This document shows, piece by piece, positions 1 through 64,000 of a stretch of 64,000 nt of DNA (its first letter is position 1; each line of letters begins with the position of its first letter). The DNA comes from an uncultured Methanosarcinales archaeon. Its GTDB lineage: Archaea; Nanobdellota; Nanobdellia; Woesearchaeales; ARS49. The position numbers were made by a program, and so were the translations under genes. Under the pieces are notes generated by a model. The model made no database searches and was not told where the DNA came from. It saw only the letters and a program-made list of their open reading frames with translations. The stretch spans positions 144,793 to 208,792 of the forward strand of contig CAZTVK010000019.1 of NCBI GenBank assembly GCA_964617195.1, in the 5' to 3' direction.

Positions 1-235
1 AGGAGCAGGCAGACTCGAAAAACCAATGCTCAAAGCAGGAGTCAAACATTTCAGAAAGAGAATGACCAACAAGCGCTGGCCAAACCCAAGCGCTGCAGCA
101 CAAAACGCAGTTGACCATCCATACGGAAACAAAAGAACAAGCAGAAAAGCAAAGAACAAATCAGTCGGACACTTCGCACCACCAGGAAGAAAAGTCGGAA
201 AACTCTGGCCACGAAGAACAGGAAGGAGCAAATAA
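1..235 (+). CDS. rpl2: 50S ribosomal protein L2 (uL2), C-terminal fragment; gene starts upstream of window
   Basis: Frame 2 translation '...NAVDHPYGNKRT...' matches conserved uL2 C-terminal motif (NPVDHPHGGGEG-like); immediately precedes rps19 as in all archaea. Confidence 0.85.
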   Translation, partial: GAGRLEKPMLKAGVKHFRKRMTNKRWPNPSAAAQNAVDHPYGNKRTSRKAKNKSVGHFAPPGRKVGKLWPRRTGRSK

Positions 236-616
236 ATGGCTAAAGAATACTTTTACCGCGGAAAAAACATCAACGAGCTCGTGAAAATGAGCATTGAAGA
301 CTTCGCAAAACTAGTTCCATCACGAGAAAGACGAAAAATAAAACGCGGATTCACAGAAGCAGAGAAAACACTGCTCGCAGACATCAGATCAAACCCGAAA
401 GACATCAAAACACACGCAAGAGACATGATGATACTGCCAGAAATGATAGGAAAAATAATCAAAGTCTACAACGGCAAAGAATGGATACAAGTACTGATAG
501 AAGCAGACATGCTAGCCCACAGACTAGGAGAGTTTTCCCAAACACGAAAACAAGTCAGACACAGCGCACCAGGAATCGGAGCAACAAGAAGCAGCGCATC
601 ACTATCGGTGAGATAA
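236..616 (+). CDS. rps19: 30S ribosomal protein S19 (uS19)
   Basis: ORF translation with 'HARDMMILPEMIGKIIKVYNGKEW' S19 signature; operon position after L2. Confidence 0.95.
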   Translation: MAKEYFYRGKNINELVKMSIEDFAKLVPSRERRKIKRGFTEAEKTLLADIRSNPKDIKTHARDMMILPEMIGKIIKVYNGKEWIQVLIEADMLAHRLGEFSQTRKQVRHSAPGIGATRSSASLSVR

Positions 617-1105
617 ATGGCATACACATACTCAACACAACCAATAGAAAACAGCGCGAAAGCAGTTGGGTTAGCTTTGCCGATCTCACGCAAACAATGC
701 GTAAACATATGCAACACTCTCCGAGGAATGAACGTGCAAAAAGCCAAGAAACTGCTCGAGCAAGTCATTGACAAGAAAAAAGCAATATCGTACACAGTCT
801 ACAACAAAAACACAGGACACAAAGCAGGAATGGGACCAGGAAGCTATCCAGTCACAGCATGCCAAAACATACTAGGACTACTAAAAAGCGCAGAAGCAAA
901 CGCGCAATTCAAAGGACTTAGCACAGGTAACCTAGTAATCAGAAACGCCAGCGCGCAAAAAGGACCAAGCACATATCACTTCGGAAGACAAAGAACAAAA
1001 GCGAAAAGAACACACGTAGAACTAGTGTTAGAAGAAGTCAAAGAGGCAAAGACGACCAAAGTTCGCCGAGCCTCTTCATCAAAAGACACAGAGGCAAAGA
1101 AATGA
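617..1105 (+). CDS. rpl22: 50S ribosomal protein L22 (uL22)
   Basis: 'LPISRKQCVNICNTLRGMNVQKAKKLLEQVI' uL22 motif; operon order. Confidence 0.93.
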   Translation: MAYTYSTQPIENSAKAVGLALPISRKQCVNICNTLRGMNVQKAKKLLEQVIDKKKAISYTVYNKNTGHKAGMGPGSYPVTACQNILGLLKSAEANAQFKGLSTGNLVIRNASAQKGPSTYHFGRQRTKAKRTHVELVLEEVKEAKTTKVRRASSSKDTEAKK

Positions 1106-1758
1106 TAGAAAGAAAATTCATCGCGGAAAAACTCAAAGAATACCAAATCCAAGAATTCATCTCACAGTCATTGAAAAATGTCGGGCATTCACACACCAAA
1201 CTAATTAGAACACCACTAGGAGAGAAAGTAGTAATCTACGCCAGCAGACCAGGACTTGTCGTCGGAAGAAAAGGAGAAAACATCAAGAAACTCACGAACA
1301 CGCTCAAGAAAAAATTCAACCTCGAAAACCCGCAAATCGAGATAGCAGAAGTAGAAAATCCAAACATGGACTCGCAGATAGTAGCAGAAAGAATCGCGAG
1401 CACAATAGAAAGATTCGGCATCCAAAAGTTCAAAGCAATAGGCCACAAAACAATGATGGACGTCATGAACGCAGGAGCGCTCGGAATTGAAATCCTCATC
1501 TCAGGAAAAGTCCCAAGCCAAAGAGCCAAGACATGGCGTTTCAACCAAGGCTACCTGAAAAAATGCGGAAACATCGCAATCGAAGGCGTCAAACGCGCAC
1601 AAGCAGTATCCATCATGAAAACAGGAGAAATAGGAATACAAGTCGCAATAATGCCTCCAACCATCAAGCTTCCAGACAACATCGAAGTCAAAAAGAAAGA
1701 AGCGCCAGCAGAAAAACCAGCTGAGAAAAAACCGGAAAAAATAGAGGCTAAGAAATGA
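1102..1758 (+). CDS. rps3: 30S ribosomal protein S3 (uS3), KH domain, Lys-rich C-tail
   Basis: KH-domain 'VVGRKGENIKKL' and uS3 C-domain; 4-nt overlap with rpl22. Confidence 0.95.
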   Translation: MIERKFIAEKLKEYQIQEFISQSLKNVGHSHTKLIRTPLGEKVVIYASRPGLVVGRKGENIKKLTNTLKKKFNLENPQIEIAEVENPNMDSQIVAERIASTIERFGIQKFKAIGHKTMMDVMNAGALGIEILISGKVPSQRAKTWRFNQGYLKKCGNIAIEGVKRAQAVSIMKTGEIGIQVAIMPPTIKLPDNIEVKKKEAPAEKPAEKKPEKIEAKK

Positions 1759-2000
1759 AAGTCAAAGAATTGCGCACACTTGGCGAACCGGAACTCAAAC
1801 AGAAAATGACAGAACTATACAAGGAACTCATAAAAGACAACGCCCAAGTCGCAACCGGCACAATCCCGAAAAATCCAAGCAAGCTGAGACTTGCAAAGAA
1901 AACAATCGCGAGAATAAAAACACTGCTCGCACAGAAACAGGTTTCGCCAGCACAGACTGGCGGCACCTCTTCAAAATTGGAGGCACGGAAGCAGGCATGA
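1755..2000 (+). CDS. rpl29: 50S ribosomal protein L29 (uL29)
   Basis: 'MKVKELRTLGEPELKQKMTELYKEL' typical uL29. Confidence 0.92.
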   Translation: MKVKELRTLGEPELKQKMTELYKELIKDNAQVATGTIPKNPSKLRLAKKTIARIKTLLAQKQVSPAQTGGTSSKLEARKQA

Positions 2001-2302
2001 CTGTATGTGTCACGTGTGGCTTACCAAAAGAGCTATGCGTTTGCGAAAGCATTGCCAGAGAGAGCCAGAAAATCATCGTGCGGGTTGAAGCGAAAAAATT
2101 CAACAAAATGTACACGGTGATCGAAGGCATTGATCAAAAGGAAATCGACCTCGACCAGCTCGCCAAAAAACTCAAAGCGAAACTGGCATGCGGAGGAACG
2201 ATCAAAGAAAACAGGATCGAACTCCAGGGCGAACACAAACAAAAAGCAAAGCAAATCCTCATCGAAGCGGGATTTGCACCAGAAACAATCATAATCAAGT
2301 AG
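1997..2302 (+). CDS. translation initiation factor aSUI1 / eIF1 family
   Basis: 'CVCESIARESQKIIVRVEAKKFNKMYTVIEGID...LAKKLKAKLACGGTIKENRIELQGEH' SUI1 fold signature; embedded in r-protein operon as in euryarchaea. Confidence 0.9.
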   Translation: MTVCVTCGLPKELCVCESIARESQKIIVRVEAKKFNKMYTVIEGIDQKEIDLDQLAKKLKAKLACGGTIKENRIELQGEHKQKAKQILIEAGFAPETIIIK

Positions 2303-2303
2303 C

Positions 2304-2558
2304 ATGAATACAAACGTTATTCATGCGGAATGGACCGGCAAACACGCACGCGTCACAACAGCATCCAACAAAAGCCTTAACGGCATGGAAGGAGTTGTTG
2401 TGGACGAAACCCGCAACACAGTAATAATAGAGACTGAGAAGGGAGTGAAACGCGTGCCGAAACACGGCACGGTGTTTGAAATAGACGGGCACGAGGTAAT
2501 AGGGGATGAAGTCCTTGTGCCGCCGGAAGAAAGAATCAAACTATCCAAGGTGAACTAA
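2304..2558 (+). CDS. rnp1: RNase P protein component 1 (Rpp29/Pop4)
   Basis: 'LNGMEGVVVDETRNTVIIETEKG' Rpp29 Sm-like barrel motif; conserved position between L29 and S17. Confidence 0.8.
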   Translation: MNTNVIHAEWTGKHARVTTASNKSLNGMEGVVVDETRNTVIIETEKGVKRVPKHGTVFEIDGHEVIGDEVLVPPEERIKLSKVN

Positions 2559-2903
2559 ATGGAAACAATCAGAACGAGAGGAAGAACATTTACAGCAACC
2601 GTAGTAGAGGCCAGAATGCAAGAAACAGCAACAGTAGAATGGCTAAGAAGAAAATACACGACAAAATACGAAAGATACATGACGGCAAAAACAAGCATCA
2701 AAGCTCACAATCCAAAAACAATAGACGCCAAAAAAGGCGACATAGTCAAAATAATGGAATGCACTCCGATCAGCAAGACAAAACACTTCATAATAATCGA
2801 AAAAGTAGGCCACGAAAAACTATTCGTAGCAAAACAAGAACTAATGGAAGAATCAAGGGTCAAGAAAGAGAATAAGGAAGAGGCAAAAGATGAAAGGAGT
2901 TAA
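2559..2903 (+). CDS. rps17: 30S ribosomal protein S17 (uS17)
   Basis: OB-fold uS17 sequence 'GRTFTATVVEARMQETATVEW...HNPKTIDAKKGDIVKIMECTPISKTKHF'. Confidence 0.93.
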   Translation: METIRTRGRTFTATVVEARMQETATVEWLRRKYTTKYERYMTAKTSIKAHNPKTIDAKKGDIVKIMECTPISKTKHFIIIEKVGHEKLFVAKQELMEESRVKKENKEEAKDERS

Positions 2904-3291
2904 AGCGAGACTAACCAGAGGACTCCCGCACACAGCAAACGTGCTCGCGTGCGACAACAGCGGAGCAAGAATACTCAGAATCATCAGCGTAAAAAATGCC
3001 AAAACGGTAAAAGGCAGAAAACCAAGCGCGTCAGTCGGAGATTATGTAATGTGCTCAGTTGTTGAAGGCAAACCAGAGATGAGAAAACAAGTAGTCGCGG
3101 CAATCATAGTAAGACAGCGCATGCCATACAGAAGACTTGACGGAGTGAGAATCAGATTTGAAGATAATGCAGCAGTCGTCATAAAAGACGAAATGGGAAA
3201 CCCAAAAGGAACCATGATCAAAGGACCAATAGCAAAAGAAGCAGCAGACAGATGGCCTCTAGTGGCTAAAATAGCAGGAATGATAGTATGA
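2890..3291 (+). CDS. rpl14: 50S ribosomal protein L14 (uL14)
   Basis: 'ANVLACDNSGARILRIISV...RRLDGVRIRFEDNAAVVI' uL14. Confidence 0.95.
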   Translation: MKGVKARLTRGLPHTANVLACDNSGARILRIISVKNAKTVKGRKPSASVGDYVMCSVVEGKPEMRKQVVAAIIVRQRMPYRRLDGVRIRFEDNAAVVIKDEMGNPKGTMIKGPIAKEAADRWPLVAKIAGMIV

Positions 3292-3653
3292 AATGGAACA
3301 CATCGTTTAGCGCAAGCGTGAAACCGAGCAAACAACGCAAATATGTACGCAACGCGCCATTACATGTACGCAACACTTTTTTGGGAAGCCACTTGTCAAA
3401 AGACCTCAGACAAAAACTCAAGATGAGAGCAATCAGAGTAAGAAAAGGAGACAAAGTCAAAGTCCTCAGAGGACAATACAAAGGCAAAACAGGCACTGTT
3501 GACAGAGTAGACACGGAAAGAATGAAAGTATTCATCACAGGAATAGAGTTCACAAAAAAAGACGGCAGCAAATCAATCTACCCAGTGCACCCATCAAAAA
3601 TCATGATACAAGAATTACACGTAGACAAACGAAGACTAGGTGAACAGAAATGA
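3288..3653 (+). CDS. rpl24: 50S ribosomal protein L24 (uL24), KOW
   Basis: KOW motif 'RVRKGDKVKVLRGQYKGKTGTV'. Confidence 0.93.
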   Translation: MKWNTSFSASVKPSKQRKYVRNAPLHVRNTFLGSHLSKDLRQKLKMRAIRVRKGDKVKVLRGQYKGKTGTVDRVDTERMKVFITGIEFTKKDGSKSIYPVHPSKIMIQELHVDKRRLGEQK

Positions 3654-4327
3654 GCAGACATCTGAAAGCATACGCAGCACCAAAGAGCTGGACGCTCCTA
3701 AGAAAGATAACCAAATGGATACTCAGACCGCAACCAGGAAAGCACACGCTCTTACAATCATTGCCAATAGGATTACTACTCAAACAGCTCGGAGTAGCGC
3801 AAACAACAAGAGAAGCCAAAAAAATAGTCAATGACAAAGCAGTGCTTGTCGACTGCAAAATAATCAAGGACATACACCAAGGAGTAGGCTTCATGGACAC
3901 AATACAAGTAAAGCCGAACATCACACTCAGATGCACACTTGACGAAAAAGGAAGACTGAAATTCACAACCATACCAGCAGGCGAGCTCAACAAAAAAGTC
4001 TGCAGAATCACAGGCAAACACACCGTACCAGGAGGAAAAACACAATTGAACCTCTCAGACGGCAGAAACATACTCAGCGACAAAAAAGAATACGCTGTCG
4101 GAGACAGCCTGCTAATAGAAACGCCAGAACAGAAAATAGCAGGCCACTTCACACTAGCAAACGGAAGCACCGCATTCCTAACCGGCGGAAAACACACCGG
4201 TGTTATTGGCACAATTGATGACATACAAGGAGAAAGAATCTGGTGCACAGTGGACAAAGAAAAAATCGAAACACTCAAACGATTCGCCTACGTAATCGGC
4301 ACAGACAAACCAGCAGTGAAACTATGA
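3650..4327 (+). CDS. rps4e: 30S ribosomal protein S4e (eS4)
   Basis: 'MSRHLKAYAAPKSWTLLRKITKWILRPQPGKH' eS4 N-terminus; length 225 aa. Confidence 0.95.
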   Translation: MSRHLKAYAAPKSWTLLRKITKWILRPQPGKHTLLQSLPIGLLLKQLGVAQTTREAKKIVNDKAVLVDCKIIKDIHQGVGFMDTIQVKPNITLRCTLDEKGRLKFTTIPAGELNKKVCRITGKHTVPGGKTQLNLSDGRNILSDKKEYAVGDSLLIETPEQKIAGHFTLANGSTAFLTGGKHTGVIGTIDDIQGERIWCTVDKEKIETLKRFAYVIGTDKPAVKL

Positions 4328-4839
4328 ACCCAATGCAACAACCACGGATAGAGAAACTCACGCTCAACATAGGAGCAGGAAAAGACCAAGCCAGGCTCGA
4401 AAAAGGAGTCGCCGTGCTAAAGATGATAACCGGAATAGACCCGATCAAGACAATAACGAGCAAAAGAATCCCAACATGGGGATTGAGACCGGGTTTGCCA
4501 ATCGGCTGCAAGCTAACGCTCAGAAAACAAAAAGCAGTCGAAATCCTCAAACGACTCCTTCAAGCAAAAGACTTCACACTCGCGCCAACACACTTCGACA
4601 ACGCCGGAAACATCAGCTTCGGAATCCACGAATACATAGACATACCAGGCGCCATATACGACCCGAAAATCGGAGTGCTAGGACTCCAAGTCTGCCTGAC
4701 ACTTGAAAAACCAGGATACAGAATCAAAAGGCGAAAAATACAACAGAAAACCATACCAAAAAACCACATGATATCAAAAGAAGAAGCAATGACGTTCATG
4801 CAAAAATCATTCAACGTCAAGGTCGGTGAAAAAGCATGA
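4324..4839 (+). CDS. rpl5: 50S ribosomal protein L5 (uL5)
   Basis: Start ATG at 4324 overlaps rps4e stop (ATGA); '[18 protein letters not shown]...[15 protein letters not shown]' uL5. Confidence 0.92.
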
Positions 4840-5066
4840 CAACAAAAGACTGGAAAAAAGCATTCAAACAACTCAAAGCAAAACCGATCAAGCTTAAAAA
4901 ATACATCAAACACAACGCTCCAAAACAAAGAGCAACCGGCCAAGGGCTCAAACGCTGCGGAAGATGCGGACGCTTCGGAGCGCACATATCCAAATATGGA
5001 ATTGGACTGTGCAGATGCTGCTTCAGAGAAGTAGCCACTAAAATAGGATTCAAGAAATACAGCTAG
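4836..5066 (+). CDS. rps14: 30S ribosomal protein S14 type Z (uS14, zinc-binding)
   Basis: '[36 protein letters not shown]' Cys4 S14 C-terminus. Confidence 0.92.
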
Positions 5067-5075
5067 GAGGAACAA

Positions 5076-5465
5076 ATGTCAAACGATCCATTAGCAGACG
5101 TGATGTCGTCGATCATAACATATGAGAAAACCGGCAAACGCGAACTAACAATCCACCCAGTCAGCAAAATAATCAGAAGAGTGCTATCAATCATGCAAGA
5201 GCACGGGTACACAGGAGCATTAGAAGACCTCAGCGAAGGAAGAGGCGGATTCGCAAAACTCAACCTAATGGGAAATGTCAACCTATGCGGAGTCATAAAG
5301 CCAAGATTTTCAATCCAAAAACACGATTTCATCAAATTCGAAAAACGATACCTGCCAGCAAACGGAGTAGGCATACTAATATTAAGCACGCCGCACGGGC
5401 TCATGACACACGAACAGGCAAGAGAAAAAGGAATAGGAGGAAGGCTGATAGCTTACTGCTACTAA
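5076..5465 (+). CDS. rps8: 30S ribosomal protein S8 (uS8)
   Basis: 'DPLADVMSSIITYEKTGKRELTIHPVSKIIRRVLSIMQEHGY' uS8; SD 'aggagg' upstream. Confidence 0.95.
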   Translation: MSNDPLADVMSSIITYEKTGKRELTIHPVSKIIRRVLSIMQEHGYTGALEDLSEGRGGFAKLNLMGNVNLCGVIKPRFSIQKHDFIKFEKRYLPANGVGILILSTPHGLMTHEQAREKGIGGRLIAYCY

Positions 5466-6013
5466 TGACAAAATATGAAAACACAACAGAACTGCCGAAT
5501 GGAGTCACGGCAACAATTGCAGACGGGCTAATGACAATCAAAGGACCGAAAGGCGAATCAAACAGAAACATGAAAGACCCGCAAATACAAATCAAACAAG
5601 CCGGAAACAATATCACCTTTTCAGCAGAAACAGATACTAAAAGACGAATACGAGTCATCAACAGCCTCGCAGCACACCTCAAAAACATGATAAAAGGAGT
5701 CCAAGAACCATACCAATACAGACTCAAAATATGCAGCGGACACTTCCCAATGAACGTATCAATAAGCGGAGACCAGTTCATAGTCAAGAACTTCCTAGGC
5801 GAAAAATGCCCACGCACACTCAAACTCAAAAAAGGCGCCACCGTAAAAATCGAAGGCGACCAGATACTTGTTGAAAGCCCGAACAAAGAATTAGCGGGAC
5901 AACAAGCAAGCGACATTGAGCTGATCACAGCAAAAAGAAACAGAGACCTGCGCGTCTTCCAAGACGGAATCTACATGATTGAGAAAGCAGGAGAGAAAAT
6001 CGGGGAAACATGA
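5465..6013 (+). CDS. rpl6: 50S ribosomal protein L6 (uL6)
   Basis: ATG at 5465 overlapping rps8 stop (TAATG); 'MTKYENTTELPNGVTATIADGLMTIKGPKGE' uL6 repeats; longer upstream ORF extension rejected. Confidence 0.9.
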   Translation: MTKYENTTELPNGVTATIADGLMTIKGPKGESNRNMKDPQIQIKQAGNNITFSAETDTKRRIRVINSLAAHLKNMIKGVQEPYQYRLKICSGHFPMNVSISGDQFIVKNFLGEKCPRTLKLKKGATVKIEGDQILVESPNKELAGQQASDIELITAKRNRDLRVFQDGIYMIEKAGEKIGET

Positions 6014-6573
6014 CAACAAAAAAATTACTTACGCTCAGAAAAGAAATAAGCAAGAGAAGGCCTGAATTCGTTATGCAGGACCAGCATAAGAGACCTGATC
6101 TTCAGATTAGATGGAGAAAACCAAAAGGAATGCACAGCAAGATGCGACACGGAGTCTGGGGCAGGCCGGCATCAGTAAATGTAGGATACAGAGGACCAGC
6201 AGAAGTACGAGGACTGCACAACAGCGGACTCGCAATGGTATTAGTGCAGAACGCCGAGCAAGCAGCGAGACTTGACTCGAAAACACAAGGCGCAGTCATA
6301 GCACACGTCGGCGGAAAAAAGAAAACACAGATCCTGCAAGCGTGCAAACAAAAAGGAATAACAGTACTCAACGTCAAAAATGTAGACCAAGAAATACAAA
6401 AGCTGACAGATGCGGTCTCGGCAAGAAAAGAAAATAAAAAAACTGCAGACCAGCGCAAAGCATCAAAGGTAAAAACCGCTCCAAAGAAAGAAGAAAAGAA
6501 AGAGACAGAAGAACCTGTAACAAAAGAGCAGGAACGCAAAGAAATGGAAAAAGTACTGACGAAGAAGGAATAA
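6010..6573 (+). CDS. rpl32e: 50S ribosomal protein L32e (eL32) with Lys/Glu-rich C-terminal extension
   Basis: 'RPDLQIRWRKPKGMHSKMRHGVWGRPASVNVGYRGP' eL32 core. Confidence 0.9.
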   Translation: MTTKKLLTLRKEISKRRPEFVMQDQHKRPDLQIRWRKPKGMHSKMRHGVWGRPASVNVGYRGPAEVRGLHNSGLAMVLVQNAEQAARLDSKTQGAVIAHVGGKKKTQILQACKQKGITVLNVKNVDQEIQKLTDAVSARKENKKTADQRKASKVKTAPKKEEKKETEEPVTKEQERKEMEKVLTKKE

Positions 6574-6574
6574 A

Positions 6575-7021
6575 ATGGAACTACAAAAACGATTAGCATC
6601 ACAAGTGCTCGGATGCGGGCCAAAACGCGTACGCTTTGACCCGACAAAACTCACTGAGATAAAAGAAGCAATCACTACATTCGACGTCACAAGACTAATC
6701 AACAAGGGAATCGTTTACAGAATACAAGCAAAAGGCGTCAGCAGAGCACGAGCCAAAAAAATCGCCATGCAAAAAAGCAAAGGAAGACGAGCAGGGCACG
6801 GTTCGCGCAAAGGCAAAGCAAACGCACGATTAAACCAAAAAGACCACTGGATAAACAGCGTAAGAACACAGAGAACACTCATCAAGAAATTACGTGAGAA
6901 CGACATCGTCGACAAAACAAACTTCAGAGCCCTCTACAGAAAAGTTAAAGGAGGATTCTTCAGAAGCACAAAACACATCAAAATCTTCATACAAGAACAA
7001 GATATGATTAGGAAGAAATAA
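6575..7021 (+). CDS. rpl19e: 50S ribosomal protein L19e (eL19)
   Basis: 'MELQKRLASQVLGCGPKRVRFDP' eL19 N-terminus. Confidence 0.93.
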   Translation: MELQKRLASQVLGCGPKRVRFDPTKLTEIKEAITTFDVTRLINKGIVYRIQAKGVSRARAKKIAMQKSKGRRAGHGSRKGKANARLNQKDHWINSVRTQRTLIKKLRENDIVDKTNFRALYRKVKGGFFRSTKHIKIFIQEQDMIRKK

Positions 7022-7023
7022 CC

Positions 7024-7593
7024 ATGGCAAGCATCTACACAGTAAAGTACAGAAGAAAGCGGGACGGTTTGACAGACTACAAGAAAAGAATGAAGCTCCT
7101 GCTAGGAAGCAAACCGCGCCTCGTAGTGAGAAAAAGCCTCAAAAACATCACACTACAACTAATAGAATTCCAACCAAAAGGAGACAAAGTAATCATAACA
7201 GCCAGCTCAAAAGAACTCTCAAAACACGGATGGAAAGCAAGCACTGGAAACATCAGCGCAGCGTACCTAACAGGATACCTGCTTGCAAAGAAAGCAAAAG
7301 CGCAAACAGAATGCGTGCTTGACATAGGCCAATACACCAGCGTCAAAGGATGCACACTATACGCAGCAGCACAAGGCGCACTCGAAGGCGGATTAAAAGT
7401 ACCAATATCAAAAGAAATCGTGCCAAACATGCAGCGAATAAGAGGAGAACACATCGCAGCATACGCGAAACAACTCAAAAAGGATAAAGACCGATACCAA
7501 AAACAATTCGCAAAATACATCAAAGCAGGACTAGACCCAGAAACACTCCCAGCACACTTTGACCAAGTCAAAAAATCAATAGGTGGACAATGA
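7024..7593 (+). CDS. rpl18: 50S ribosomal protein L18 (uL18)
   Basis: 'YRRKRDGLTDYKKRMKLLLGSKPRLVVRKS' uL18/L5e family. Confidence 0.93.
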   Translation: MASIYTVKYRRKRDGLTDYKKRMKLLLGSKPRLVVRKSLKNITLQLIEFQPKGDKVIITASSKELSKHGWKASTGNISAAYLTGYLLAKKAKAQTECVLDIGQYTSVKGCTLYAAAQGALEGGLKVPISKEIVPNMQRIRGEHIAAYAKQLKKDKDRYQKQFAKYIKAGLDPETLPAHFDQVKKSIGGQ

Positions 7594-8390
7594 ACGAAGA
7601 GAAACCAGCTGAAGAAGAAGAAAAAATAGAAGTAGTGGAAAAAGACGTAATAACGGAACTTCCAGAAATAGAAACAGAGACCAAGCCAGAAGTAAAAATC
7701 AACGTTGAAGGCTGGACACCAAAAACGTCAGTCGGAAAAAAAGTCAGATCAGGAGAAATAACGAACATCGATTCCATACTGGACAACGGAATTCCAATAC
7801 TCGAAGAACAAATCGTCGACATACTGCTGCCAAACCTACAATCAGAACTCCTCATGATAGGACAAAGCAAAGGTAAATTCGGAGGAGGTTCCAAGAGAAT
7901 ATTCAGACAAACCCAAAAGAAAACTCCAGAAGGAAACAAACCAAGCTTTGCATGCATGGCTGTTGTTGGAAATTCTGACGGATACGTAGGAGTCGGATAC
8001 GGCAAAAGCAAAGACACAGTTCCAGCACGAGAAAAAGCGATCAGGAACGCCAAACTCAACCTTTTCAAAATAAGAAGAGGAGCAGGCAGTTGGGAAGACG
8101 CGACCTCGGAACCACACAGCATACCCTGGCAAGTCAAAGGAAAATGCGGATCAGTCAGAATAATACTCATGCCCGCACCAAAAGGCAAAGGACTCATCAT
8201 AGAGCAAGAATGCGCAAAAATACTGAAGCTTGCAGGCATTGAAAACGTTTACAGCAAAACCTTCGGACAAACACGCGCGAAAGTAAACGTCGTAACAGCA
8301 TGCATAGACGCACTCAAACAACTAAACATGTTCAAACCAAGACCAGCACATATCAAAGCGGTGTACATGATAGAAGGGAGGAAAGCATGA
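7590..8390 (+). CDS. rps5: 30S ribosomal protein S5 (uS5) with acidic N-terminal extension
   Basis: dsRBD-like and S5 C-domain 'GKGLIIEQECAKILKLAGIENVYSKTFGQTRAKVNVVTA'. Confidence 0.93.
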   Translation: MNEEKPAEEEEKIEVVEKDVITELPEIETETKPEVKINVEGWTPKTSVGKKVRSGEITNIDSILDNGIPILEEQIVDILLPNLQSELLMIGQSKGKFGGGSKRIFRQTQKKTPEGNKPSFACMAVVGNSDGYVGVGYGKSKDTVPAREKAIRNAKLNLFKIRRGAGSWEDATSEPHSIPWQVKGKCGSVRIILMPAPKGKGLIIEQECAKILKLAGIENVYSKTFGQTRAKVNVVTACIDALKQLNMFKPRPAHIKAVYMIEGRKA

Positions 8391-8728
8391 ACATAGCAAT
8401 AGTGCGCGTCAGAGGAAATGTACGCATCACACATCAAGTACGTGACACGTTCAGAATGCTTGGACTACTCAAGAAAAACCACTGCACGATAATAGAAGAC
8501 CAGCCACAATTACTCGGCATGCTCAAAATAGTGGAACCACATATTACTTGGGGGCCAGTCGATGAAAAAACACTCTCTACACTTCAAGAGAAAGGCGGAA
8601 AAGTCTTCACTCTAAACCCACCGCGAAAAGGATACGGAAGAAAAGGAGTAAAGCTCCCATTTTCATTGGGCGGAGCTACTGGCAATCGCAAAGAGAAAAT
8701 CAATGATTTACTAATGAGGATGATTTAA
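8387..8728 (+). CDS. rpl30: 50S ribosomal protein L30 (uL30)
   Basis: ATG at 8387 overlapping rps5 stop; 'MNIAIVRVRGNVRITHQVRDTFRMLGL' uL30 ferredoxin-like. Confidence 0.9.
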   Translation: MNIAIVRVRGNVRITHQVRDTFRMLGLLKKNHCTIIEDQPQLLGMLKIVEPHITWGPVDEKTLSTLQEKGGKVFTLNPPRKGYGRKGVKLPFSLGGATGNRKEKINDLLMRMI

Positions 8729-8729
8729 A

Positions 8730-9164
8730 ATGGTAGTCAAACGACGCAAAAAATCCTCACGCCAGTGCAAAACACACGGCTGGGGAGCAAACAAGCACCG
8801 AAACTCAGGAATGAGAGGCGGATACGGTAATGCAGGCACTGGAAAGAAGTCACACAACAAAAAGCCAAGCATCTGGGCAACAGACTACTTCGGAAAACAC
8901 GGATTCGTAACACAAAGACCAGGACAACGCGTCCGCGCGATAAACCTGCGAGACGTAGAAGATAGACTGCCAGTCTGGCTTGAAGAAAAACACGCGAAAC
9001 AAGAAGCAGGCATGATTGTTCTAGATTTAGAGGAACTAGGCTATAACAAACTACTAAGCACAGGCAAGCTGACCAAAAAAATAAAGATAACTGTTGCAGC
9101 AGCCACTGTAGGCACAGCAGAAAAAATAAAAGCAGCCGGCGGCGAGCTTGTGGTGAAAGAATAA
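8730..9164 (+). CDS. rpl15: 50S ribosomal protein L15 (uL15)
   Basis: 'KTHGWGANKHRNSGMRGGYGNAGTGKKSHNK' uL15. Confidence 0.93.
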   Translation: MVVKRRKKSSRQCKTHGWGANKHRNSGMRGGYGNAGTGKKSHNKKPSIWATDYFGKHGFVTQRPGQRVRAINLRDVEDRLPVWLEEKHAKQEAGMIVLDLEELGYNKLLSTGKLTKKIKITVAAATVGTAEKIKAAGGELVVKE

Positions 9165-10556
9165 ATGGCGTGGTTTGACAAACTACTCAACAATCTGCCT
9201 GAAGTCACTCACCCAACACAGAAAAAACTTTCTTTTAAAGAAAAATTCAAATGGACAGGAATTACGCTTGTACTATTCTTCATCCTCGGGCTTATACCAT
9301 TATTTGGATTGGGACAAAACGCACTGCAACGATTTGAGTTCTTGGCAATCATGCTTGGCGCCAGCTTCGGTAGCATCATCTCACTAGGTATTGGTCCAAT
9401 CGTTACCTCCAGCATAATATTACAACTGCTAAACGGTTCAGGACTGATAAAATTTGACCTAAACACAACAGAAGGCAAAAAAAGATTCACAGGAGTCCAA
9501 AAACTACTCGCAATATTCTTCGTCATCTTTGAAGCAGCAATCTACGTATTCATGGGAGGACTAGCACCACCAGAAGCACTCGCAGGAAGCGGACTATACT
9601 TCCAACTCGAGCTGCTATTAATATTCCAACTCATACTAGGCGGAATCCTCATCATGTTCATGGACGAAATATGCAGCAAATGGGGATTCGGCTCAGGAGT
9701 AAGCCTGTTCATCGTGGCAGGAGTCTCGCAATCATTATTCATAAGACTGCTTTCGCCGCTACCTTCGCCAACCAACCCAGGAGTCGCGACAGGAGCAGTA
9801 CCAGCACTATTCCAAAGCCTGGCTGCCGGAGACCCGCAAACAGCACTTCTCATGATCGCAGGAATATTATCAACCGCAGTTGTCTTTTGCCTAGCGGTCT
9901 ATGCGCAAGCAATGAAAGTAGAGATTCCATTATCATTCGGACGCGTCAGAGGACACGGCATCAGATGGCCACTAAACTTCATCTACACATCAGTCATGCC
10001 AATTATTCTCACTGGCGCACTACTGGCTAACATACAATTATGGGCAAGACTATTCCAAAACTGGGGATTCCCAATATTCGGAACATTCGCAGGGAACTCT
10101 CCCGCAACCGGACTAGTAGCCTGGGTCACACCACCAGACCTACTCGGCAACGCCATCAGGGGCGGCTTAACACTCGGCACAGTCTTCCAAGGAATCACGT
10201 ACACTGTCGTTCTCATAATAGGTGCAGTGGTATTTTCATGGTTCTGGGTGCAAACCGCAGGCATGGACGCAAGAAGCCAAGCAAAACAAATGATGAAATC
10301 AGGACTCCACATACCAGGATTCAGAAAAGATGAAAGAGTCCTTGAAAGACTATTAGAAAGATACATATCACCACTCACAATCATGGGAGCAATCGTAATA
10401 GGACTGCTCTCAGGCATAGCAGACATAAGCGGAGCACTAACAAACGGAACATCACTCTTAATGAGCGTCATGATCATCTACAGACTATACGAAGACATAG
10501 CCAAACAACACATGATGGATATGAACCCCATGCTCCGCAAATTCATGGGAGGATAA
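9165..10556 (+). CDS. secY: preprotein translocase subunit SecY
   Basis: 463 aa, 10 TM helices, conserved position after rpl15. Confidence 0.95.
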   Translation: MAWFDKLLNNLPEVTHPTQKKLSFKEKFKWTGITLVLFFILGLIPLFGLGQNALQRFEFLAIMLGASFGSIISLGIGPIVTSSIILQLLNGSGLIKFDLNTTEGKKRFTGVQKLLAIFFVIFEAAIYVFMGGLAPPEALAGSGLYFQLELLLIFQLILGGILIMFMDEICSKWGFGSGVSLFIVAGVSQSLFIRLLSPLPSPTNPGVATGAVPALFQSLAAGDPQTALLMIAGILSTAVVFCLAVYAQAMKVEIPLSFGRVRGHGIRWPLNFIYTSVMPIILTGALLANIQLWARLFQNWGFPIFGTFAGNSPATGLVAWVTPPDLLGNAIRGGLTLGTVFQGITYTVVLIIGAVVFSWFWVQTAGMDARSQAKQMMKSGLHIPGFRKDERVLERLLERYISPLTIMGAIVIGLLSGIADISGALTNGTSLLMSVMIIYRLYEDIAKQHMMDMNPMLRKFMGG

Positions 10557-11297
10557 ATGACATTCCTAGACCCATTATTTGACACAGCATTCGGATTCAT
10601 GCTCAACTGGTCACCGCTTCTTGCAATACTCGTGCTGTCATTCATAATTTCTCTTATTATCGTTCTCGCCTACAAATGGCTGACAGACCAAAAAGAAATG
10701 AAACGATTGAAAGACGAACTTTCTGTACGCCAGAAAAAAATGAAAGAGCTCAAAAGCGAGCCTGAGAAGCTCATGAAAGCGCAAAAAGAAGCCATGAGCA
10801 TCAACATGCAATACATGACGAAAAGCATGAAACCAACACTCATAACATTCATTCCGATAATACTGATCTTTGGCTGGATGAACGCGCATTTTGCCTACGA
10901 GCCTCTAATGCCGAACGAAGAGTTTACGCTTACTGCCAACTTTGAAAAAGAAATAACTGGAAGTGTTACCGTAACTGTGCCAGAAGGACTTGAAGTTGTT
11001 GGAGAATCCACACGAGAAATCAAGGATAAAACTGCCGTATTCAAACTAAAAGGAACAGAAGGAGAATATTACGCCACACTATCCAGCAATGAACAGGAAG
11101 TAGACAAGAATATCATCATTACAACCGAAAGAAGATATGCCGCTGCGCTTGAAACATACAAAAACGACGTTTTCACAACAGCACAACTAGGAAATGAGAC
11201 TTTGAAAGTCTTCTGGAAAATCAATTGGTTCTGGGCATACATCATATTTGCAATACTATTCAGCATTGTGTTAAGAAAAGTGATGAAAGTATACTAA
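10557..11297 (+). CDS. DUF106 / EMC3-TMCO1-like (Oxa1 superfamily) membrane protein with ~110-aa extracytoplasmic insert
   Basis: TM1 – Lys/Glu coiled coil ('KEMKRLKDELSVRQKKMKELKSEPEKLMKAQKEAM') – TM2 – soluble insert – TM3; start 1 nt after secY stop. Confidence 0.55.
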   Translation: MTFLDPLFDTAFGFMLNWSPLLAILVLSFIISLIIVLAYKWLTDQKEMKRLKDELSVRQKKMKELKSEPEKLMKAQKEAMSINMQYMTKSMKPTLITFIPIILIFGWMNAHFAYEPLMPNEEFTLTANFEKEITGSVTVTVPEGLEVVGESTREIKDKTAVFKLKGTEGEYYATLSSNEQEVDKNIIITTERRYAAALETYKNDVFTTAQLGNETLKVFWKINWFWAYIIFAILFSIVLRKVMKVY

Positions 11298-11307
11298 TTT
11301 TCTACAT

Positions 11308-11348
11308 CGGAAATCCACAAGATTGAATATTAATGCTGGATTTCCGAA
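11308..11348. repeat. inverted repeat TCGGAAATCCA-N19-TGGATTTCCGA downstream of DUF106 gene
   Basis: 11-bp perfect arms read directly; followed by second palindrome TTGGCG-N10-CGCCAA (11375-11396) and T6 run (11412-11417). Confidence 0.6.
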
Positions 11349-11459
11349 TGTGCTCAAAAATCGCGTATACTATTTGGCGACTTATATGCCGCCAACATGC
11401 AAAAAGGCGATTTTTTACATATAGAAAATAATTAAATGATAGCGACGATAAACCACACC

Positions 11460-11490
11460 CACTATATAAATCAAAAAGTATTTAAATGAA
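11460..11490 (+). promoter_or_regulatory. putative TATA/BRE elements for tbp ('cactatataaatc', 'agtatttaaatg')
   Basis: AT-rich TATA-like octamers 40-70 nt upstream of tbp ATG; SD-like 'gggggat' 8 nt before ATG. Confidence 0.35.
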
Positions 11491-11532
11491 GTCTGTTTTT
11501 AAAGGCTTAAGCGCACATCGGGGGGATTTTAA

Positions 11533-12096
11533 ATGGCAAAAGCTGAAAAAAGTTCTAAACGAGAAATAAGAGTAGTAAACATCGTTGTATCAGCATCACT
11601 CGGACACGACATACCGCTCGAAAAAATGGCAGCAACCCTTTCAAACACCGAATACAACCCAGAACAATTCCCAGGACTGGTTATTCGCATCAAAGAGCCT
11701 AAAACTTCAGCACTTATTTTCAGCTCAGGCAAAATAGTCTGCACAGGAGCCCGCACAATGGCAAACGTGCACGAAAGCATCCGCAAAATAATCAAGTCCC
11801 TTGAAAAAATCAACGTCAAAATCAAGGAATTCCCAGAAGTCAAAATACAAAACATAGTAGCGTCAGGAAGCGTCGGAATGGACTTGAACCTGAACATCCT
11901 CGCGATGAAGCTGGAAAACACCGAGTACGAACCAGAACAATTCCCAGGACTCGTCTACAAACTACCAGAACAAAAAGCAACATTCTTGCTGTTCTCAAAC
12001 GGAAAAGTCGTGTGCACCGGAACAAAATCAGAAGAAGAAGTCAACAAAGCACTCGACAAGCTCATCGAGAACCTGAAGAAGATAAAGCAGAAATAA
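11533..12096 (+). CDS. tbp: TATA-box binding protein
   Basis: Two direct repeats 'NIVVSASLGHDIPLEKMA...NPEQFPGLVIRIKEPK' / 'NIVASGSVGMDLNLNILA...EPEQFPGLVYKLPEQK'. Confidence 0.95.
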   Translation: MAKAEKSSKREIRVVNIVVSASLGHDIPLEKMAATLSNTEYNPEQFPGLVIRIKEPKTSALIFSSGKIVCTGARTMANVHESIRKIIKSLEKINVKIKEFPEVKIQNIVASGSVGMDLNLNILAMKLENTEYEPEQFPGLVYKLPEQKATFLLFSNGKVVCTGTKSEEEVNKALDKLIENLKKIKQK

Positions 12097-12114
12097 TTTT
12101 CTTTTTTATTCTTT
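12097..12114 (+). terminator. oligo-T terminator after tbp ('ttttcttttttattcttt')
   Basis: T-rich run immediately after tbp stop; archaeal intrinsic termination signal. Confidence 0.4.
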
Positions 12115-12171
12115 AACTTCCTCGACGATAAACTCCATCGGAAACGGCAGGGTATATAACTCTACCACCAT

Positions 12172-12188
12172 AAACCTTTTTAATATAC
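12172..12188 (+). promoter_or_regulatory. BRE/TATA for mcm ('aaaccttttTAATATA')
   Basis: Consensus-like BRE+TATA ~30 nt upstream of mcm ATG. Confidence 0.4.
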
Positions 12189-12216
12189 GCTGTTCTCGCA
12201 CTTTTGGGGTTGGTAA

Positions 12217-14229
12217 ATGGACGCGGCAACACTTATTTCAAAAATGCAAGAATTTCTAGAGAAAAACTACTACGACCAACTACTAGAACGAATACGAAAA
12301 GGAGAAAAAAGCGCAACACTCGCATTCGCACACCTAGCCCTGTTTGACCCAGAACTAGCAGACATGCTGTTAGACCAGCCAGAAGAAGTCCTCAAAGCAG
12401 GAGAACTCGCAGTAGAACAACTAAACCTCGGCAAAGAAGTAAAAGGATTCATACTCAGATTCAAAACACTGCCCGCAAGCGCAATGGTTCTGATACGACA
12501 AGTCAGAAGCAAAAACCTCAACAAGCTCCTAACATTTGACGGCGTTGTAAGAAACAAAAGCGAAGTAAGACCGCAAGTAGCAAGCGCAAGATTCGAATGC
12601 CCAAGCTGCGGAAACGTCTTCAACATCTTACAATTGGATACGAAATTCCAAGAACCAACAAGATGCAGCTGCGGAAGAAAAGGCAAATTCAAAATGGTAA
12701 GCAAAGAATTGAACGACGCCCAAATGATGGTGCTGGAAGAAGTCCCAGAACAACTAGACGGCGGAGAACAACCAAAAAGAATGAACGTCCTGCTCACAAA
12801 CGACCTCGTCTCACCACTAACGGAAAAACGCACCAACCCAGGCGCGCGAGTCCAAGTGGTAGGACAAGTCAAAGAAGTACCGATATTCCTAAGAACAGGA
12901 GGACAAAGCACCAAGTTTGACCTCTTCATAGAAGCAAACCATCTCGAGCCAGTAGAAGAAGATTACAGCGAAATCAACATTTCACCAGAAGAACTCAAAC
13001 AAATCAAAGACCTCGCCAAAGACCCTGCCTTAATGAAAAAAATAGTAGGCTCAATGGCGCCAAGCATCTACGGCCATGAAAAAATCAAAGAAGCGCTCGC
13101 ACACCAACTAGCCGGCGGAGTCAGAAAAAAACGAGATGACGGAGTGATTACTAGAGGAGACATTCATATTCTGCTCGTCGGAGACCCAGGCGCGGCAAAA
13201 TCACAAATGCTCAAAAGAATGCAGTTCGTAGCCCCAAAAGCAAGATATGTAACAGGAAAAGGAGCAAGTGGCGCAGGACTCAGCGCGGCAGTAGTTAAAG
13301 ATGAATTCCTACAAGGCTGGAGCCTGGAAGCAGGAGCACTTGTACTTGCAAACAAAGGACTCTGCTGCATAGACGAACTTGACAAAATGACAAAAGAAGA
13401 CGGGTGGGCAATGCACGAAGCACTCGAACAACAAACCATTACTATCAGCAAAGCAAACATCCAAGCAACGCTCCGATGCGAAACCACAGTCCTTGCAGCA
13501 GCCAACCCAAAATTTGGAAGGTTCGACCCCTACGACACGGTTGCAAACCAAATAAACCTGGCGCCAACACTCATCAACAGATTTGACTTAATCTTCCCAA
13601 TCAAAGATGTGCCAGACCAAGTAAAAGACGAAAAAATGGCACAATTCATACTCCTACTCCACCAAAACAACGTAGAAAAACCAGAAATAGAAACAAAACT
13701 CCTCAGAAAATACCTCGCATTCTCAAGACAAAACATTTTCCCGAAACTGACTGACGCAGCCATAGAAGAACTCAGAGAATATTACCTCAAAATGCGCGCA
13801 TCAGTAACCGGAGAAGGAGTTAAATCAGTCCCAATCTCAGCCAGACAACTAGAAGGACTCGTAAGACTCTCAGAAGCAAGCGCAAGACTGCGCCTCAGCG
13901 ACAAAGTCACCAAAAAAGACGCAAGAAAAGCAATCGAACTCATGGATTACTGCCTAAGACTAGTTGCCTTTGACGAAAAAACAGGAACGTTTGACGTCGA
14001 CAGAATAGCAACCGACATGCCTGCAAGCAGCCGAAACAAAATAATCGTGATGAAAGAACTCATCGGCGAGTTAGAAGCCAAACTGGGCAAAGTCATCCCG
14101 GTAGAAGAAATCATCAGAGCATCATCAGAAAAAGACATGACGGAATCAGAAGTCGAAGAAATACTACAAAAATTAAAACGCGCAGGAGACATATTCGAGC
14201 CAAGAAGAGGCTTCATCAGCAAAATCTAA
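12217..14229 (+). CDS. mcm: MCM replicative helicase
   Basis: Zn finger 'CPSCGN...CSCGRKG', Walker A 'GDPGAAKSQ', Walker B 'CCIDELDKM', C-terminal wH; 670 aa, no intein. Confidence 0.95.
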   Translation: MDAATLISKMQEFLEKNYYDQLLERIRKGEKSATLAFAHLALFDPELADMLLDQPEEVLKAGELAVEQLNLGKEVKGFILRFKTLPASAMVLIRQVRSKNLNKLLTFDGVVRNKSEVRPQVASARFECPSCGNVFNILQLDTKFQEPTRCSCGRKGKFKMVSKELNDAQMMVLEEVPEQLDGGEQPKRMNVLLTNDLVSPLTEKRTNPGARVQVVGQVKEVPIFLRTGGQSTKFDLFIEANHLEPVEEDYSEINISPEELKQIKDLAKDPALMKKIVGSMAPSIYGHEKIKEALAHQLAGGVRKKRDDGVITRGDIHILLVGDPGAAKSQMLKRMQFVAPKARYVTGKGASGAGLSAAVVKDEFLQGWSLEAGALVLANKGLCCIDELDKMTKEDGWAMHEALEQQTITISKANIQATLRCETTVLAAANPKFGRFDPYDTVANQINLAPTLINRFDLIFPIKDVPDQVKDEKMAQFILLLHQNNVEKPEIETKLLRKYLAFSRQNIFPKLTDAAIEELREYYLKMRASVTGEGVKSVPISARQLEGLVRLSEASARLRLSDKVTKKDARKAIELMDYCLRLVAFDEKTGTFDVDRIATDMPASSRNKIIVMKELIGELEAKLGKVIPVEEIIRASSEKDMTESEVEEILQKLKRAGDIFEPRRGFISKI

Positions 14230-15326
14230 GATTCAGATGGAGCGGACTGCTGAACTGCGGAAATCTGAGCCCAAGTATCACAAGAAGTCTTCATATAAGA
14301 ATTCTTAATCTCACTGCACACGGAAAAATCATTCTTGTAAGCAAACGTGATAAAACAACCATCACGCAAATCACTATTCACAACACGCGCACACGGCTCC
14401 TTATTCTCACCAGCCTCGGCAACATCACTCAAACAACCATCAATATAAGAACGCTGAACCAAAGAATCACACAACTCAACAGCACCATTAATATCAGACT
14501 TGGCAAGCTCTTTAGCCTTCAATTTAATCTCATCAGGACTAACGGGACGCTCACTACAGTCAAGCATACACGAAGACTTGCTCTCACCAGCCTCACACTC
14601 TCCATTACCACAACAAGGAATCACAGGATTATTCCTGCAAACACCCTGAACGCACGTGTCATCAGTACAAAAATTCAAATCATCACAACCACCAGGACAA
14701 GTCAACTGCAATTCACGCGCGACCTCCTCCGCCTCTCTCTTCAAAGATTCAACAGGAACAGCAGGCTGTTCAACACGCTCAACAACAGAAAAACTGCTGG
14801 ACGCTTGCTCAGACTTGCCCTTATACGAAACTCTGACAAAAACCCTGTAATCACCAATCACCGCATCAGAAGGAAGCCGAACAGAAACAGGAACACTCAC
14901 CTGAGTAACAACGCTGAACTCCTCAGTCTTAGAAGCAACCCTTCCAGCAGGACCTAAAACCTCAAAATCAATCAAACCATCAACCTTTTTCCCGCCAGGA
15001 TTCCTAATATCAGTATTCACAACAACCTCCTGACCAGGCGCGACCTCAGTGCTGAACAAATTAACAGAAACCTCAAGCTGAACAGGAGGAGCCTGCAACA
15101 ATTTCAACAACAAAAGAGCCGCAGCACTCGCGAACAAAATAATCACGAAAGCAACAATCAAAGGCTTGCCACCAATCCTTTTCGCAGGAGCACCAGAAGC
15201 ACGCATCGCGGCATCAACATCATAAGGAGAATACCCAGCGTTCAGCAAAGTCGTCCTAATAGAACCAGAATCATACCCCTGCTCGAGCAAACGACGAATA
15301 TACTCAACTAAACCCTGCTGCACCAT
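14226..15326 (-). CDS. bitopic membrane protein: cytoplasmic N-domain, TM, CARDB-like beta domain, Cys-rich (EGF/disintegrin-like) region
   Basis: TM 'LIVAFVIILFASAAALLLL'; 'VVNTDIRNPGGKK' CARDB-like; 'CPGGCDDLNFCTDDTCVQGVCRNNPVIPCCGNGECEAG'. Confidence 0.5.
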   Translation of the reverse strand: MVQQGLVEYIRRLLEQGYDSGSIRTTLLNAGYSPYDVDAAMRASGAPAKRIGGKPLIVAFVIILFASAAALLLLKLLQAPPVQLEVSVNLFSTEVAPGQEVVVNTDIRNPGGKKVDGLIDFEVLGPAGRVASKTEEFSVVTQVSVPVSVRLPSDAVIGDYRVFVRVSYKGKSEQASSSFSVVERVEQPAVPVESLKREAEEVARELQLTCPGGCDDLNFCTDDTCVQGVCRNNPVIPCCGNGECEAGESKSSCMLDCSERPVSPDEIKLKAKELAKSDINGAVELCDSLVQRSYIDGCLSDVAEAGENKEPCARVVNSDLRDGCFITFAYKNDFSVCSEIKNSYMKTSCDTWAQISAVQQSAPSES

Positions 15327-15432
15327 CTTTTCAATAAAATGTGAACTAGTCGGTATTTAAACCTTCCCAAGAGTATAATCTAACAATTCCACCCTAATAA
15401 AAATTATATACCATTCATTCAACAAAAATACC

Positions 15433-15951
15433 ATGGAACAGAAACCAACAGCAATACCAGTATGGATATCAGAACTGCTTAGCGGAAGCTTCACACAACA
15501 AGAAGACTCACCAAGCGCGATAATCCTCCAAGACGGCAGAACAGTGCAACGCGTACGCCTTTACGGAATCATCGTATCAACAAACGAAATAGTAATAGAC
15601 GACGGAACAGGAAGCATGCTAGTCAGAACCTTTGAAACACCCATCAATACACAAGTCGGAGCCCCTGCACTAGTAATAGGAAGACCACGCACGTACGACG
15701 GCCAACCATACATTCTCGGAGAAATCATAAAAACAATACACCCCGGATGGCTCCAACTAAGAAAACAACAAAAACCAGCAAAAACAGAAAACCCCCTGGA
15801 CATAGTACGCACGCTAGACACAGGAGAAGGAGCAGAATACGATGAAGTCATAAAACGCATAGGAACAAAAGGAGAAGAAACAATCGTACACCTCCTCTCA
15901 ACAGGAGAACTCTTCGAAACAAAACCAGGAAAACTAAAAATACTAGAATAA
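15433..15951 (+). CDS. OB-fold plus C-terminal winged-helix protein (RPA32/Stn1-like?)
   Basis: OB-like 'VRLYGIIVSTNEIVIDDGTGSMLV' and wH-like C-terminus; identity tentative. Confidence 0.35.
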   Translation: MEQKPTAIPVWISELLSGSFTQQEDSPSAIILQDGRTVQRVRLYGIIVSTNEIVIDDGTGSMLVRTFETPINTQVGAPALVIGRPRTYDGQPYILGEIIKTIHPGWLQLRKQQKPAKTENPLDIVRTLDTGEGAEYDEVIKRIGTKGEETIVHLLSTGELFETKPGKLKILE

Positions 15952-16803
15952 AGAAGGCGTAACGAACACTTCAACAACAGCAGCGACAAACAAAATCATC
16001 ACCGCCAACAAGACAAGATCAGAAACGTCCAACAACACCTTCTCAAACTTTCCAGTGCCAAAATCATGCTTCACAATAGCCACAGACAAAATACCGCCAG
16101 CAAGCCCAGCGACGATGTAAGCGAAAATTTCAGGAATACCATGAATAGCATAACGCAAAACGCTCAAAGAACTAACGTAAAAATACGCACCGACCCTCTC
16201 TAAACCAACCGTATCAGCAAACTTTGCCATATGAGTACGAACAAAATTGCCAACAGCAGCACCAATAACACTGGAATTCCAAGTCAAAATAAAAATCGCG
16301 CCAGAACCATACAAAAAGCTGAACAAAATGCAAAAAATCATGACTTTGATGTTATTCAGAAAAATTTTGCTCAACAAAGAAGTCTGCGTAATCTTGCCAG
16401 TAACGTGCTGGTTCAAATTCGAAATAGTCTGCGCCTGAACACGAAACAAACCCGAAGCCATATCAGAAGGCAGAGCCAAATACCAAAAAGAATACGCAAC
16501 AGACATGCCAACAAACAACATCAAGTAGAACAACAGGGCAGGCGCGTGCTGGCGCAACAAAGACTGCCCTTCAACAGCAGAAATATCCTTATGCTCTTCA
16601 AAACGCATCGTATGATACATCAGAGGAAGCGCAGCCAGACTAGCCAGAAACACCATCACCATACTGCTCTGCTCCTCAAAAATCCACATAGACAGGAAGA
16701 TTGCGAGCGTTGCATACGCTCCACCCAGCAAGAAAACAGCAAAAGGATGGCTTTCAGCGCGCGGAGGAGTCATTAACGATTCGAGTACCATCTTTTTCAA
16801 CAT
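15943..16803 (-). CDS. SpoIIM-like / DUF95 family integral membrane protein
   Basis: 286 aa, 6-7 TM, topology and conserved Gly/Tyr pattern typical of stage II sporulation protein M family in archaea. Confidence 0.5.
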   Translation of the reverse strand: MLKKMVLESLMTPPRAESHPFAVFLLGGAYATLAIFLSMWIFEEQSSMVMVFLASLAALPLMYHTMRFEEHKDISAVEGQSLLRQHAPALLFYLMLFVGMSVAYSFWYLALPSDMASGLFRVQAQTISNLNQHVTGKITQTSLLSKIFLNNIKVMIFCILFSFLYGSGAIFILTWNSSVIGAAVGNFVRTHMAKFADTVGLERVGAYFYVSSLSVLRYAIHGIPEIFAYIVAGLAGGILSVAIVKHDFGTGKFEKVLLDVSDLVLLAVMILFVAAVVEVFVTPSLF

Positions 16804-16836
16804 TAATTCGCATCTTTGGCTTTAAATATCTTTCCT

Positions 16837-16873
16837 ACGAAAACATTTATATATAGTTCGGGCGTTTTCTCGT
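16837..16873. promoter_or_regulatory. inverted repeat ACGAAAAC-N19-GTTTTCtCGT enclosing TATA box 'atttatatata' of aIF2-beta gene
   Basis: read directly; 3 nt upstream of ATG 16877. Confidence 0.5.
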
Positions 16874-16876
16874 CTT

Positions 16877-17287
16877 ATGGAATACGAAAAACTGCTCAAA
16901 CGAGCAAGAGAACGACTGCCACAGAGCGTCTTTGAAAAAGAAAGATTTGAGATACCAAAAGCACGCGGTCACCTAGAAGGCAACAAAACAATAATCACCA
17001 ACTTCATCCAGATAGCCAACGTCCTACGCAGACCACAGGACCACATGCTCAAATACGTGCTCAAAGAACTCGCCACGCCAGGAGAAATAAACAGATCAGG
17101 ACTCCTAGTCCTAGGAGCAAAACTCGCAGCAAGCAGAATCAATGAAAAAGTAAGACAATACGCACACGAATTCGTACTCTGCCCAGACTGCGGAAAGCCA
17201 GACACTGAAATCAAAAAAGACGGAGACTTCAGCTTCCTCAAATGCAGCGCGTGCGGAAGCAAACACCCGGTGAAATCTAAAATATGA
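16877..17287 (+). CDS. eif2b: translation initiation factor 2 subunit beta (aIF2-beta)
   Basis: 'VLCPDCGKPDTEIKKDGDFSFLKCSACGS' zinc ribbon and aIF2b N-helix. Confidence 0.92.
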   Translation: MEYEKLLKRARERLPQSVFEKERFEIPKARGHLEGNKTIITNFIQIANVLRRPQDHMLKYVLKELATPGEINRSGLLVLGAKLAASRINEKVRQYAHEFVLCPDCGKPDTEIKKDGDFSFLKCSACGSKHPVKSKI

Positions 17288-17583
17288 TGCTGGTAAGAGT
17301 TCACAGAAAAGAACACAGAGCAATAATATCTGTATGCGACAAAGAACTTCTCGGACAACTATTTGAAGAAAACGGAAAACAACTCGACATAACAGGAGAC
17401 TTCTACAAAGGATCAGAAAAAGACATACAAGAAATAGGAGACTTGATGAGAAACTCAGATGGAGTAAACCTAGTAGGAAAAGAATCAATAGAACTAGGAC
17501 TACAAGAAGGAGTAATAGAACAAAAACAAGTTCTCACAATAAAAGGAATACCACACGCACAAGCAGTGCTGATACACGAATAA
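17284..17583 (+). CDS. DUF424 family protein (conserved partner of aIF2-beta)
   Basis: 'VCDKELLGQLFEENGKQLDITGDFYKGSE...TIKGIPHAQ'; 4-nt overlap with eif2b. Confidence 0.55.
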   Translation: MMLVRVHRKEHRAIISVCDKELLGQLFEENGKQLDITGDFYKGSEKDIQEIGDLMRNSDGVNLVGKESIELGLQEGVIEQKQVLTIKGIPHAQAVLIHE

Positions 17584-17596
17584 TTAGTATAACACG

Positions 17597-20500
17597 TCAC
17601 CCAAACCAAGCACCAAGACCAACCTGCTTATCAGGCTCCTTACCAAACACGCTCTCACAACGCACACGCAACAATTCAATAGTCTGCTGAAGATACGCAG
17701 AAACATTATATTTCTTAGCCAAAGAGATTGTCGGCTCCAAATATTTGTAAACGGAACCTTCACTGATCGTGAAAATAATCTTACCATTGCACTTAGTACA
17801 CTTGCCAACCAAAGGAGGACGACGGAACTTCTCATTGCAATGAACGCACCGGAACTCCTGCATTGAAAACTTCCTCAGATTACCCTTAGTATCCTTCAAG
17901 AAATGCTTTTCTATTACTAATCTGGCAACATCAGTAGTATCAACACTCCTCAACTTCTCAGCCAAATCCATCTGGCCCCTCAATTTCTCCTCCATCGAAG
18001 GCAGGGTCTTGTACGCACTGCACCTCACGGTAAGATTCAAATTTGTAATATCATGAGTGAATCCCATCTTCTCATACTGCTCAGGCTTGCCCAAACAACC
18101 CTTAATCTGAGGAATCTTAACCTCCCAAGGCATCTTATAATTAAGCGCGGCCTCATACAATTCCAAAGGATACTTCCACGCGATATCCACATCAAAAGCC
18201 ATATCATCAACCTCAGAAGGAGTCAAAACACTCGTAAGAACAAGAGGAGTATCCATAGTAGAACCACGACTACCAGGCAGGTACTTCTTGCTGAAATTCA
18301 AAAACGCGTCCATCAGCAAAATAACACAAGCCTCATCACCATCACAATCACGCCTAGTAGCAGCATGCAGCAAAGGATGCGCGAACAAGCCCTGAGTCTT
18401 GCTAAAACCAATAATCCTGCCAACCATGCCAGCACTAGTATGAGGCGCAAGAACAATTGTCAACTGGCCGACCAAATCCTGCGCGGAAGAAAGACAGTAT
18501 AAGGGAGGCAGACCATACATGTGCACCAAGACATCATCAATATAACGCGAAATATTAATCAAAACCTTATCAGCACCATCATCAGGACTCTCATCGCAAC
18601 TCGGCAAAACAATATCCTGAGGCTTCAACTCCAAAATCTGGTCAGCACTCATCAAAGCACCACCATTAATGTCCGTCACGTAACCGAGCTCCCTTAATTT
18701 CTCTATGCTAGTCCCAACCTCACACGGCTTGAAATGCGTCAAAGGCAACTGAGTCATATCATAACGAGTCGTGCCGTCCTTATACACGTGCACTCCATAC
18801 CTGGCACGCAACATGCCTTTACCAATATGTTCAGGAATATGTTCCTTGTTAGAAGTTCCGCGAACACCCTTGATAAGCTCAGGATACTCACGAATCCTCA
18901 TCTGTTTCAACACGCAATCAAAATAATGCTTAACAGGAATAGAACGCTGGCTGCTGCCCTGCGCATCACCATGCAACTGGCATTTCGGAGAATCAATCAA
19001 ACCACACCTTGCACATTTCCACTTTCTCGCAGCCTGCTTGCCGCAAACTTCGCACACGCTCAAAACAGTTTCAACATTGCACGAAGAACAGAAAAAGAAA
19101 GCAAACTCGGAAATCACCTTGCCGGCATCAAGCGCGCTCTTAAAACTACGAAGCCTGCCACCCTCATCGCCAATCGGGAAAAGAACATGAGGACTGCCAG
19201 AAAGCTCCCGCTGCTTAGCCTTCTCAGGACGACCCATCCTAGCACCGATAAAAGTGCCGGCCTTATCACGAAGCACAACAGGAGAAAACTGGTTTATGGC
19301 ATCAATCACTGACTTGTCAGCGATAATGTGCTTTTTCAACTCACTAGGCTTTTCATCAGTCAAACGGAAAATAACGGTAAGCATTGTGGCATACTCACGG
19401 TCAATCACGACAAACTCGTTATTCACGAAAGAATGAGGCAAACCAACAAGCTCAAGACAACGCTTGGCATCATGTTTCGGAAGAACAATCTTCTGAACGC
19501 CAGACTCGCCAGTATGCACTTTAGCACTATCAAACCAGTCCAACAAAGAACGGAACTCATCAAGCGACAAAACATTCCAAAAAACCGTGTAAAACGGATG
19601 CAACGGAGTATTTGTAACACGCGCAATCTTGATGGCCTCTTGAGAAGTAGGAACTACGCGCAACGGATCAGAAAGTAACTGCTCAACGCGCTCCTTTGAA
19701 ACACCTGAAGAGACAATTCCGTCAAACACTCCATTAACAGACTTTACGAGCTCCTGTGCCCACCATTCCTGACAATATCCGGCAGGAACCAACAAGTGAG
19801 CACGATTCAAAAAATCACCATACGCGATTAGTATATCACCCAAAAACAAAATCTCCTTAATCAAAGGCTGAACGCGCTTAGCCTCTTCCAAAGAAGAAAT
19901 ATACAAAACAGAACCATCCTGCAACCTGACAACAGGCCCATCAATCAAATCACAAGAAGTCATGCTAGCAGCCTTACCAGGACGCTCAGTCTTCAACTGA
20001 GTCCCTGTAGCAATATACTGATTAAGAATATACATAGTGGCAGGATGCATGCTCTGCGCGCTGAAACCGCTAGTACGAGAACGACCATACCTCAACCTGA
20101 AACCACCAGGACGCAAAGGATACCCCAGAACAGGCCTGCCCGCGACCAAATCAGAAATGTACGTATAATCAGGAGAAACCTTCTGCTGCGAAGAAGAAGT
20201 CGACTTACCAGCCTTTGCCTTCTTCTGAATATGCAAAAACTCCTCCAAAAAATTCCAAGAATCCAACCCAAAATCCTTACCCCAAATGCTAAGCTGCTTC
20301 CACAACTTAGGAGCTTTCAAAGGAATACAAGAAGACAAAACAAGACAATAACCACTGCGAATAAAATTCGTCGGAATACGCGGCAAGTCCTTGTAATTAC
20401 TGACCTCAATCTTCTCACTCGGATCACCGCTAACCTCAACAGGCAAATTTTTCATCAAAAACACAGTCTCAGACTCACTGGGAACATACTGCAAATTCGT

Positions 20501-21112
20501 TATACGCTCATGATAATCCTGCAATTCCGTCACTGCGCGCTTAATCTCATACGGCTGCGCATCATAAACATCATAACCAAGACACTTACGCACATAATCA
20601 GTAATGATAACGCTAACAGCAGCAGCAGTTCCACCAGCATTACGAACAGGACCAGCAAAATTCAAACAAATATACTCACCGCGATTGTCAACACGCCTCT
20701 TAACCTCAATATTAACAATGCCGTCCAAAGGAGAGCTCACAACACCAACTGTAACGTACGCAAAACCAGTACGGATGCCAACCTCCATCGCCTCCTTCCT
20801 GTCAGCAAACTTGCAAAACTTTTCCAAAGCGACTTCCTCAGAAATTTTTAGTGCAACCCTCCAATCCAGAGAGCCATACTGCTTCTCCAACTCAATAATA
20901 CGCTCCACAACACCAGAATTCACGATCTGAGGAGCAATAACTGAAATCAAACCAACAACACGCTGAGCCATGTTCTCAGCCAGCGAAACCTCAACAGTCT
21001 TCTCAGGATCAAAACCCTTCGCCCTTGCCTGCGAAGCAACAGAGTGCAACCTAGAAACCTCCTCCTTCAAACGATCAAAATAACCCTGCATTTCAACAGA
21101 TGCGCTAACCAT
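17597..21112 (-). CDS. polC: DNA polymerase II (PolD) large subunit DP2
   Basis: 1171 aa; conserved DP2 N-terminus and Cys clusters; no intein. Confidence 0.95.
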   Translation of the reverse strand: MVSASVEMQGYFDRLKEEVSRLHSVASQARAKGFDPEKTVEVSLAENMAQRVVGLISVIAPQIVNSGVVERIIELEKQYGSLDWRVALKISEEVALEKFCKFADRKEAMEVGIRTGFAYVTVGVVSSPLDGIVNIEVKRRVDNRGEYICLNFAGPVRNAGGTAAAVSVIITDYVRKCLGYDVYDAQPYEIKRAVTELQDYHERITNLQYVPSESETVFLMKNLPVEVSGDPSEKIEVSNYKDLPRIPTNFIRSGYCLVLSSCIPLKAPKLWKQLSIWGKDFGLDSWNFLEEFLHIQKKAKAGKSTSSSQQKVSPDYTYISDLVAGRPVLGYPLRPGGFRLRYGRSRTSGFSAQSMHPATMYILNQYIATGTQLKTERPGKAASMTSCDLIDGPVVRLQDGSVLYISSLEEAKRVQPLIKEILFLGDILIAYGDFLNRAHLLVPAGYCQEWWAQELVKSVNGVFDGIVSSGVSKERVEQLLSDPLRVVPTSQEAIKIARVTNTPLHPFYTVFWNVLSLDEFRSLLDWFDSAKVHTGESGVQKIVLPKHDAKRCLELVGLPHSFVNNEFVVIDREYATMLTVIFRLTDEKPSELKKHIIADKSVIDAINQFSPVVLRDKAGTFIGARMGRPEKAKQRELSGSPHVLFPIGDEGGRLRSFKSALDAGKVISEFAFFFCSSCNVETVLSVCEVCGKQAARKWKCARCGLIDSPKCQLHGDAQGSSQRSIPVKHYFDCVLKQMRIREYPELIKGVRGTSNKEHIPEHIGKGMLRARYGVHVYKDGTTRYDMTQLPLTHFKPCEVGTSIEKLRELGYVTDINGGALMSADQILELKPQDIVLPSCDESPDDGADKVLINISRYIDDVLVHMYGLPPLYCLSSAQDLVGQLTIVLAPHTSAGMVGRIIGFSKTQGLFAHPLLHAATRRDCDGDEACVILLMDAFLNFSKKYLPGSRGSTMDTPLVLTSVLTPSEVDDMAFDVDIAWKYPLELYEAALNYKMPWEVKIPQIKGCLGKPEQYEKMGFTHDITNLNLTVRCSAYKTLPSMEEKLRGQMDLAEKLRSVDTTDVARLVIEKHFLKDTKGNLRKFSMQEFRCVHCNEKFRRPPLVGKCTKCNGKIIFTISEGSVYKYLEPTISLAKKYNVSAYLQQTIELLRVRCESVFGKEPDKQVGLGAWFG

Positions 21113-22543
21113 TCAAAACCTCATAAAAGACACATTACGCGAGTTCAAATCAACAATGGGCACGACACCCGGCTCAGGATCATGACCGACCTTTTCCTGA
21201 AAGTCAGTCTTTGCCTGAAAACAACTTGCCGACACCAAAGTAACACCACGATAATTCAAAGTCCCTGCCTTGTGAATATGCCCTGCAAAAAACAAATCAG
21301 GAACTTTCTCAATCACCAAAGGATCCATCCTCGGATCAGGAATATACATGGTAGTAGTATGCTGAGGAGCAAGATGACGCCTCTGCAACAAAAACCTCAT
21401 AATGAGAGGAGCACGGTCAGAAATATGAGTTCCGCTATTCTTGATGCTCGGCACTATCTCACCATAATCATCAAAACTATAACCATGATACATCAAAACA
21501 TCAAGGCCGGAAAAATCTGAAGAATTATGAATGTTCACCATGCAAGGATTGCACGTCATGGTCACGTTTGAAAGCTCCCACAAAGGCTTCGCATAATCCT
21601 TAGACAATTTAGGCTGCGGCTCACTAATCCTGCCAACATCATGATTGCCAGGACCGATAATGATATTCACGTCCTTGCGAACACGGCTCAAAAGCCGAGC
21701 ACATTCACGATACTGCTCACGAATATCAGTAATCGACAACTCCTTCTCCTGCTGAGGATAAATACCGACACCATCAACAAGATCCCCGCAAATAAACAAA
21801 TACTTCAATTTCTGCGCGACCTCACGCTCCTCAGGAGAACCATAATTTCCATTAACCCACTCCAAGAAACGCTCGAACTTCTCACGCTCAAAACGCGCAG
21901 AACCAACATGAATGCACGACAAAACAGCAGCATACACAACATCAGGAGACTTTTTCACACTAGAAATAGGAATATCCGGCACTACAATCGCATCAGCGAA
22001 AATAATTCCCTCACCCAACATGCCATGAACGCCAATAACCTCATCGAAAACAATATCCTTCCCAAAAGAGTACAAGTCCTGCTTTGATTTTGAGATTAAC
22101 ACCTGAATAGTTCCAGTAGTATCCTCCAATGTAAGAATAATGTGCTCATTCTTCGACAATCTCTTATCAGCAACAATACCTATAATTGACACGGCTTCCC
22201 GATCACGCTTGCCACGCAACCTCCCAATAGACGTTAGGTTCTGCAGTTCATTACGGGAATGCAGCAAACGCTCAAGAGCACGATACCTCGCGTTGAAATA
22301 ATCAATAAAATCCTGCACTGAACGCTTCTTAGGCCTATCATCATACTCCCACACGATACGAATAGAAGAAACAGGCTCCTTGGAAACCAACAATTCCTGA
22401 GGCGTCACACCATTAGACAATGCAGCATGCCACTGCTCAACAACACTCGGCACGTTGAGCTTATCAAGAACAGCACGACTAACCAAAACACGATGTTTCA
22501 AAAACGCGCTTACGATCTCCCTCTTCTTTACAAGTTGTTCCAT
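21113..22543 (-). CDS. polB: DNA polymerase II (PolD) small subunit DP1 (calcineurin-like phosphoesterase)
   Basis: 'GDLVDGVGIYP...IIGPGNHD...GHIHKAG' MPE motifs plus OB N-domain. Confidence 0.93.
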   Translation of the reverse strand: MEQLVKKREIVSAFLKHRVLVSRAVLDKLNVPSVVEQWHAALSNGVTPQELLVSKEPVSSIRIVWEYDDRPKKRSVQDFIDYFNARYRALERLLHSRNELQNLTSIGRLRGKRDREAVSIIGIVADKRLSKNEHIILTLEDTTGTIQVLISKSKQDLYSFGKDIVFDEVIGVHGMLGEGIIFADAIVVPDIPISSVKKSPDVVYAAVLSCIHVGSARFEREKFERFLEWVNGNYGSPEEREVAQKLKYLFICGDLVDGVGIYPQQEKELSITDIREQYRECARLLSRVRKDVNIIIGPGNHDVGRISEPQPKLSKDYAKPLWELSNVTMTCNPCMVNIHNSSDFSGLDVLMYHGYSFDDYGEIVPSIKNSGTHISDRAPLIMRFLLQRRHLAPQHTTTMYIPDPRMDPLVIEKVPDLFFAGHIHKAGTLNYRGVTLVSASCFQAKTDFQEKVGHDPEPGVVPIVDLNSRNVSFMRF

Positions 22544-23763
22544 GACAAGCCAAGCTCCTCGTTCAAAATGCCCTTCATTTTCTCAAGAATGCTATCATTC
22601 ACGCCCATGCTAATCTCGCGAGTGCGACCATAACGACCCTTACTAATGACCTTAGCATTAATGATACCCAACATATCAAGCTCGGCAATAATATCGCTAA
22701 CCCTCCTCTGCGTAAGAGGCCTAAGCCCTGTCTGAGAACAACATTTCTCATACAAAGAATAAATCTCCCCAGTAAAAACTCCCTGCTTGCGAGAACAAGC
22801 ACCCAGAATAGAGAATAGAGTAACTTGGAACTGCTTAGGCTGCGTGGCAATGATATCAAGAACGCGATCACGCTCAATCTTATCCTCTGCCTGGTCAAGA
22901 TGAGAAATTGACACCTTAGGATCATTCTGACGCTCGGCCAACTCTCCAGAAACACGCAACAATTCCAAAGCACGCCGCGCGTCACCATGCTCCCTTGCAG
23001 CAAAAGCAGCACACTTCTCAATAACACCATCCTCAACTACACCAGGATTGAAAGCCAACTGGGCGCGCTGCTTCAAAATCTGCTGAATCTGCTCAGCATT
23101 ATACGGAGGAAAAATCAGCTCCTCCTCGCTCAAAGAACTCTTAACCCTCGGATCAAGCGTGTCAGTAAAAATCAAATCATTAGAAATTCCGATAAGAGTA
23201 ATCTGCGTGTTCTTCAACTCAGAATTAATCCTAGTAAGATTATACAACAAATCATTGCCCGCCTTGCCCATAAGCTGGTCAATCTCGTCCAGAATCAAGA
23301 TCAAAGTGTGCTTTTCCTTATCGATTGTGTTGAAAAAAATATGATAAACCTCATCAGTCGGCAAACCAGTAGGCGGAATATTCTTCCCATAATCACGCAA
23401 CAATTGAGCAACAATCCTGTACTCGGTATCAGCGAGTTTTTTCAGCTTACAATTCAAATAGATAACCTTAATCGGAATATTCTTCTGCTTAGCAATACTC
23501 AACATTTGACTCGTGGTAAACTTCACTGTGAGCGTCTTACCGCTTCCGGTTTTCCCATAAATAAACACGTTTGAAGGCTTCTCACAACGCAAAGCAGGAG
23601 CCATAATATTCGCCAACTGGTGCACCTGTTCATCACGATGAAGAATCTGCACAGGAGTATAATTAGATTGCAAAACCACCTTACTCTTAAAAATCGGCTT
23701 TTTATCCAAGTACTTCTCAAAAAAGTCAACCAGCCCCTTTTCCTTCATGTCAAAAATCACCAA
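22528..23763 (-). CDS. cdc6: Orc1/Cdc6 replication initiator
   Basis: Walker A 'GKTGSGKT', Walker B 'LILDEID', C-terminal wH; 16-nt overlap with polB. Confidence 0.95.
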   Translation of the reverse strand: MVIFDMKEKGLVDFFEKYLDKKPIFKSKVVLQSNYTPVQILHRDEQVHQLANIMAPALRCEKPSNVFIYGKTGSGKTLTVKFTTSQMLSIAKQKNIPIKVIYLNCKLKKLADTEYRIVAQLLRDYGKNIPPTGLPTDEVYHIFFNTIDKEKHTLILILDEIDQLMGKAGNDLLYNLTRINSELKNTQITLIGISNDLIFTDTLDPRVKSSLSEEELIFPPYNAEQIQQILKQRAQLAFNPGVVEDGVIEKCAAFAAREHGDARRALELLRVSGELAERQNDPKVSISHLDQAEDKIERDRVLDIIATQPKQFQVTLFSILGACSRKQGVFTGEIYSLYEKCCSQTGLRPLTQRRVSDIIAELDMLGIINAKVISKGRYGRTREISMGVNDSILEKMKGILNEELGLSWNNL

Positions 23764-24205
23764 GTTCGCTTTTTACATGCCCAAAACATATGTGCTTTTT
23801 GAGCACGCCAAGAAAGCCCTCATACACCCCTTAAATAGGGGCTTTCTTTCATGTGGAAATGGAACTGAATCTTAGTATATAAAGGTTTGCGGAGGCCAGA
23901 CCCCATGATTTCTTATGGAAAAAAATGGAATTGTTGTTTGTTGTTGTTTTGATTTTTGATTTTAATATATATAATAGAAAGTCAGGTTTAATTATCTAAT
24001 TACTTTCTATATAGATAATAAATAAATAAGAGAAAACTACAAACAAAAAACAAAAACACTCTTGCATGAGAAATGAAGGGGTGTCACCTTATAAATGGGT
24101 TTTTGTTATTCCACAGTAGCAACAAAAGAGAAACATTTATATATGGGTTATCCCTACATATGAGTAACAACAAGATAGCTACGGATATTAACGGAGACCA
24201 AAACA
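23764..24205. promoter_or_regulatory. candidate replication origin (oriC): inverted ORB-like G-string elements flanking AT-rich DUE
   Basis: 'ACACCCCTT' (23826-23834) vs 'AAGGGGTGT' (24077-24085) inverted; 'GTGGAAATGGAA' mini-ORB-like half sites; ~130-nt >75% AT stretch 23930-24060; adjacent to orc1. Confidence 0.55.
24181..24196 (+). promoter_or_regulatory. ACGGA-N5-ACGGAG direct repeat 10 nt upstream of TrmB-like gene 1 (related element upstream of paralog at 45444-45458)
   Basis: read directly; compare 'ACGGAaaaaACCGGAG' at 45444. Confidence 0.35.
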
Positions 24206-24985
24206 ATGATTGTCCAAAAGGATTTTTTAAACAAACTTAAAGATTTCGGATTGAACAGTTACGAAGCAAAGTTATGGACAGCACTTTTGTCGCGTGGCGT
24301 CGCAACAGCAGGCGAGCTTTCTGACATCGCAAACGTGCCAAGAAGCAGAAGTTATGACGTTCTCGAATCACTAGAAAGAAAGGGTTTTGTCATAATGAAA
24401 CTAGGCAAACCTATCAAATACATTGCAGTACCTCCAGCAGAAGTACTTGAACGCGTCAAAAAATCAGTAAAAGACGACGCTGACAAGCAAGTTGAGCTCA
24501 TCGACGGCCTAAGAAAAAGCGAAGTTCTCGGCGAGTTAAACACACTTCACAAACAAGGCATAGAACTTGTCGAGCCAGCCGATCTTACAGGAGCGGTCAG
24601 AGGACGAGGAAACCTTTACAATCACCTTATATCAGGAATCAAGAACGCTGAAAAAACAGTCAGCATAATGACGACCGAGCTAGGCCTCATACGAAAAACA
24701 GAAGCATTGAAAGGAGCCCTTCAAAAAGCAAAAGAAAAAGGCATCCGCATCAGAATCCTCGCACCAACAAAAAATCACGGAAAAGCACTTTCTTCAATAG
24801 CACAAATGAAGCACATTGACGTACCACCAGCAAGATTCTGCGTTGTAGACGGCAAACAGGTAACCTTCATGGTGCTAGACGACGTCGACATCCACCCGAA
24901 CTACGACTTCGGAGTCTGGGTAAGCGCAGCCAACTTCGCCAAATCATTTGACAACATATTCAACATGATCTGGGACAAGCAATAA
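24206..24985 (+). CDS. TrmB-family transcriptional regulator (paralog 1)
   Basis: N-terminal HTH 'YEAKLWTALLSRGVATAGELSDIANVPRSRSYDVLESLERKGFV'. Confidence 0.8.
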   Translation: MIVQKDFLNKLKDFGLNSYEAKLWTALLSRGVATAGELSDIANVPRSRSYDVLESLERKGFVIMKLGKPIKYIAVPPAEVLERVKKSVKDDADKQVELIDGLRKSEVLGELNTLHKQGIELVEPADLTGAVRGRGNLYNHLISGIKNAEKTVSIMTTELGLIRKTEALKGALQKAKEKGIRIRILAPTKNHGKALSSIAQMKHIDVPPARFCVVDGKQVTFMVLDDVDIHPNYDFGVWVSAANFAKSFDNIFNMIWDKQ

Positions 24986-25019
24986 GCCAAGACACGTCAA
25001 ACAAGACCTTTTTTACTAC

Positions 25020-25454
25020 ATGAATTGCATAAAAACTATCCCTGTTTCAGCAGAACTAATTATTTTCGACCTTTGCGACACATTAGAATACACAAAAAAC
25101 AGCAAATCAGAATGGCGGCCAGGGGCATTAGAACTTCTTATCCAGTTAAAAGACAGGACAAAAGTCATCTCAAGCGATGCCTCACTGGGAATGATCACAC
25201 AATTCTTAGAAGGTTATGAGCATCTCTTCACATCAATCTACGATGAAAGTCATTCTTACAAACGCAACGGAAAGCACTACAAAAACCTCAGCAGAATATG
25301 CAAAGAGTTCAATGTCAAGCCGGCATCTGCAGTTATGATTGGCGACAGTGAGAAGGATGAGCGTTCCGCGCTCAAATACCACATACCATTCATCAAGGTG
25401 CCAGACCAGTTTACAGACAGAAATTACAATCTCCTGCAGATCCTGAAACAATAG
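25020..25454 (+). CDS. small HAD-superfamily hydrolase-like protein
   Basis: 'IIFDLCDTL' motif I-like and 'IGDSEKD' motif IV-like. Confidence 0.45.
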   Translation: MNCIKTIPVSAELIIFDLCDTLEYTKNSKSEWRPGALELLIQLKDRTKVISSDASLGMITQFLEGYEHLFTSIYDESHSYKRNGKHYKNLSRICKEFNVKPASAVMIGDSEKDERSALKYHIPFIKVPDQFTDRNYNLLQILKQ

Positions 25455-25497
25455 CTTTTTATACTCTTTACTTATAAATAACCTTTAGAAAAGAGAG

Positions 25498-25698
25498 GTG
25501 TTCAGTATGGCAGAAGAAGTCCTAGTCAGAATTGTTCTAGCAGTCATAGTAGGAGTATTATTCGGCATAGTGTATTGCATGAGAGTCCTTGTCCTAATGG
25601 AAAGACGAGTCGCACGCATAGAAGAACACATAGACAGAGTAGTCCACAAAGTATTGCAAGAAGAAATCAGAATTGAAAAAGCGGCAAAAAGACGATAA
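25498..25698 (+). CDS. small hypothetical membrane protein
   Basis: single TM 'IVLAVIVGVLFGIVYCM' then charged tail; weak. Confidence 0.25.
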   Translation: MFSMAEEVLVRIVLAVIVGVLFGIVYCMRVLVLMERRVARIEEHIDRVVHKVLQEEIRIEKAAKRR

Positions 25699-26159
25699 TG
25701 CCCACTATTTTTTCTTCTCCATTTCTAACAGAAACGCATAAACAACCAGAAAAAGCAGAATACGCAATATCATACCATCTAGAAAGAGCGATACCACGCG
25801 GAAGCGTTATCTATGCACTCTTCCCTAAAAAAATACTTTCAAAACTCCTCCCGCCAATCGCCAAAGCAAAAAACTGCACGATCATAACACACCTAACAGG
25901 AAAAACCAGCAAAATCGATGAACCAGACATCATTCTAGCAGAACCAGACGGGTTCTCAGCAGGGGGAGCGCTCTTCACACCAGAAGAAACAAAATTAGTC
26001 AGTGGACTACCAGTCATCTGCGTCGGCAGCACCAAACAATGGACTCACATCCTCCCGGCAACACACGATTTAGTGCCCGTCTATAGAATAATAAGCGAAC
26101 GCGGAATCCACACGCCAGAACAAATAGAAGAACTTATTTCTTTTTCATTAAAACCTTAA
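25698..26159 (+). CDS. hypothetical protein (alpha/beta fold?)
   Basis: ORF with good coding composition; no recognisable motif. Confidence 0.4.
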   Translation: MPTIFSSPFLTETHKQPEKAEYAISYHLERAIPRGSVIYALFPKKILSKLLPPIAKAKNCTIITHLTGKTSKIDEPDIILAEPDGFSAGGALFTPEETKLVSGLPVICVGSTKQWTHILPATHDLVPVYRIISERGIHTPEQIEELISFSLKP

Positions 26160-26652
26160 ATTCCTTCTCCAACCTTTCAAACTCAGCCTTAAGATCCTTG
26201 ACAAGCTTAGAGTTGTCCTCCAAATCAAGCAAACTGCCGCACTCAGGACATTTAAAGCTGAAATCATGACTCTGCTCAAAATCCAAACGCATACACTTAT
26301 TCGAGCAAATGTAAAATTGAGTGTTGTTCTCACGATTCAAACGCTCGTGAAGCCTATCAAGCTTCCTCTTCTTGATATCCTTAACCAAATCCTTAACACG
26401 CTTCTGATTAAAAGTCCAATAGTAAATATACCACCCTTTTTTCTTATCCTTCTTCCTGATGAAACTCACCAAGTTGTTGTCATACAACCTGTAAAGCATA
26501 TTCCTCGTCAAATTAATCTCCTTTTTAATGTTATCAGCAAGCTTAAACTCAGAAACATTACTCTTATTCCTTAACGCCTTAACCAGCGGAAGAACATCCT
26601 CACCAGCTACCTCAGAAACAATCTCCTCAACTAACTTACTTGAAGCCTTCAT
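26134..26652 (-). CDS. tfe: transcription factor E alpha (TFE / TFIIE-alpha homolog)
   Basis: N-terminal wH plus zinc ribbon 'FYICSNKC...FKCPECGSLL'. Confidence 0.8.
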   Translation of the reverse strand: MKASSKLVEEIVSEVAGEDVLPLVKALRNKSNVSEFKLADNIKKEINLTRNMLYRLYDNNLVSFIRKKDKKKGWYIYYWTFNQKRVKDLVKDIKKRKLDRLHERLNRENNTQFYICSNKCMRLDFEQSHDFSFKCPECGSLLDLEDNSKLVKDLKAEFERLEKEFKVLMKKK

Positions 26653-26680
26653 TTACTCATTCTCCTCGGAAAATGCCACT

Positions 26681-27076
26681 TTATAAATGTTTTGTCAGCT
26701 GTTCGAAAGTAATTCCTCTAAGCTCAGCCAACTCAGGAGTAACCGCCAAATTCTGCCCGGAATCCCTCAAATCTCTCGGATCCAAAAACAACCAAGGCAT
26801 CCTATTGAAACGAACAGCAATCAAAGGCCTTGCGCCAGCTTTTTTCGCATACTCAACCAACTCAGCAACTTCCCTCTTCTCCAAATACTGATTATGATTA
26901 CTCGTAGACTTGCACTCAATCGCCAAATTAATTCCTTCTTTATTCGCAATAACATCAGGAGCAGGATACTTCATACTCCCACTGCCCGCAACCCTGCAAG
27001 CAGTCCACTCCTTAGTAGCCCAGAATAAATGAATCAGCTCCCTTTCAGCATTCGACCCCTTTTGCTTTGAACTCAT
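26681..27076 (-). CDS. hjc: Holliday junction resolvase Hjc
   Basis: 'KGSNAERELIHLF...RVAGSGS...PDVIANKEGINLAIECKSTS' Hjc catalytic motifs; ORF extends to 27130 via GTG but M19 ATG matches Hjc N-terminus. Confidence 0.8.
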   Translation of the reverse strand: MSSKQKGSNAERELIHLFWATKEWTACRVAGSGSMKYPAPDVIANKEGINLAIECKSTSNHNQYLEKREVAELVEYAKKAGARPLIAVRFNRMPWLFLDPRDLRDSGQNLAVTPELAELRGITFEQLTKHL

Positions 27077-27139
27077 AATATTGAATTTTGAATTTTGCAG
27101 CATAAAAACCTTCGCTTCGCTCAAAGACACTCCTCATGT

Positions 27140-27185
27140 CGGAAAGCAACGCTTTCCGAGCACTTCAGAAACGCTTGCGTTTCTG
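27140..27185. promoter_or_regulatory. two tandem palindromes CGGAAAGC-aac-GCTTTCCG and CAGAAACGC-tt-GCGTTTCTG in divergent hjc/histone promoter region
   Basis: perfect 8- and 9-bp arms read directly. Confidence 0.6.
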
Positions 27186-27273
27186 ATGCAATGGGCTCCG
27201 AATTCCAGTCAGTCGCTCTTGTTCGTCTGAAATAACAAAAAAAAGGTCAAAAAAGCAAAATTTTAAATAAAGA

Positions 27274-27288
27274 AGCACGGATCGTGCT
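27274..27288. promoter_or_regulatory. palindrome AGCACG-gat-CGTGCT immediately 3' of TATA 'ttttaaataa' of histone gene
   Basis: read directly. Confidence 0.5.
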
Positions 27289-27305
27289 CTTCGAGGTGGT
27301 TTAAG

Positions 27306-27524
27306 ATGGCACAACTCTCGAAAAGACTCATACCGCTCGCTGCAATGGAGCAACTCATTAAACAAGCAGGAGCAGAACGCGTTTCAGACAAGGCAAAAGC
27401 AGCACTAAAAGAAGTGCTTGAAGAATACGCAAAACAAGTCTCAACAGACGCAGTAAAGTTCGCACTACACGCAGGCAGAAAAACCGTCAAGGCAGGAGAC
27501 ATCAAGTTGGCAGTTAAGAAATAA
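27306..27524 (+). CDS. archaeal histone (HMf family)
   Basis: 'IPLAAMEQLIKQAGAERVSDKAKAALKEVLEEYAKQVSTDAVKFALHAGRKTVKAGDIKLAVKK' histone fold. Confidence 0.92.
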   Translation: MAQLSKRLIPLAAMEQLIKQAGAERVSDKAKAALKEVLEEYAKQVSTDAVKFALHAGRKTVKAGDIKLAVKK

Positions 27525-28415
27525 TCACGGCGTAATTCGCATAAAATCATACGCGCTGACAACATTATCAAACGCAGTTCTGGCATCTTCTTCCAGTTCC
27601 AAAGTATTCTTGTAGCGAGCGCTGAAATGAGTAAGAATCAATTTCTTAACACCAGACTTTGAAGCGATCTGCGCAGCCTCTAATGCGGTAAGGTGGCCAT
27701 GCTCAATCGCTTTGTCCTTCAACTTACTAGAATACGTGCTGTCAATAATCAAAATATCAGCATCAGCAGCAAGCTTGTAACAATTGGCATTAACCAAAGT
27801 ATCAGTCATGAACACAATCTTCTTTCCCTTGATTAATGCAGTAGAGTCATCCGCCAAAACCTTCTTTCCCTTGAACTCAACATCCTCACCGCGCTGCAAT
27901 TTTCCCAACAATGGACCATCTGGAATACCCAGCTTTTTCACATAATCAACCTTAATCCTTCGCCTGTCTTTTTCAATGAATGAAAAAGCAACACAAGGAA
28001 CAGCATGCTTCATCGGCAAACTCTCCAAAATAAAATCTTCATCCTCAAAAAATTTTCCCTCATGAACCTCAGTAATCTTGATGTTGAATTTCATCTCAAA
28101 CTCAATACCGCCAAACAAAGCCTGGAAAGCATGCTTGCTCCCTATAGGACCATAAATCTCAACAGACCTGCTAAGCTCCAAAGAAGCAATAGTCAACAAC
28201 AAACCAGGCAAACCCAAAATGTGATCACCATGCCAATGAGAAACACAAATCTTAGTAACTTTTGAAAGCGGAATGCCTGCAATCTTCATCTGCCTTTGAG
28301 TACCCTCACCACAATCAAACAAAACTCCATCTGACTTGAACTCCAAAAACACCGCACTAGGATTCCGCTCCTTGGTCGGCATCATACACGACGTACCCAA
28401 AAAAGTAATCTGCAT
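27525..28415 (-). CDS. rnz: ribonuclease Z (tRNA 3' endonuclease, metallo-beta-lactamase)
   Basis: 'VSHWHGDH' HxHxDH motif; 296 aa. Confidence 0.9.
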   Translation of the reverse strand: MQITFLGTSCMMPTKERNPSAVFLEFKSDGVLFDCGEGTQRQMKIAGIPLSKVTKICVSHWHGDHILGLPGLLLTIASLELSRSVEIYGPIGSKHAFQALFGGIEFEMKFNIKITEVHEGKFFEDEDFILESLPMKHAVPCVAFSFIEKDRRRIKVDYVKKLGIPDGPLLGKLQRGEDVEFKGKKVLADDSTALIKGKKIVFMTDTLVNANCYKLAADADILIIDSTYSSKLKDKAIEHGHLTALEAAQIASKSGVKKLILTHFSARYKNTLELEEDARTAFDNVVSAYDFMRITP

Positions 28416-28486
28416 ACGGTTAATTTCCTCCTCGACATTTATAAACCTATGGCAACCTTTTTAAACATATACTCGAGACTATAAGT

Positions 28487-29014
28487 ATGGACGAAATCAA
28501 AGCACTACTCACAAAAGGCGTTGTCACGACGGAAAACAGTCAGCAAGCTAGAGAACTAAACGAAAAAAGCAGTTATGGAACGCCCCTATCAGACGGCAGA
28601 GTACACCTCTCATTCCTCGAAGCAGTATATCTCGTAGAAAAAGGAAAACTCACAGTCTATGACGGCAAGAAGAAAAAAATAAGTTTTGAAAAACTCGGCG
28701 CGAAAGCAGCACGCTTAGAACACGACTTTTGGACACGCTACCCAGTATTCAAAGACTTTAGAAACAGAGGATATGTAATCAAAACAGCACTCAAATTCGG
28801 AGCAGACTTCCGCATATACGACAGAGGAGTAAAGCCAGGACAAGACCACGCCAAATGGATAGTCTATCCAGTAAAAGAATCAGCAAAACTAACCTGGCAA
28901 GACTTCGCAGCAAAAAACAGAGTAGCCCACAGCACAAAAAAGAAACTACTCATCGCAGTAGTTGATGACGAAGGAGACGTAAGCTATTGGGAAGTCAGAT
29001 GGCTAAGACCATAA
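28487..29014 (+). CDS. endA: tRNA-splicing endonuclease EndA
   Basis: 'LSFLEAVYLVEKGKL' N-domain; catalytic 'KFGADFRIYDRG...HAKWIVYPV'. Confidence 0.85.
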   Translation: MDEIKALLTKGVVTTENSQQARELNEKSSYGTPLSDGRVHLSFLEAVYLVEKGKLTVYDGKKKKISFEKLGAKAARLEHDFWTRYPVFKDFRNRGYVIKTALKFGADFRIYDRGVKPGQDHAKWIVYPVKESAKLTWQDFAAKNRVAHSTKKKLLIAVVDDEGDVSYWEVRWLRP

Positions 29015-29047
29015 AACTATATAAACCACAACTCCTGCAAAATTCTT

Positions 29048-29935
29048 ATGGAATATAGAGATAAAATACTCTCACTGGCGCAAGCACAACCATTGCTCCC
29101 AAACACAGTAGCCAAAGCACTCAGCACGGACAGCATCATGGCAGGAGCCATGCTTTCAGAAATGTGCAGCAAAGGGCTTCTGAAAACATCAGCGCTCAGA
29201 GTAGGAGGAAGCCCGCTCTACCTAATACCAGGCAAAGAAGAACAATTACTCAACCACCTCCAAAGCCTCAACGAAAAAGACAGAAGAACAGTCCTGAAAC
29301 TCCAAGAAGAAAAAATCATCAGAGAACAAGAATCAGACCCATTTACCAGAGTCAGCCTTGCAACAATAAAAGACTTCGCCAAACCATTAACCGTAACGTA
29401 CGATGGCAAACAAGAAACATTCTGGAAATGGTTCACACTAACAGACAAAGAAGCAGAAGACAACATCAGACAAAAACTAGAGCCAACCAAAATTCAAGAG
29501 CAGCCAAAACAAGTACAGCCGGAAAAACCAAAAACACAAGAACCAGTTGAAAAACCAATCCAGGAAAAAATCAAACAACAAGAACCGCGCCCAGTCCAGG
29601 AAACACTCGCGCCACCACCAGAACCAACCGGAGACTTCTGGGACAAACTCCACACATTCTTCACCCAAAACGACATCACACTTCTGGATAAAACGGCAAT
29701 CAAGAAAAAAACAGACTTCGACCTGACATTAGAAGTCCCATCACCAGTAGGAAAACTAACCTACTATTGCAAAGCAAGAAGCAAGAAAAAACTCACAGAC
29801 GCAGACATCAGCGCAGCATACGTCCAAGGCCAAATCAAAAAATTACCAGTAATACTGCTCACAGACGGAGAACTCACAAAACAAGCACAAGCCATACTTG
29901 GACAGCTCAAAGGCATCACGGTCAAAAAGGTCTAA
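29048..29935 (+). CDS. hypothetical protein: N-terminal wH, Pro/Glu/Lys/Gln-rich linker, C-terminal ~90-aa domain (possible PD-(D/E)xK-like)
   Basis: wH-like N-term; low-complexity 'QPKQVQPEKPKTQEPVEKPIQEK'; C-term 'DFDLTLEV...YYCKARS'. Confidence 0.4.
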   Translation: MEYRDKILSLAQAQPLLPNTVAKALSTDSIMAGAMLSEMCSKGLLKTSALRVGGSPLYLIPGKEEQLLNHLQSLNEKDRRTVLKLQEEKIIREQESDPFTRVSLATIKDFAKPLTVTYDGKQETFWKWFTLTDKEAEDNIRQKLEPTKIQEQPKQVQPEKPKTQEPVEKPIQEKIKQQEPRPVQETLAPPPEPTGDFWDKLHTFFTQNDITLLDKTAIKKKTDFDLTLEVPSPVGKLTYYCKARSKKKLTDADISAAYVQGQIKKLPVILLTDGELTKQAQAILGQLKGITVKKV

Positions 29936-29938
29936 ACA

Positions 29939-30949
29939 ATGGGCGTAAATTTCAAAGAAATCATCATAAAACACCCAACCGCGCTCGAAAAATTCTCAGG
30001 CAAAATACTCATTGTAGACGGCTACAACATGCTCTACCAATTCCTCAGCAACATAAGAGCACGCGACGGAAGCCTACTCACAGACCACCACGGACACGTC
30101 ACAAGCCACCTCATAGGACTATTCTCCCGCGTGACAAACCTAATGCAAAAAAACATCAAATTAGCATTTGTCTTTGACGGAGAAGCGCCAAAACTCAAAC
30201 ACAAAGAATTATCAAAAAGAGCCGAGCTAAAGCAAGAAGCCCAAAAAAAGTATGAAGAAGCACTCTCAACAGAAGATACTGCAGGAATGCAGAAATACGC
30301 GGCAAGAACATCAAGACTAACCAAAGATATGGTAGCACACGCAAAAGAACTCCTCACTTACCTCGGAATTCCCTACGTCCAAGCACCAAGCGAAGGAGAA
30401 GCACAAGCAACATTCATGGTAAAACAAGGACACGGTTGGGCAGTCGCATCACAAGACTACGACAGCCTACTTTACGGAACACCACGCCTCATTCAAAACC
30501 TCTCAGTTGAAGGCAGGCGAAAAATACCGGGAAAATTCGCATACACGACAATCGAACCACAGCTCATAGATCTAGAAGAAAACCTCAAAGCGCTGAATCT
30601 CACCCAAGACCAACTCATCTGGCTAGCAATGCTAATCGGAACAGACTACGCACCAGGAGGCGTCAAAGGCATCGGCCCCAAAAAAGGACTGGCATTAGTC
30701 AAAGAACTCAAAACAGCAGAAGCACTCTTCACACAACAACCACTACCAGACGCCGACTGGAAAGAAGTACTCGAATTATTCAAAAAAATGCCAGTCACAA
30801 GCGATTACGAACTAAAATGGACACCAGTCGACCGCAAAAAACTCCACCAATTTCTAGTAGAACAACACGACTTTTCACCAGAACGCATAGAAAAAACACT
30901 TAACGCCATCGCGCCAGCCAAACACCAAAAAGGACTAGGAGACTTCTAA
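29939..30949 (+). CDS. fen: flap endonuclease FEN-1
   Basis: XPG-N/XPG-I motifs ('ILIVDGYNMLYQF', 'QAPSEGEAQATF'), H3TH; 336 aa. Confidence 0.93.
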   Translation: MGVNFKEIIIKHPTALEKFSGKILIVDGYNMLYQFLSNIRARDGSLLTDHHGHVTSHLIGLFSRVTNLMQKNIKLAFVFDGEAPKLKHKELSKRAELKQEAQKKYEEALSTEDTAGMQKYAARTSRLTKDMVAHAKELLTYLGIPYVQAPSEGEAQATFMVKQGHGWAVASQDYDSLLYGTPRLIQNLSVEGRRKIPGKFAYTTIEPQLIDLEENLKALNLTQDQLIWLAMLIGTDYAPGGVKGIGPKKGLALVKELKTAEALFTQQPLPDADWKEVLELFKKMPVTSDYELKWTPVDRKKLHQFLVEQHDFSPERIEKTLNAIAPAKHQKGLGDF

Positions 30950-31746
30950 TGAACCTCCGCGAAGCACTAAAAGGCAAACTTTCTTCGAAAGAAATGCAAC
31001 TACTCAGAACAAGTTTTGATACCATCGGACAAATCGTCATCATGGAAATCCCACCAGAACTAAAAAAGAAACAAAAAATAATCGGAGACACCATCCTCAA
31101 ACTATTCAAAAACGTCAAAACAGTCGCAGCAGAAATAGGCGAGCACAAAGGAAAATACCGCACACAAGAACTCAAAATTATTTCCGGAGAAAAAAACTTT
31201 GAGACAACACACAAAGAAAGCGGAGTCTCGCTCAAGCTAAATGTCGCGAAATGCTATTATTCGCCCAGACTAGGCTCAGAAAGACTACGCATCGCAAAAC
31301 AAGTCAAAAAAGGAGAAAAAATACTCGTAGCAGGATCCGGCATCGCACCATACCCCCTAATACTTGCGAAACATTCCCCGGCAAAAGAAATAATAGGCAT
31401 AGAAGCCAACCCAACAGCGCACAAATACGCACAAGAAAACATCAAACTCAACAAAGTCAAAAACGTCGCCCTAATCAAAGGCGACATCAGAAAAGCCAAA
31501 CCAGGAAAATATGACAGGATAATCTCAGCCATACCGCACGAAGGAGTAAAACTGGTGCCAGCACTCATGAAGTTCGCAAAAAAAGGAACTATCCTGCACA
31601 TTTACGACTTCGCATTCGAAGAAAACCTTGCAGAACCAGCGCAAAAACTAAAAAAAGTCAAAATACTACGCGTAATCAAAACACAACAAGTAGGCGTCAG
31701 AAGATACAGAGTATGTATTGACGCGAAAGTTACCCAAACATCTTAA
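30949..31746 (+). CDS. Trm5/Taw2-family SAM-dependent tRNA methyltransferase
   Basis: Met-10+ like fold 'ILVAGSGIAPYPLILAKH...IGIEANPTAHKYAQENIKLN...DRIISAIP'. Confidence 0.7.
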   Translation: MNLREALKGKLSSKEMQLLRTSFDTIGQIVIMEIPPELKKKQKIIGDTILKLFKNVKTVAAEIGEHKGKYRTQELKIISGEKNFETTHKESGVSLKLNVAKCYYSPRLGSERLRIAKQVKKGEKILVAGSGIAPYPLILAKHSPAKEIIGIEANPTAHKYAQENIKLNKVKNVALIKGDIRKAKPGKYDRIISAIPHEGVKLVPALMKFAKKGTILHIYDFAFEENLAEPAQKLKKVKILRVIKTQQVGVRRYRVCIDAKVTQTS

Positions 31747-32881
31747 GATAATCGTCGCCTTCAAAATCCACTTCAGCAGCAACTTTATGAACGGCCTGCA
31801 CGAAATCCTGCTCCTTGATCTTTATCCTGTTCTCACGAATCGCGAAATAACCAGCCTCAGTAGCAACTGCCTTGATTTCAGCACCGCTAAAACCATCAAG
31901 CATCTTAATCATCTTATCCATGTTCATCCTGCCAATCGTCATTTTTTGCGTGTGAATCTTGAAAATCTCCCTTCGCGCCTCTTCATTTGGCAAAGGCACA
32001 TGGATCAATCTGTCTAACCTTCCAGGCCTTGTGATGGCAGGGTCAAGAATATCCTTCCTATTAGTACAACCAATAATCTTCACATTATCCAACGGGTCAA
32101 ACCCATCAATCTCAGCCAAAAGCTGCATAAACGTACGCTGAACTTCACGCTCACCAGACGTTCCAATATCAACCCTGACTGCGGCAATCGCATCAAGCTC
32201 ATCAATGAAAATAATACTCGGAGCCTTCTCCCTCGCAAGCTGGAACATCTCCTTAACCAACTTCGCGCCCTCACCAATAAACTTCTGCACCAATTCACTT
32301 CCAACAACTTCGATAAAAGTGCTCTTAGTAGAAGCAGCAACAGCCTTAGCCAGCAAAGTCTTGCCAGTTCCCGGAGGACCATAAAACAAAATACCCTTCG
32401 GAGGCTCAATACCAACCTTCTTGAACAAAGCAGGCTTCAGCAAAGGAAGCTCGATAACTTCCTTAATCTCCCTCTCCTGGTCCTGCAATCCACCAACCTG
32501 CTTCCACGAAACAGTAGGCTTCTCAATAATCACAAATTTGTCAGCATCAAACTTTCTCAACTGTTGCATCTTCCTAACAACAGTCAAGTTCTTCTGCTCA
32601 GCCAACACCATATCCCCCGCAGCAAGCTTCTCACAGCCCTCATTCACTTCAACCATGAACTCATTACCATTCGGAAGTCTGATCAAAACCTTTTCATCAA
32701 TAAAATCACGAACTTCACAAGAAATTAGAGGAGTACGCTTAAACTTTTCAAGCTCACGCTCAAGATTCTCAACACTCTCACGCAGAAAACGATTTTCCTC
32801 TTCCAAACCAGACACATCGGCCTGGTAGCCATATGTAATACTGTCCTTCGTCGTGCTGTTATCTTTGTCAGCCATTGACAC
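31730..32881 (-). CDS. pan: proteasome-activating nucleotidase PAN (AAA+)
   Basis: N-terminal coiled coil, OB, Walker A 'GPPGTGKT', Walker B 'IIFIDELD', C-terminal HbYX-like 'LKMFG'. Confidence 0.93.
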   Translation of the reverse strand: MSMADKDNSTTKDSITYGYQADVSGLEEENRFLRESVENLERELEKFKRTPLISCEVRDFIDEKVLIRLPNGNEFMVEVNEGCEKLAAGDMVLAEQKNLTVVRKMQQLRKFDADKFVIIEKPTVSWKQVGGLQDQEREIKEVIELPLLKPALFKKVGIEPPKGILFYGPPGTGKTLLAKAVAASTKSTFIEVVGSELVQKFIGEGAKLVKEMFQLAREKAPSIIFIDELDAIAAVRVDIGTSGEREVQRTFMQLLAEIDGFDPLDNVKIIGCTNRKDILDPAITRPGRLDRLIHVPLPNEEARREIFKIHTQKMTIGRMNMDKMIKMLDGFSGAEIKAVATEAGYFAIRENRIKIKEQDFVQAVHKVAAEVDFEGDDYLKMFG

Positions 32882-32907
32882 AAAAACACTAATAACTGTA
32901 TTTAAAA

Positions 32908-33927
32908 CTATCTAATAACTCTTAATTCCTTAGAAGCACGAGTCAATATGGTAGAGCCATTATTAGAGACTAAAATGTCATCCTCAATACGAATTCCAAA
33001 CTTTCCCTTATGATACGTTCCAGGCTCAATAGTAACGATATTTCCAGCCTGCAAAGTCCACGGACGAGGCTGAACATCATGCACGTCAATCCCCAGAGAA
33101 TGCCCAACACGATGAATCATCGCCGTTCCAACCTTCTTATGAGCAAACGCATCTATCTGCTCAAACTTAGCACCAGGCACAACTTTTTTGATACACTCCT
33201 CCTGCACTTTCAGCAATCTTTCATAAGTTTTCCTGTCCGCAGAAGACGGATTGCCAACAAAAACAGTCCGGGTAATATCAGAACAATAATTCCTGTAAAT
33301 AATTCCAAAATCAAGCACGACAAAACCAGAAAGCTTAGCAGCAGTAGGAACGTGATGAGGCGTAGCACCATTCTTACCAGATGCAACAATTGATGGAAAG
33401 CTAGGCTCAACTCCAAGCAAACACATCCGAGACTTAAAAAAAGCAGCAACATCCAACTCAGTCTTAAATGACTTAAAATTATCACACAATTCCTCAAACA
33501 ACTTATCAGTCATCCGGCAAGCCTGCGCAGTACGCAAAATTTCCGCTTCAGTCTTCACAACACGCAAGTCCCTGCACTTATCCTCAACACTAGAAAACTC
33601 ACACTTCCACTCACTCTTAACCTTATTCGCCAAATCAAAAGAAACAGCACTAGGAACAATACCAACAACCTTCCCTGGAAATTCCTTTCTCACATCCTTC
33701 AAAAAATCACGACCAACCTGAAAAACATTAACAGAAGCAGTCTTTGAAAAACGCGCAGCCTCAAAACCAGGAACGAACAACAAAGACTCACCAGAAGAAG
33801 GCACGGCAAGACAAGCCATCTCAGGCCTCACACCAGCAAAATAAGTCAGATTCGAATCATCATTAAAGAAAAGAGCAACATCAATCTCCTCATCCTTCAA
33901 ATATTTTTGGAACTCGCGCAATTTCAT
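32908..33927 (-). CDS. M24-family Xaa-Pro aminopeptidase / prolidase
   Basis: pita-bread fold metal ligands 'DFGIIYRNYCSDITRT', 'HRVGHSLGIDVHD', 'EPGTY'. Confidence 0.85.
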   Translation of the reverse strand: MKLREFQKYLKDEEIDVALFFNDDSNLTYFAGVRPEMACLAVPSSGESLLFVPGFEAARFSKTASVNVFQVGRDFLKDVRKEFPGKVVGIVPSAVSFDLANKVKSEWKCEFSSVEDKCRDLRVVKTEAEILRTAQACRMTDKLFEELCDNFKSFKTELDVAAFFKSRMCLLGVEPSFPSIVASGKNGATPHHVPTAAKLSGFVVLDFGIIYRNYCSDITRTVFVGNPSSADRKTYERLLKVQEECIKKVVPGAKFEQIDAFAHKKVGTAMIHRVGHSLGIDVHDVQPRPWTLQAGNIVTIEPGTYHKGKFGIRIEDDILVSNNGSTILTRASKELRVIR

Positions 33928-35012
33928 CTTGTAACTGTGAAACTCTTCACCTGCTCCAGCAGCTTAGCAGGTTTGCCCTTAGCAAAATGCTTCCTAATCG
34001 GCTCAACAAGCCTGTCAATATAGTCAGCCACAGCATTCTTCAAATCCATAGGATGAATCTTGCCGGCAACATACGCAGCCTCTAACTCAGCATAAGACCC
34101 AAAACTAACATCGCCGCCAAACTTCGCAGGACGCTTAATAGTCACTTCATCAAACTTCTCAAAAATAATATATTTCAAATATTCCAGAATCGGGTTTTCC
34201 AATGAAGTTTTTTCAGGGCACCACGCCTTGCCTATTTTCCTCTTAATGTCATCAGAAGAATCATCAACAAAAACAGCGCTGTCAGGATTACTCTTGCTCA
34301 TCTTCAAAGCAATCGCACGCTCAACAGCATCCTTTGCATCAGACTGAGGCTGCTGCAAACCCATCAACATGTGATGGTGCACGGCAACAGGAGTTTTAAA
34401 ACCAAGCTTCGGAGCGAGCTCACGCGCCAAAATGTTAACTTTCCTCTGATCCATGCCCAACTGGCAAATATCAATATCAAGCTGGAAAATATCAGCAGCC
34501 TGCATTACAGGATAAAAAATCTGAGAAGCACTCAACACGTCACTCTCCTTCCTTCCCATAATCTGAGTACATCTCAAAACGCGCTGCAAAGTACTATGCC
34601 TGGCAATCTGCATCACAGTCTTCCAATACTCAGGCTTGTTAACAAAATCAGAACACCAGATAAATTTGACATTATCAACATCCATGCCACAAGCCTTCCA
34701 AACCTCAACAAAATAATTCCCAGCAGTCTGAATCTTGTCCAAATCACCGCCAAACTTGTTATTCGCCCACGCGTGCCAGTCAGCAACCCACATGATAAAC
34801 TTGCAGCCAGACTTCAACATCTTGTTCACATTAACAGAACGCATGATTCCCTGAGCGATATGCATCCTTCCAGAAGGCTCAAACCCATCATAAGCAACAG
34901 GATGCGCTTTTTCGTTCAGAAGCTTCACCAAGTCAGCTTCAGTGATGATCTCCTCGCCAACCTCTTTAATGAGGGCTAACCGTTCCTCAACTTTCATGCC
35001 CACAACACCCAT
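33924..35012 (-). CDS. tyrS: tyrosyl-tRNA synthetase (archaeal type)
   Basis: 'GFEPSGRMHIAQG' , 'KMSKS', C-term 'FGGDVSFGSYAELEAAYVAGKIHPMDLKNAVADYI' closely matching M. jannaschii TyrRS. Confidence 0.88.
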   Translation of the reverse strand: MGVVGMKVEERLALIKEVGEEIITEADLVKLLNEKAHPVAYDGFEPSGRMHIAQGIMRSVNVNKMLKSGCKFIMWVADWHAWANNKFGGDLDKIQTAGNYFVEVWKACGMDVDNVKFIWCSDFVNKPEYWKTVMQIARHSTLQRVLRCTQIMGRKESDVLSASQIFYPVMQAADIFQLDIDICQLGMDQRKVNILARELAPKLGFKTPVAVHHHMLMGLQQPQSDAKDAVERAIALKMSKSNPDSAVFVDDSSDDIKRKIGKAWCPEKTSLENPILEYLKYIIFEKFDEVTIKRPAKFGGDVSFGSYAELEAAYVAGKIHPMDLKNAVADYIDRLVEPIRKHFAKGKPAKLLEQVKSFTVTR

Positions 35013-35054
35013 TCTTTAATCTTATAAATCTTTGCCAAAACAACACAGAAACCT

Positions 35055-35100
35055 ATCGACGAACGAAGTTCGTCGGAGGTCTCGAACAGCTACGCTGTTC
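35055..35100. promoter_or_regulatory. two tandem palindromes CGACGAAC-gaa-GTTCGTCG and TCGAACAGC-tac-GCTGTTCGA just upstream of TATA 'cctttaaatac' of PRC-barrel gene
   Basis: perfect 8- and 9-bp arms, 3-nt centres, read directly. Confidence 0.6.
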
Positions 35101-35160
35101 GAAACCTTTAAATACAATCTCACTCTCAGAAGTGTTATCATTGAAGAAAGGTGATAAGCA

Positions 35161-35421
35161 ATGGACGATCAAAAAAAGTTCTCAAAACAAATAATCGGAA
35201 AGACAGTAGTCAGCAAGAGCGGAAAACGCTTCGGAGAAGTAGGAGACGTAGTCTTTGAAGTCAAAACAGGAGAACTAATCCACGTTGTTCTGAAGAACCC
35301 AACCCAGTACACAGAAAAACTGGAGCTTGAGAAAGGCAAATCAGGAGAATTACTAATACCATACAGCGCAGTCATAGCAACAGGAGACTTCCTAGTTGTA
35401 TCTGAAGAAGATATAGTATAA
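35161..35421 (+). CDS. PRC-barrel domain protein
   Basis: 'IIGKTVVSKSGKRFGEVGDVVFEVKTGELIHVVL' PRC barrel. Confidence 0.6.
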   Translation: MDDQKKFSKQIIGKTVVSKSGKRFGEVGDVVFEVKTGELIHVVLKNPTQYTEKLELEKGKSGELLIPYSAVIATGDFLVVSEEDIV

Positions 35422-35469
35422 TTCTTTGCCACAACAATCTTTTTATAGCTATATACTAGCCAAAACGCT

Positions 35470-36432
35470 ATGGGGGATCAATCATCAGTTATCTGGACAG
35501 AGAAATACCGCCCTAAAACATTCGATGACCTGAAAGGACAGGAAGAAATCATCAGCAAACTACGGGCGTTCGTCAAACAGAAAAACTTGCCACACCTGAT
35601 GTTCACAGGACCAGCAGGAGTAGGCAAAAGCACCCTTGCTTTAGTCATAGCACGCACATTCTTTGGAGAGAATTACAGAGAAAACTTCCTCGAAATGAAC
35701 GCATCAGACGAAAGAGGAATAGACGTCGTACGAGTAAAAGTCAAAGACTTCGCAAGAACAAAAGCAATAGGCGACGTGCCATTCAAAATAATATTTCTGG
35801 ATGAATGCGACGCGCTCACAAAAGAAGCACAACAAGCACTACGCCGAACAATGGAAAACCACACCAGCACATGCCGTTTTATTTTAGCAGCGAATTATAG
35901 CAGCAAAATCATAGACCCAATACAAAGCAGGTGCGCAGTCTTCAGATTCAAACAACTAGCAAAAGAACACGCCATAGCACACATCAACCACATAATAAAA
36001 TCAGAAAACCTCACAATGACAGACACAGCAAAAGACGCACTAGTAAAAGTAGCAGAAGGAGACCTGAGACGAGTAACAAACATACTACAAAGCTGCGCAG
36101 CAGTAGCGAAAGACATCACACCAGAAACAGTCTACTCACTAGCATCATTTGCAGAACCAACAGAAGTCAAAGAAGTCCTTATCGCAGCACTCAAAGGAGA
36201 ATTCATCAAAGCCAGAGAAAAACTACTCGACATAATGCTAAAGTACGGCCTATCAGGACTAGACACCATCAAGCAAATACAAAGCGAAATCTGGAACCTG
36301 GAAATCGACGGAAGAAAAAAAGTTGCGCTGATAGACAAATGCGGAGAAATCGAATTCAGACTAGTAGAAGGCTCAGATGAATTTGTTCAACTAGAAGCAT
36401 TACTCGCCCAGTTTGTTCTCGCGGGCGCGTAA
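35470..36432 (+). CDS. rfcS: replication factor C small subunit
   Basis: 'WTEKYRPKTFDDLKGQ', Walker A 'GPAGVGKST', 'FKIIFLDECDALT', SRC motif 'QSRCAVF'; no intein. Confidence 0.93.
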   Translation: MGDQSSVIWTEKYRPKTFDDLKGQEEIISKLRAFVKQKNLPHLMFTGPAGVGKSTLALVIARTFFGENYRENFLEMNASDERGIDVVRVKVKDFARTKAIGDVPFKIIFLDECDALTKEAQQALRRTMENHTSTCRFILAANYSSKIIDPIQSRCAVFRFKQLAKEHAIAHINHIIKSENLTMTDTAKDALVKVAEGDLRRVTNILQSCAAVAKDITPETVYSLASFAEPTEVKEVLIAALKGEFIKAREKLLDIMLKYGLSGLDTIKQIQSEIWNLEIDGRKKVALIDKCGEIEFRLVEGSDEFVQLEALLAQFVLAGA

Positions 36433-36816
36433 AAACTCAAAAACGTATTTGATAATATCATAATCAGGCGGATTGAATTTCAAATTCAAAGCCTCCTCTT
36501 CTGTAACCATTTTCATTCCCTGGCCTTCTTTCTGATTGAATGAATTCAGTGCAGGAAGTGGCGATGTGAATGCATATACGGTAAAAGTAACTCCAGGCAA
36601 TCGGTGATTAGATTTCTTAATAAAAATAAAATCCTTCAAGTCATACGATAGCTCTTCCTTTGTCTCACGCACCACTGCCTCTTCAGGAGTCTCTCCAGCT
36701 TTAATCCCGCCGCCAAAGAAACCCCATTCTTCGCCGAATTTACTCATATCCTGCCTATCCTGTACCAGAATTTTATCACCTTTAAAGAAAAAGATTAAAG
36801 CAACATCACGATGCAT
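36400..36816 (-). CDS. NUDIX hydrolase
   Basis: Nudix box 'GGGIKAGETPEEAVVRETKEELS'. Confidence 0.8.
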   Translation of the reverse strand: MHRDVALIFFFKGDKILVQDRQDMSKFGEEWGFFGGGIKAGETPEEAVVRETKEELSYDLKDFIFIKKSNHRLPGVTFTVYAFTSPLPALNSFNQKEGQGMKMVTEEEALNLKFNPPDYDIIKYVFEFLRARENKLGE

Positions 36817-37751
36817 TACTCTTCGCCCGTAGCCTTCACAACAACAGTATCCTGAATGTTCTGCGCGTAATCATAAATCGCCTCAACACTCACCAACTGC
36901 TCAAAGTCAGACCTAGACGAAATAGACTGAGCACAAGAAACAATCTTGCTGCCACCATACAAAGTCACAAAGCCCTCAGCACCATTACTAGTCGTTTCTA
37001 AACCAGTGCATTGCAAGCCAGGCAAATCAGTCTTTACAATAACGTAAACCCTGTTCTCAAACTTGCGCTGCGACAAATCACAAACAGAATTACGCTCAAA
37101 CACATCACCACTACCAGAATTCTTAATTTCAAACGTTAAACCAATCTTGTCCTTAGCACGAGTGTTCTCCTTGAAATCAGCAATCTGCACAGGAGCGCCA
37201 CTATTATACAAAGGCTTATTCTCATTCAACTCACAAATACCACCAGCACGCGGCGTCAATAAATTCTCACGAACGCACAACTTGCTCACAGCCTTTGTCC
37301 TATACAAATAACAAACATCAGCCCTAATAGTAAACTGAGCAGTAGCTCCTGCAATCAAACTATTATGATTCAAACCAGTGAACTCAACAAAAACCTGAGG
37401 ACCAGGCAAAACATTACCCTGAGGATCCTTACGAGTCTCAATCACGTCATCAGGAGCATTCAACACCAAACCATCATCAGACTTAGAAAACTCAGGAGGG
37501 TTAATTCCTGAAATCTTGACCTTCACATTCTGAGCAGGAACCAAAGTCTCGCCCTTATTCTCAAGCTTCACAATAACGTCAAAAGGATCATTACCACCAT
37601 CAAAAACTTCCTTCCTAAAATCCTGAAAACTAAGCAACAAACCCTGAGTGCCGCCAACAAAAGGACTCTCGATAGAAACACTCTTCTTAGCACCAGGCTT
37701 GCACGCTATTACCAACAAGAGCAACATCAAAACAACTAGCAATCTCCTCAT
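36816..37751 (-). CDS. secreted lipoprotein, paralog A of a 3-member tandem family
   Basis: signal peptide + lipobox 'LVIAC'; shared 'CY.Y', 'GAP(I/V)', 'N.G.GDVF', C-terminal 'YDYA/RYGY' with neighbours. Confidence 0.6.
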   Translation of the reverse strand: MRRLLVVLMLLLLVIACKPGAKKSVSIESPFVGGTQGLLLSFQDFRKEVFDGGNDPFDVIVKLENKGETLVPAQNVKVKISGINPPEFSKSDDGLVLNAPDDVIETRKDPQGNVLPGPQVFVEFTGLNHNSLIAGATAQFTIRADVCYLYRTKAVSKLCVRENLLTPRAGGICELNENKPLYNSGAPVQIADFKENTRAKDKIGLTFEIKNSGSGDVFERNSVCDLSQRKFENRVYVIVKTDLPGLQCTGLETTSNGAEGFVTLYGGSKIVSCAQSISSRSDFEQLVSVEAIYDYAQNIQDTVVVKATGEE

Positions 37752-37785
37752 TTTTACACTTCACACTCTTTTTTGTTATTAAACC

Positions 37786-38739
37786 TTACGAAATAGGACG
37801 AATCTCAATCGGCCTGGCAATACTCTGACGATAACCATATCTCAAAATGACATTCAAAGGAGTTACGTACGGACTCTGCTCGCGCATGCCCATAAACTCA
37901 CAGAACAATGTAGCTTGACCATTAGTCAAACGAATATGACCGTCCATCTGATCAACAGGCTTGCAAGTTTCCCTAATGCTCACATCAGCCACGCTAACCT
38001 CGGCAACCTGAATGAAATCAATCTCGTCAAAACCCAAACCAGGATTATAAGGACTGCAGCTATCCATGTACTGAGGACCAAAGCGGAACACGTCACCGCC
38101 GCCAACATTCGAAATACGGATTGTAAACCTAGTCTTTCCAGGAGAAGCATCAACACCAACAGTTGACACTGCAATCGGAGCGCCCTGACTGCCAGGAGAA
38201 ACCATTGTCGGTATGCAAACTTTTTGAACACTCACAGGACCATACGGATTCGGATCAATACACACTTGAGCACTGGCTACAGTCTCATAATTATAACATG
38301 CAGTAGCGAGAATAGTCGGAGTATACTTGTCAATCCTCTTGCCAGTCAAAGACTGGATAGTAGCCCTAAAGTTAACAGTATCAATCCCGCCCTGAGGCAT
38401 AAAAGGACCACGACCCTCCATCACAGGAATCTGCTCACCATACGTGTTAATGCCAGTAATAATTGTATTATCAAAACCAGACAAATAAACCCTATCATAA
38501 GGAGCACCAACAGTGCTAGTTCCCCTGTTCTCAACCTGAATCATTGCATTAAAAGGCTCTCTGTCAAACAATCTCGGAGGAGGCAAATTAGGAACAAAAG
38601 TAAGCATCAAACCCTGAGAACCAGACCTGAAATCAACAGGCTGCGCCTCCTTAGCCTTTCTGCCACCAGCACACGCGACCAGCAATACAAGAAGGAACAC
38701 AACGATAACGCTCTTTTTCATAAACGTCATTCCAATCAC
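37786..38739 (-). CDS. secreted lipoprotein, paralog B
   Basis: signal peptide + lipobox 'LLVAC'; paralog motifs as above. Confidence 0.6.
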   Translation of the reverse strand: MIGMTFMKKSVIVVFLLVLLVACAGGRKAKEAQPVDFRSGSQGLMLTFVPNLPPPRLFDREPFNAMIQVENRGTSTVGAPYDRVYLSGFDNTIITGINTYGEQIPVMEGRGPFMPQGGIDTVNFRATIQSLTGKRIDKYTPTILATACYNYETVASAQVCIDPNPYGPVSVQKVCIPTMVSPGSQGAPIAVSTVGVDASPGKTRFTIRISNVGGGDVFRFGPQYMDSCSPYNPGLGFDEIDFIQVAEVSVADVSIRETCKPVDQMDGHIRLTNGQATLFCEFMGMREQSPYVTPLNVILRYGYRQSIARPIEIRPIS

Positions 38740-38763
38740 TTCCTTATAAATACTTTTTGGTAA

Positions 38764-39723
38764 CTACCTGCTACACGGCTGCTGCTGCGGAAGCTGCGAG
38801 ACCCTCACAGGGAACACAGCAGTATTCACATAACCATACCTAAGCTCAACAGTCAAAACAGTGCTAAACGTGCCAGCAGACATATCATAAATCATATTCG
38901 GATCAGAGCACACAAACGTAGTCTCAACACCAGCCTCAATAGGCACAATACTCCTATCAGTATCCTTCTCTACAGGCGCGCACTTCAAAGATTGCTCTTG
39001 CAGTTCAACATACACATCAGCAAATGGCATCAATTTCTCACGACCCATCTCCTTGCCACTACTGCACGCCAATTCAACATCACTTTCCCTCACAACACTT
39101 CCATAACCCAAGTTTTGCACAAACACGGCAAAACTCGGCCTAACTTTTCCATCAGGAGTAGGAACCATAACAGTCTCCACACGCGTAATCGCAATAGGAG
39201 CGCCCTGCCCTCCAGCCAAAACAACAGGCCCAGACTTACACGGCTTGTTCTTACTAAAACCACGAATATCAGGATCAACACAAACCGGAACGCTCGCCCA
39301 CGTCCTATAAGGATAACAAGCCTGGAAAATCAAAGCAGAAGAATACGACTCCAACTTTTTCGGCAAGTCCAAACTCTCAAACTTCAGCCTAGTGCTGGCA
39401 GTAAAGCCACCAACAGGATTATACTGGCTCTTGCCAACAATCGAAAAATTACTCTGCCTCACGCCAAGAGGCTTGAAAAACTGGTCTTCAACAATCCAAG
39501 TATAATGCCCGTCCTCAATATTCCAAGCGCCAGTATTGCGCAATTCAACAAAAGCCTCACCCTGGCCACACATGAACAAACTACTAGTCGACGCAGGATT
39601 AAAACCAATTTCCAAAGAAGAAGTTCCAACCCTTACAGAAGCAGGAATATCAGGAACTTTCGCACGAGGCTGAGTCAACTGGCAAGCGACTAGCAGTAGC
39701 AATAAAAAAACAAGCTTTCTCAC
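38764..39723 (-). CDS. secreted lipoprotein, paralog C
   Basis: signal peptide + lipobox 'LLVAC'; paralog motifs as above. Confidence 0.6.
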   Translation of the reverse strand: MRKLVFLLLLLVACQLTQPRAKVPDIPASVRVGTSSLEIGFNPASTSSLFMCGQGEAFVELRNTGAWNIEDGHYTWIVEDQFFKPLGVRQSNFSIVGKSQYNPVGGFTASTRLKFESLDLPKKLESYSSALIFQACYPYRTWASVPVCVDPDIRGFSKNKPCKSGPVVLAGGQGAPIAITRVETVMVPTPDGKVRPSFAVFVQNLGYGSVVRESDVELACSSGKEMGREKLMPFADVYVELQEQSLKCAPVEKDTDRSIVPIEAGVETTFVCSDPNMIYDMSAGTFSTVLTVELRYGYVNTAVFPVRVSQLPQQQPCSR

Positions 39724-41825
39724 TTCTTAACCTCTTGCTTCACAGTCACACTCGCCTCTTTCTTAATCCTGTAAGTGTAAAAAATTTCAGACTTAAAACT
39801 TCTGATAGACATAGGAGCGCCACCTAAAACAATAGCAATACCTTGAGGATCAATGTCAGTATGCACACGCAAAGTCTTAGGCAATGTCACAGGCTTCTGG
39901 ACAAAAAACTTCTTCAAAATTTCTCCTTCCAAAACACACTCGTGCTCTTTCATAGAGTTAGGCGAACACTTGACAGCAACGCCATCAACATCCTTAATCA
40001 CCAAACCAGGAGGCGCAGTAATCACGATCTTCGAAACCTCCAACAACTCGCCCTCAATCCAATTCCTATCAAGAGTAATTCCGAGAGTCGGGCCAAACGA
40101 ATCATCAGCAGAATTAGGAGTTGTCAAAGGAATTGGCTGCTGAGCAACACCCATACCAACCTTCAAAGGACCTCCTGTAAAGATTGCGACAGGATTCTTA
40201 TCAGTAATCTCAAACTGGTCAAGAGGATTTGAATTATCCTCAGAATGCTGACGCTTATATGCCCTAATACGGTCCTGCTCCATAAAATAAACCTTCAAAA
40301 ACGAATTTGTTACGAAAGTAAAAGAAGTATCCAAAACAATACGCTGAGGACCCATCTTGCTAGCAGCAGAAATAATGCAATCAATATCCTGACTCTCATA
40401 CTCCTCAACAACAAATTTAGACCGCGGCCTAATCGTGCCAAGCTCTAAAGGAACAGACTCCTCATAACACGTCACAGAAACATTCAACTGCTCATCTGTC
40501 TTGAAAGACGTAGCACGCAAGCGCGCAAACACGTCAATCTGGCCTTCAGGAGAAACAAACTTTGAAGTCACTCCGACATTCTCCAAAAACACACCTAGAG
40601 GTTTCTTACTCTCAGCCTCAACACCCTCCTCATACTCACCAATACCCATCAAATAATTACTCTTAACACCCTTGACAACCTCTTGTCCAGCACGGCCCAG
40701 CAAACCAAACATGCTATACCAAGCATCAATCTGAGAATCAGTCGCATCACGGAACGGACTGCCAGGAGGCGCGTATATTGATGGCACTACAAATAAAGAA
40801 GTGAAGAACAATACGTTAATCACAACAGCAGCCCATTTCAACCCGCCCTTTCTCGTCAACACCCACATGAAATAACCAAACATCACAACAGTCGTGATGA
40901 TGTGAGGGTAAGCATTACCAAGCTCCATCTGTGCCCAAGCAGACATCCAAAAAATCAAGACGCCACCACCCAAATAAGCGCCGACTTCCAAAAGCCGGCT
41001 AATAGATGTGCGTGCAACATCAAAAGTCAACAGCATAATAGCCAAGACAAAAGAGACAGCTATCGAATTATTAGTCGGAGTGGACATATTCAGCCTGTCC
41101 AAAAGCCAAATAAGAATCGGCAACAAGAAAACAATAAAACTCTTCCTAGGCTCCTTGAAAATCAAGCTGATCAACAAGGCCGCGATGACAGAAAACATCA
41201 CCCAATTCGCAAGCTTGCCAAAACCATACATTCTCAGCAGCAACCACAAGAAAATGCCGACAACGAACATAACAGTCGGTCCAACAGCAGCACCACCAAG
41301 CTTTGCAAAAGCACCACCAACTGCTCCAATAGCTCCACCAAACTTCTTAACAAGCTCTTTTGCATATTTTAATCTAGGCCGCAATGATTTTTTTTCATTC
41401 TTCAAAGCCGAGATCCTATTCTTAAGTGGAACAATTTCTGCCGCGGCTTCTGGATTAACCAATGCTTCTGCGATAGCCAAAGCAATGGCCTTGTAAGCAG
41501 CCCTGATTTCAGAATCAATCTGACTGAGCCTCTCCTTAATCTTCCTAACTTCCTCTTCAGCTTCTTTCTTGGCGTGTTCAAGCCTTTCTTTTTCCTCTTC
41601 CTCAAACTCTTCTTTCAGCCTCTTCTCTGCCTCAATTCTTTCTTCATGAGCTCTTTCTTCCTCCCTGCTTGGACCAGCAGGTTGTGCAGGAGCTGATGGT
41701 TGCGGCTGTGCAGGCCTGGCAGCACCATTAGAATAGAATGCAGGTTTAGCAGTTCCATTGACAGAAGGAGTTGAAACCCTCGGAGGAGCCGCAGGAGGGG
41801 CAACAGGAGGAGCGCCTTGTGGCAT
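39720..41825 (-). CDS. large polytopic membrane protein: Pro-rich/coiled-coil cytoplasmic N-domain, ~7 TM, ~350-aa extracytoplasmic C-domain
   Basis: 701 aa; N-term 'PPVAPPAAPP' then E/K-rich coiled coil; Gly-rich 'FGGAIGAVGGAFAKLGGAAVG'; multiple hydrophobic spans. Confidence 0.6.
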   Translation of the reverse strand: MPQGAPPVAPPAAPPRVSTPSVNGTAKPAFYSNGAARPAQPQPSAPAQPAGPSREEERAHEERIEAEKRLKEEFEEEEKERLEHAKKEAEEEVRKIKERLSQIDSEIRAAYKAIALAIAEALVNPEAAAEIVPLKNRISALKNEKKSLRPRLKYAKELVKKFGGAIGAVGGAFAKLGGAAVGPTVMFVVGIFLWLLLRMYGFGKLANWVMFSVIAALLISLIFKEPRKSFIVFLLPILIWLLDRLNMSTPTNNSIAVSFVLAIMLLTFDVARTSISRLLEVGAYLGGGVLIFWMSAWAQMELGNAYPHIITTVVMFGYFMWVLTRKGGLKWAAVVINVLFFTSLFVVPSIYAPPGSPFRDATDSQIDAWYSMFGLLGRAGQEVVKGVKSNYLMGIGEYEEGVEAESKKPLGVFLENVGVTSKFVSPEGQIDVFARLRATSFKTDEQLNVSVTCYEESVPLELGTIRPRSKFVVEEYESQDIDCIISAASKMGPQRIVLDTSFTFVTNSFLKVYFMEQDRIRAYKRQHSEDNSNPLDQFEITDKNPVAIFTGGPLKVGMGVAQQPIPLTTPNSADDSFGPTLGITLDRNWIEGELLEVSKIVITAPPGLVIKDVDGVAVKCSPNSMKEHECVLEGEILKKFFVQKPVTLPKTLRVHTDIDPQGIAIVLGGAPMSIRSFKSEIFYTYRIKKEASVTVKQEVKK

Positions 41826-41828
41826 GGC

Positions 41829-42989
41829 CTACTCCGCTCGAATTTCAAGCCTGACAACATCAAGCTCGGCCAGCGGCTGAATCTCAATATAGTTATTGCC
41901 CTCGCGAATAATAGAACTAATATCACGAGCAAATTTCGGTTCACGCTGGTCAATCACGTCAAGCTTACCATTAATGTTAGTCTTAGCACGCTTCACCCTA
42001 CCATCATCAACAAACTCAATATCAAGAATGATGCGCGCTTTCTTATCAAGCACAGAATTGTACAAGCTCGGCTTCACATCAAAAAAGTCAACCCACGCGC
42101 GCACAGGCTTGATAACAGTCCTCGTGCGCACCTGCTCAATACGATAACTACCCTTAACAATCCTGAAAATCAAAGTGTTCTTGCCATCACGCAAGTCCTC
42201 AAGATACAACTCTTGCCTGTTCAAACTCTCACAAGCAGGAACAGAACTCGAAATAAGCTTTCCATTAAGCTCGATAACCATAGTACCAACACTCTTCTGC
42301 TCGCAAATTGGGTAAAAGTCAAGATAACCAGACTCAAAATTACTCATCTCAACAGAAGAAATACTGAACGTGTTAGTTGATTTTTGTTTTTCAAGATCAG
42401 TAATGTCGCCAATAACCTTGATATCAGCAAAAGAATATTTCCTTTTAGACAAAAATCCGCCCTTCACTGAAAATTCCAAAGTATTAGATTCACGCAACAA
42501 ACTCTTGGACAAAGCAACAGGAGGAGGATTCTGCAACGGCACAGGAGATTCAAAAATCAACGCGCCATTCAACATAATAACCAAAGTGCCCCTGCGCTCA
42601 GGCGCCTGAAAGCTCAACACAACATTCTCAGTGTTCTCCAAATCGGGAATGCTGAAAGAGAAAATTCTTTTCGCCTCACTGAACCAGCCCTTCTTAATCA
42701 TGAAAGGATTTTCCTTGGCCAAAATCTGAGCGTTCCTGGTTTCGACCAAATAAATATTCGGCAAAGGATGGTCAAACTGGTTGCGAGAAACAAACTGAAG
42801 CCTGCCAACAGGCGATTGCAACAAAACTTCCTCAGGCCCGCCATCCCCAGTAACGTTTCCATCACCAAGCAAAGCCTCACGCTCACTAGGAGGCAAGAAT
42901 AGAATATAAAAAATGAATATGAGAGTCATGATGCCAATCAAAGCAGCAGCTGGGCTTCCACTCTGAAGTTTTTGACCACGCCTATTCAT
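41829..42989 (-). CDS. N-terminally membrane-anchored extracytoplasmic protein
   Basis: start at M26 of longer ORF (SD 'aaaggtgat' 6 nt upstream); N-term 'MNRRGQ...AAALIGIMTLIFIFYILFL'. Confidence 0.5.
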   Translation of the reverse strand: MNRRGQKLQSGSPAAALIGIMTLIFIFYILFLPPSEREALLGDGNVTGDGGPEEVLLQSPVGRLQFVSRNQFDHPLPNIYLVETRNAQILAKENPFMIKKGWFSEAKRIFSFSIPDLENTENVVLSFQAPERRGTLVIMLNGALIFESPVPLQNPPPVALSKSLLRESNTLEFSVKGGFLSKRKYSFADIKVIGDITDLEKQKSTNTFSISSVEMSNFESGYLDFYPICEQKSVGTMVIELNGKLISSSVPACESLNRQELYLEDLRDGKNTLIFRIVKGSYRIEQVRTRTVIKPVRAWVDFFDVKPSLYNSVLDKKARIILDIEFVDDGRVKRAKTNINGKLDVIDQREPKFARDISSIIREGNNYIEIQPLAELDVVRLEIRAE

Positions 42990-43125
42990 GAAATCACCTT
43001 TTTTTCCTGAACGATAAACCATCCTGGAGACTATATAAACATTTCTACAATCAAAGCAGCACAATTTAGCGCAACATTTATATACTATTTACTATTGAAA
43101 AGGAGTAAATTATGGGGGAGTTCAT

Positions 43126-43587
43126 ATGAATAGAATACTTAAACTGTTAATCGCAACGTTATTCGTTCTACCAATAGTATCAGCTTCACACAACAGCTAT
43201 GAAAGCTACGGAAACTACGACTATTCATCCCACAAAGACTTCGAATATGTGAATTACCACGAAACAGAAGACGTGTATCGAAATTCTAACCGTGACTCAT
43301 GCGGCTATTACGATTACGACTATTACGGCTCAACATGCAACAATTACGGCGACAGCTACTCATTCCACAGAAGCAGAGACTTTGAATTCGGAAGATACAG
43401 CGAAGACATCTACGCATCAGGAAACTCAAACAGCGGCTACTCAAACTACGGGTATGATACATACCACTACCCGTCAAGCGGCTACTACCCAACATACAGC
43501 TATGACTACGACACAGACTACGAGGGCGGAAGGTACAGCGCAGGAATAGGAATGGGAATGTACGGCTATCTTCCATACGACTACTAA
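43126..43587 (+). CDS. secreted Tyr/Ser/Asp/Gly-rich low-complexity protein
   Basis: Sec signal 'LLIATLFVLPIVSASHN'; ~20% Tyr, repeated 'YDYDYYG', 'SGYSNYGYDTYHY'. Confidence 0.55.
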   Translation: MNRILKLLIATLFVLPIVSASHNSYESYGNYDYSSHKDFEYVNYHETEDVYRNSNRDSCGYYDYDYYGSTCNNYGDSYSFHRSRDFEFGRYSEDIYASGNSNSGYSNYGYDTYHYPSSGYYPTYSYDYDTDYEGGRYSAGIGMGMYGYLPYDY

Positions 43588-44153
43588 TGAAATACGCACT
43601 CATTTTTTTAATACTAATCAGCACAGCAACAGCAACACACGACTTCTACTTTTACAACAACGAGAATGACTTGCACTATAATGTTGCAGGTGCTTTATAC
43701 GACCCATTTGACGGGCATGACGTAGAAGACGTAGTAGATTTTGACGATTACGAATGCATATCCCTAGAAGATCACAATTACTACGCAAATCTAGACCCAT
43801 ACGACGGAATGGACCCTTACACTTCGAAAAACATTGGAAGCAGATTTGACGACCTACGCTACGAAGACCAGATCACAATCATCAACGAAAACCCAAGCGA
43901 CAAATGGGATTCAAATGACGTTAATGACGAAGGCGACATGGAATGCTGGACACTAAAAGACTACAACAGTTATGCAGATGACAGCCAAAGCGACGAATGG
44001 GATGAAGTGTACTTCCACGACTTTGACGATTTAGAAACAGTAAATGAAATCGGAATCCGCAGATACGGATTCATAGAACCAGACGACCTAGCAACGTTTG
44101 ACTTGCAGTACACCGCGCCTCACTACGACGACTACGATTATTATTACAGATAA
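43587..44153 (+). CDS. secreted hyper-acidic Asp/Glu/Tyr-rich protein
   Basis: Sec signal 'ALIFLILISTATATHD'; >20% Asp, paired Cys; start overlaps previous stop. Confidence 0.55.
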   Translation: MKYALIFLILISTATATHDFYFYNNENDLHYNVAGALYDPFDGHDVEDVVDFDDYECISLEDHNYYANLDPYDGMDPYTSKNIGSRFDDLRYEDQITIINENPSDKWDSNDVNDEGDMECWTLKDYNSYADDSQSDEWDEVYFHDFDDLETVNEIGIRRYGFIEPDDLATFDLQYTAPHYDDYDYYYR

Positions 44154-44186
44154 ACCTTTTAAACAGACTTCTTTCCATTCTTACTT

Positions 44187-45242
44187 ATGAAGATACTCAA
44201 GAAAGACATACGACATGGAGAAATCAAATTGTTAGTTGAAACACCAGAAGACGTCTGGTACGTCTCACAACTACTTGACCCTGGAGACACCATCAAAGGC
44301 AAAACGCCAAGAAAAGTAAAAGTAAGCGAAGAAGCAGACGCAACAAAAAGAATGGTCTTAATCGCACTAACAGTAGAAAAAGCAGATTTCTCAAAAACAA
44401 CAAACGCACTGCGAGCAAGCGGCAAAATAATCGAAGCACCAGAAGACATCCCTCACGGAACCTACCACACATTCGCCATAGAACCAGGAAGCACAATCAC
44501 CATAACAAAAGAACACTGGTACGGCTACCAGCTAGACAGACTAACAGAAGCAACAGAAACAAAAATACCAAACATCATAATCTGCGTCTTCGACAGAGAA
44601 GAAGCATTCTTTGCGCGAATAAAAAGACCAATGCCGGAAATAATCGCGCACGTCGAAGGAGACGTTGAAAAGAAAAGAACAGGAATAAAAGTCAAAACAA
44701 GCTTTTACGAAGAAATAATAAAATTACTAGAACAATACAACCAAAGATACAAACTTGATTACATAATTTTAGCATCACCCGCATTCTGGAAAGAAGATTT
44801 GCTAAAAGTCCTCAAAAATGACGAGCTAAAGAAAAAAATCATACAAGCAACATGCAGCTCAGTCGATGAAGGCGCCATTGCAGAAGTCATGCGGCGCGAT
44901 GAAGTACAAACAGCACTAAAACAAGAACGCACATCACGCGAGTTAGTGCTTGTAGAAAAAGTCCTTGGCGAAATCGCGAAAAAAGGAGCAGTAGTTTATG
45001 GCGTTGCGAAAACAGAAGAAGCATCAGCATCAGGAGCAGTCGACACTTTACTCATCACTGACGGACTCATACAAAAACTAAGACAAGAAAATAACTTTCA
45101 ACGAGTAGACAGCATAATGCGAAGCGTAGACAAACAAAAAGGAACAGTTGTAATCATCTCAAGCGAACATTCAGGCGGCAAAAAAATAGACGGAATAGGC
45201 GGAATAGCTGCTTTATTACGATATAAACTATCATACGAATAG
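44187..45242 (+). CDS. pelA: Pelota / Dom34 (aRF1-like mRNA surveillance factor)
   Basis: 'MKILKKDIRHGEIKLLVETPEDVWYVSQLLDPGD' and eRF1 domains 2/3. Confidence 0.88.
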   Translation: MKILKKDIRHGEIKLLVETPEDVWYVSQLLDPGDTIKGKTPRKVKVSEEADATKRMVLIALTVEKADFSKTTNALRASGKIIEAPEDIPHGTYHTFAIEPGSTITITKEHWYGYQLDRLTEATETKIPNIIICVFDREEAFFARIKRPMPEIIAHVEGDVEKKRTGIKVKTSFYEEIIKLLEQYNQRYKLDYIILASPAFWKEDLLKVLKNDELKKKIIQATCSSVDEGAIAEVMRRDEVQTALKQERTSRELVLVEKVLGEIAKKGAVVYGVAKTEEASASGAVDTLLITDGLIQKLRQENNFQRVDSIMRSVDKQKGTVVIISSEHSGGKKIDGIGGIAALLRYKLSYE

Positions 45243-45443
45243 TAACCATAGCTTCTCAACGATATTTTTTCATCCTCTAAATGCTTAAATATCTCCCAGC
45301 TCTTGAAATGTATGACTTCAGAGTGGCAAACCCCCTGCTGAAGTACGATTTTGAAGGTAAAACACCTAGGACCACTAGAAAAGTACGACCAAAAAGTTTT
45401 AATACCGAATTGTTTTACCTCAGGTGAATAACAAAAACGTGTT

Positions 45444-45477
45444 ACGGAAAAACCGGAGTGAAAATTCCGTTTTCCGT
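45444..45477. promoter_or_regulatory. inverted repeat ACGGAAAA-N18-TTTTCCGT upstream of TrmB-like gene 2 (contains ACGGA-N4-ACCGGAG)
   Basis: read directly; 22 nt upstream of ATG 45500; followed by G-rich SD-like 'ggggggagggtg'. Confidence 0.5.
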
Positions 45478-45499
45478 GCAAAAAGGGGGGAGGGTGTAA

Positions 45500-46309
45500 A
45501 TGATTGTTAAAGAAGAGTTTTTAAGCAAACTCAGGCGTTACTTTGTCCTGAACTTATATGAAGTCAAAATCTGGACTGCACTATTATCGCGAGGAGTTGC
45601 GACAGCAGGCGAACTATCTGACATCGCAAACGTGCCAAGAAGCAGAAGCTATGACGTTCTAGAAAGCCTGGAAAAGAAAGGTTTCGTAATAATGAAGCTC
45701 GGCAAGCCAATCAAATACATCGCAGTATCACCAACAGAAGTACTTGAACGCGTCAAGAAAAACTTGTCAGAAGAAGCAATAGAAAGAGTCAAGCGCCTAG
45801 AAGATCTGAAGAAAACAGACGTCCTCGGCGAATTGAACACACTGCACACGCAAGGCATCGAACTAGTCGAGCCATCAGAACTATCCGGCTCACTGCGCGG
45901 ACGCCACAACTTGTACTCACACCTTGAACTTGGCATCAGGAACGCGCAAAAAAGCGTCACCATAATGACAACGTCACAAGGACTGATGAGAAAAGTCGAA
46001 GGCCTGAAACCAGTCTTTGAAAAACTCAGAAAGAAAGGAGTCAAAATAAGAATAGCAGCTCCACTGACAAAAGAAACCAAAGACGCAGTACAAGACATCC
46101 AAGACGTTGCAGAAGTCAAACACACAGACAGCAAAGCAAGATTCTGCATAGTCGACGGCAAAGACCTCGTATTCATGATAATGGACGACCAAGAAGTTCA
46201 CCCAACATACGACGTTGGAATCTGGGTCAACACGCCATTCTTTGCCAGCGCACTAGAAGGAATGTTCAACACTGCATGGAAGGGAATGAAGGACCCATCC
46301 TTTAAGTGA
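45500..46309 (+). CDS. TrmB-family transcriptional regulator (paralog 2)
   Basis: near-identical HTH stretch to 24206 gene ('KIWTALLSRGVATAGELSDIANVPRSRSYDVLESLEKKGFVIMKLGKPIKYIAV'). Confidence 0.8.
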   Translation: MIVKEEFLSKLRRYFVLNLYEVKIWTALLSRGVATAGELSDIANVPRSRSYDVLESLEKKGFVIMKLGKPIKYIAVSPTEVLERVKKNLSEEAIERVKRLEDLKKTDVLGELNTLHTQGIELVEPSELSGSLRGRHNLYSHLELGIRNAQKSVTIMTTSQGLMRKVEGLKPVFEKLRKKGVKIRIAAPLTKETKDAVQDIQDVAEVKHTDSKARFCIVDGKDLVFMIMDDQEVHPTYDVGIWVNTPFFASALEGMFNTAWKGMKDPSFK

Positions 46310-46334
46310 TTTATTTTTTCTTTCACTTCTTTTT

Positions 46335-47855
46335 ATGGACATCAAAAAGCTCGCACAAAGCCTGCACCAGTACGAGCGGAGAGTACTCCCAGAGCTCGCA
46401 CAACATCCCTACTTAGAAGACCTAGCAGCAGCCTCAGGACTAAAAGAAGTAGAAGTGATGCGCGCTTTGCAATGGCTTGAAAACAAAAAAGCAGTAATCA
46501 TAAGCACACAACCCCGCGAATCAATATCACTCGACAAAAACGGGCAAGAATACCTAAAAACAGGACTGCCAGAACGAAGATTTCTAACCGCGCTACAAGA
46601 AAAAGAACTACCACTCAGCAAACTCGCAGAAAAAACAAAACTAGCCAGCGAAGAAGTCAACATCTGCCTAGGAATGCTAAGACAAAAAGGCGCAATACTA
46701 ATGCTGAAAGACAAAGAACTCAAAGTCAAAATAACAGAACAAGGAAAAAAAATTCTCAGCTCAGAATTTCCGGAAGAAAAATTCCTAAAAAAACAATTCC
46801 CAATACAGCCAACACAACTCAGCGCGGAAGACAAACTCGCCTTTGAACAGCTCAAAAGAAGAAAACAAATCATCAAAGTAGACATCCACCGCATAAAAAA
46901 AGCAGAACTAACAGACATAGGCAAAAAACTCGTAGCGCTAGGAATAAGAGACGAAAACATAGTAGACACGATAACACCACAAGTCCTAAGAACAGGAGAA
47001 TGGAAAAACAAAACACTCAGACGCTATGACGTAACAATCAACGTGCCTAAGGTTTCCGGAGGAAAAAAACAACCATACAAAGCATTCCTTGACTGGGTAA
47101 GAACAAAATTCATTTCATTAGGCTTCAACGAAATGGACGGGCCACTAGTAGAAACAGACTTCTGGAACATGGACGCATTATACATGCCACAATTCCACAG
47201 CGCACGAGACATCCATGATGCATACTACATCGCAGAGCCGAAATACGGAAAACTAGACGAGAAATTAGTCAAAAAAGTGCAAGCAGCGCACGAGAACGGA
47301 ATACAAGGAAGCACAGGATGGCGCTACCAATTCGACGCGCAAAAAACACACAGGCACATACTCAGAACACAAGGCACAGCATGCTCGGCAAGAATGCTCG
47401 CATCACCAAACCTCAAAATACCAGGAAAATACTTCGGCATAACACGCGTCTTCAGACACGACGTAATAGACGCCACACACCTACCAGACTTCAACCAAAC
47501 AGAAGGAATCATAGTAGAAGAAGGACTGACATTCAGACACCTTGTAGGACTACTCAAAATGTTCGCAAAAGAATTCGCAGACGCGGAAGAAATCAGAATA
47601 GTCCCAGGATATTTCCCATTCACAGAGCCAAGTGCGGAATTATACGCAAAACACCCGCAACTAGGCTGGATAGAACTAGGCGGAGCAGGAATCTTCAGAC
47701 CAGAAGTAGTAACTCCATTACTAGGCAAAAACGTCAGCGTGCTAGCCTGGGGACTAGGCATAGACAGAATAGGAATGTTCAAACTAGGACTAAAAGACAT
47801 CAGACACCTATTCAGCCAAGACCTAGAATTCCTACGCAACACACCGGTGATATAA
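46335..47855 (+). CDS. pheS: phenylalanyl-tRNA synthetase alpha subunit
   Basis: class II motifs; 'GAGIFRPEVV', 'AWGLGIDRIGMF'. Confidence 0.92.
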   Translation: MDIKKLAQSLHQYERRVLPELAQHPYLEDLAAASGLKEVEVMRALQWLENKKAVIISTQPRESISLDKNGQEYLKTGLPERRFLTALQEKELPLSKLAEKTKLASEEVNICLGMLRQKGAILMLKDKELKVKITEQGKKILSSEFPEEKFLKKQFPIQPTQLSAEDKLAFEQLKRRKQIIKVDIHRIKKAELTDIGKKLVALGIRDENIVDTITPQVLRTGEWKNKTLRRYDVTINVPKVSGGKKQPYKAFLDWVRTKFISLGFNEMDGPLVETDFWNMDALYMPQFHSARDIHDAYYIAEPKYGKLDEKLVKKVQAAHENGIQGSTGWRYQFDAQKTHRHILRTQGTACSARMLASPNLKIPGKYFGITRVFRHDVIDATHLPDFNQTEGIIVEEGLTFRHLVGLLKMFAKEFADAEEIRIVPGYFPFTEPSAELYAKHPQLGWIELGGAGIFRPEVVTPLLGKNVSVLAWGLGIDRIGMFKLGLKDIRHLFSQDLEFLRNTPVI

Positions 47856-47856
47856 A

Positions 47857-49485
47857 ATGCCAACAATCACATTCTCACCAGAAGACCTCAACAAACTAAC
47901 AGGCCAAAAACTCGACGAGAAAAAACTAGTTTACCTATTAGACTGCGCAAAAGCAGAACTCGAATCAGCGCTAACAAACGAACTATCCGTCAAGTACAAC
48001 GACACAAACCTGCCCTATTTGTGGAGCGTTGAAGGACTGGCCCGATTATTCAGAGGAATATTAGGAAAACAAAAAGGTATTCCTTCGCTTAAAACAGAAA
48101 AACCAAAAGACAAAGTCGTATACGACAAAAGACTAAATAAAATAAGACCATACATCGCATGCTTCAAAGCTCACGGCAAAAAAATCGATGACTACCTGCT
48201 AAAACAACTCATCCAAATGCAGGAAAAACTAGCAGAAAACTTCGGAAGAAAAAGACAAAAAATCTCAATTGGTATTTATCCGCTAAAATCAATAACGTTT
48301 CCTGTTTATTGCAAAGCGGCATCGCCAGATGAGAAGTTCACACCACTCGACTTCCACCAATCAATGAGCCTAAGACAAGTCCTTGAAAAACACCCAAAAG
48401 GAAAAGAATACGGACACCTGATAAAAAACGAAAGCGTATATCCTGTATTTACAGATTCAAAAAAAGAAATATTGTCATTAATTCCAATCATCAACAGCGA
48501 ACAAACAGGAAAACTACAATCAGGAGATGACAGCCTATTCTTTGACACAACAGGAACAGACGAAGAATCAGTCAATCTAGTAGCAAACATATTCGCCTAT
48601 GCGTTATCAGAAAGAGGATTCAAAATAGAACCAGTCACCATTGAATATTCAGGCAAAAGAACAATTACTCCAACACTCGCCACCAAAAAAGTCAAGCTAA
48701 ACGAAACAGAAATCGAAAAACTACTCGGAATCAAACTCTCTTCAGCCGAAATAAAAAAATCACTCGAACAAATGGGCTACTCGTACAACAAAGGAATCGT
48801 AACAATTCCAAGCTACCGCAACGACATCATGCATTCTGTTGATGTTATTGAAGACATCGCAATAGCATACGGCTACGACAAACTAACACCACTCCCACTA
48901 ACATCCTATACTATCGGAGGAACATTCCCAATACAACAAAAAATAGACACGCAAAGAACACTCTGGACAGGCTTTGGCTACCAAGAAACCATGAGCCCAA
49001 CACTATCCAACAAAGAACTTCTTTATGTCAAGACAAAAGTACCTGATTTTGGAACAGTAGAAATAGAGAACTTCATCTCGCAAACTTACAGCTGCATCCG
49101 CACATGGATATTGCCACAACTGCTGGAAATTTTGTCAAAGAATACACACGTCGACTATCCGCAAAAAATCTTTGAAAATGGATTAATCTCACTCAGAAGC
49201 AAAGAAGTAAACGATGAACACCACATTGCCGCCGCAACCGCACACTCAACAGCAACATTCACAGAAATACGTCAAGCAGCCGAAGCAACACTACGCAACG
49301 CGAACATCAACTACACAATAGAAGAATACGACTTCCCCTGCTTCATACCAGGAAGAGCAGCAAAAATAATGGTCAACAAAAAACAAGTCGGCTTCCTCGG
49401 AGAAATACACCCAGCAGTACTTGAAAGATTCGGGCTCAATGTTCCGGTTGCCGCGTGCGAGATTAATTTAAGCGCACTTTTCTAA
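47857..49485 (+). CDS. pheT: phenylalanyl-tRNA synthetase beta subunit (archaeal)
   Basis: B3/B4 and B5 domains; 542 aa; adjacent to pheS. Confidence 0.9.
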   Translation: MPTITFSPEDLNKLTGQKLDEKKLVYLLDCAKAELESALTNELSVKYNDTNLPYLWSVEGLARLFRGILGKQKGIPSLKTEKPKDKVVYDKRLNKIRPYIACFKAHGKKIDDYLLKQLIQMQEKLAENFGRKRQKISIGIYPLKSITFPVYCKAASPDEKFTPLDFHQSMSLRQVLEKHPKGKEYGHLIKNESVYPVFTDSKKEILSLIPIINSEQTGKLQSGDDSLFFDTTGTDEESVNLVANIFAYALSERGFKIEPVTIEYSGKRTITPTLATKKVKLNETEIEKLLGIKLSSAEIKKSLEQMGYSYNKGIVTIPSYRNDIMHSVDVIEDIAIAYGYDKLTPLPLTSYTIGGTFPIQQKIDTQRTLWTGFGYQETMSPTLSNKELLYVKTKVPDFGTVEIENFISQTYSCIRTWILPQLLEILSKNTHVDYPQKIFENGLISLRSKEVNDEHHIAAATAHSTATFTEIRQAAEATLRNANINYTIEEYDFPCFIPGRAAKIMVNKKQVGFLGEIHPAVLERFGLNVPVAACEINLSALF

Positions 49486-50366
49486 ATAGCCACGAAGAAA
49501 GTTCCCACAACAATCATCAGAATTGCAGTCGCTTTAATCGCAAATGTTCTTCTCGTAAATACTTCCTTCAAAATATTTGGCTTAAATGTGCTCAATAACA
49601 GAGTCAAGATAAGAACGTAAAGTGGCTGCACAGAACCCATAGCGCTTACCAAAGAAACATTTGTCAGCGCAACTGCGGCAGCCCAGAGCAGCCAAGCACA
49701 ATATGTTGCATATTCAGAAAACACAATAAAATGCAAACTCTTCAACGTTTGATAAACATTCGTCCGTGAACGCTTTGAGAAAATAAACAAAGCGAGCAAT
49801 GAAACACCGAGCATTTCAAGTCCGATAACGTTCCAGATAGAAAGATCAAACAATAGGTATTTTGCAATGATACTCACTAGTCCACTTAGCACACACATCA
49901 AAATAATGGCCCAAAATCCCCTGCGCATGATCGGAATGCGCGTAAAACGTTCCATGCCTATAACCACTGCGCCACTAGCCGCCACAACAATTGCAACGTA
50001 TTTCCACCACGGCAAATATTCCTTCAGGATAACTGCAGCGAAAAGGGCAACGAAGACAGGAGTCGCGTACCAAATAGAAATCACGCGCGACACCTCTTCA
50101 AATGAAAGCACGTGAAAATAAACGACATAGCTGATGGCTATTAACACACCCGATAACATGCCGAGCCCAATCTGCATCGATGCAACGTTATCCCACGAAG
50201 AAAAAAACGTGATGAGCACTCCGCCGGGCAGCGCAACAAAACCAATGACTAAGAGTAAACTGCGGTAATCGCGAATTCTTTTTTCAAGCAAAAACTTGTC
50301 AAGAACATTAATCGCGGCAAGTAATGCCGGATACAAAAGCGCGTAAACGATCCAAGATATTGCCAT
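49482..50366 (-). CDS. EamA-like (DMT superfamily) transporter
   Basis: 10 TM with two EamA repeats; start set at internal 'MAISWIV' because longer ORF N-terminus overlaps rpl14e. Confidence 0.65.
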   Translation of the reverse strand: MAISWIVYALLYPALLAAINVLDKFLLEKRIRDYRSLLLVIGFVALPGGVLITFFSSWDNVASMQIGLGMLSGVLIAISYVVYFHVLSFEEVSRVISIWYATPVFVALFAAVILKEYLPWWKYVAIVVAASGAVVIGMERFTRIPIMRRGFWAIILMCVLSGLVSIIAKYLLFDLSIWNVIGLEMLGVSLLALFIFSKRSRTNVYQTLKSLHFIVFSEYATYCAWLLWAAAVALTNVSLVSAMGSVQPLYVLILTLLLSTFKPNILKEVFTRRTFAIKATAILMIVVGTFFVAI

Positions 50367-50391
50367 TCGGCAACAAAGCCATGCAGCGTAT

Positions 50392-50745
50392 TTAAGCCTT
50401 CTTTTCAGCTGGAGCGGCTTTCTTAACAACAGGCTTCTTCGCAACAGGAGCAGGTTTGGCTGGCGCGGCAGCTTTTGCTTTCTGCGCAGGAGCCTTGGCT
50501 TTTGACTTACGCTCAACAATCACAACATCAAGCTCTTTGAAAGCAGAAACAACTTTATCGTGAGACGCGTTTTTATCAATCTTCAACGTCTGCTGCAAAG
50601 GCTCCAAATGAGCCACGTTGCACTTTCTTCGCCTTGTCTGGCCGTCAATCAAAACAGTACTCTTGTTAAGAACGTCAACAACAACACACTTCAAACCAGC
50701 ATCACGGCCGGCGATTTTCACACAAACTCTTCCGACTTCAACCAT
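50392..50745 (-). CDS. rpl14e: 50S ribosomal protein L14e (eL14), KOW, Ala/Lys/Pro-rich tail
   Basis: 'VEVGRVCVKIAGRDAGLKCVVVDV'. Confidence 0.88.
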   Translation of the reverse strand: MVEVGRVCVKIAGRDAGLKCVVVDVLNKSTVLIDGQTRRRKCNVAHLEPLQQTLKIDKNASHDKVVSAFKELDVVIVERKSKAKAPAQKAKAAAPAKPAPVAKKPVVKKAAPAEKKA

Positions 50746-50789
50746 TTTCGTTTCCTCCGCAGGACGTTACCGCAACCCTGCACGAAAAA

Positions 50790-51056
50790 TTAAACTCTCG
50801 CACGCGCAATAATAACACGCCGCGTGCACGCGCTACAAAACATGCCACCAAACGGACGACTAGGCCTTCTAGCACTCCTGGGCAAAGCACGAACTTGAGT
50901 CTTCGTACCACGAGCAACACCAGGCAAGATTGCCTCACACTTAGCGCACTGCGCAGGAGCATTCCTACGCCTACGATAATGCATTTCAGTACTACCGCCT
51001 GGCACCTTAACGAATACCCGACGGAATGTCCTTGAACGATATCTACCTCGTGGCAT
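50790..51056 (-). CDS. rpl34e: 50S ribosomal protein L34e (eL34)
   Basis: 'MPRGRYRSRTFRRVFVKVPGG...CAKCEAILPG...CSACTRR' zinc ribbon. Confidence 0.9.
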   Translation of the reverse strand: MPRGRYRSRTFRRVFVKVPGGSTEMHYRRRRNAPAQCAKCEAILPGVARGTKTQVRALPRSARRPSRPFGGMFCSACTRRVIIARARV

Positions 51057-51079
51057 AACATTCGAGGAATAGGAACCCT

Positions 51080-51775
51080 TTAAAAAGCTTTCGTCGACAG
51101 CCTTCTGAGTTCAGCAGTAGTCAGAACACGCCATTTACCCGGCTTTAAATTGCCCAATTCAATAGAACCAATACGAGTCCTCACAAGTTTTTCAACAGTA
51201 CGGCCAAGCTTTTCAAACAAAAGCCTCACAATATGCTTCCTGCCCTCATGAATCCTCACCACAACTTCCTTGCCAGCAACATCCAAACCCAACAATCTCA
51301 CTTTCCTATCATCAATCACGACACCCCTCTCCAATCTGTCCATCGCTTCATCTGACAACGGCCTATCAAGAACAGCAAAATACTCCTTCAAAACCTCAAA
51401 TTTAGGATGCGTCAACCTATTAGCAAAATCACCATCATTAGTCAATAACAGCAAACCCTCAGTATGCTTGTCCAGCCTGCCAACAGGAAAAACTCGTTCA
51501 GGAACCCTCACCAAATCCATAACAGTCTTCATCCCATGATGCTCGCTGACAGTCGTTACGAACCACTTCGGCTTGTTCAACATGATGTAAACTTTCTTCT
51601 CAACAGAAACAGGCCTGCCATTAACAACAATTTTATCCTTTTCAGGATCAGCCTTCTGACCAATAACTGCAACCTTGCCATTAACCCGAACACGACCATT
51701 CACAATAAAATTCTCAGCCTTACGCCTGCTAGCAATACCAGCCTGCGCGAGAATCTTTTGAATACGCTGCTCCAT
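51080..51775 (-). CDS. pseudouridine synthase, RsuA/RluB family (S4 domain + catalytic domain)
   Basis: S4 'RIQKILAQAGIASRRKAENFIVNGRVRVNG'; catalytic 'PVGRLDKHTEGLLLLTNDG'. Confidence 0.88.
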   Translation of the reverse strand: MEQRIQKILAQAGIASRRKAENFIVNGRVRVNGKVAVIGQKADPEKDKIVVNGRPVSVEKKVYIMLNKPKWFVTTVSEHHGMKTVMDLVRVPERVFPVGRLDKHTEGLLLLTNDGDFANRLTHPKFEVLKEYFAVLDRPLSDEAMDRLERGVVIDDRKVRLLGLDVAGKEVVVRIHEGRKHIVRLLFEKLGRTVEKLVRTRIGSIELGNLKPGKWRVLTTAELRRLSTKAF

Positions 51776-51796
51776 ACTTCCCCCGTCGCAGAAAGT

Positions 51797-51807
51797 CTTT
51801 TAAATAC
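51797..51807. promoter_or_regulatory. single symmetric TATA element 'cttttaaatac' centred between divergent start codons 51775 (-) and 51827 (+)
   Basis: ~25 nt from each ATG, consistent with two leaderless transcripts sharing one TATA box. Confidence 0.4.
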
Positions 51808-51826
51808 TTATCGAGAGCAATTAACC

Positions 51827-52390
51827 ATGATTGACATAGTTTTCCCGAACAAAAACGAAGAAGAATTCATAGAAATGGCAAAACGCCTCGGCATAGGCGG
51901 ACTAATCCTCACATACAAAAACAAAACAGAGTTCTACCAAAAAAAAGCAGACATCCCAATAATCAATGCACTGCATGTTGAACCGAAAAACGTCAGCAAA
52001 GCAAAACAACTAAACGCGCCAAGCATCTGCAACGCAAGCAGAGAAGCAATAGAACGAGGAGCAAATGTCGTCTTCGGATTCGAATTGCTAGAAGAAAAAG
52101 AGCACACGCACTACAGAAGATCAGGACTAAACCAAGTATTATGCAAGCTGGCAACAGACAAAAAAACGGCAATAGGATTCCCGTTCTCAACAATACTGAA
52201 CAGCACAGGACAAAAAAGAGCACAATTGCTAGGCAGAATAATGCAAAACATCACCTTCTGCCAAAAATACAAAACACCAATGAAAATAGCAAGCTTTGCA
52301 ACACAACCATACGAACTGAGAGCACCAGCCGATTTAGCAGCATTCTTCGCACAACTAGGCATGCAAAATCCCTATAGCGCGCTTAAATAG
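51827..52390 (+). CDS. RNase P protein component 3 (Rpp30)-like TIM-barrel protein, short form
   Basis: start at 'MIDIVFPN'; upstream part of ORF overlaps pseudouridine synthase gene; weak resemblance to Rpp30/PHP fold. Confidence 0.4.
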   Translation: MIDIVFPNKNEEEFIEMAKRLGIGGLILTYKNKTEFYQKKADIPIINALHVEPKNVSKAKQLNAPSICNASREAIERGANVVFGFELLEEKEHTHYRRSGLNQVLCKLATDKKTAIGFPFSTILNSTGQKRAQLLGRIMQNITFCQKYKTPMKIASFATQPYELRAPADLAAFFAQLGMQNPYSALK

Positions 52391-52451
52391 CGCCAAGAGG
52401 AAAGTATTTAAACCAATGTTGGTTTTTCCCCTATATAAAAAGAGGGGGATA

Positions 52452-54215
52452 ATGCGGTCGTACACATACATCATAATACTACTACTCAGCGTCTCAGCAC
52501 TAGCGCAAGATGCAATAATAACAGTCTCATTCTCACAAACAGTCCCAAAAAGCACATCCATAGTTCTAAGCACCAGCGCAGTAAGCGGCACTTACGACTT
52601 GGGCAACCCCTTCTTTGTGCAAACACTCACAGTAAGCGCAACCATTCCCTGCTGCACTCCAGGATGGTGGTACGATTCATGGAGATGCTCAATAGGCGGC
52701 GAAGACGCCTACACATACTGCGGATCTGTCAGGCTCTGCGCAGGATATGATGATGACACAATAGTGGACTGCAAGCCACTCGGAAATTTTGCGCCACAGC
52801 AAACCATAACATACAACGTCAACAAAGTCATCCGTACAGTCACTTTTGCATATGGCGACGGACGAACAACTCAGACTGGACAGCAAGTCAACATCAACCA
52901 AATCACCTCAACCGGAGGCGGATTCGCACAAATTCCGCGTTCACTACCATCACTCAGAGGACCAGCACCAATATTCCTAGGACTCGTACGAGAAAAAATA
53001 GTAGTAGGCGACTACACAGGAGACTTCCTCGTCTCCAGCAGCGACCCACGAGCACTCGCATGGTTCCACCCAACAGGAGGAATAAGCGCAGTAGACAGAA
53101 CAACAACACCAAACTTTGATGACGAAATACACGCATGTCTCGACTCAGACGCAAACAAACTATGCGATTACGACGACGAACTGGAATGTGAAGGACAAGA
53201 CAAAGACTGGTACAACGGAGATTGCTGCCACGACGCTCCATTCAACCCGGAATCAGAAACACCTCCAAATGAATGCCAATGGTACGGAACAGAAAACACG
53301 AAGAAAATGGACGCAGTATGCGGAAAAGACGACCAAGGCATATGGAAATGGGCAGCACTAGGAGATATCGGATTAATCAACATACTAAGCGGCAGCTGCC
53401 CAACAATGCAAATAGTCTCAGACGGAACAACATTCTACACGTGCAGCACGGGCAGCCAGACAGTCATTCCAACAGACCTAGTCAAACCACTCACAGAAAA
53501 GATGACGATCTTCGGACACGAATACTTCTGCCAAGGTGAAACCATAATAGAATGCGGAGGAAGCGCACCATACTCACCAACCGCAAAACAAATAGGAGCA
53601 TCAACAACATATGAAAACAAAAAACAATACTGTACAGCACAAGGCAGATGGGTCACAAGCCTTGACAGCGCAGGAAGAGACTCTTGTGTCGCTGCCGGAC
53701 TTCGCTGGACAGGCACGAAGTGTTGCGGAGAAACAGACGACCCACTAGAAACGTATGAAGACCCATACACAGGACAAGGAACAGCAGGAGCCTGCTACAA
53801 CAACCAATTCATCGCATCAGGAAGCTTCTTCTCAGGAACAAAAGACATCATCAACTACAGAGGAAAGTTCGCAATCTGCGAGCCAACAAGACTGCCAGGA
53901 ACAAGCGCAACAACAACAGCGCCAGAATTCACAGGCACAACAATCACGCCAATAGCATACGGACCATGCGGAACACCATTACAACAAGCAATCCTGACAG
54001 GAACTTTACAGCACATAGTCTGCATGCCAAGCGGAGACTGGCAGTTCACAAGCAAAACAGAACCACACCTCGTAAAACAAACAATCTGGATGCCATCAGA
54101 AGTAGAAGACAAAAAAGGATGCTGCCCGGAAAACCAATGCTGGGACGGACAACAATGCAAAGACATCGGATATTACTATGACAAAATCATCGGAAAGGGG
54201 TACAGATGCGAATAA
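52452..54215 (+). CDS. secreted Cys-rich extracellular protein
   Basis: start at 'MRSYTYIIILLLSVSALA' (SD 'gagggggat' upstream, TATA ~52404); ~40 Cys, 'CC' pairs. Confidence 0.6.
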   Translation: MRSYTYIIILLLSVSALAQDAIITVSFSQTVPKSTSIVLSTSAVSGTYDLGNPFFVQTLTVSATIPCCTPGWWYDSWRCSIGGEDAYTYCGSVRLCAGYDDDTIVDCKPLGNFAPQQTITYNVNKVIRTVTFAYGDGRTTQTGQQVNINQITSTGGGFAQIPRSLPSLRGPAPIFLGLVREKIVVGDYTGDFLVSSSDPRALAWFHPTGGISAVDRTTTPNFDDEIHACLDSDANKLCDYDDELECEGQDKDWYNGDCCHDAPFNPESETPPNECQWYGTENTKKMDAVCGKDDQGIWKWAALGDIGLINILSGSCPTMQIVSDGTTFYTCSTGSQTVIPTDLVKPLTEKMTIFGHEYFCQGETIIECGGSAPYSPTAKQIGASTTYENKKQYCTAQGRWVTSLDSAGRDSCVAAGLRWTGTKCCGETDDPLETYEDPYTGQGTAGACYNNQFIASGSFFSGTKDIINYRGKFAICEPTRLPGTSATTTAPEFTGTTITPIAYGPCGTPLQQAILTGTLQHIVCMPSGDWQFTSKTEPHLVKQTIWMPSEVEDKKGCCPENQCWDGQQCKDIGYYYDKIIGKGYRCE

Positions 54216-55327
54216 AAATTCTCATCATAACAGCATTGCTCCTTTCAACACTAGTTGCGGCAGCAGACTGGAAAGAAGTCAATGTTAAGTACACCACTGA
54301 CAGAAAATCAGTAGGATACTGCAAAGACCCAAACCAATGCCTAGTAAGCAACGCGTTCAGCGACAACTGGGACAACCTGCCAGAAAGATACTGGTCAGAA
54401 ACACTCAACCAAAACAAGCCAAAATGCATAACGACTGGGCAGTACATCTCAGACAACTACTGCGACAACGGAATCTGGAGCTCAAGAACAAAATTAATAG
54501 CCGAACACCTGCTCGCGACAGCCCTCAACACAACACCAAACAACTTCTCAATATTCTGCGACACATACAAAACTGTCCTCAACAGGTACGCGTACAGCAC
54601 GGATTATGGAACCGTAACCAGCTACATATCAACACTCTGCATACAACCCGGCAACAAGCGCTCAGACATCTGCGTAAACAACATCTGCGTCATGCGATAC
54701 GGACAAAGCACAGCCTTCGGAATGGCGATCAACACAGACATCAACGGAGCAAAAAGCACGCTACAAGCACTCAACATGAGCCCAAGCGAATGCGACAGTG
54801 CAATAGACAATGACGCAAAGTTCGACCCATGCGGAAACGGACTATGGTACGACCACAACACAAACTCCATAATCTACGCACCAGACGTAGCACTTCTTCC
54901 AGTGCCTACAAGCGTCACAAATGACTTTTTCATGCTACCATACAACAAACTCAAAGACTACGTTTACACAGTAGTCCACAAACCAGACATCGTCAGATAC
55001 AACTACACATTCTTCAACCTGCCACCACAATTCCAACAAGTCTACATGGCAAAAGACGAATTCGACTTTTTCTACTCATTCAGACAAAAAAACGTCACAC
55101 TAGCACAAATCACATACGCGGGATGGTACCTATCAAACATCAAACTACCTGACGACACGTGCAGCAGAATAATCAAAAGATACGACAGCTGGGCAAACTG
55201 CGAAGAACAACCAAACCCATCAGAATTCTACATCGCAGCACACAGAACCCCGCCAACAAAAACAGACCAAAGAGCAAGCATAGTCGACGCGTGGGAAGAA
55301 ATGGAAAAAATCAGGGTGAGCCCGTGA
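54206..55327 (+). CDS. secreted Cys-containing extracellular protein
   Basis: Sec signal 'ILIITALLLSTLVAAADW'; overlaps previous gene by 10 nt. Confidence 0.6.
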   Translation: MRIKILIITALLLSTLVAAADWKEVNVKYTTDRKSVGYCKDPNQCLVSNAFSDNWDNLPERYWSETLNQNKPKCITTGQYISDNYCDNGIWSSRTKLIAEHLLATALNTTPNNFSIFCDTYKTVLNRYAYSTDYGTVTSYISTLCIQPGNKRSDICVNNICVMRYGQSTAFGMAINTDINGAKSTLQALNMSPSECDSAIDNDAKFDPCGNGLWYDHNTNSIIYAPDVALLPVPTSVTNDFFMLPYNKLKDYVYTVVHKPDIVRYNYTFFNLPPQFQQVYMAKDEFDFFYSFRQKNVTLAQITYAGWYLSNIKLPDDTCSRIIKRYDSWANCEEQPNPSEFYIAAHRTPPTKTDQRASIVDAWEEMEKIRVSP

Positions 55328-56718
55328 AGAAAGCGCAAATCACAATCTTCATCATCATCGGTGCATTAGTCCTCGTAGCATTCGGAATAACATTCTACGT
55401 CGGCTCAAAAATGGGCCAACGCATAGAAACAAAAGAAACCACACAACGCATAGAACAACTCGGCATACAACCAATACAAGACTACATCACAACATGCCTT
55501 TCGCTAGCCACAACAGAAGGACTCTCCCTAATCGGCAGACAAGGAGGAGCCATCTACAAAAAACAAGGAGGACTAACACAAGACCACATTGAAGGCGAAG
55601 GAGAAAAGTACGTCAAGTACACAGACCCAGACTTAGGAATACTAGACGTATCATTCCTAATCCATCCCCCAATGGAAAACGTTGGACAATTAGGATGCCA
55701 GCAAAGCAAAACATGCCTCTTCTACTCAGAACCACCAACCTATCCCTTTGAAGGATTCCCATACCTGCCAGACGGCAGCACACTATTCAACGGATATTAT
55801 GGCATAAGCAAACTCCCACCATTATACAAAATCAGCCAAGACGCAGAACGCAAAAAAGTCGAAGGAAGCATACAAGAAAACCTGGAAACATTCATCGCAA
55901 AAAGAACAACAGACTGCGTGAACTGGAAAACATTCCAAGAAAAAGGATACACAATAACTGCAGGCACTGCAGATGCGTCTTTATTATTCGCAGAAAAAGA
56001 ACAAGTAGAAAAGTTTGTTGCGAGCGGAGCGTTTGGCGAACAACACATAAGCGTAGAACTACTCTGGCCGATAGAAGTCGCCACGCCAGGAGGAGATAAA
56101 ACAATACTCAAAGACTTCGCAATCAAAACACAAGTACGACTCGTCACAATCTATTACACGATCAAAGCAATGATAGACGGAGACGTAACAGACGTATCCT
56201 ACACTCCAGAAAGCAAAGGAGAATTCTCAACCTTAATTTTGCCATACGGCCACAACAGTTTCATCATAACAAAAGACGCGCAAAGCATGGTTGGAAACAA
56301 ACCATTCGAATTCTGGATACCACGCAAGAACAGACGACCAGCAATATGGAAAATAGATACAACACCACTGAAAGGCATCACCCTGCACATCACACCAGAC
56401 GGAACCGGAACACGAATAAAAATCGTGAAAATCAACGACAACGAATCACAAATAGAATTCGAAGACCCATGCCCAACAGAAACACTCCCAATAATCAAAC
56501 TACGAGCATCAGACCCAGATGAAGACCCAGTAAGCTTCGCAGTCCACATTCCGGCAAGCACAAACGATAGAATACCGCAAGACGCAGTAAATTTCGAAAA
56601 GTTCAGCATCACAATATACGCAAAAGACAGAAGCCAACACGACAATAACTGGTTTGACTCAGAAGAAATAATTTTCCAAGACGTACCAATGCAGGTAGGA
56701 ATATGCGAAGTACGATAA
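55324..56718 (+). CDS. extracellular protein with class III (type IV pilin-like) signal peptide
   Basis: GTG start overlapping previous stop (GTGA); N-term 'VKKA|QITIFIIIGALVLVAFGITFYV' = basic n-region, +1 Gln, 21-aa hydrophobic stretch. Confidence 0.5.
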   Translation: MKKAQITIFIIIGALVLVAFGITFYVGSKMGQRIETKETTQRIEQLGIQPIQDYITTCLSLATTEGLSLIGRQGGAIYKKQGGLTQDHIEGEGEKYVKYTDPDLGILDVSFLIHPPMENVGQLGCQQSKTCLFYSEPPTYPFEGFPYLPDGSTLFNGYYGISKLPPLYKISQDAERKKVEGSIQENLETFIAKRTTDCVNWKTFQEKGYTITAGTADASLLFAEKEQVEKFVASGAFGEQHISVELLWPIEVATPGGDKTILKDFAIKTQVRLVTIYYTIKAMIDGDVTDVSYTPESKGEFSTLILPYGHNSFIITKDAQSMVGNKPFEFWIPRKNRRPAIWKIDTTPLKGITLHITPDGTGTRIKIVKINDNESQIEFEDPCPTETLPIIKLRASDPDEDPVSFAVHIPASTNDRIPQDAVNFEKFSITIYAKDRSQHDNNWFDSEEIIFQDVPMQVGICEVR

Positions 56719-59700
56719 ACATACTAGTCACGATCACAGCGCTTTTACTAATCCTACCAATCTTCACAACCGCACAACCAGCAGTCGGATGCTGCTGCGA
56801 CCCAATCCTAAAACGCGGCAGTTTCACAACAGCAGCAGAATGCGCAGCACTAGGATTCAACTTCACAGGACCACCACCAAGCCTGAGCATCACTTGCGAC
56901 CAGCACTGCGAAGCAATACTCATACCAGAAGCGCCAGCACAATGCGGAGACAATATCTGCCAAGCAACAGAAACAGCTTCAACCTGCCCAGGAGACTGCG
57001 CACCAATAGTTTCAGGCTGCGGAAGCCCAGCCTACAAGCCCCCAGCAGAACAATTCACAATCACACCAGTCAAAAACACCAAAGCACTCATACTCAGCTT
57101 CACAGTGCCCTGCCCATCAGACTACATAACAGTTCAGCGCTGTCCAGGAACAGACTGCACAAACTTCACAACAATAGCAGAAATCCCGCCAACAACAGTC
57201 TTCACAGACGAAGACTCACAATTAGAATTCAACAAAGACTACAACTACCAAATAAAAGCACACTACACAATAGCAGGAGAAGGAGAACCGGCAACAGCCA
57301 TCGGAAACGCAGGAGACATAGAATGCTGGCAGCAAAAAAAAGAAACCTTCTGCCTCAACGACTTTTCGTACGATCAATACTTAGAATACCTTACAAAATT
57401 CGGATACGCCCGAAACAGCGCGGCAATATTCCAAGCAGCATTCGATAGAACAGTAGACCTCACATTCTCAACAAGATTCAACAAAGCATGGCAATGCAAC
57501 GACATCAACCTCTTAGCAGAGCCAAGCCCGCAAACAACCTGCGACAGCAAACAAAACGAATACTGCATCTCAGACGAAAACGGAGCAAGATGCGCAAGAA
57601 GAGAACCATGCGGACCAGGATTTGACCCATTCGGCCTGTATGCCATCCAAGACGCATGCGAAGCAACAGGATTCCTGCCAAGATACTGCTTTTTTGACAA
57701 AAGCATCACAACACCAGACAAATGCTACAGCTGCGACCCAAGAATGACCTGCTATGACTACAAAGGCAAAAACGCATGCGAACGCGACAATTGCGGAGCA
57801 GGAGACTGCCAATGGCGACAAGTATTCGAAGACATAGGAACAGGAGTATGCGTTGACACGAGATACAACAACTGCGAACTCTGCGACAAAAAAGGAACAC
57901 CAGACATAGAAAATTCCAACGCAACCAGCGACATTTGGGACGCGTGCAGAGAAGAAAAAAGCACAGCACTAAGCACAACAGCATACCCCTGCTTCTACGA
58001 CAAAGACAGAAAAAGAAGCAAAACATGTGATGAAGCGACGTGCGCTGATTACACAGAACTCCAATGCGGCTCACCAGAAGGAGGAATCAAACTAAACCCA
58101 GACAACAAAATAATCAAGAAAAGCACAGACACCTGCAGCATAGGAGTCTGCCACCACACCAGAGAAACAGGATGCATAAAAAATGCAGACGGAAACATCG
58201 GAGCAGGATTCCAAGACTGCGCGTACGGCAACAAAACCTGCGAACAAGACTACTTCCCACCAATCACCACACTCATACCAACAGGACTCGCAGGAAGAGT
58301 AGACCTCATCAACATAAGAATATTCGACAAGACAAGCAGGGCAACAGCACCAGTCAACTACGCAGGAAAACCAGGCTACAGAACATACCTATGCGTCAAA
58401 AATGAAACAAACACGTGCGCAGACTCGCGCGCATTCAACATAGCAGTCAACACAGCGCAACTCGTCCTGAAAAACACAGCACTCAAACTTGCAAACAAAA
58501 CGCTAGCCAAACTAGATACAGGCAACAACACAATAACATTCTACAGCAGAGACGCAGCAAACAACCTCGAAATATTGCGAGACATGAACATATTCGCCTG
58601 CGAAAAATGCAGCGGGCCAACACTATTGAATTTCACAGTAACAGGCGGAAGAATAATCGGAAAAACAATCTACACCTCAGCAAAAAGGCCAACATTCACG
58701 TTCACTTTCGACGAGCAGACAATAGTAACGTACGCAGACATAACAAGACCAGAAACAGGCACGATCTCGCTAACACAACAAACCCCAGGAGCACACGAAA
58801 TACACTCATTCATCCCAATCGCAGACCTGCAAGGAACCTACAATTTCACAATCAACGGGCACAACGACCAAAACATCTACTTCGACCCAGCATTATCCTT
58901 TACATTAATCGCAGACCCAGACCTCGCAGACGTCAACATCACCCCGGCAGACGGAAGCATACTCAACAAAACACTCGTAGACATAGAACTAAACTTCAGC
59001 AAACCTGTGACACTCAACAACATCACACTATCACTAGAAACATTCGAAGACCCATACATCAAAAAAGAAACAAAAAGAGACATCACTGCACTGTTCAAAA
59101 CAACCAACAACAGAACATACACGGCAAAAGCAGACAAAATCTCCGGAGGAAAAAACACGATAATAGTAGACGCGCTAGGCTACAACGCGCTCAACATCTA
59201 CAAAGAAAGCAGCTTCTTCGTATCAATAACAAAACCAGGAATAAGACTAACCAAACCAGACTTCGGAGTAACAGCATACTCAATATTCAACACAAGCATA
59301 GAAACACAACTATCCGCAAAATGCGCATACGTCTTCGACGCGCCAACCGCACCAAGCAGCACAGACTTCGAATTCTTCAAACAAATGGAAGGCACAGGCA
59401 CAATGCACACATCAAGCGGGCTAAGCATCAACTACGGAGACCCAAACGCGCACCCGCTCCACGTCTACTGCAACTTTGAAGATTACGGATTCGGAATCAT
59501 ACAACGAACATTCAACCTAACACTAGACCCAGACCCGCCAATAATCAAAAAATCATTCGCAGAACCATCAGTAATAGCAGAACAATACTACCCAGACAGA
59601 GAAATCTACGTCACAACACTCAAAACACAACTGAACAAGCCAGGATTCTGCAAATACTCAGCAAGCATCAGCAACTTCGCCAATATGGAAGGACTCTTCC

Positions 59701-61814
59701 CAGGATACGACATCGCACCAAAAGAAAGCCTCGGAGCAGACGTTAATGTCACAGAGAAAAAAACACACGACTATTGGATCGTATGCAAAGGCAAAAACCA
59801 ATTGCTGTCAAAACCAGAAAAAGTATCGTTCACAATAGACCTCGCGCAAAAACTGAATGTCTCAAGCAGCACTCCACAAGGATTCGCAACAACGAACTTC
59901 ACAATAGGAGTAGTTGCGAACAAAAGAGTATTCTGCTATTTCGGAGAACAAGAAGACGACACGACAAAATGCATGGGCGCCTGCACGTCAAGCTACACAC
60001 AATCACAAAAAATCACGGTAAGCGCACCCGGCCCATACACCTACTTCGTAAAATGCGCACACGTCACAGGAGAACAATCAGACGTAATAGAAATCCCAGT
60101 CATAATTGACACCTCACCGCCAACAATGGATTACGTAAAAGACGACGGCTCAATAACAGAAGACCCAGCCATCACATGGTCGCAAAGCAAAATAAGAGTA
60201 GCAGTCAACGCAAAAGACGAAGAAAGCGGAATATCACACTACCTCATCACGCTCAAAGGACAGACAGACAACAAAATAGAATTCAAAGACTACGTCAGCG
60301 ACATAACAAATGGAGAGTACTTCTACATCAGACTCAAGCCAAACGGCGAGCCATTCAGACTCAGAAACGACAACAGTTACAAATTCGTCGTCAAAGCAGT
60401 CAACAGAGTAGGACTTGAAAGCGAAATAATGGAAAGTGACGGAGTACGAGTAGACACGTCCCAAGAACCAGGACCCTGCGGAGACGGAGAACTAAGCCAA
60501 AACGAAACAGACATGGACTGCGGAGGAGAATGCGACGGTTGCCCAGAAAACAGGAAATGCGGAATTGACGGAGACTGCGCGACAAACTACTGCCAAGACA
60601 AACTCTGCAAAGTAGCAAGCTGCGAAGACGGCTACAAGAACGGCCTCGAATCAGACGTTGATTGCGGCGGACAAACCTGCAACCAATGCGAAAAAGACAT
60701 GCGCTGCATCCAACACGCAGACTGCAAAACAGAATACTGCGACATACAACAAGAAATTTGCGTAGACGCGCCACCATGCGCAGACAAACTACTCACAACA
60801 GGAGAAACAGACATAGACTGCGGAGGACCATGCGAAAAATGCAAAGAAGACCAAAACTGCGCTGAAAAAACAGACTGCTCAGAAGAACTCTACTGCACAC
60901 CAGACACAAAAAAATGCAGCTCGGAAATACCAGGAGACGAAGACCACGACGGAATACTGGACGACATTGATGACTGCTTCGGCACACCAGCAGACGAAAC
61001 ACCAGACGAAAAAGGCTGCGGGCCATCACAAACATTCACACTAGGCGACGACATCAACGACAGATGGAGAATGGACCACTTCAAATGCATAGACTGCCCA
61101 GAAGCAGCAACAGACGCAGACCCAGACAAAGATGGATTAACGAACCTCCAAGAATTCACACAAGGAACCAATCCAACAAAGAAAGACACAGACGGAGACG
61201 GATGGAAAGACGGCGTTGAGCTAGACAAAGGCACAAGTCCAACAGACCCAGCAAGCCACCCGCCAAGCATATTCCTCGGATTCCTCTGGACAATATTCAT
61301 ACTCCTCCTAATCGCAGGAGCAGGCTACGGAATCTACATAGTCCTGCAAGCACGAAAAGAAAAGAAAAAACCTGCCATAGCTGAAAAATACGCCATCGAA
61401 AGACCACCAGCTAAAATCACAGCAGCAGAAGAAATCGCCAAACTAAAAGAATTCGCAAAAGAAGAAGAAATTCCGGAAAAAGACTGGATATCACTGGAAA
61501 AAGTCATCAAGAAAAAACCACTTCCACCCAAGAAATTCGCAGAAGCAATAGAACAACTGCGAAAAATCGCGCACAAAGAACGCGCAAAACCAGAACAACC
61601 ACTAATGCGACTACGAGCAATGCTGGATGAAATCGGCGAAGACGAAAAAATAGAACTCTTAGCACGCTGGAAAATGTTGAAAGCGGGATTGCTCACAAAA
61701 GCAGAAATCGAAGAACTCCTAAGAAGACTCAAAATAACAGCACAATACTACCACGCGCACAAAGAAGAACTCGACCAAGAACTGGCACACTATGGCAGGC
61801 GCAAAAAACACTAA
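56703..61814 (+). CDS. giant (1703 aa) type-I membrane surface protein / adhesin with Cys-rich modules and thrombospondin type-3-like Ca-binding repeats
   Basis: Sec signal; 3x 'CG(D)GE..ETD.DCGG.C..C' modules; 'DEDHDGILDDIDDC', 'DADPDKDGLTNLQEF', 'DTDGDGWKDGVELD'; C-terminal TM 'IFLGFLWTIFILLLIAGAGYGIYIVL' + charged tail. Confidence 0.7.
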   Translation: MRSTINILVTITALLLILPIFTTAQPAVGCCCDPILKRGSFTTAAECAALGFNFTGPPPSLSITCDQHCEAILIPEAPAQCGDNICQATETASTCPGDCAPIVSGCGSPAYKPPAEQFTITPVKNTKALILSFTVPCPSDYITVQRCPGTDCTNFTTIAEIPPTTVFTDEDSQLEFNKDYNYQIKAHYTIAGEGEPATAIGNAGDIECWQQKKETFCLNDFSYDQYLEYLTKFGYARNSAAIFQAAFDRTVDLTFSTRFNKAWQCNDINLLAEPSPQTTCDSKQNEYCISDENGARCARREPCGPGFDPFGLYAIQDACEATGFLPRYCFFDKSITTPDKCYSCDPRMTCYDYKGKNACERDNCGAGDCQWRQVFEDIGTGVCVDTRYNNCELCDKKGTPDIENSNATSDIWDACREEKSTALSTTAYPCFYDKDRKRSKTCDEATCADYTELQCGSPEGGIKLNPDNKIIKKSTDTCSIGVCHHTRETGCIKNADGNIGAGFQDCAYGNKTCEQDYFPPITTLIPTGLAGRVDLINIRIFDKTSRATAPVNYAGKPGYRTYLCVKNETNTCADSRAFNIAVNTAQLVLKNTALKLANKTLAKLDTGNNTITFYSRDAANNLEILRDMNIFACEKCSGPTLLNFTVTGGRIIGKTIYTSAKRPTFTFTFDEQTIVTYADITRPETGTISLTQQTPGAHEIHSFIPIADLQGTYNFTINGHNDQNIYFDPALSFTLIADPDLADVNITPADGSILNKTLVDIELNFSKPVTLNNITLSLETFEDPYIKKETKRDITALFKTTNNRTYTAKADKISGGKNTIIVDALGYNALNIYKESSFFVSITKPGIRLTKPDFGVTAYSIFNTSIETQLSAKCAYVFDAPTAPSSTDFEFFKQMEGTGTMHTSSGLSINYGDPNAHPLHVYCNFEDYGFGIIQRTFNLTLDPDPPIIKKSFAEPSVIAEQYYPDREIYVTTLKTQLNKPGFCKYSASISNFANMEGLFPGYDIAPKESLGADVNVTEKKTHDYWIVCKGKNQLLSKPEKVSFTIDLAQKLNVSSSTPQGFATTNFTIGVVANKRVFCYFGEQEDDTTKCMGACTSSYTQSQKITVSAPGPYTYFVKCAHVTGEQSDVIEIPVIIDTSPPTMDYVKDDGSITEDPAITWSQSKIRVAVNAKDEESGISHYLITLKGQTDNKIEFKDYVSDITNGEYFYIRLKPNGEPFRLRNDNSYKFVVKAVNRVGLESEIMESDGVRVDTSQEPGPCGDGELSQNETDMDCGGECDGCPENRKCGIDGDCATNYCQDKLCKVASCEDGYKNGLESDVDCGGQTCNQCEKDMRCIQHADCKTEYCDIQQEICVDAPPCADKLLTTGETDIDCGGPCEKCKEDQNCAEKTDCSEELYCTPDTKKCSSEIPGDEDHDGILDDIDDCFGTPADETPDEKGCGPSQTFTLGDDINDRWRMDHFKCIDCPEAATDADPDKDGLTNLQEFTQGTNPTKKDTDGDGWKDGVELDKGTSPTDPASHPPSIFLGFLWTIFILLLIAGAGYGIYIVLQARKEKKKPAIAEKYAIERPPAKITAAEEIAKLKEFAKEEEIPEKDWISLEKVIKKKPLPPKKFAEAIEQLRKIAHKERAKPEQPLMRLRAMLDEIGEDEKIELLARWKMLKAGLLTKAEIEELLRRLKITAQYYHAHKEELDQELAHYGRRKKH

Positions 61815-62352
61815 ACCACGAAAATGCAATACATTTTCGAGCCTCAAAGTACTTCGTACTTCGAGGGCGCAAATCATCGGCCAAGTATTCATCTACATAC
61901 TCGCAGGCCTGGTATTCATCCTAATCCTCACATACGGATACAAAGCGATACAATACTTCCTAGAAAGACAAGAACAAGTCATGATGGTAGACTTCAGAAC
62001 AGACCTAGAAATAGCAGTAGAAGGAGTCAAACGCGATTACGGCACTGTCAGAAAAGTAGAACTCAAACTTCCAAGCAAATACCAAGGAGCCTGCTTTTTT
62101 GACGCTGAAAAGTGCGCGCAAACAACACCAAAACTAATCCTTCCAACACATGAAGTAGCTGTCTCGTGGGCACAAGACGCGTGCATACTCAAATCAGCAA
62201 ACGTGTTCACAATACCCAGAGACCAAGCCATCGCACTACCAGACGTACAAGTAGAAAACGGATACTTGTGCGTGCCAAACACAGGAAAAATCACAGTGCG
62301 CATGGAAGGCACTGGCAAAAAAGCAAAAATCTCAGAATGGAAATCACAATGA
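61792..62352 (+). CDS. pilin-like protein (class III signal peptide-like N-terminus)
   Basis: '...LRTSRA|QIIGQVFIYILAGLVFILILTYGY'; start overlaps giant gene by 23 nt (start uncertain). Confidence 0.4.
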   Translation: MAGAKNTKPRKCNTFSSLKVLRTSRAQIIGQVFIYILAGLVFILILTYGYKAIQYFLERQEQVMMVDFRTDLEIAVEGVKRDYGTVRKVELKLPSKYQGACFFDAEKCAQTTPKLILPTHEVAVSWAQDACILKSANVFTIPRDQAIALPDVQVENGYLCVPNTGKITVRMEGTGKKAKISEWKSQ

Positions 62353-63491
62353 AAAACGACCGCAAGCCCACGAGCTCCTACGGGAGCTCGGGGCCCCCTT
62401 TTAGAGGCAGACATGCACAATTCGAAATGCAATTCCACTGGATATTCGTCCTAGTAGCAGGAGCATTAATCCTCGCGTTCTTCTTTACAGTAGCGCACAG
62501 GCAAAGAGCAATCAGCACAGAAAGACTTCAATTAACACTCGCAACAGACATAGAAAACATTTTCACAGGAGCAATAGTAAGCAGAGGCACAGCACAATCA
62601 CTGCCAGTGCCTCCACAAGGCATAGCATTCGAATGCACAGAAGGATGCGACTGCGCATTCCGCATAGGAAACGCGCAACGCTCTTACGGAGACAAATCAC
62701 TATTCGCACCAGAACTACTGGAAGAACGCAACATAAAAGTCTGGGCACAAGAACTAAAAATGCCCTACAGGGCAACCAATTTCCTCTATCTAACAAATCC
62801 AAATATCAAATACTACTTTGTCTACAACGAAGGAGACACCACACGACTGCAACAACTCACCAAACACATCCCACTGCTAAGAGAAGACGACCAAATAGTC
62901 CCATTCATGGACTACGAAAACATAACCACAACACAAATCACATCACTCAAAGCAGAAGACTACCAACACACAAAATTCGTATTCCTCAACGCCAACCCGC
63001 CAACACTAGACGACTCGTTCAGAAAGAAAAGCTTCAGCGCAATAAAAATAGATGAACAAGGAGTAACATTCTACGAAAAAAACATTTTACAATTCCGAAA
63101 CGTCAGAACACTCAGCTATGTAGGACTTCCAAGCCTCTACGCGGCAATATTCGCACACGACTACATCATGTATTCCTGCGGACTCCGCACAGCATTCAGA
63201 AAACTCAGCTACGTGGCTCAACTTTACGCAGAACGAGCAGCAGAACTGCAAGAAAAATCAATAGAAGCAGGAAGAGACTGGTGCAACTACGGAGCAATAG
63301 ACCCAGCACAACCATGCGAAGGAGCAGACCCAAGCACAGTCATAGGAATGCTCTGCGAACAACACAAACTAGCGCAAGAACTCTCAGTAAACATAGACAA
63401 ACCAAAAATCGACAGGCTAAGCCCGCTAATGCAATACTTAGACAGCAAAAACAGAAATTTCATCCAACAAAGCTGCCCGGAGCTGTTTTGA
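62349..63491 (+). CDS. pilin-like extracellular protein (class III signal peptide-like)
   Basis: ATG overlapping previous stop (ATGA); 'FRGRHA|QFEMQFHWIFVLVAGALILAFFF'. Confidence 0.4.
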   Translation: MKNDRKPTSSYGSSGPPFRGRHAQFEMQFHWIFVLVAGALILAFFFTVAHRQRAISTERLQLTLATDIENIFTGAIVSRGTAQSLPVPPQGIAFECTEGCDCAFRIGNAQRSYGDKSLFAPELLEERNIKVWAQELKMPYRATNFLYLTNPNIKYYFVYNEGDTTRLQQLTKHIPLLREDDQIVPFMDYENITTTQITSLKAEDYQHTKFVFLNANPPTLDDSFRKKSFSAIKIDEQGVTFYEKNILQFRNVRTLSYVGLPSLYAAIFAHDYIMYSCGLRTAFRKLSYVAQLYAERAAELQEKSIEAGRDWCNYGAIDPAQPCEGADPSTVIGMLCEQHKLAQELSVNIDKPKIDRLSPLMQYLDSKNRNFIQQSCPELF

Positions 63492-63983
63492 ATGGTGAAC
63501 TCCCGACGCTCACAAATCAAAATGTTTGAAACAGTAGGAGTACTAATGGTATTCTTCTTCCTGCTCGCAATCGGATCAGTAATCTATTTCGGAGTCCAAA
63601 AATCAGCAATGCAAAAAGAAAAAGTCAAATCAAGCGAACAATACGCATTCCAAATAGTCCTAAAATCACTTTATTTACCGGAACTAGACTGCTCATTCCT
63701 CGTCACGCAAAGAGACAACTGCATAGACAAAATAAAACTATCAAAACTATCCAAACTAATAAAAAATGATGAAAACGCACTCATGGACTATTACAGCGAC
63801 TTCGGCTACGCAACAATAAAAGTAGAAGAAGCATTCCCAACAGAAGAAAAATGGACCATGTATGAAAACATCCCACCAGACTACACGGGAAAGCTTTCAA
63901 CACAAAGCCCAATACTATTATACGACGCGTGGGACGACACCTACGCCTTCGGAATAATCGAGGTAAGCGTATATGTACAATAA
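63492..63983 (+). CDS. pilin-like extracellular protein (class III signal peptide-like)
   Basis: 'MVNSRRS|QIKMFETVGVLMVFFFLLAIGSVIYF' short basic n-region, +1 Gln, Glu at +6. Confidence 0.45.
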   Translation: MVNSRRSQIKMFETVGVLMVFFFLLAIGSVIYFGVQKSAMQKEKVKSSEQYAFQIVLKSLYLPELDCSFLVTQRDNCIDKIKLSKLSKLIKNDENALMDYYSDFGYATIKVEEAFPTEEKWTMYENIPPDYTGKLSTQSPILLYDAWDDTYAFGIIEVSVYVQ

Positions 63984-64000
63984 AAAAGCGCAAACAGAAA

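Follow-up and report, generated by a model that had tools for sequence, protein, structure and literature searches.

The window, the 64-kb stretch of DNA analysed here, belongs to an uncultured, Woesearchaeota-like DPANN archaeon whose Orc1 is 60–89% identical to MAG proteins labelled Woesearchaeota or Nanoarchaeia; some of the MAGs that carry close relatives of this protein are mislabelled Methanosarcinales. An orc1/cdc6 gene heads an operon that continues into the genes for both subunits of DNA polymerase D, and between it and a divergent gene for a TrmB-family regulator lies an intergenic region that holds two inverted origin recognition boxes (ORBs), an AT-rich spacer, and a short motif within the spacer (Table 1). 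A first, sequence-only reading of this DNA had placed a replication origin upstream of an orc1–polymerase operon, and Pfam confirms the gene order as orc1-DP1-DP2: Orc1 contains the Cdc6_lid, Cdc6_C and AAA domains, and the domains of PolD DP1 and DP2 are matched as well. The closest solved structures to the window Orc1 are those of Sulfolobus solfataricus Orc1-1 (2qby_A, 1.9e-109) and then Aeropyrum pernix ORC1 (2v1u_A, 4.3e-99), the two initiators for which complexes with ORB DNA have been solved. By sequence, the window protein is of the Orc1-1 class.

Table 1. Coordinates of the features at the orc1 locus and of an ORB-like site elsewhere in the window
Feature	Position	Strand	Sequence or remarks
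DP2, PolD large subunit	17597-21112	-	Pfam
DP1, PolD small subunit	21113-22543	-	Pfam
orc1/cdc6	22528-23748	-	406 aa from ATG 23748; heads the orc1-DP1-DP2 operon
orc1 5′ leader	23749-23845	-	Arose by an insertion or duplication of ~104 nt; hairpins 23810-23848 and 23792-23806
Mini-ORB	23846-23858	-	TTCCACATGAAAG; downstream of the orc1 TATA box; pattern match 23847-23858
orc1 TATA box (inferred promoter)	23876-23883	-	TTTATATA, preceded by CAAA(N)n; block CAAAnnTTTATATA conserved in alignment A1
orc1-proximal ORB	23900-23920	-	TTCCATAAGAAATCATGGGGT; 32.0 bits, best match in the 128 kb scanned
Inter-ORB spacer, putative unwinding element	23921-24061	.	141 bp, AT-rich
Core motif	24004-24013	-	TATATAGAAA; palindrome TCTATATAGA at 24006-24015; ucm-like
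Candidate probe sequence for the core motif			TCTATATAGAAA
orc1-distal ORB	24062-24082	+	TTGCATGAGAAATGAAGGGGT, contains AGAAATGAAGGGGTGT; 28.8 bits, second-best match in the window
Putative promoter of the TrmB-family gene	24099-24143	+	Inverted repeat TTTTGTT..AACAAAA 24099-24128, then GAAACA-TTTATATA 24130-24143
TrmB-family regulator, divergent	24206-24985	+	259 aa; Pfam TrmB HTH 4.7e-21
ORB-like site upstream of mcm (12217-14229)	12133-12153	+	CTCCATCGGAAACGGCAGGGT; 15.3 bits

The start codon of orc1 is most likely the ATG at 23748 rather than the TTG at 23763, because the N-terminus MKEKGL that it gives matches those of relatives, and the intergenic gap therefore runs from 23749 to 24205. 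The sequence-only reading had described a gap of 442 nt, the largest in the window; measured from this ATG it is 457 nt long and, among gaps between open reading frames of at least 90 aa, it shares the first rank with 35013-35469. A scan of the whole window against Rfam at gathering thresholds returned zero RNA families, so that the gap contains no known noncoding RNA, and ARAGORN predicted zero tRNAs in the whole window. A 411-aa open reading frame (41829-43064) was considered as a second orc1 and rejected, being without a Pfam match. The first part of the window (1-36500) is an island of information-processing genes that includes a ribosomal-protein operon and the genes for TBP (11533-12096), MCM, PolD DP2 and DP1, Orc1, a tRNA-splicing endonuclease, TFE-alpha (26134-26652), Hjc (26681-27103) and the RFC small subunit (35470-36432); TBP also adjoins MCM in one of the related loci discussed below (L028).

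Both ORBs were found with a position weight matrix derived from 14 sites of relatives and none of the window, which was run over both strands (128 kb) and set against 300 windows simulated with a first-order Markov model. The orc1-proximal and orc1-distal sites are its two best matches by a wide interval, as the third match reaches 15.3 bits and the fourth 7.8, and the best score in a simulated window averages 10.0 and never exceeds 21.7, so that 0 of 300 simulations reach even the 28.8 bits of the weaker site. Such a scan had been proposed as a check on the initial reading, and its outcome favours that reading. Both ORBs are 21 bp long and have the form TTCCA-N3-GAAAT-N3-GGGGT, and they are inverted relative to each other, with the TTCCA ends pointing inward to the spacer and the G-strings pointing outward. 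Including the ORBs, the module spans 183 bp and lies 152–334 nt upstream of the orc1 start codon.

The DNA between the ORBs is unusual in its own right. The segment 23921-24050 has a G+C content of 17.7%, and no other 130-nt segment of the window falls below 28.5%. This bears out the earlier description of an AT-rich stretch at this place. On the + strand the left half of the spacer is T-rich and its right half A-rich. Within it lies the core motif. Its pattern, TATATAG[AT]AA, is found in the inter-ORB spacer of 18 of 24 related loci, always in the orientation of orc1, with 0 matches on either strand elsewhere in 459 kb of related loci. When the motif is compared with the duplex ATTATACAAAAG, which was used in crystallography of the Sulfolobus origin element ucm, only 8 of 10 AT-rich positions match; the two share TATA-(G/C)-AAAA.

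The sequence-only reading had arrived at an inverted pair of elements by a different route, and its details fare unevenly. All of the strings that it quoted are present, and GTGGAAATGGAA (23853-23864) and ATGGAAAAAAATGGAA (23915-23930) lie exactly where it had put them; the two copies of its 9-mer inverted repeat are real but lie at 23824-23832 and 24076-24084, that is, 2 nt and 1 nt away from the positions given. As evidence for a pair of ORBs this exact repeat has to be abandoned, since about 50% of simulated 442-nt sequences of the same composition hold at least one such pair. Its left element, ACACCCCTT, is not a conserved ORB; it falls within the loop of the longer leader hairpin, in the lineage-specific insertion of ~104 nt. 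The right element, AGAAATGAAGGGGTGT, is part of the true distal ORB. As for the true left ORB, the first six bases of ATGGAAAAAAATGGAA fall in it, and its G-string, which reads ACCCC on the + strand (the whole site being accccatgatttcttatggaa on that strand), was missed.

It is instructive to place the module in the context of its relatives. Related loci were collected from genomes (13) and metagenomes (17), with Orc1 proteins 60–89% identical to that of the window, and 28 of them have usable upstream sequence. In nearly all of these 28 loci we find the same layout, namely an ORB(-), the locus-wide G+C minimum, an ORB(+), a TATA box and orc1, and the remaining intergenic sequence cannot be aligned among them. 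An orthologous proximal ORB is present in essentially all 28, and most relatives have the inverted distal ORB. The inter-ORB spacer, measured in 24 loci, ranges from 92 to 411 bp with 8–31% G+C, and in 16 of the 24 its halves have A/T skews of opposite sign, the distal half being T-rich and the proximal half A-rich in the orientation of orc1. In alignment A1, which sets the window beside four relatives (L001, L002, L003 and L006), there is no variation in the ORBs, in the TATA block or in the spacer motif, and the rest of the spacer diverges. The ORB-spacer-ORB unit stays beside orc1 whether the gene on the far side encodes a TrmB-like protein, a PRC-barrel protein or a large surface protein; the TrmB-like neighbour is kept in many lineages, among them L001, L007, L009, L011 and L027, and other genes take its place in L008, L018, L024 and L028. 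Judged by this pattern, strong purifying selection acts on both ORBs, on the spacer and on the core motif.

These comparisons also dispose of the idea that the resemblance to ORBs is a chance product of AT-rich intergenic DNA, to which we assign a negligible probability. The 9-mer inverted repeat does occur at the level expected by chance, and the half-site pattern TYCCANNNGAAA, taken alone, is not enriched in the window (2 found, 1.57 expected). Against this, the scores of the full-length ORBs exceed those of all simulations and their position and orientation are conserved in 28 loci, which already refutes the idea.

On the far side of the distal ORB lies another conserved block, the putative promoter of the TrmB-family gene, whose conservation is evident in alignment A1 and by eye and which includes the inverted repeats labelled I3 and I9. 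This block is probably outside the origin proper. A conserved inverted repeat, TTTTTGYTA..TARCAAAAA, stands directly upstream of the BRE/TATA of the TrmB gene, and it may be that gene's own operator.

The orc1 side of the module is more intricate. The orc1 TATA box lies 16 nt downstream of the end of the proximal ORB, and it is followed by a mini-ORB, which scores 13.5 with a half-site matrix at -110 in the window. Most relatives likewise have a mini-ORB between the TATA box and the ATG, and in those without the leader insertion the positions are -68 to -92 for the proximal ORB, about -30 for the TATA box (-135 in the window) and -6 to -20 for the mini-ORB, which in some cases overlaps the ATG. 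The insertion is common to the window, L001, L002 and L014; it lies between the mini-ORB and the start codon, and the whole module has therefore been displaced upstream. Its traces include a direct repeat with a spacing of 104 (D1; flanking TTTC(C/T)TTCATGT) and the inverted repeats I12 and I13. In L003 and L006, alignment A1 shows the ATG of the mini-ORB running straight into orc1, with the insertion absent; in the window this ancestral start sits in the mini-ORB and now opens a 10-codon upstream reading frame, MKESPYLRGV*. The predicted fold of the leader RNA is unremarkable (z = -2.06). With an ORB 16 nt from the TATA box on one side and a mini-ORB close by on the other, Orc1 probably also autoregulates the orc1-polD operon when it binds, either repressing or tuning its transcription.

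It is therefore worth considering whether the ORBs could be transcriptional operators only, through which Orc1 autoregulates the divergent orc1 and trmB-like promoters, the AT-rich stretch being promoter-rich intergenic DNA. The closeness of the proximal ORB and the mini-ORB to the orc1 promoter fits this proposal, as does the existence of Orc1 paralogues that act as transcription regulators, for example Orc1-2 of Sulfolobus (PMC9738581). So does the ORB-like site upstream of mcm, which lies 23 nt upstream of the mcm TATA box and is oriented like the ORB upstream of orc1; this site is marginal, however, its score being reached in 12 of 300 simulated windows, and it is missing upstream of mcm in L028. 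Three further observations make an operator-only role very improbable in our view. The distal ORB and the AT trough are kept where the far-side gene differs; the trough of 8–31% G+C, the opposed skews of its halves and the positioned core motif are not promoter features; and the layout as a whole copies that of the genetically dissected oriC1 of Sulfolobus.

The likeness to oriC1 of Sulfolobus (Saccharolobus) deserves closer examination. There, a 130-bp unit, ORB3-DUE-ORB2, lies beside orc1-1, and firing requires each ORB and a central 11-bp ucm, to which the nucleoid protein UBP binds. The locus described here likewise has inverted ORBs that flank an AT-rich element directly upstream of the gene for an Orc1-1-class initiator, with a short conserved motif in the middle of the AT-rich part. 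The two also differ: the unit spans 183 bp here with its ORBs, the central motif is TATATAGAAA instead of TTATACAAAAG (8 of 10 positions match), and in place of three ORBs there are two full ORBs and one mini-ORB. The activity of the Sulfolobus origin has been proven by marker frequency and mutagenesis, whereas that of the present locus is predicted from sequence.

Comparison with other archaeal origins is also informative. The 22-bp ORB probe TCTCCACAGGAAACGGAGGGGT, which we take to be ORB4 of A. pernix from the ORC1–DNA structure, has identical spacing of half-site and G-string, TCCA-N3-GAAA(Y)-N3-GGGGT, and by eye 15 of its 22 positions match the proximal ORB; the A. pernix origin itself has four ORBs, unlike the locus here. 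With the oriC of Pyrococcus and other Thermococcales the locus shares the gene order cdc6-dp1-dp2 and an inverted ORB pair with an AT-rich region upstream of cdc6. However, in the Pyrococcus ORB TTCCAGTGGAAATGAAACTCTGGGGGG the G-run comes 8 nt after GAAAT (in ORB1 and ORB2) and not 3 nt as here, and the Thermococcales have a long ORB (23–34 bp) and many 13-bp mini-ORBs where we find one extra mini-ORB. Pyrococcus also has a second ORB cluster inside dp1; in the dp1 of the window, zero matches to the ORB matrix reach at least 1.1 bits.

Taken together, each element of sequence anatomy that characterizes an oriC1-type origin is present, as far as sequence can reveal it: adjacency to orc1, at least two ORBs, opposed polarity, and conservation. 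We thus think it likely that the locus is an archaeal replication origin module of the Orc1-1/oriC1 type, and we hold with much the same confidence that it is a functional, Orc1-dependent one. The opposed polarity of ORBs around an unwinding element is a documented arrangement that is thought to permit symmetric loading of MCM. By analogy, one Orc1 monomer would bind each ORB with a fixed polarity, and because the ORBs are inverted, the two winged-helix/lid surfaces would face each other across the spacer. Such a facing pair could bring two MCM hexamers to the AT-rich DNA, and this DNA would then melt. The central motif is probably bound by an accessory protein, as ucm is in Sulfolobus, and Orc1 on the proximal ORB and mini-ORB would probably control transcription of orc1-polD at the same time.

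Whether this module is also the place from which the chromosome is mainly copied is a separate question, and here strand composition must be taken into account. Over the window as a whole, the + strand contains 37.2% A, 19.2% T, 25.3% C and 18.3% G, and at four-fold sites, in + strand coordinates, A rises to 54–62% with T at 6.5–12%, C at 20–25% and G at 10–13%, giving a silent-site A:T ratio of about 9:1. The four-fold composition is alike for genes on either strand and to the left and right of the candidate origin, and the skew of intergenic DNA is much weaker (+0.17 to +0.27). The asymmetry is therefore very strong and independent of gene orientation, and since the four-fold bias is fixed by strand, the Pfam-verified genes for MCM and RFC use third-position preferences opposite to those of the equally verified genes for PolD, Orc1, TFE and Hjc on the other strand. 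A bidirectional origin is expected to reverse strand asymmetry, and the origin of Pyrococcus coincides with a switch in skew. The skew at the candidate origin, unlike that in Pyrococcus, does not switch: no reversal is found anywhere in the window, which extends 24 kb to the left and 40 kb to the right of the site, nor at orc1 in six related loci (L001, L002, L007, L024, L027 and L028) with flanks of 4–10 kb. A local dip just right of the site, at 24.2–28.4 kb, might have been taken for weak firing; this was rejected, because similar dips occur at 43–44 kb and 49–51 kb. The computation of skew had also been proposed as a check on the sequence-only reading, and within the window and in relatives this one goes against it, the sign being the same on both sides. 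Its core inference of an origin is strongly favoured by comparison, through the inverted ORBs, the AT-rich element and an architecture conserved across 28 loci; its left flanking element and the skew check find no such support.

Strand composition, then, argues against most of the chromosome being copied bidirectionally from the module, and the role of the orc1-adjacent module as the main start site is unproven. One reading of this is that the locus binds Orc1 and resembles an origin but is not the main start, the strand polarity being set by another start site or by another mode of replication, for example recombination-dependent initiation; the module would then lie dormant, act as a backup, or serve mainly to control the expression of orc1-polD. 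In favour of this are the one sign of the asymmetry, which persists across the site both in the window and in the six related loci, and the varying orientation of orc1 relative to the asymmetry: some lineages have orc1 on their G/T-rich strand and others on their A/C-rich strand. There is also a precedent in Thermococcus kodakarensis, in which, according to PMC5663688, a conserved oriC and Cdc6 are retained and yet are dispensable in growing cells. On the other hand, ORC1/Cdc6 is reported to be single-copy across the phylum Nanobdellota, and neither the 64-kb window nor 459 kb of related loci shows a second cluster of ORBs, so that there is no sign of another origin dependent on Orc1. The strong purifying selection on ORBs, spacer and motif is, moreover, hard to square with a silent site. 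We regard a subsidiary role of this kind as possible but unlikely.

Two further matches to the ORB matrix among the relatives can be mentioned here. Sites of the form TTCCATCGGAAAT(C/G)ATAGGGT, scoring 21–22 bits, occur in L018 (5743-5763) and L030 (5860-5880, - strand), ~4.2 kb upstream of orc1, where they precede a repeat of the CAACAATCAT type at the 5′ end of a small open reading frame without known function. Lying in or beside an unrelated small open reading frame, they were set aside.

A more speculative way to reconcile the module with the skew is that it is the sole origin in this clade of Woesearchaeota and that the chromosome is copied almost entirely one way. An origin and a terminus in adjacent positions, unidirectional theta replication, or strand displacement that leaves one strand single-stranded for long could each lead to copying of this kind. 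If this were so, one strand would be A/C-rich around the whole circle, and both the extreme skew and the missing reversal at the origin would be explained. A simple unidirectional model meets the difficulty that the orientation of the core motif is fixed relative to orc1 whereas the polarity of the skew relative to orc1 varies, and we consider the proposal doubtful.

In the literature searched, the only precedent for skew of one sign is the CPR order UBA1400 (Ch65, Collierbacteria, Beckwithbacteria), whose closed genomes have a one-sign strand disparity in G/C only; the explanations put forward for it there are an origin next to the terminus or replication that runs in one direction. Like UBA1400, the organism studied here belongs to an ultra-small uncultured lineage with a strong strand disparity that does not reverse; it differs in that it is an archaeon, in that A/T and G/C are both skewed, and in that our view covers 64 kb together with windows of at most 21 kb in relatives. 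Were the chromosome copied one way, the one-sign skew of UBA1400 would have its counterpart among the archaea. Within the DPANN archaea, the predicted origin of ‘Candidatus Forterrea’ (Diapherotrites) lies next to cdc6 at an extremum of cumulative GC skew. The present locus is likewise a cdc6-adjacent origin call in a DPANN genome, but it is based on elements recognized by their sequence, and the skew shows no turn there.

The kind of origin described here is already known; what is added is the ucm-like core motif and the mismatch between origin and strand bias. The literature that we searched contains nothing specific on skew or origins in Woesearchaeota, and no definition of a Woesearchaeota or Nanobdellota origin by its sequence elements was found in it. 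The layout known from Sulfolobus, including a ucm-like core, would extend to DPANN archaea, and the coordinates and consensus of the ORBs, spacer and core motif offer a basis for annotating origins throughout the clade. The 208 closed genomes of Nanobdellota recently published have been rotated to ORC1. The coexistence of a conserved origin module and an extreme, non-reversing strand bias is a mismatch that bears on how ultra-small archaea replicate. Finally, the contigs of six related loci (L004, L005, L010, L014, L015 and L020) terminate in or beside the AT-rich spacer, which suggests that assemblies tend to break there, through low coverage or local variation.

Follow-up and report, generated by a model that had tools for sequence, protein, structure and literature searches.

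Two adjacent genes in the 64-kb window (the whole stretch of DNA analysed here, 64,000 nucleotides from a Woesearchaeota-type DPANN archaeon) encode a pair of exported proteins, P1 and P2, that by sequence comparison are without known relatives and form an undescribed family pair. The strongest clue to their function is one absent from the original prediction—the strict pairing of a Tyr-rich protein with a P2-like protein across deep divergence. This constant co-occurrence points to an undescribed two-part cell-surface material, a function that we infer. The explanation we favour, tentatively, is a two-component extracellular surface module in which folded, Asp-rich P2 would act as a scaffold for self-associating, Tyr-rich P1.

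43126 to 43587, plus strand: P1, secreted Tyr/Ser/Gly/Asp-rich protein, 153 aa
43587 to 44153, plus strand: P2, secreted, predicted folded Asp-rich all-alpha protein, 188 aa
43585 to 43589, plus strand: TAATG stop/start overlap joining P1 and P2, read from the sequence

Both ORFs are real and lie in tandem on the plus strand, as had been predicted, judging from their coordinates, conservation, and purifying selection. Among the 92 window ORFs of at least 120 aa they are extreme outliers in composition—P1 is 20.9% Tyr, 13.7% Ser, 9.8% Gly, 9.2% Asp, and 7.2% Asn, and P2 is 18.6% Asp, 11.2% Tyr, and 6.9% Glu, with the next-highest values among the ORFs being 6.7% for Tyr and 7.9% for Asp. The predicted Tyr content of about 20% in P1 holds for the whole protein (24% once mature), whereas an Asp content above 20% in P2 is found only after removal of the signal peptide (20.5%). 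Composition and pI, whose computation the original prediction had proposed, show both proteins to be acidic (pI 4.5 and net charge -14 for P1; pI 4.05 and net charge of about -39 for P2). The description of the pair as low-complexity fits P1, in which 46 of 153 residues fall inside low-entropy 12-mers, but not P2 (12 of 188), which has a near-gapless alignment and is biased in composition only. Each protein contains one Cys pair (C59 and C71 in P1, C57 and C120 in P2), not two in P2 as first read. No DNA tandem repeats were found in the P1-P2 region, and the skewed composition does not derive from them; the region also had no Rfam match, and no further copy of either gene was found within the window. 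Common ancestry of P1 and P2 was rejected (hhalign probability 0.1%).

The ORFs are conserved in related genomes, a point on which the original prediction had been made to depend, with homologues in 23 P2-like clusters and 13 P1 clusters (the latter at 45-100% identity). By their substitution rates, P1 and P2 are under purifying selection (pN 0.11-0.22 versus pS 0.62-0.71; dN/dS 0.05-0.17 for the pair, 0.055 for P2, and 0.11-0.17 for P1). Silent sites of the plus strand are about 82% A+C, and Tyr, Asp, and Asn are encoded in the pair by TAC, GAC, and AAC, as would be expected of spurious ORFs arising from extreme plus-strand A+C richness that favours these codons. This reading is refuted by the conservation data, and its probability is negligible: the proteins are conserved down to identities of 25-46%, where Cys and Asp positions stay invariant, dN/dS is low, the pair is kept in a locus of 56% GC with a skew of opposite sign (L022), and the remaining plus-strand genes of the window contain at most 6.7% Tyr.

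Both proteins carry an N-terminal signal of n-h-c layout:

43126 to 43185, plus strand: P1 signal peptide, aa 1-20, predicted cut after VSA, layout conserved in alignment A2
43587 to 43634, plus strand: P2 signal peptide, aa 1-16, predicted cut after ATA, layout conserved

These calls are rule-based: the n-region must contain K/R, the hydrophobic stretch must span 10-15 residues, positions -3 and -1 must be small, and the rest of the protein must lack transmembrane segments. The N-termini of P1 (MNR-ILKLLIATLFVLPIV-SA/S, the slash marking the cut at VSA/S) and P2 (MK-YALIFLILIS-TATA/T, cut at ATA/T) both conform to these rules, and the AlphaFold model places residues 2-16 of P2 in an N-terminal helix. 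The N-terminal hydrophobic segment is the only one in either protein, with maximum 15-mer hydropathy no higher than 0.3 beyond the first 25 residues, and the layout is kept in every aligned homologue of P1 and P2. The expectation of Sec-type signal peptides on both proteins was thus borne out, and export by the Sec pathway is supported by these sequence features. With conservation and dN/dS, they also identify P1 and P2 as genuine, exported proteins. Neither protein has a Cys close to its cleavage site, as in an archaeal lipoprotein signal, or a C-terminal hydrophobic segment, as in an archaeosortase/PGF-CTERM signal.

The family is small, with 17 representative clusters among 1.84 billion, and every named one belongs to Woesearchaeota or Nanoarchaeia. 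The metagenome scan was made with alignment A4; homologue records include groundwater and geyser metagenomes (for example, CG10 and Hainich), with only some of the records identifiably groundwater. Pfam and NCBIfam scans gave no match for P1 or P2, 24 family members searched against Pfam at E<=10 gave only scattered single matches, and PDB profile and sequence searches with alignments A3 and A2 yielded nothing better than E 0.34. None of 42 P2-like clusters had a relevant precomputed Pfam domain, the sole domain being PF08240 on a non-homologous N-terminal part of one cluster (P0075). The literature searched contained no account of Tyr-rich or acidic secreted proteins from DPANN/Woesearchaeota.

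Pairing is strict. All 20 loci with enough flanking sequence to judge carry a secreted Tyr-rich ORF (14-26% Tyr) directly beside the P2-like gene and in the same orientation; as many of these loci are closely related, the count amounts to roughly 14-15 independent lineages. The Tyr-rich gene lies upstream in close and intermediate clades, whereas the most distant clade (P2 identity 25-35%) has the reverse order and differs in its other neighbours. Moreover, seven homologues (P0052, P0054, P0055, P0058, P0060, P0069, and P0074) carry the acidic domain and Tyr/Gly/Ser/Asn-rich segments in a single chain, and one of them (P0052) ends in a plain C-terminal transmembrane anchor and basic tail, fitting a location at the cell surface.

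Within P2, two repeats can be recognized:

43707 to 43823, plus strand: P2 repeat A, aa 41-79, with D-rich lead-in, C57, helix LxDxNxYA, and loop N-x-D-P-Y-D-x-M-D
43896 to 44012, plus strand: P2 repeat B, aa 104-142, with D-rich lead-in, C120, helix LKDYNSYA, and loop D-x-S-x-x-D-x-W-D

The two halves match each other by hhalign (probability 97.5%, E 5.5e-12) and are 37% identical by blastp. The AlphaFold model is all-alpha (pLDDT 77.6, pTM 0.71), and the homologue alignment is nearly gapless with 33 invariant columns; the two Cys are invariant across 40 sequences. Together, the invariant columns and Cys, the duplication, and the model indicate that P2 is a folded, internally duplicated domain as opposed to a disordered acidic chain; the all-alpha domain is probably stapled by a disulfide. 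C120, D136, N127, and A130 are invariant or nearly so in the broad family, and in alignment A5 D42, D73, D94, and D105 are invariant, with D117 and D136 nearly invariant. Every family member contains 11-21% Asp, and the net charge of P2-like proteins spans -4 to -64, meaning that extreme acidity is not a family-wide trait.

P1 divides into a conserved and a variable part:

43213 to 43416, plus strand: P1 conserved N-terminal module, aa 30-97, containing 27 of the 33 invariant A2 columns, including both Cys
43417 to 43584, plus strand: P1 low-complexity Tyr/Ser/Gly/Asp tail, aa 98-153, low-entropy, indel-rich, and variable in A2

The consensus of the N-terminal module comprises DYSxxKDFEYVNYHETED, the C59-C71 loop CGYYDYDYYGSxC, and HRSRDFEFGRYHED (RYSED in window P1), while the tail terminates in a conserved DYEGGRYS...YGYLPYxY. 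Tyr makes up 19-29% of P1 homologues. Against shuffled controls, an HMM of the module recovers the Tyr-rich partners of L004, L003, and L022; scores for the partners of the most distant clade do not exceed shuffles, and these are at most putative homologues of P1, comparable to it by composition.

Sequence elements upstream of the pair suggest that it is apparently strongly expressed, from a promoter that looks constitutive and strong:

43077 to 43084, plus strand: TATA box TTTATATA of the P1-P2 transcription unit, invariant in 8 of 8 aligned loci
43088 to 43096, plus strand: TTTACTATT element between TATA box and leader, nearly invariant in 8 loci
43114 to 43120, plus strand: Shine-Dalgarno-like GGGGGAG, 6 nt 5' of the P1 ATG

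The TATA box lies 42 nt upstream of the P1 ATG, the TTTACTATT element sits near the expected transcription start and may function there, and the G-rich Shine-Dalgarno block is preserved in the 8 aligned loci. Stop/start overlaps equivalent to the TAATG of the window are seen in L003 and L022, and are implied by ORF coordinates in L011, L016, and L020.

In the model that we favour, P1 and P2 would be co-transcribed and translationally coupled in a unit specific to Woesearchaeota/Nanoarchaeia-type DPANN archaea, exported by Sec, and act jointly outside the cell. P2, an all-alpha domain derived from internal duplication and probably disulfide-stapled, would present Asp-rich helix-loop units that probably serve as sites for divalent cations (Ca2+). 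The Cys-loop module of P1 would dock onto P2, and copies of its fast-evolving Tyr/Ser/Gly/Asp tail would associate with one another without covalent bonds, by aromatic stacking and hydrogen bonds, such that the two proteins together would build or organise a cohesive surface layer or cement; in the clade of the window, this layer would function alongside the products of the divergent envelope operon. Since P1 (-14) and P2 (-39) are both negative, mutual repulsion would have to be overcome by bridging cations or by specific contacts. A more far-reaching version strikes us as improbable, namely a new archaeal material in which Ca2+-loaded P2, of a fold not seen before, would template or anchor P1 as a non-covalent, phase-separated or cross-beta-like cement on ultra-small Woesearchaeal cells, where it would hold the envelope together, attach the cells to a host, or shield them from mineral encrustation.

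In a rival reading, the pair would chiefly handle cations rather than build a material. On the surface of an ultra-small cell living in carbonate-rich groundwater, P2 would buffer or sense Ca2+ or other metals outside the cell in the manner of calmodulin or calsequestrin, or counteract scaling, with P1 as an accessory mineral- or cation-interacting peptide, for which Tyr-rich statherin offers a comparison. The loop most like an EF-hand, under a relaxed pattern, is the following:

43884 to 43919, plus strand: P2 loop N100-ENPSDKWDSN-D111, lying between helix 92-101 and short helix 109-111

D105 within this loop is invariant across the whole family, and P2-like proteins share a recurrent 12-residue form (D/N-x-D/N/S-x-x-D/N/G-x-hydrophobic-D-x-x-D/E). 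Relaxed EF-hand-like loops number 57 in 41 of 54 members versus 5.3 +/- 2.2 in shuffles, an enrichment of about 11-fold, which together with the family-wide Asp content, the four invariant Asp, the net charge of window P2, the groundwater and geyser provenance of homologues, and the use of TSP3 Ca-binding repeats elsewhere in the same genome speaks for cation handling. On the contrary, the canonical EF-hand pattern (PROSITE PS00018, D-x-[DNS]-{ILVFYW}-[DENSTG]-[DNQGHRK]-{GP}-[LIVMC]-[DENQSTAGC]-x2-[DE]-[LIVMFYW]) matches one of 54 members (P0060) and not window P2. EF-hand, dockerin, and TSP3 Pfam models match none of 24 members at E<=10, and no such profile matches window P2 at E<=0.1; its predicted fold matches no known Ca-binding protein, and no paired helix-loop-helix fold superposable on known EF-hand domains was recovered for it. 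Some family members are almost neutral, and the obligatory Tyr-rich partner and Tyr-rich fusions are left unexplained. We therefore consider cation handling as the main job rather unlikely, while Ca2+ binding by EF-hand-like, non-canonical loops of P2 is plausible.

Two further alternatives centre on P1. It could be a sticky glue, for which mussel foot proteins are the model, carried or anchored by P2 and mediating adhesion to host or other cells in a DPANN episymbiont lifestyle. A secreted pair with a surface-anchored fusion variant, confined to Woesearchaeota/Nanoarchaeia and adjoining an envelope operon, is compatible with this, as is the fast-evolving, indel-rich tail, which is expected of an interface under diversifying pressure; yet tail dN/dS is still low (0.12-0.35), the pair lacks host-interaction domains, and it lies between housekeeping genes and has a promoter that looks constitutive and strong. 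As nothing separates adhesion from a general structural role, we regard it as distinctly unlikely to be the specific function. Alternatively, the high Tyr content of exported P1 homologues might reflect an oxidatively cross-linked dityrosine wall like those of coccidian oocysts, insect resilin, and Bacillus spore coats, and such walls are well documented in eukaryotes (PMC7366593, PMC3261165). The oxidative Tyr cross-linking raised in the original prediction found no backing, with no peroxidase, laccase, or tyrosinase among the Pfam-annotated neighbours at three distant loci or the roughly 20 window proteins scanned, and no homology to known cross-linked proteins. In addition, the lineage is generally regarded as inhabiting mostly anoxic groundwater and sediment, and taken together we judge a dityrosine wall very improbable.

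The preferred two-component module has partial parallels in several known systems. P2 resembles EF-hand/dockerin-type (calmodulin-like) proteins in being small, very acidic (pI about 4), and all-alpha, with repeating units some 30 residues long whose helix is followed by a 12-residue Asp-rich loop; loop positions 1, 3, 9, and 12 are acidic or amide and position 8 is hydrophobic, and internal duplication gives paired units. High-capacity acidic cation binders and acidic biomineralisation proteins include calsequestrin, Asp-rich shell-matrix proteins, and statherin, which are likewise secreted or luminal with about 20% Asp, and acidic and Tyr-rich elements are combined in the pair as in statherin. 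However, P2 is not poly-Asp or disordered, its Asp occupy fixed conserved sites of a predicted fold, it has no sequence or fold relation to these proteins, and net charge is not conserved in its family. Coccidian oocyst-wall proteins, Bacillus CotC/CotU, resilin, mussel foot proteins, and plant Gly/Tyr-rich wall proteins are Tyr-rich extracellular structural proteins; P1 is similarly exported and 20-30% Tyr plus Gly, Ser, Asn, and Asp, with a fast-evolving low-complexity tail. It differs in being archaeal, in lacking homology and, among the annotated neighbours and window proteins scanned, an associated oxidase, and in having a conserved Cys-loop N-terminal module and an obligatory folded acidic partner, neither of which is known from these systems. 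Finally, in the extracellular fibres or matrices of curli CsgA/CsgB and TasA/TapA, two adjacent co-expressed genes encode a self-associating subunit and its dedicated partner, which nucleates, anchors, or chaperones it. The analogy to P1-P2 is organisational only, with no similarity in sequence, composition, or fold and no secretion or assembly machinery alongside.

DPANN archaea are mostly uncultured, and genomic dark matter makes up much of their surface proteome; the envelope is central to how they live, whether attached to hosts or persisting as ultra-small cells. At present the pair is an undescribed family with an inferred role and no demonstrated mechanism. Should the fold and loops of P2 turn out to be a new Ca2+-binding architecture, or P1 a prokaryotic Tyr-based self-assembling material, either would be new; being compact, strictly co-inherited, and composed of two small proteins that can be made recombinantly, the pair is a tractable target. 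A giant surface protein of the same genome carries canonical Ca-binding TSP3 repeats.

The pair sits among housekeeping genes (Pelota, TrmB, and PheRS) and, as had been noted, is divergent from an envelope operon of five minus-strand genes, an arrangement with synteny in relatives:

36816 to 42989, minus strand: divergent five-gene envelope operon, membrane or secreted protein genes
43032 to 43039, minus strand: TATA box of the envelope operon (TTTATATA on the minus strand), within a conserved block

Its products are a protein of 386 aa anchored by its N terminus, a polytopic membrane protein of 701 aa, and three paralogues, each about 315 aa long and bearing a lipoprotein-like signal. None of the five matched Pfam or NCBIfam, and PDB searches with the 386-aa protein and one lipoprotein paralogue yielded nothing significant. 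At least the first gene(s) of the operon are syntenic with the pair in L001, L002, L003, and L022, over a P2 identity range of 82% to 35%; the operon does not adjoin the pair in the most distant clade. L006 and L008 share a conserved divergent membrane protein of 148-155 aa, with no homologue in the window. Most of the 8 aligned loci, though not L016, share a conserved block (GGAAACTATATAAACGTTTCT) at the minus-strand TATA region. The box precedes the ATG at 42989 by 43 nt, which points to that ATG as the start of the first minus-strand gene (386 aa) and disfavours the 411-aa ORF and the 397-aa gene call.

The tandem ORF pair described in the original prediction is present as claimed, the P1 stop overlapping the P2 start in the sequence TAATG:

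43126-43587, plus strand: P1, the secreted Tyr-rich ORF (153 aa)
43587-44153, plus strand: P2, the secreted Asp-rich ORF (188 aa)

Each carries one hydrophobic segment, at the N-terminus, flanked by a K/R n-region and a small-x-small cleavage site in agreement with the predicted Sec-type signal peptides; neither has further hydrophobic stretches. P1 contains 20.9% Tyr (predicted as ~20%), 13.7% Ser, 9.8% Gly, 9.2% Asp, and 7.2% Asn, with a pI of 4.5; P2 (pI 4.05, net charge about -39) contains 18.6% Asp, 11.2% Tyr, and 6.9% Glu, and the >20% Asp attributed to it holds only once the signal peptide is removed (20.5%). Both are extreme composition outliers among the 92 window ORFs of >=120 aa, where the runner-up values are 6.7% Tyr and 7.9% Asp. 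Low complexity, ascribed to both, describes P1 (46 of 153 residues in low-entropy windows) and not P2 (12 of 188), which is instead compositionally biased. Rather than two Cys pairs, P2 has one (C57 and C120), as does P1 (C59 and C71). The pair is single-copy in the window, its region has no DNA tandem repeats or Rfam match, and its TAC and GAC codon use is the same as that of other plus-strand genes.

A collection of 5.8 billion proteins yielded 23 clusters of P2 homologues (46-89% identity) and 13 of P1 homologues (45-100%). In the nearly gap-free P2 alignment 33 columns are invariant, among them those of both Cys. In P1, residues 30-97 form a conserved N-terminal module with the consensus motifs DYSxxKDFEYVNYHETED, HRSRDFEFGRYHED, and the loop CGYYDYDYYGSxC, followed by a Tyr/Ser/Gly/Asp tail that has many indels yet keeps a conserved end, DYEGGRYS...YGYLPYxY. 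Across P1 and P2 codons compared with four to five related loci, pN was 0.11-0.22 versus a pS of 0.62-0.71 (dN/dS 0.05-0.17). On this comparative sequence evidence, P1 and P2 are real genes; that they are an artefact of strand skew is refuted by the conservation data and is hardly credible. Comparison of eight loci also revealed shared upstream elements, listed here together with the divergent operon:

43077-43084, upstream of P1: TTTATATA, invariant in the eight loci
upstream of P1: TTTACTATT, conserved
upstream of P1: AGGAGT, common to the eight loci
43114-43120, upstream of P1: G-rich SD-like block, common to the eight loci
43032-43039, opposite strand to P1: second TATA box, well conserved, for the divergent operon
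36816-42989, minus strand: divergent five-gene operon of membrane or secreted proteins (envelope operon)

The position of the second TATA box favours a start at 42989 for the first operon gene (386 aa) over the 411-aa ORF or the 397-aa call, so this gene has probably been called too long. The operon encodes this N-terminally anchored 386-aa protein, a polytopic 701-aa protein whose N-terminus is Pro/Ala-rich and coiled-coil, and three paralogues of ~315 aa with lipobox-like signals; Pfam, NCBIfam, and PDB gave no match for the products tested. In four other loci (L001, L002, L003, and L022), at least the operon's first gene or genes are conserved beside the pair.

Profile searches recovered 42 P2-like clusters in the 5.8-billion set and, in an exhaustive search of 1.84 billion cluster representatives, 17. 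All named sources are Candidatus Woesearchaeota or Nanoarchaeia. The locus and synteny of the Woesearchaeota MAGs also occur in two TPA MAGs labelled 'uncultured Methanosarcinales archaeon' (L002, CAZCCU010000004.1; L005, CAYSMN010000018.1), whose labels are probably wrong. In one 235-aa protein (P0075), the C-terminal half of a distant P2-like protein follows an N-terminus of the alcohol-dehydrogenase GroES-like type (PF08240); a chimera produced by assembly or gene calling is the likeliest explanation, ahead of a real fusion.

We examined all retrieved loci, drawn from genome contigs, metagenome contigs, and exact look-ups. The central finding is the pairing: all 20 loci with usable flank (about 14-15 independent ones, given near-duplicates) have a secreted ORF with 14-26% Tyr adjoining the P2-like gene in the same orientation. 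In two further loci the P2-like gene lies at a contig end. In the clades close and intermediate to P2, the Tyr-rich gene precedes the P2-like gene, typically overlapping it or lying within ~100 nt, and the pair has the divergent gene for the 386-aa membrane protein on one side and Pelota, TrmB, and PheRS-alpha on the other. This synteny persists even in L022, where P2 identity is down to 35%, GC content is 56%, and the skew has the opposite sign. The most distant clade (25-35% identity) instead has the acidic gene ahead of the Tyr-rich one, among different neighbours that include glutaredoxin and DoxX. In seven proteins (P0052, P0054, P0055, P0058, P0060, P0069, and P0074) the acidic domain is joined to segments rich in Tyr, Gly, Ser, and Asn, and P0052 also ends in a transmembrane anchor and basic tail. 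Scored against shuffles, a P1 HMM recognised the Tyr-rich partners of L004, L003, and L022 but not those of the distant clade, which are at least compositionally equivalent to P1. Homology between P1 and P2 themselves was rejected.

The distant-clade stretches concerned here are:

L006, 6769-7897
L009, 6303-7017
L010, 1159-1873
L008, 721-1188

A glutaredoxin and DoxX pair lies immediately upstream of the P2-like gene, both in L006/L007 and in L009/L010. The P2-like gene of L006 and L008 is transcribed away from the gene for a membrane protein of 148-155 aa, which is conserved and has a Cys-rich ectodomain; the window has no homologue of this protein. A thiol or disulfide link is possible for the distant-clade genes. 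Distant P2-like proteins (P0059-P0072) also share a C-terminal motif, DGYGG[YI]ASW[VY]R, resembling both the invariant DYEGGRYS near the P1 C-terminus (43513-43536) and YGG[RS]Y of Tyr-rich partners; judging from this likeness, one component may have acquired the motif from the other.

P2 is internally duplicated: residues 41-79 align to 104-142 (hhalign probability 97.5%, E 5.5e-12; 37% identity by blastp), and by these alignments the halves are homologous. Both contain an Asp-rich lead-in and a single Cys, together with a helix of the form C-x-x-L-x-D-Y-N-x-Y-A and a loop of the form [DN]-x-[DN]-P-[FY]-D-x-hydrophobic-D. C57, C120, D94, and D105 are invariant in the broad P2-like family, D117, D136, N127, and A130 near-invariant, and D42, D73, L60, L90, and A67 additionally invariant in the alignment of P2-like proteins (A5). 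AlphaFold2 gave a pLDDT of 68 with 24 sequences, and 77.6 (pTM 0.71) with 40 including the distant clade. The loops, such as NENPSDKWDSND in P2 and DSDPYDGLDRDD and DENPYDAIDRDD in relatives, are like those of EF-hands and dockerins at positions 1, 3, 8, 9, and 12, and a relaxed loop pattern has 57 occurrences, spread over 41 of the 54 members, versus 5.3 +/- 2.2 in composition-matched shuffles. We rejected EF-hand membership, because the canonical PROSITE pattern matched only one of 54 members, no EF-hand profile matched, and the fold was not recovered. That P2 might bind Ca2+ in an EF-hand-like manner is a reasonable inference from the loops. Asp content is 11-21% in all P2-like members and net charge ranges from -4 to -64; conservation lies in specific Asp positions, not in bulk charge.

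Strict co-inheritance, translational coupling, and Rosetta-stone-type fusions together point to P1 and P2 being two parts of one extracellular unit. P2 would be a folded Asp-rich scaffold, probably disulfide-stapled and likely cation-binding, and P1 its self-associating Tyr-rich partner; together they may make up, or impose order on, a layer or cement at the cell surface, in the window's clade alongside the uncharacterised envelope operon. We advance this model tentatively; the path from a secreted pair to a material consists of inferred steps. A primarily cation-handling role for the pair seems unlikely, and a function as an adhesive for host or cells less likely again. Dityrosine cross-linking is very improbable: no oxidase is found among annotated neighbours, and the DPANN lineage of the pair is generally regarded as inhabiting largely anoxic habitats.

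In composition and motif only, P2 most resembles EF-hand or dockerin proteins and acidic Ca-binders, and P1 resembles Tyr-rich wall, cement, or coat proteins, of which coccidian oocyst-wall proteins are an example (PMC7366593, PMC3261165). The EF-hand pattern, profile, and fold tests all failed for P2, neither protein had a match in Pfam, NCBIfam, or PDB, and we found no published description of such proteins in the literature. By sequence and predicted fold they are an undescribed family pair; in kind they add a new variant, archaeal and two-component, to the secreted surface proteins of biased composition. The pair is clearly delimited and open to testing; its function is a proposal.

Strand asymmetry is extreme throughout the window (1-64000), with plus-strand AT skew of +0.17 to +0.50 and GC skew of -0.01 to -0.26 in every 4-kb bin and no skew switch. 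Third codon positions are 50% A and 34% C in plus-strand genes and 48% T and 32% G in minus-strand genes, so plus-strand silent sites are ~82% A+C regardless of orientation. A G/C-only analogue is known in a CPR bacterium (PMC7143001). Cumulative GC skew falls monotonically through a replication gene cluster (12217-23763), so no origin-type switch is visible there; the genes of the cluster, and one gene further along, are:

12217-14229, plus strand: MCM
17597-21112, minus strand: PolD DP2
21113-22543, minus strand: PolD DP1
22528-23763, minus strand: Cdc6/Orc1
56703-61814, plus strand: 1703-aa protein

The last of these genes lies outside the cluster, downstream of secreted ORFs without Pfam match (52416-55327). 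Its product combines a signal peptide and a Cys-rich N-terminus with TSP3-type Ca-binding repeats (DTDGDGWKD; weak PF18884 match), and towards the C-terminus it has a transmembrane helix and a cytoplasmic tail that is charged; from these features it looks like a giant surface protein.

What the first reader, a model, noticed from the sequence alone, without database searches (positions are those of the whole stretch)
56703..61814. A giant 1703-aa cell-surface protein with repeated Cys modules, thrombospondin-type-3-like calcium-binding repeats, a C-terminal TM anchor and a cytoplasmic tail
Sequence: an N-terminal Sec signal is followed by a long extracellular region with many paired Cys residues. 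Three consecutive ~40-aa modules of the form 'CG(D)GE…ETD.DCGG.C..C' lie at about 60470-60900. Asp-rich 'DxDxDGxxD' repeats such as 'DEDHDGILDDIDDC', 'DADPDKDGLTNLQEF' and 'DTDGDGWKDGVELD' resemble TSP type-3 and OmpA-associated Ca-binding motifs. A single TM helix, 'IFLGFLWTIFILLLIAGAGYGIYIVL', is followed by a ~170-aa Lys/Glu-rich cytoplasmic tail. The next pilin-like gene starts 23 nt inside its 3' end. Inference: this is a receptor-like adhesin, as expected for an obligate symbiont or epibiont.
Basis: partly seen in the sequence, partly recalled or inferred. Interest (0 to 1): 0.5.

Follow-up and report, generated by a model that had tools for sequence, protein, structure and literature searches.

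The report
Giant archaeal spike within pilin operon
The 1703-residue gene is real and encodes a long, cysteine-rich, membrane-anchored surface protein that, in every related Woesearchaeota (DPANN) genome with enough flanking sequence, lies in the same eight-gene operon with five pilin-like proteins, so it is probably one subunit of an undescribed cell-contact apparatus rather than a free-standing adhesin.

Summary
ORF 56703-61814 (+) encodes 1703 aa with a Sec-type signal, 82 cysteines that are all outside the cell, three homologous 8-Cys modules, three TSP3-like Asp motifs, one TM helix and a 155-aa helical cytoplasmic tail. It overlaps the next gene by 23 nt.

It is not a merged-gene artefact. 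About 50 full-length homologs (31-81% identity, most 1676-1716 aa) align almost without indels, and nearly every Cys is invariant.

New findings:
- The window comes from a Woesearchaeota/Nanoarchaeia archaeon.
- The gene is the fourth gene of a tightly overlapping operon. The order 599-aa and 373-aa secreted proteins, pilin-like 464, GIANT, pilin-like 186, 380, 163, ~158 is kept in every one of ~24 species-level loci with enough flank.
- All five small neighbours carry textbook class III (prepilin) signals.
- Predicted structure: a Cys-rich head whose core had no PDB match in the two searches run, one FN3 domain, seven further beta-sandwich domains, the Cys modules, the Ca-motif region, the TM helix and a helical tail.
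- Conservation is even along the protein, and part of the head core (aa 336-520) is among its best-conserved segments, which is unlike a fast-evolving adhesin.

Best reading (about 0.5): it is the membrane-anchored spike subunit of a lineage-specific surface apparatus related to type IV filaments and used for cell or substrate contact. No family member has been characterised. I class it as a new variant of a known kind.

The parts
52416..54215 (+). Operon gene 1: 599-aa secreted Cys-rich protein with a Sec-type N-terminus and no known domain
   Evidence: ORF. No Pfam, NCBIfam or PDB hit. Its homolog occupies the same position in every locus with enough upstream flank. In L003 it is fused to the gene 2 homolog, with a Laminin_G_3 lectin-like insert.
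54206..55327 (+). Operon gene 2: 373-aa secreted protein; overlaps gene 1 by 10 nt
55324..56718 (+). Operon gene 3: 464-aa prepilin-like protein. Start is GTG at 55324 ('VKKAQ|ITIFIIIGALVLVAFG'), a 4-nt overlap with gene 2 and a 16-nt overlap with the giant gene.
   Evidence: Start located. The leader [KR][AG]-Q plus a hydrophobic segment of about 20 aa is conserved in 27 of 28 loci. No PDB or Pfam hit.
56703..61814 (+). Operon gene 4: the giant 1703-aa type I membrane protein (the finding)
56703..56774 (+). Sec-type signal peptide (aa 1-24), predicted cleavage TTA|QP
   Evidence: Hydropathy. The consensus 'AQxxGCCCDP' is conserved.
56775..57032 (+). Distal small Cys-rich tip domain (aa 25-110) with invariant G-C-C-C. 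It is the least conserved ectodomain segment.
   Evidence: 27% identity among distant relatives.
57033..57317 (+). FN3-like beta-sandwich (aa 111-205)
57318..58262 (+). Head core (aa 206-520): an alpha/beta part followed by a disulfide-knotted part, 28 Cys in all, nearly all invariant. No PDB match appeared in the searches run. Its second half (aa 336-520) is one of the two best-conserved segments.
58263..60467 (+). Stalk: seven beta-sandwich (Ig/FN3-like) domains, aa 521-637 plus six between aa 638 and 1255
   Evidence: AF2 models, pLDDT mostly 85-95. Foldseek E down to 3e-16 against Ig/FN3 arrays. Weak CopC/Big_13 Pfam signals.
60477..60929 (+). Three homologous 8-Cys modules (aa 1259-1409), 'C..ETDxDCGGxCxxC..C....DC....C....C'
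   Evidence: No PDB sequence homolog. No Pfam hit.
60930..61262 (+). Membrane-proximal Asp-rich region (aa 1410-1520) with three TSP3-like DxDxDGxxD motifs. It is the best-conserved segment.
61269..61346 (+). Single transmembrane helix (aa 1523-1548)
   Evidence: A C-terminal TM helix is present in nearly all full-length family members.
61347..61811 (+). Cytoplasmic Lys/Glu-rich helical domain (aa 1549-1703) ending in the conserved 'LKITAxYYxxHKxELxxEL'
   Evidence: AF2 predicts helices, pLDDT about 75-83. Alignment A4. No PDB or Pfam homolog.
61792..62352 (+). Operon gene 5: 186-aa prepilin-like protein ('SRAQ|IIGQVFIYILAGLVFILI'); 23-nt overlap with the giant gene
   Evidence: leader and motif conserved across the 27 loci listed.
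62349..63491 (+). Operon gene 6: 380-aa prepilin-like protein. Start is ATG 62349, a 4-nt overlap ('RHAQ|FEMQFHWIFVLVAGALILAFFF'; orthologs read 'KKG|FELQFHWIF').
   Evidence: conserved across the 26 loci listed.
63492..63983 (+). Operon gene 7: 163-aa prepilin-like protein ('RRSQ|IKMFETVGVLMVFFFLL')
   Evidence: conserved across the 25 loci listed. 111 homologs; every one that carries a taxon name is Woesearchaeota, Nanoarchaeia or 'uncultured archaeon'.
63973..64000 (+). Operon gene 8: start of the fifth prepilin-like gene (about 158 aa in relatives), 'MYNKKAQTE...', cut off by the window end
   Evidence: The ortholog consensus '[KR][GA]-Q-[MT]-E-I-[FM]-G-L' is seen in the 24 loci listed.

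Best explanation
The ORF encodes the giant membrane-anchored 'spike' subunit of a surface apparatus specific to Woesearchaeota. The apparatus is encoded by one conserved eight-gene operon: two secreted Cys-rich proteins, the giant protein and five type IV prepilin-like proteins.

Proposed mechanism (shown or inferred is marked):
1. The protein is exported by Sec and stays anchored by its C-terminal TM helix. The topology is supported: all Cys and all sequons lie outside, and the tail follows the positive-inside rule.
2. The ectodomain is stiffened by about 40 disulfides, N-glycans and Ca2+ bound at three TSP3-like Asp loops next to the membrane (inferred).
3. Eight beta-sandwich domains and three 8-Cys modules form a stalk of several tens of nm (inferred from the predicted structure). 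The stalk holds a conserved Cys-rich head away from the cell.
4. The head had no PDB match in the searches run. It would make the contact, either with a partner or host cell envelope or substrate, or with the two secreted operon products, which carry a lectin-like domain in one lineage (inferred).
5. After cleavage by a prepilin peptidase, the five pilin-like proteins would form a short assembly of minor-pilin or pseudopilus type that is built together with the spike. The evidence is translational coupling, strict co-linearity and similar rates of evolution. Their N-terminal helices may pack against the spike's TM helix (speculative).
6. The conserved helical cytoplasmic domain would link the complex to an unidentified intracellular partner (speculative).
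For: - The gene is real and conserved. There are 55 homologs, about 50 of them full length, most 1676-1716 aa, at 31-81% identity. The 39-sequence alignment has almost no gaps and nearly all Cys are invariant.
- The head profile finds more than 100 clusters (at 50% identity) with the same head, stalk, Cys-module, TM and tail plan. Every member that carries a name is Woesearchaeota.
- Synteny: the order up599, up373, pil464, giant, pil186, pil380, pil163, pil158 is kept in every locus with enough flank among 31 loci, which include 27 GTDB species representatives. A very distant 3119-aa member keeps the four downstream pilin-like genes.
- Gene junctions overlap by 0-23 nt.
- Class III signals: all five neighbour families have a short basic leader ending in G, A or S. 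It is followed by Q (or F/I-E) and about 20 hydrophobic residues, in 24-28 loci each. This matches EppA-type archaeal pilins, which have a +1 Gln and a nearby Glu (PMC3875500).
- Co-evolution: the neighbours diverge at rates similar to the giant, for example 30-45% against 39% in L001.
- Structure: FN3 and Ig-like arrays predicted with high pLDDT.
- Sequons: 20 observed against 11.3 +/- 3.2 expected (P about 0.007). All are in the ectodomain, and 14 sequon columns are shared by at least half of the family.
- Part of the head core (aa 336-520) and the TSP3-like region are the best-conserved segments.
- A lectin-like Laminin_G_3 domain is inserted in the fused upstream protein of L003.
- Precedent for pilus-mediated host binding in ultrasmall episymbionts: Saccharibacteria (PMC9894109, PMC11623550, listed).
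Against: - There is no experimental evidence for any family member.
- No type IV assembly ATPase, platform protein or prepilin peptidase is encoded in the window or within 10 kb of the operon in the four loci with gene calls. Filament assembly is therefore unproven.
- No pilin Pfam or NCBIfam model matches the neighbours.
- Known pilus-associated giant adhesins such as PilY1 are not TM-anchored.
- Ca2+ binding rests on motifs that score below the Pfam cut-off in this protein.
- The ligand is unknown.
- A conserved head could equally mean a structural role, such as a lattice, rather than an adhesive one.
Confidence: 0.5

Rival explanations
1. Free-standing receptor-like adhesin. The protein acts alone as a host-specific attachment molecule, and the pilin-like neighbours are only adjacent.
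For: - Type I topology, an Ig/FN3 stalk, Ca-type motifs and a Cys-rich distal head are typical of adhesins.
- The organism is a DPANN archaeon.
- The extreme N-terminal tip (aa 25-110) is the least conserved ectodomain segment.
Against: - Operon position is fixed and junctions overlap in every locus with enough flank.
- Among close relatives there are no length or repeat-number changes.
- Part of the head core (aa 336-520) is among the best-conserved segments.
- There is one locus per genome in 26 of the 27 GTDB loci, rather than a multigene adhesin repertoire.
Confidence: 0.15
2. Envelope (S-layer-type) scaffold protein. The giant protein is the membrane-anchored glycoprotein that builds or carries the cell wall layer of these archaea, and the operon partners act as anchoring or assembly factors.
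For: - It has a Sec signal, a C-terminal TM anchor, an Ig-like domain array, enriched and conserved N-glycosylation sequons and Ca-type motifs.
- It is vertically conserved, appears to be single-copy and lies next to housekeeping genes.
- The Foldseek hit list includes the six-Ig-domain Haloferax S-layer protein 7ptp.
- Conservation is even along the protein.
Against: - No S-layer family matched in Pfam or NCBIfam.
- The gene sits in the middle of a translationally coupled eight-gene operon. From general knowledge, S-layer genes are usually strongly expressed on their own or in pairs.
- A conserved 155-aa cytoplasmic domain and 82 Cys are atypical.
- The 7ptp match reflects generic Ig arrays and ranks 20th among many.
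Confidence: 0.15
3. PilY1-like pilus tip adhesin. The protein is loaded on top of a minor-pilin complex and carried outward on a type IV pilus made of a major pilin encoded elsewhere. The TM helix would be only a pre-assembly anchor.
For: - A large, Sec-exported, Ca-motif-bearing non-pilin protein is encoded among pilin-like genes of graded size.
- From general knowledge, this mirrors the bacterial fimU-pilVWXY1E arrangement.
Against: - No PilY1/PilC beta-propeller was detected by Pfam or by fold search.
- The TM helix plus a long cytoplasmic tail is present across the family, which argues for permanent membrane anchoring.
- No assembly ATPase lies nearby.
Confidence: 0.1
4. Assembly or annotation artefact: merged genes or a chance ORF on a T-poor strand.
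For: The + strand is very T-poor (14% T in the gene; third codon positions 4% T). Long spurious ORFs therefore occur in other frames, for example 58415-59479 at 354 aa.
Against: - Full-length collinear homologs occur in dozens of independent assemblies, with invariant Cys and no indels.
- The shuffle maximum is 242 codons against 1703 observed.
- The structure models are confident across all the proposed domain junctions.
Confidence: 0.01

Closest known systems
Bacterial type IVa pilus minor-pilin/PilY1 operon (fimU-pilVWXY1E) and T2SS GspH-K pseudopilins
   Same: A large Sec-exported non-pilin protein with Ca-type motifs is encoded among several pilin-like genes of different sizes, in one tightly coupled operon. 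No major pilin or ATPase is in that operon.
   Different: The organism is an archaeon. There is no sequence or fold similarity to PilY1, since no beta-propeller was found. The giant protein has a permanent C-terminal TM anchor and a conserved cytoplasmic domain. There are five pilin-like genes plus two extra secreted proteins.
Archaeal EppA-processed Epd pilins of Methanococcus maripaludis (class III signal, +1 Gln)
   Same: The neighbours have short basic leaders ending in G or A, a +1 Gln, a nearby Glu and a hydrophobic helix of about 20 residues (PMC3875500).
   Different: No DUF361/Class_IIIsignal or other pilin model matches. Sizes reach 464 aa. The peptidase and the assembly machinery were not identified here.
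Thrombospondin type 3 / bacterial TSP3 repeats (Pfam PF18884)
   Same: DxDxDGxxDxxE-type Asp loops occur three times with invariant Asp residues. Some orthologs pass the Pfam model.
   Different: This protein scores 20 bits, below the 25-bit cut-off. Only three repeats are present, and they lie just outside the membrane rather than forming a long wire.
Archaeal membrane-anchored S-layer glycoproteins (tetrabrachion, SlaB, Haloferax csg)
   Same: Sec signal, glycosylation sequons, Ig-like arrays or long stalks, and a C-terminal anchor.
   Different: No family match. The operon context, the cysteine content and the long cytoplasmic domain all differ.
Eukaryotic type I adhesion receptors with Cys-rich membrane-proximal repeats (e.g. 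integrin beta I-EGF modules); analogy only
   Same: Overall plan: distal head, stalk, tandem 8-Cys modules of about 45 aa near the membrane, single TM helix, cytoplasmic tail.
   Different: No homology was detected. The Cys spacing is different. The resemblance comes from memory and was not tested.

Membership tests
Bacterial TSP3 repeat (Pfam PF18884) | HMM score at or above the gathering cut-off (25 bits) | tested here: not met
   20.0 bits, E 6e-4, two stretches, best at aa 1495-1516. Nineteen of 55 homologs carry a precomputed PF18884 hit.
Bacterial TSP3 repeat (Pfam PF18884) | Asp-rich DxDxDGxxDxxE calcium-loop motif, conserved | tested here: met
   Three motifs at aa 1412, 1471 and 1495. 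Their Asp residues are invariant or at least 90% conserved in 39 sequences. Ca2+ binding itself cannot be tested here.
FN3/Ig-like beta-sandwich arrays | Beta-sandwich fold matching solved FN3/Ig domains | tested here: met
Type IV pilin-like proteins (the five neighbours) | Class III signal: short basic leader ending in G/A, a +1 Q or F, then about 20 hydrophobic residues | tested here: met
   Present in all five families in nearly all of the 24-28 loci each. Compared with the EppA-substrate description in PMC3875500.
Type IV pilin-like proteins (the five neighbours) | Match to a curated pilin or class III signal model | tested here: not met
   No pilin family in Pfam or NCBIfam at E up to 0.1. 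The only signal is a weak BasB match at E 0.024 for the 163-aa protein.
Type IV pilin-like proteins (the five neighbours) | Prepilin peptidase and assembly ATPase/platform present in the genome; actual processing | not testable with these tools
   None in the 64-kb window or within 10 kb of four related loci. Whole genomes could not be scanned.
PilY1/PilC pilus tip adhesins | C-terminal beta-propeller (PilY1/Neisseria_PilC domain) | tested here: not met
   No Pfam hit. No propeller appears in the models or the fold searches.
PilY1/PilC pilus tip adhesins | Encoded within a minor-pilin operon | tested here: met
Archaeal S-layer glycoproteins | Match to a known S-layer domain family | tested here: not met
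   None in Pfam or NCBIfam. There is only a generic Ig-array structural similarity to 7ptp.
Archaeal S-layer glycoproteins | Forms a 2-D lattice; very high abundance | not testable with these tools
   Needs cryo-ET or proteomics.
Unnamed Woesearchaeota giant-spike family (defined here) | Full-length match to the 610-position head profile, plus a C-terminal TM helix and tail | tested here: met
   The query was used to build the profile. More than 100 independent clusters match end to end and share the TM helix and tail.

The most novel reading that the evidence does not exclude
The eight-gene operon encodes a previously undescribed archaeal surface organelle. A giant TM-anchored, disulfide-knotted spike with a new head fold is built on, or together with, a five-subunit stub related to type IV filaments, and is wired to the cytoplasm through a novel helical domain. 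This would be the conserved host-contact, and possibly material-exchange, machine of the uncultured Woesearchaeota.
Probability: 0.3. Interest if true: 0.75.

Novelty: new variant of a known kind. Interest (0 to 1): 0.55.

Why it matters
To my knowledge Woesearchaeota have no cultured representative, and my literature searches found no description of how they contact hosts. This locus is vertically conserved, appears to be single-copy, and combines a giant spike with five pilin-like proteins. It is therefore a concrete, testable candidate for their cell-contact apparatus.

It offers defined targets: the head, the 8-Cys module, the tail and the pilin set. These can be used for structure prediction of complexes, antibody or FISH-correlated cryo-ET, and metaproteomics. 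It also adds an archaeal case to the recurring pairing of minor pilins with a giant accessory protein. In this case the giant protein stays anchored in the membrane.

Tried and rejected
- Pfam and NCBIfam on the giant protein gave only sub-threshold TSP3_bac, CopC, Amuc_1099 and OmpL47 signals.
- PDB sequence searches found nothing significant. They covered the whole protein, the tail profile, the Cys-module profile, the 464-aa and 380-aa pilin-like proteins and the 599-aa upstream protein.
- Fold searches returned only FN3 and Ig arrays. No match to the head core (aa 206-520) appeared in the listed top hits.
- The afdb50 library was unavailable.
- The search for homologous proteins with the 47-aa module profile returned only short fragments and was uninformative.
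- The search for related loci with the diverse head alignment failed because no conserved 7-10-column stretch existed. A closer six-sequence alignment worked.
- BLASTP of the two upstream secreted proteins against the giant protein found no paralogy.
- P0001, the exact protein, was not on record in the contig index.
- The bacterial promoter and terminator scan matched chance expectation and does not apply to archaea.
- Five literature searches found no description of this family or operon.
- Fusexin or class II fusogen, signalling receptor and polymorphic toxin were considered and dropped, because no supporting domain or fold hit appeared.

Full report
**1. The observation**

ORF 56703-61814 (+) is open for 1703 codons, with one terminal stop.
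- A Sec-type signal at aa 1-24, with predicted cleavage TTA|QP.
- 82 Cys, all of them before the TM helix.
- Three consecutive modules at aa 1259-1409 (nt 60477-60929). Each has eight invariant Cys and the core 'E-[TS]-D-x-D-C-G-G-x-C-x2-3-C'.
- Three Asp motifs at aa 1412, 1471 and 1495.
- A TM helix at aa 1523-1548, followed by 'QARKEKKK' and a 155-aa Lys/Glu-rich tail.
- A 23-nt overlap with the next gene. Its only possible start codon is ATG 61792.

The + strand is very T-poor, so long spurious ORFs exist in other frames. Shuffles nevertheless never exceed 242 stop-free codons.

**2. The gene is real, and where it occurs**

The window is archaeal. It encodes RNase P p30, an eRF1-family protein, PheRS alpha and beta, TrmB, SecY, MCM, PolD, Cdc6 and RFC.

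A database search gave 55 homologs. About 50 are full length, most 1676-1716 aa, at 81% down to 31% identity. Every name given by a source is Candidatus Woesearchaeota, Nanoarchaeia or 'uncultured archaeon'. In a 39-sequence alignment nearly every Cys is invariant. Gaps are almost absent and conservation is even from end to end. This rules out a merged-gene artefact as far as comparative data can.

A profile of the head (aa 25-640) was searched against 1.84 billion representatives. It found 1909 hits at E up to 1e-3 and 220 at E up to 1e-30. More than 100 clusters matched the head end to end. Some hits are unrelated multi-FN3 proteins that match only positions 80-180.

Nearly all full-length members share the plan, whether about 1500-1850 aa or, in some cases, up to 3500 aa. 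That plan is a head, a Cys-rich stalk, 'ETDxDCG' modules, TSP3-like motifs and a TM helix 100-250 aa before the C-terminus. All members that carry a name are Woesearchaeota.

**3. Anatomy from predicted structures**

Two AlphaFold2 models were built on family alignments, with mean pLDDT of 81.6 and 82.7. They give the following layout:

| Segment (aa) | Feature |
|---|---|
| 25-110 | Small Cys-rich tip with invariant G-C-C-C |
| 206-520 | Head core, alpha/beta part then disulfide-knotted part; low-confidence loop at 305-334 |
| 521-637 | Beta-sandwich |
| 638-1255 | Six further beta-sandwich domains (Foldseek E to 3e-16 against Ig/FN3 arrays) |
| 1259-1409 | Three 8-Cys modules |
| 1410-1520 | TSP3-like region |
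| 1523-1548 | TM helix |
| about 1574-1699 | Helical cytoplasmic domain |

In both PDB fold searches of the head model the listed matches were essentially confined to the FN3 domain. The 8-Cys module profile and the tail profile have no PDB or Pfam relatives.

N-glycosylation sequons number 20, against 11.3 +/- 3.2 expected (P about 0.007). All are extracellular, and 14 sequon columns are shared by at least half of the family.

Identity by domain among distant relatives is highest in the second half of the head core (aa 336-520, 49%) and in the TSP3-like region (51%). It is lowest in the N-terminal tip (27%) and in several Ig-like domains (29-34%).

**4. Context: the key new result**

The giant gene is the fourth gene of a tightly packed operon.

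| Gene | Coordinates | Product | Overlap with the preceding gene |
|---|---|---|---|
| 1 | 52416-54215 | 599 aa, secreted, Cys-rich | first gene |
| 2 | 54206-55327 | 373 aa, secreted | 10 nt |
| 3 | 55324-56718 | 464 aa, pilin-like, GTG start | 4 nt |
| 4 | 56703-61814 | giant protein | 16 nt |
| 5 | 61792-62352 | 186 aa, pilin-like | 23 nt |
| 6 | 62349-63491 | 380 aa, pilin-like | 4 nt |
| 7 | 63492-63983 | 163 aa, pilin-like | 0 nt |
| 8 | 63973 onward | 'MYNKKAQTE...', cut by the window end | 11 nt |

Gene calls around homologs at 38%, 34% and 31% identity show the same order. A scan of GTDB species representatives returned 27 loci, all titled Woesearchaeota or Nanoarchaeia apart from generic TPA labels. 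A tblastn search with each window protein found the order up599, up373, pil464, giant, pil186, pil380, pil163, pil158 in every locus with enough flank, about 24 in all. A very distant 3119-aa member keeps the four downstream genes.

All five small families begin with a short basic leader ending in G, A or S. This is followed by Q (in pil380, by F/I/L-E) and about 20 hydrophobic residues, in 24-28 loci each. Examples are 'MKKAQ|ITIFIIIG', 'KAQ|IIGQVFVFILAG', 'KKG|FELQFHWIF', 'RAQ|IKMFETVGVL' and 'RGQ|MEIFGLVIIV'. This is the class III (prepilin) signature. EppA-processed Methanococcus pilins likewise have a leader ending in Gly, a +1 Gln and a conserved Glu (PMC3875500).

No curated pilin model matches them. 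No assembly ATPase, platform protein or prepilin peptidase lies in the window or within 10 kb of the four annotated loci. The neighbours diverge at about the same rate as the giant protein. In one lineage the two upstream proteins are fused around a Laminin_G_3 lectin-like domain.

**5. Interpretation**

What the evidence establishes is a real, lineage-wide type I surface protein with a modular stalk. It is embedded in a conserved operon with five prepilin-like proteins.

The following is inferred. The operon products form one apparatus. The giant protein is its membrane-anchored spike. Disulfides, glycans and Ca2+ rigidify it. The conserved head makes the contact, either with a partner cell or substrate or with the secreted operon proteins. 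The pilin-like proteins form a short assembly of minor-pilin or pseudopilus type associated with it. The tail couples the complex to a cytoplasmic partner.

I give the general model about 0.5. The geometric details are less certain.

Rivals:
It is weakened by the fixed operon position, length invariance and conserved head.
- An S-layer-type scaffold (0.15). It fits the glycoprotein features and vertical conservation. It does not fit the mid-operon position, the long tail or the absence of any S-layer family match.
- A PilY1-like tip adhesin carried on a pilus (0.1). There is no propeller, and the TM anchor and tail are conserved.
- An artefact (about 0.01).

**6. Comparison and novelty**

The closest working analogy is the bacterial minor-pilin/PilY1 operon. 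The closest match for the neighbours' signals is the archaeal Epd/EppA pilin class. The Asp motifs resemble TSP3 repeats but fall below the Pfam cut-off in this protein. The stalk is a generic FN3/Ig array.

The protein is not a demonstrable member of the PilY1 family, any S-layer family or, strictly, PF18884. Sources that name family members call them 'hypothetical' or, in one case, 'thrombospondin type 3 repeat-containing'. Five literature searches found no description. The nearest statement is the general remark that DPANN type IV pilus loci contain unrecognisable pilins (PMC6393860).

I rate it a new variant of a known kind, with interest 0.55. On its own it is an ordinary-looking giant surface protein. 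It also marks a conserved, testable candidate for the cell-contact machine of Woesearchaeota, which to my knowledge remain uncultured.

Noticed in passing
window 1-64000 (whole window): Strand composition is extremely asymmetric. The + strand is A 37%, C 25%, G 18%, T 19%. AT skew is positive in every 2-kb bin, GC skew is negative in all but two, and the cumulative GC skew falls almost monotonically with no switch. Third codon positions are A 51/C 34/G 9/T 6.5% in + strand genes and T 46/G 33/C 12/A 9% in - strand genes, so synonymous sites follow the DNA strand rather than the gene. No skew switch occurs although cdc6/orc1 (22528-23763, -) and PolD lie inside the window.
   Followed up: partly
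window 36816-43064 (- strand): A second cluster of five genes has no Pfam hits. It comprises a 411-aa protein with a class III-like N-terminus ('NRRGQKLQSGSPAAALIGIMTLIFIFYILFL'), a 701-aa protein with a Pro/Glu-rich N-terminus, and three proteins of about 315 aa with lipobox-like 'LLLVAC' N-termini. It may be another surface system.
   Followed up: partly
window 56789-57448, 58415-59479 and other + strand alternative-frame ORFs: Long ORFs (219-354 aa) overlap the giant gene in other frames. Their translations are low-complexity and rich in Arg, Asn, Gln and His. They are by-products of the T-poor strand, not genes.
   Followed up: yes
L004 3740-8566 and 10001-19360: In a distant Woesearchaeota locus, the 3119-aa giant and a 1608-aa protein two genes upstream share almost the same extra N-terminal Cys-rich segment ('CCLNPNAIERVCAST..ECCPSPP..YPRFY'). 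This suggests local duplication of the distal tip. P0052 and P0054 carry a related extra N-terminal segment.
   Followed up: no
L003 5500-8715: The homologs of the two upstream secreted proteins (599 aa and 373 aa) are fused into one 1071-aa protein with a Laminin_G_3 (concanavalin-like lectin) domain inserted at aa 429-597 (E 1.6e-17).
   Followed up: partly
L005-L027 record titles: Many GTDB species-representative MAGs that carry this Woesearchaeota-type operon are titled 'uncultured Methanosarcinales archaeon' (TPA assemblies). The label looks like a placeholder or an error, given 60-80% identity to Woesearchaeota/Nanoarchaeia loci.
   Followed up: no
window 14226-15326 (-), 43126-43587 (+), 43587-44153 (+): Three further proteins have no Pfam hits. 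One is a 366-aa membrane protein with 16 Cys, an N-terminal soluble part and a TM helix. The other two are adjacent small secreted Tyr/Asp-rich proteins.
   Followed up: no
window 51080-51775 (-) versus 51464-52390 (+): The listed RNase P p30 ORF overlaps the convergent S4/pseudouridine synthase gene by about 310 nt. Family matches begin only at aa 130 (NCBIfam) or 218 (Pfam) of the 308-aa ORF, so the true p30 start is probably much further downstream. In L001 and L003 the p30 orthologs are 196-197 aa.
   Followed up: partly
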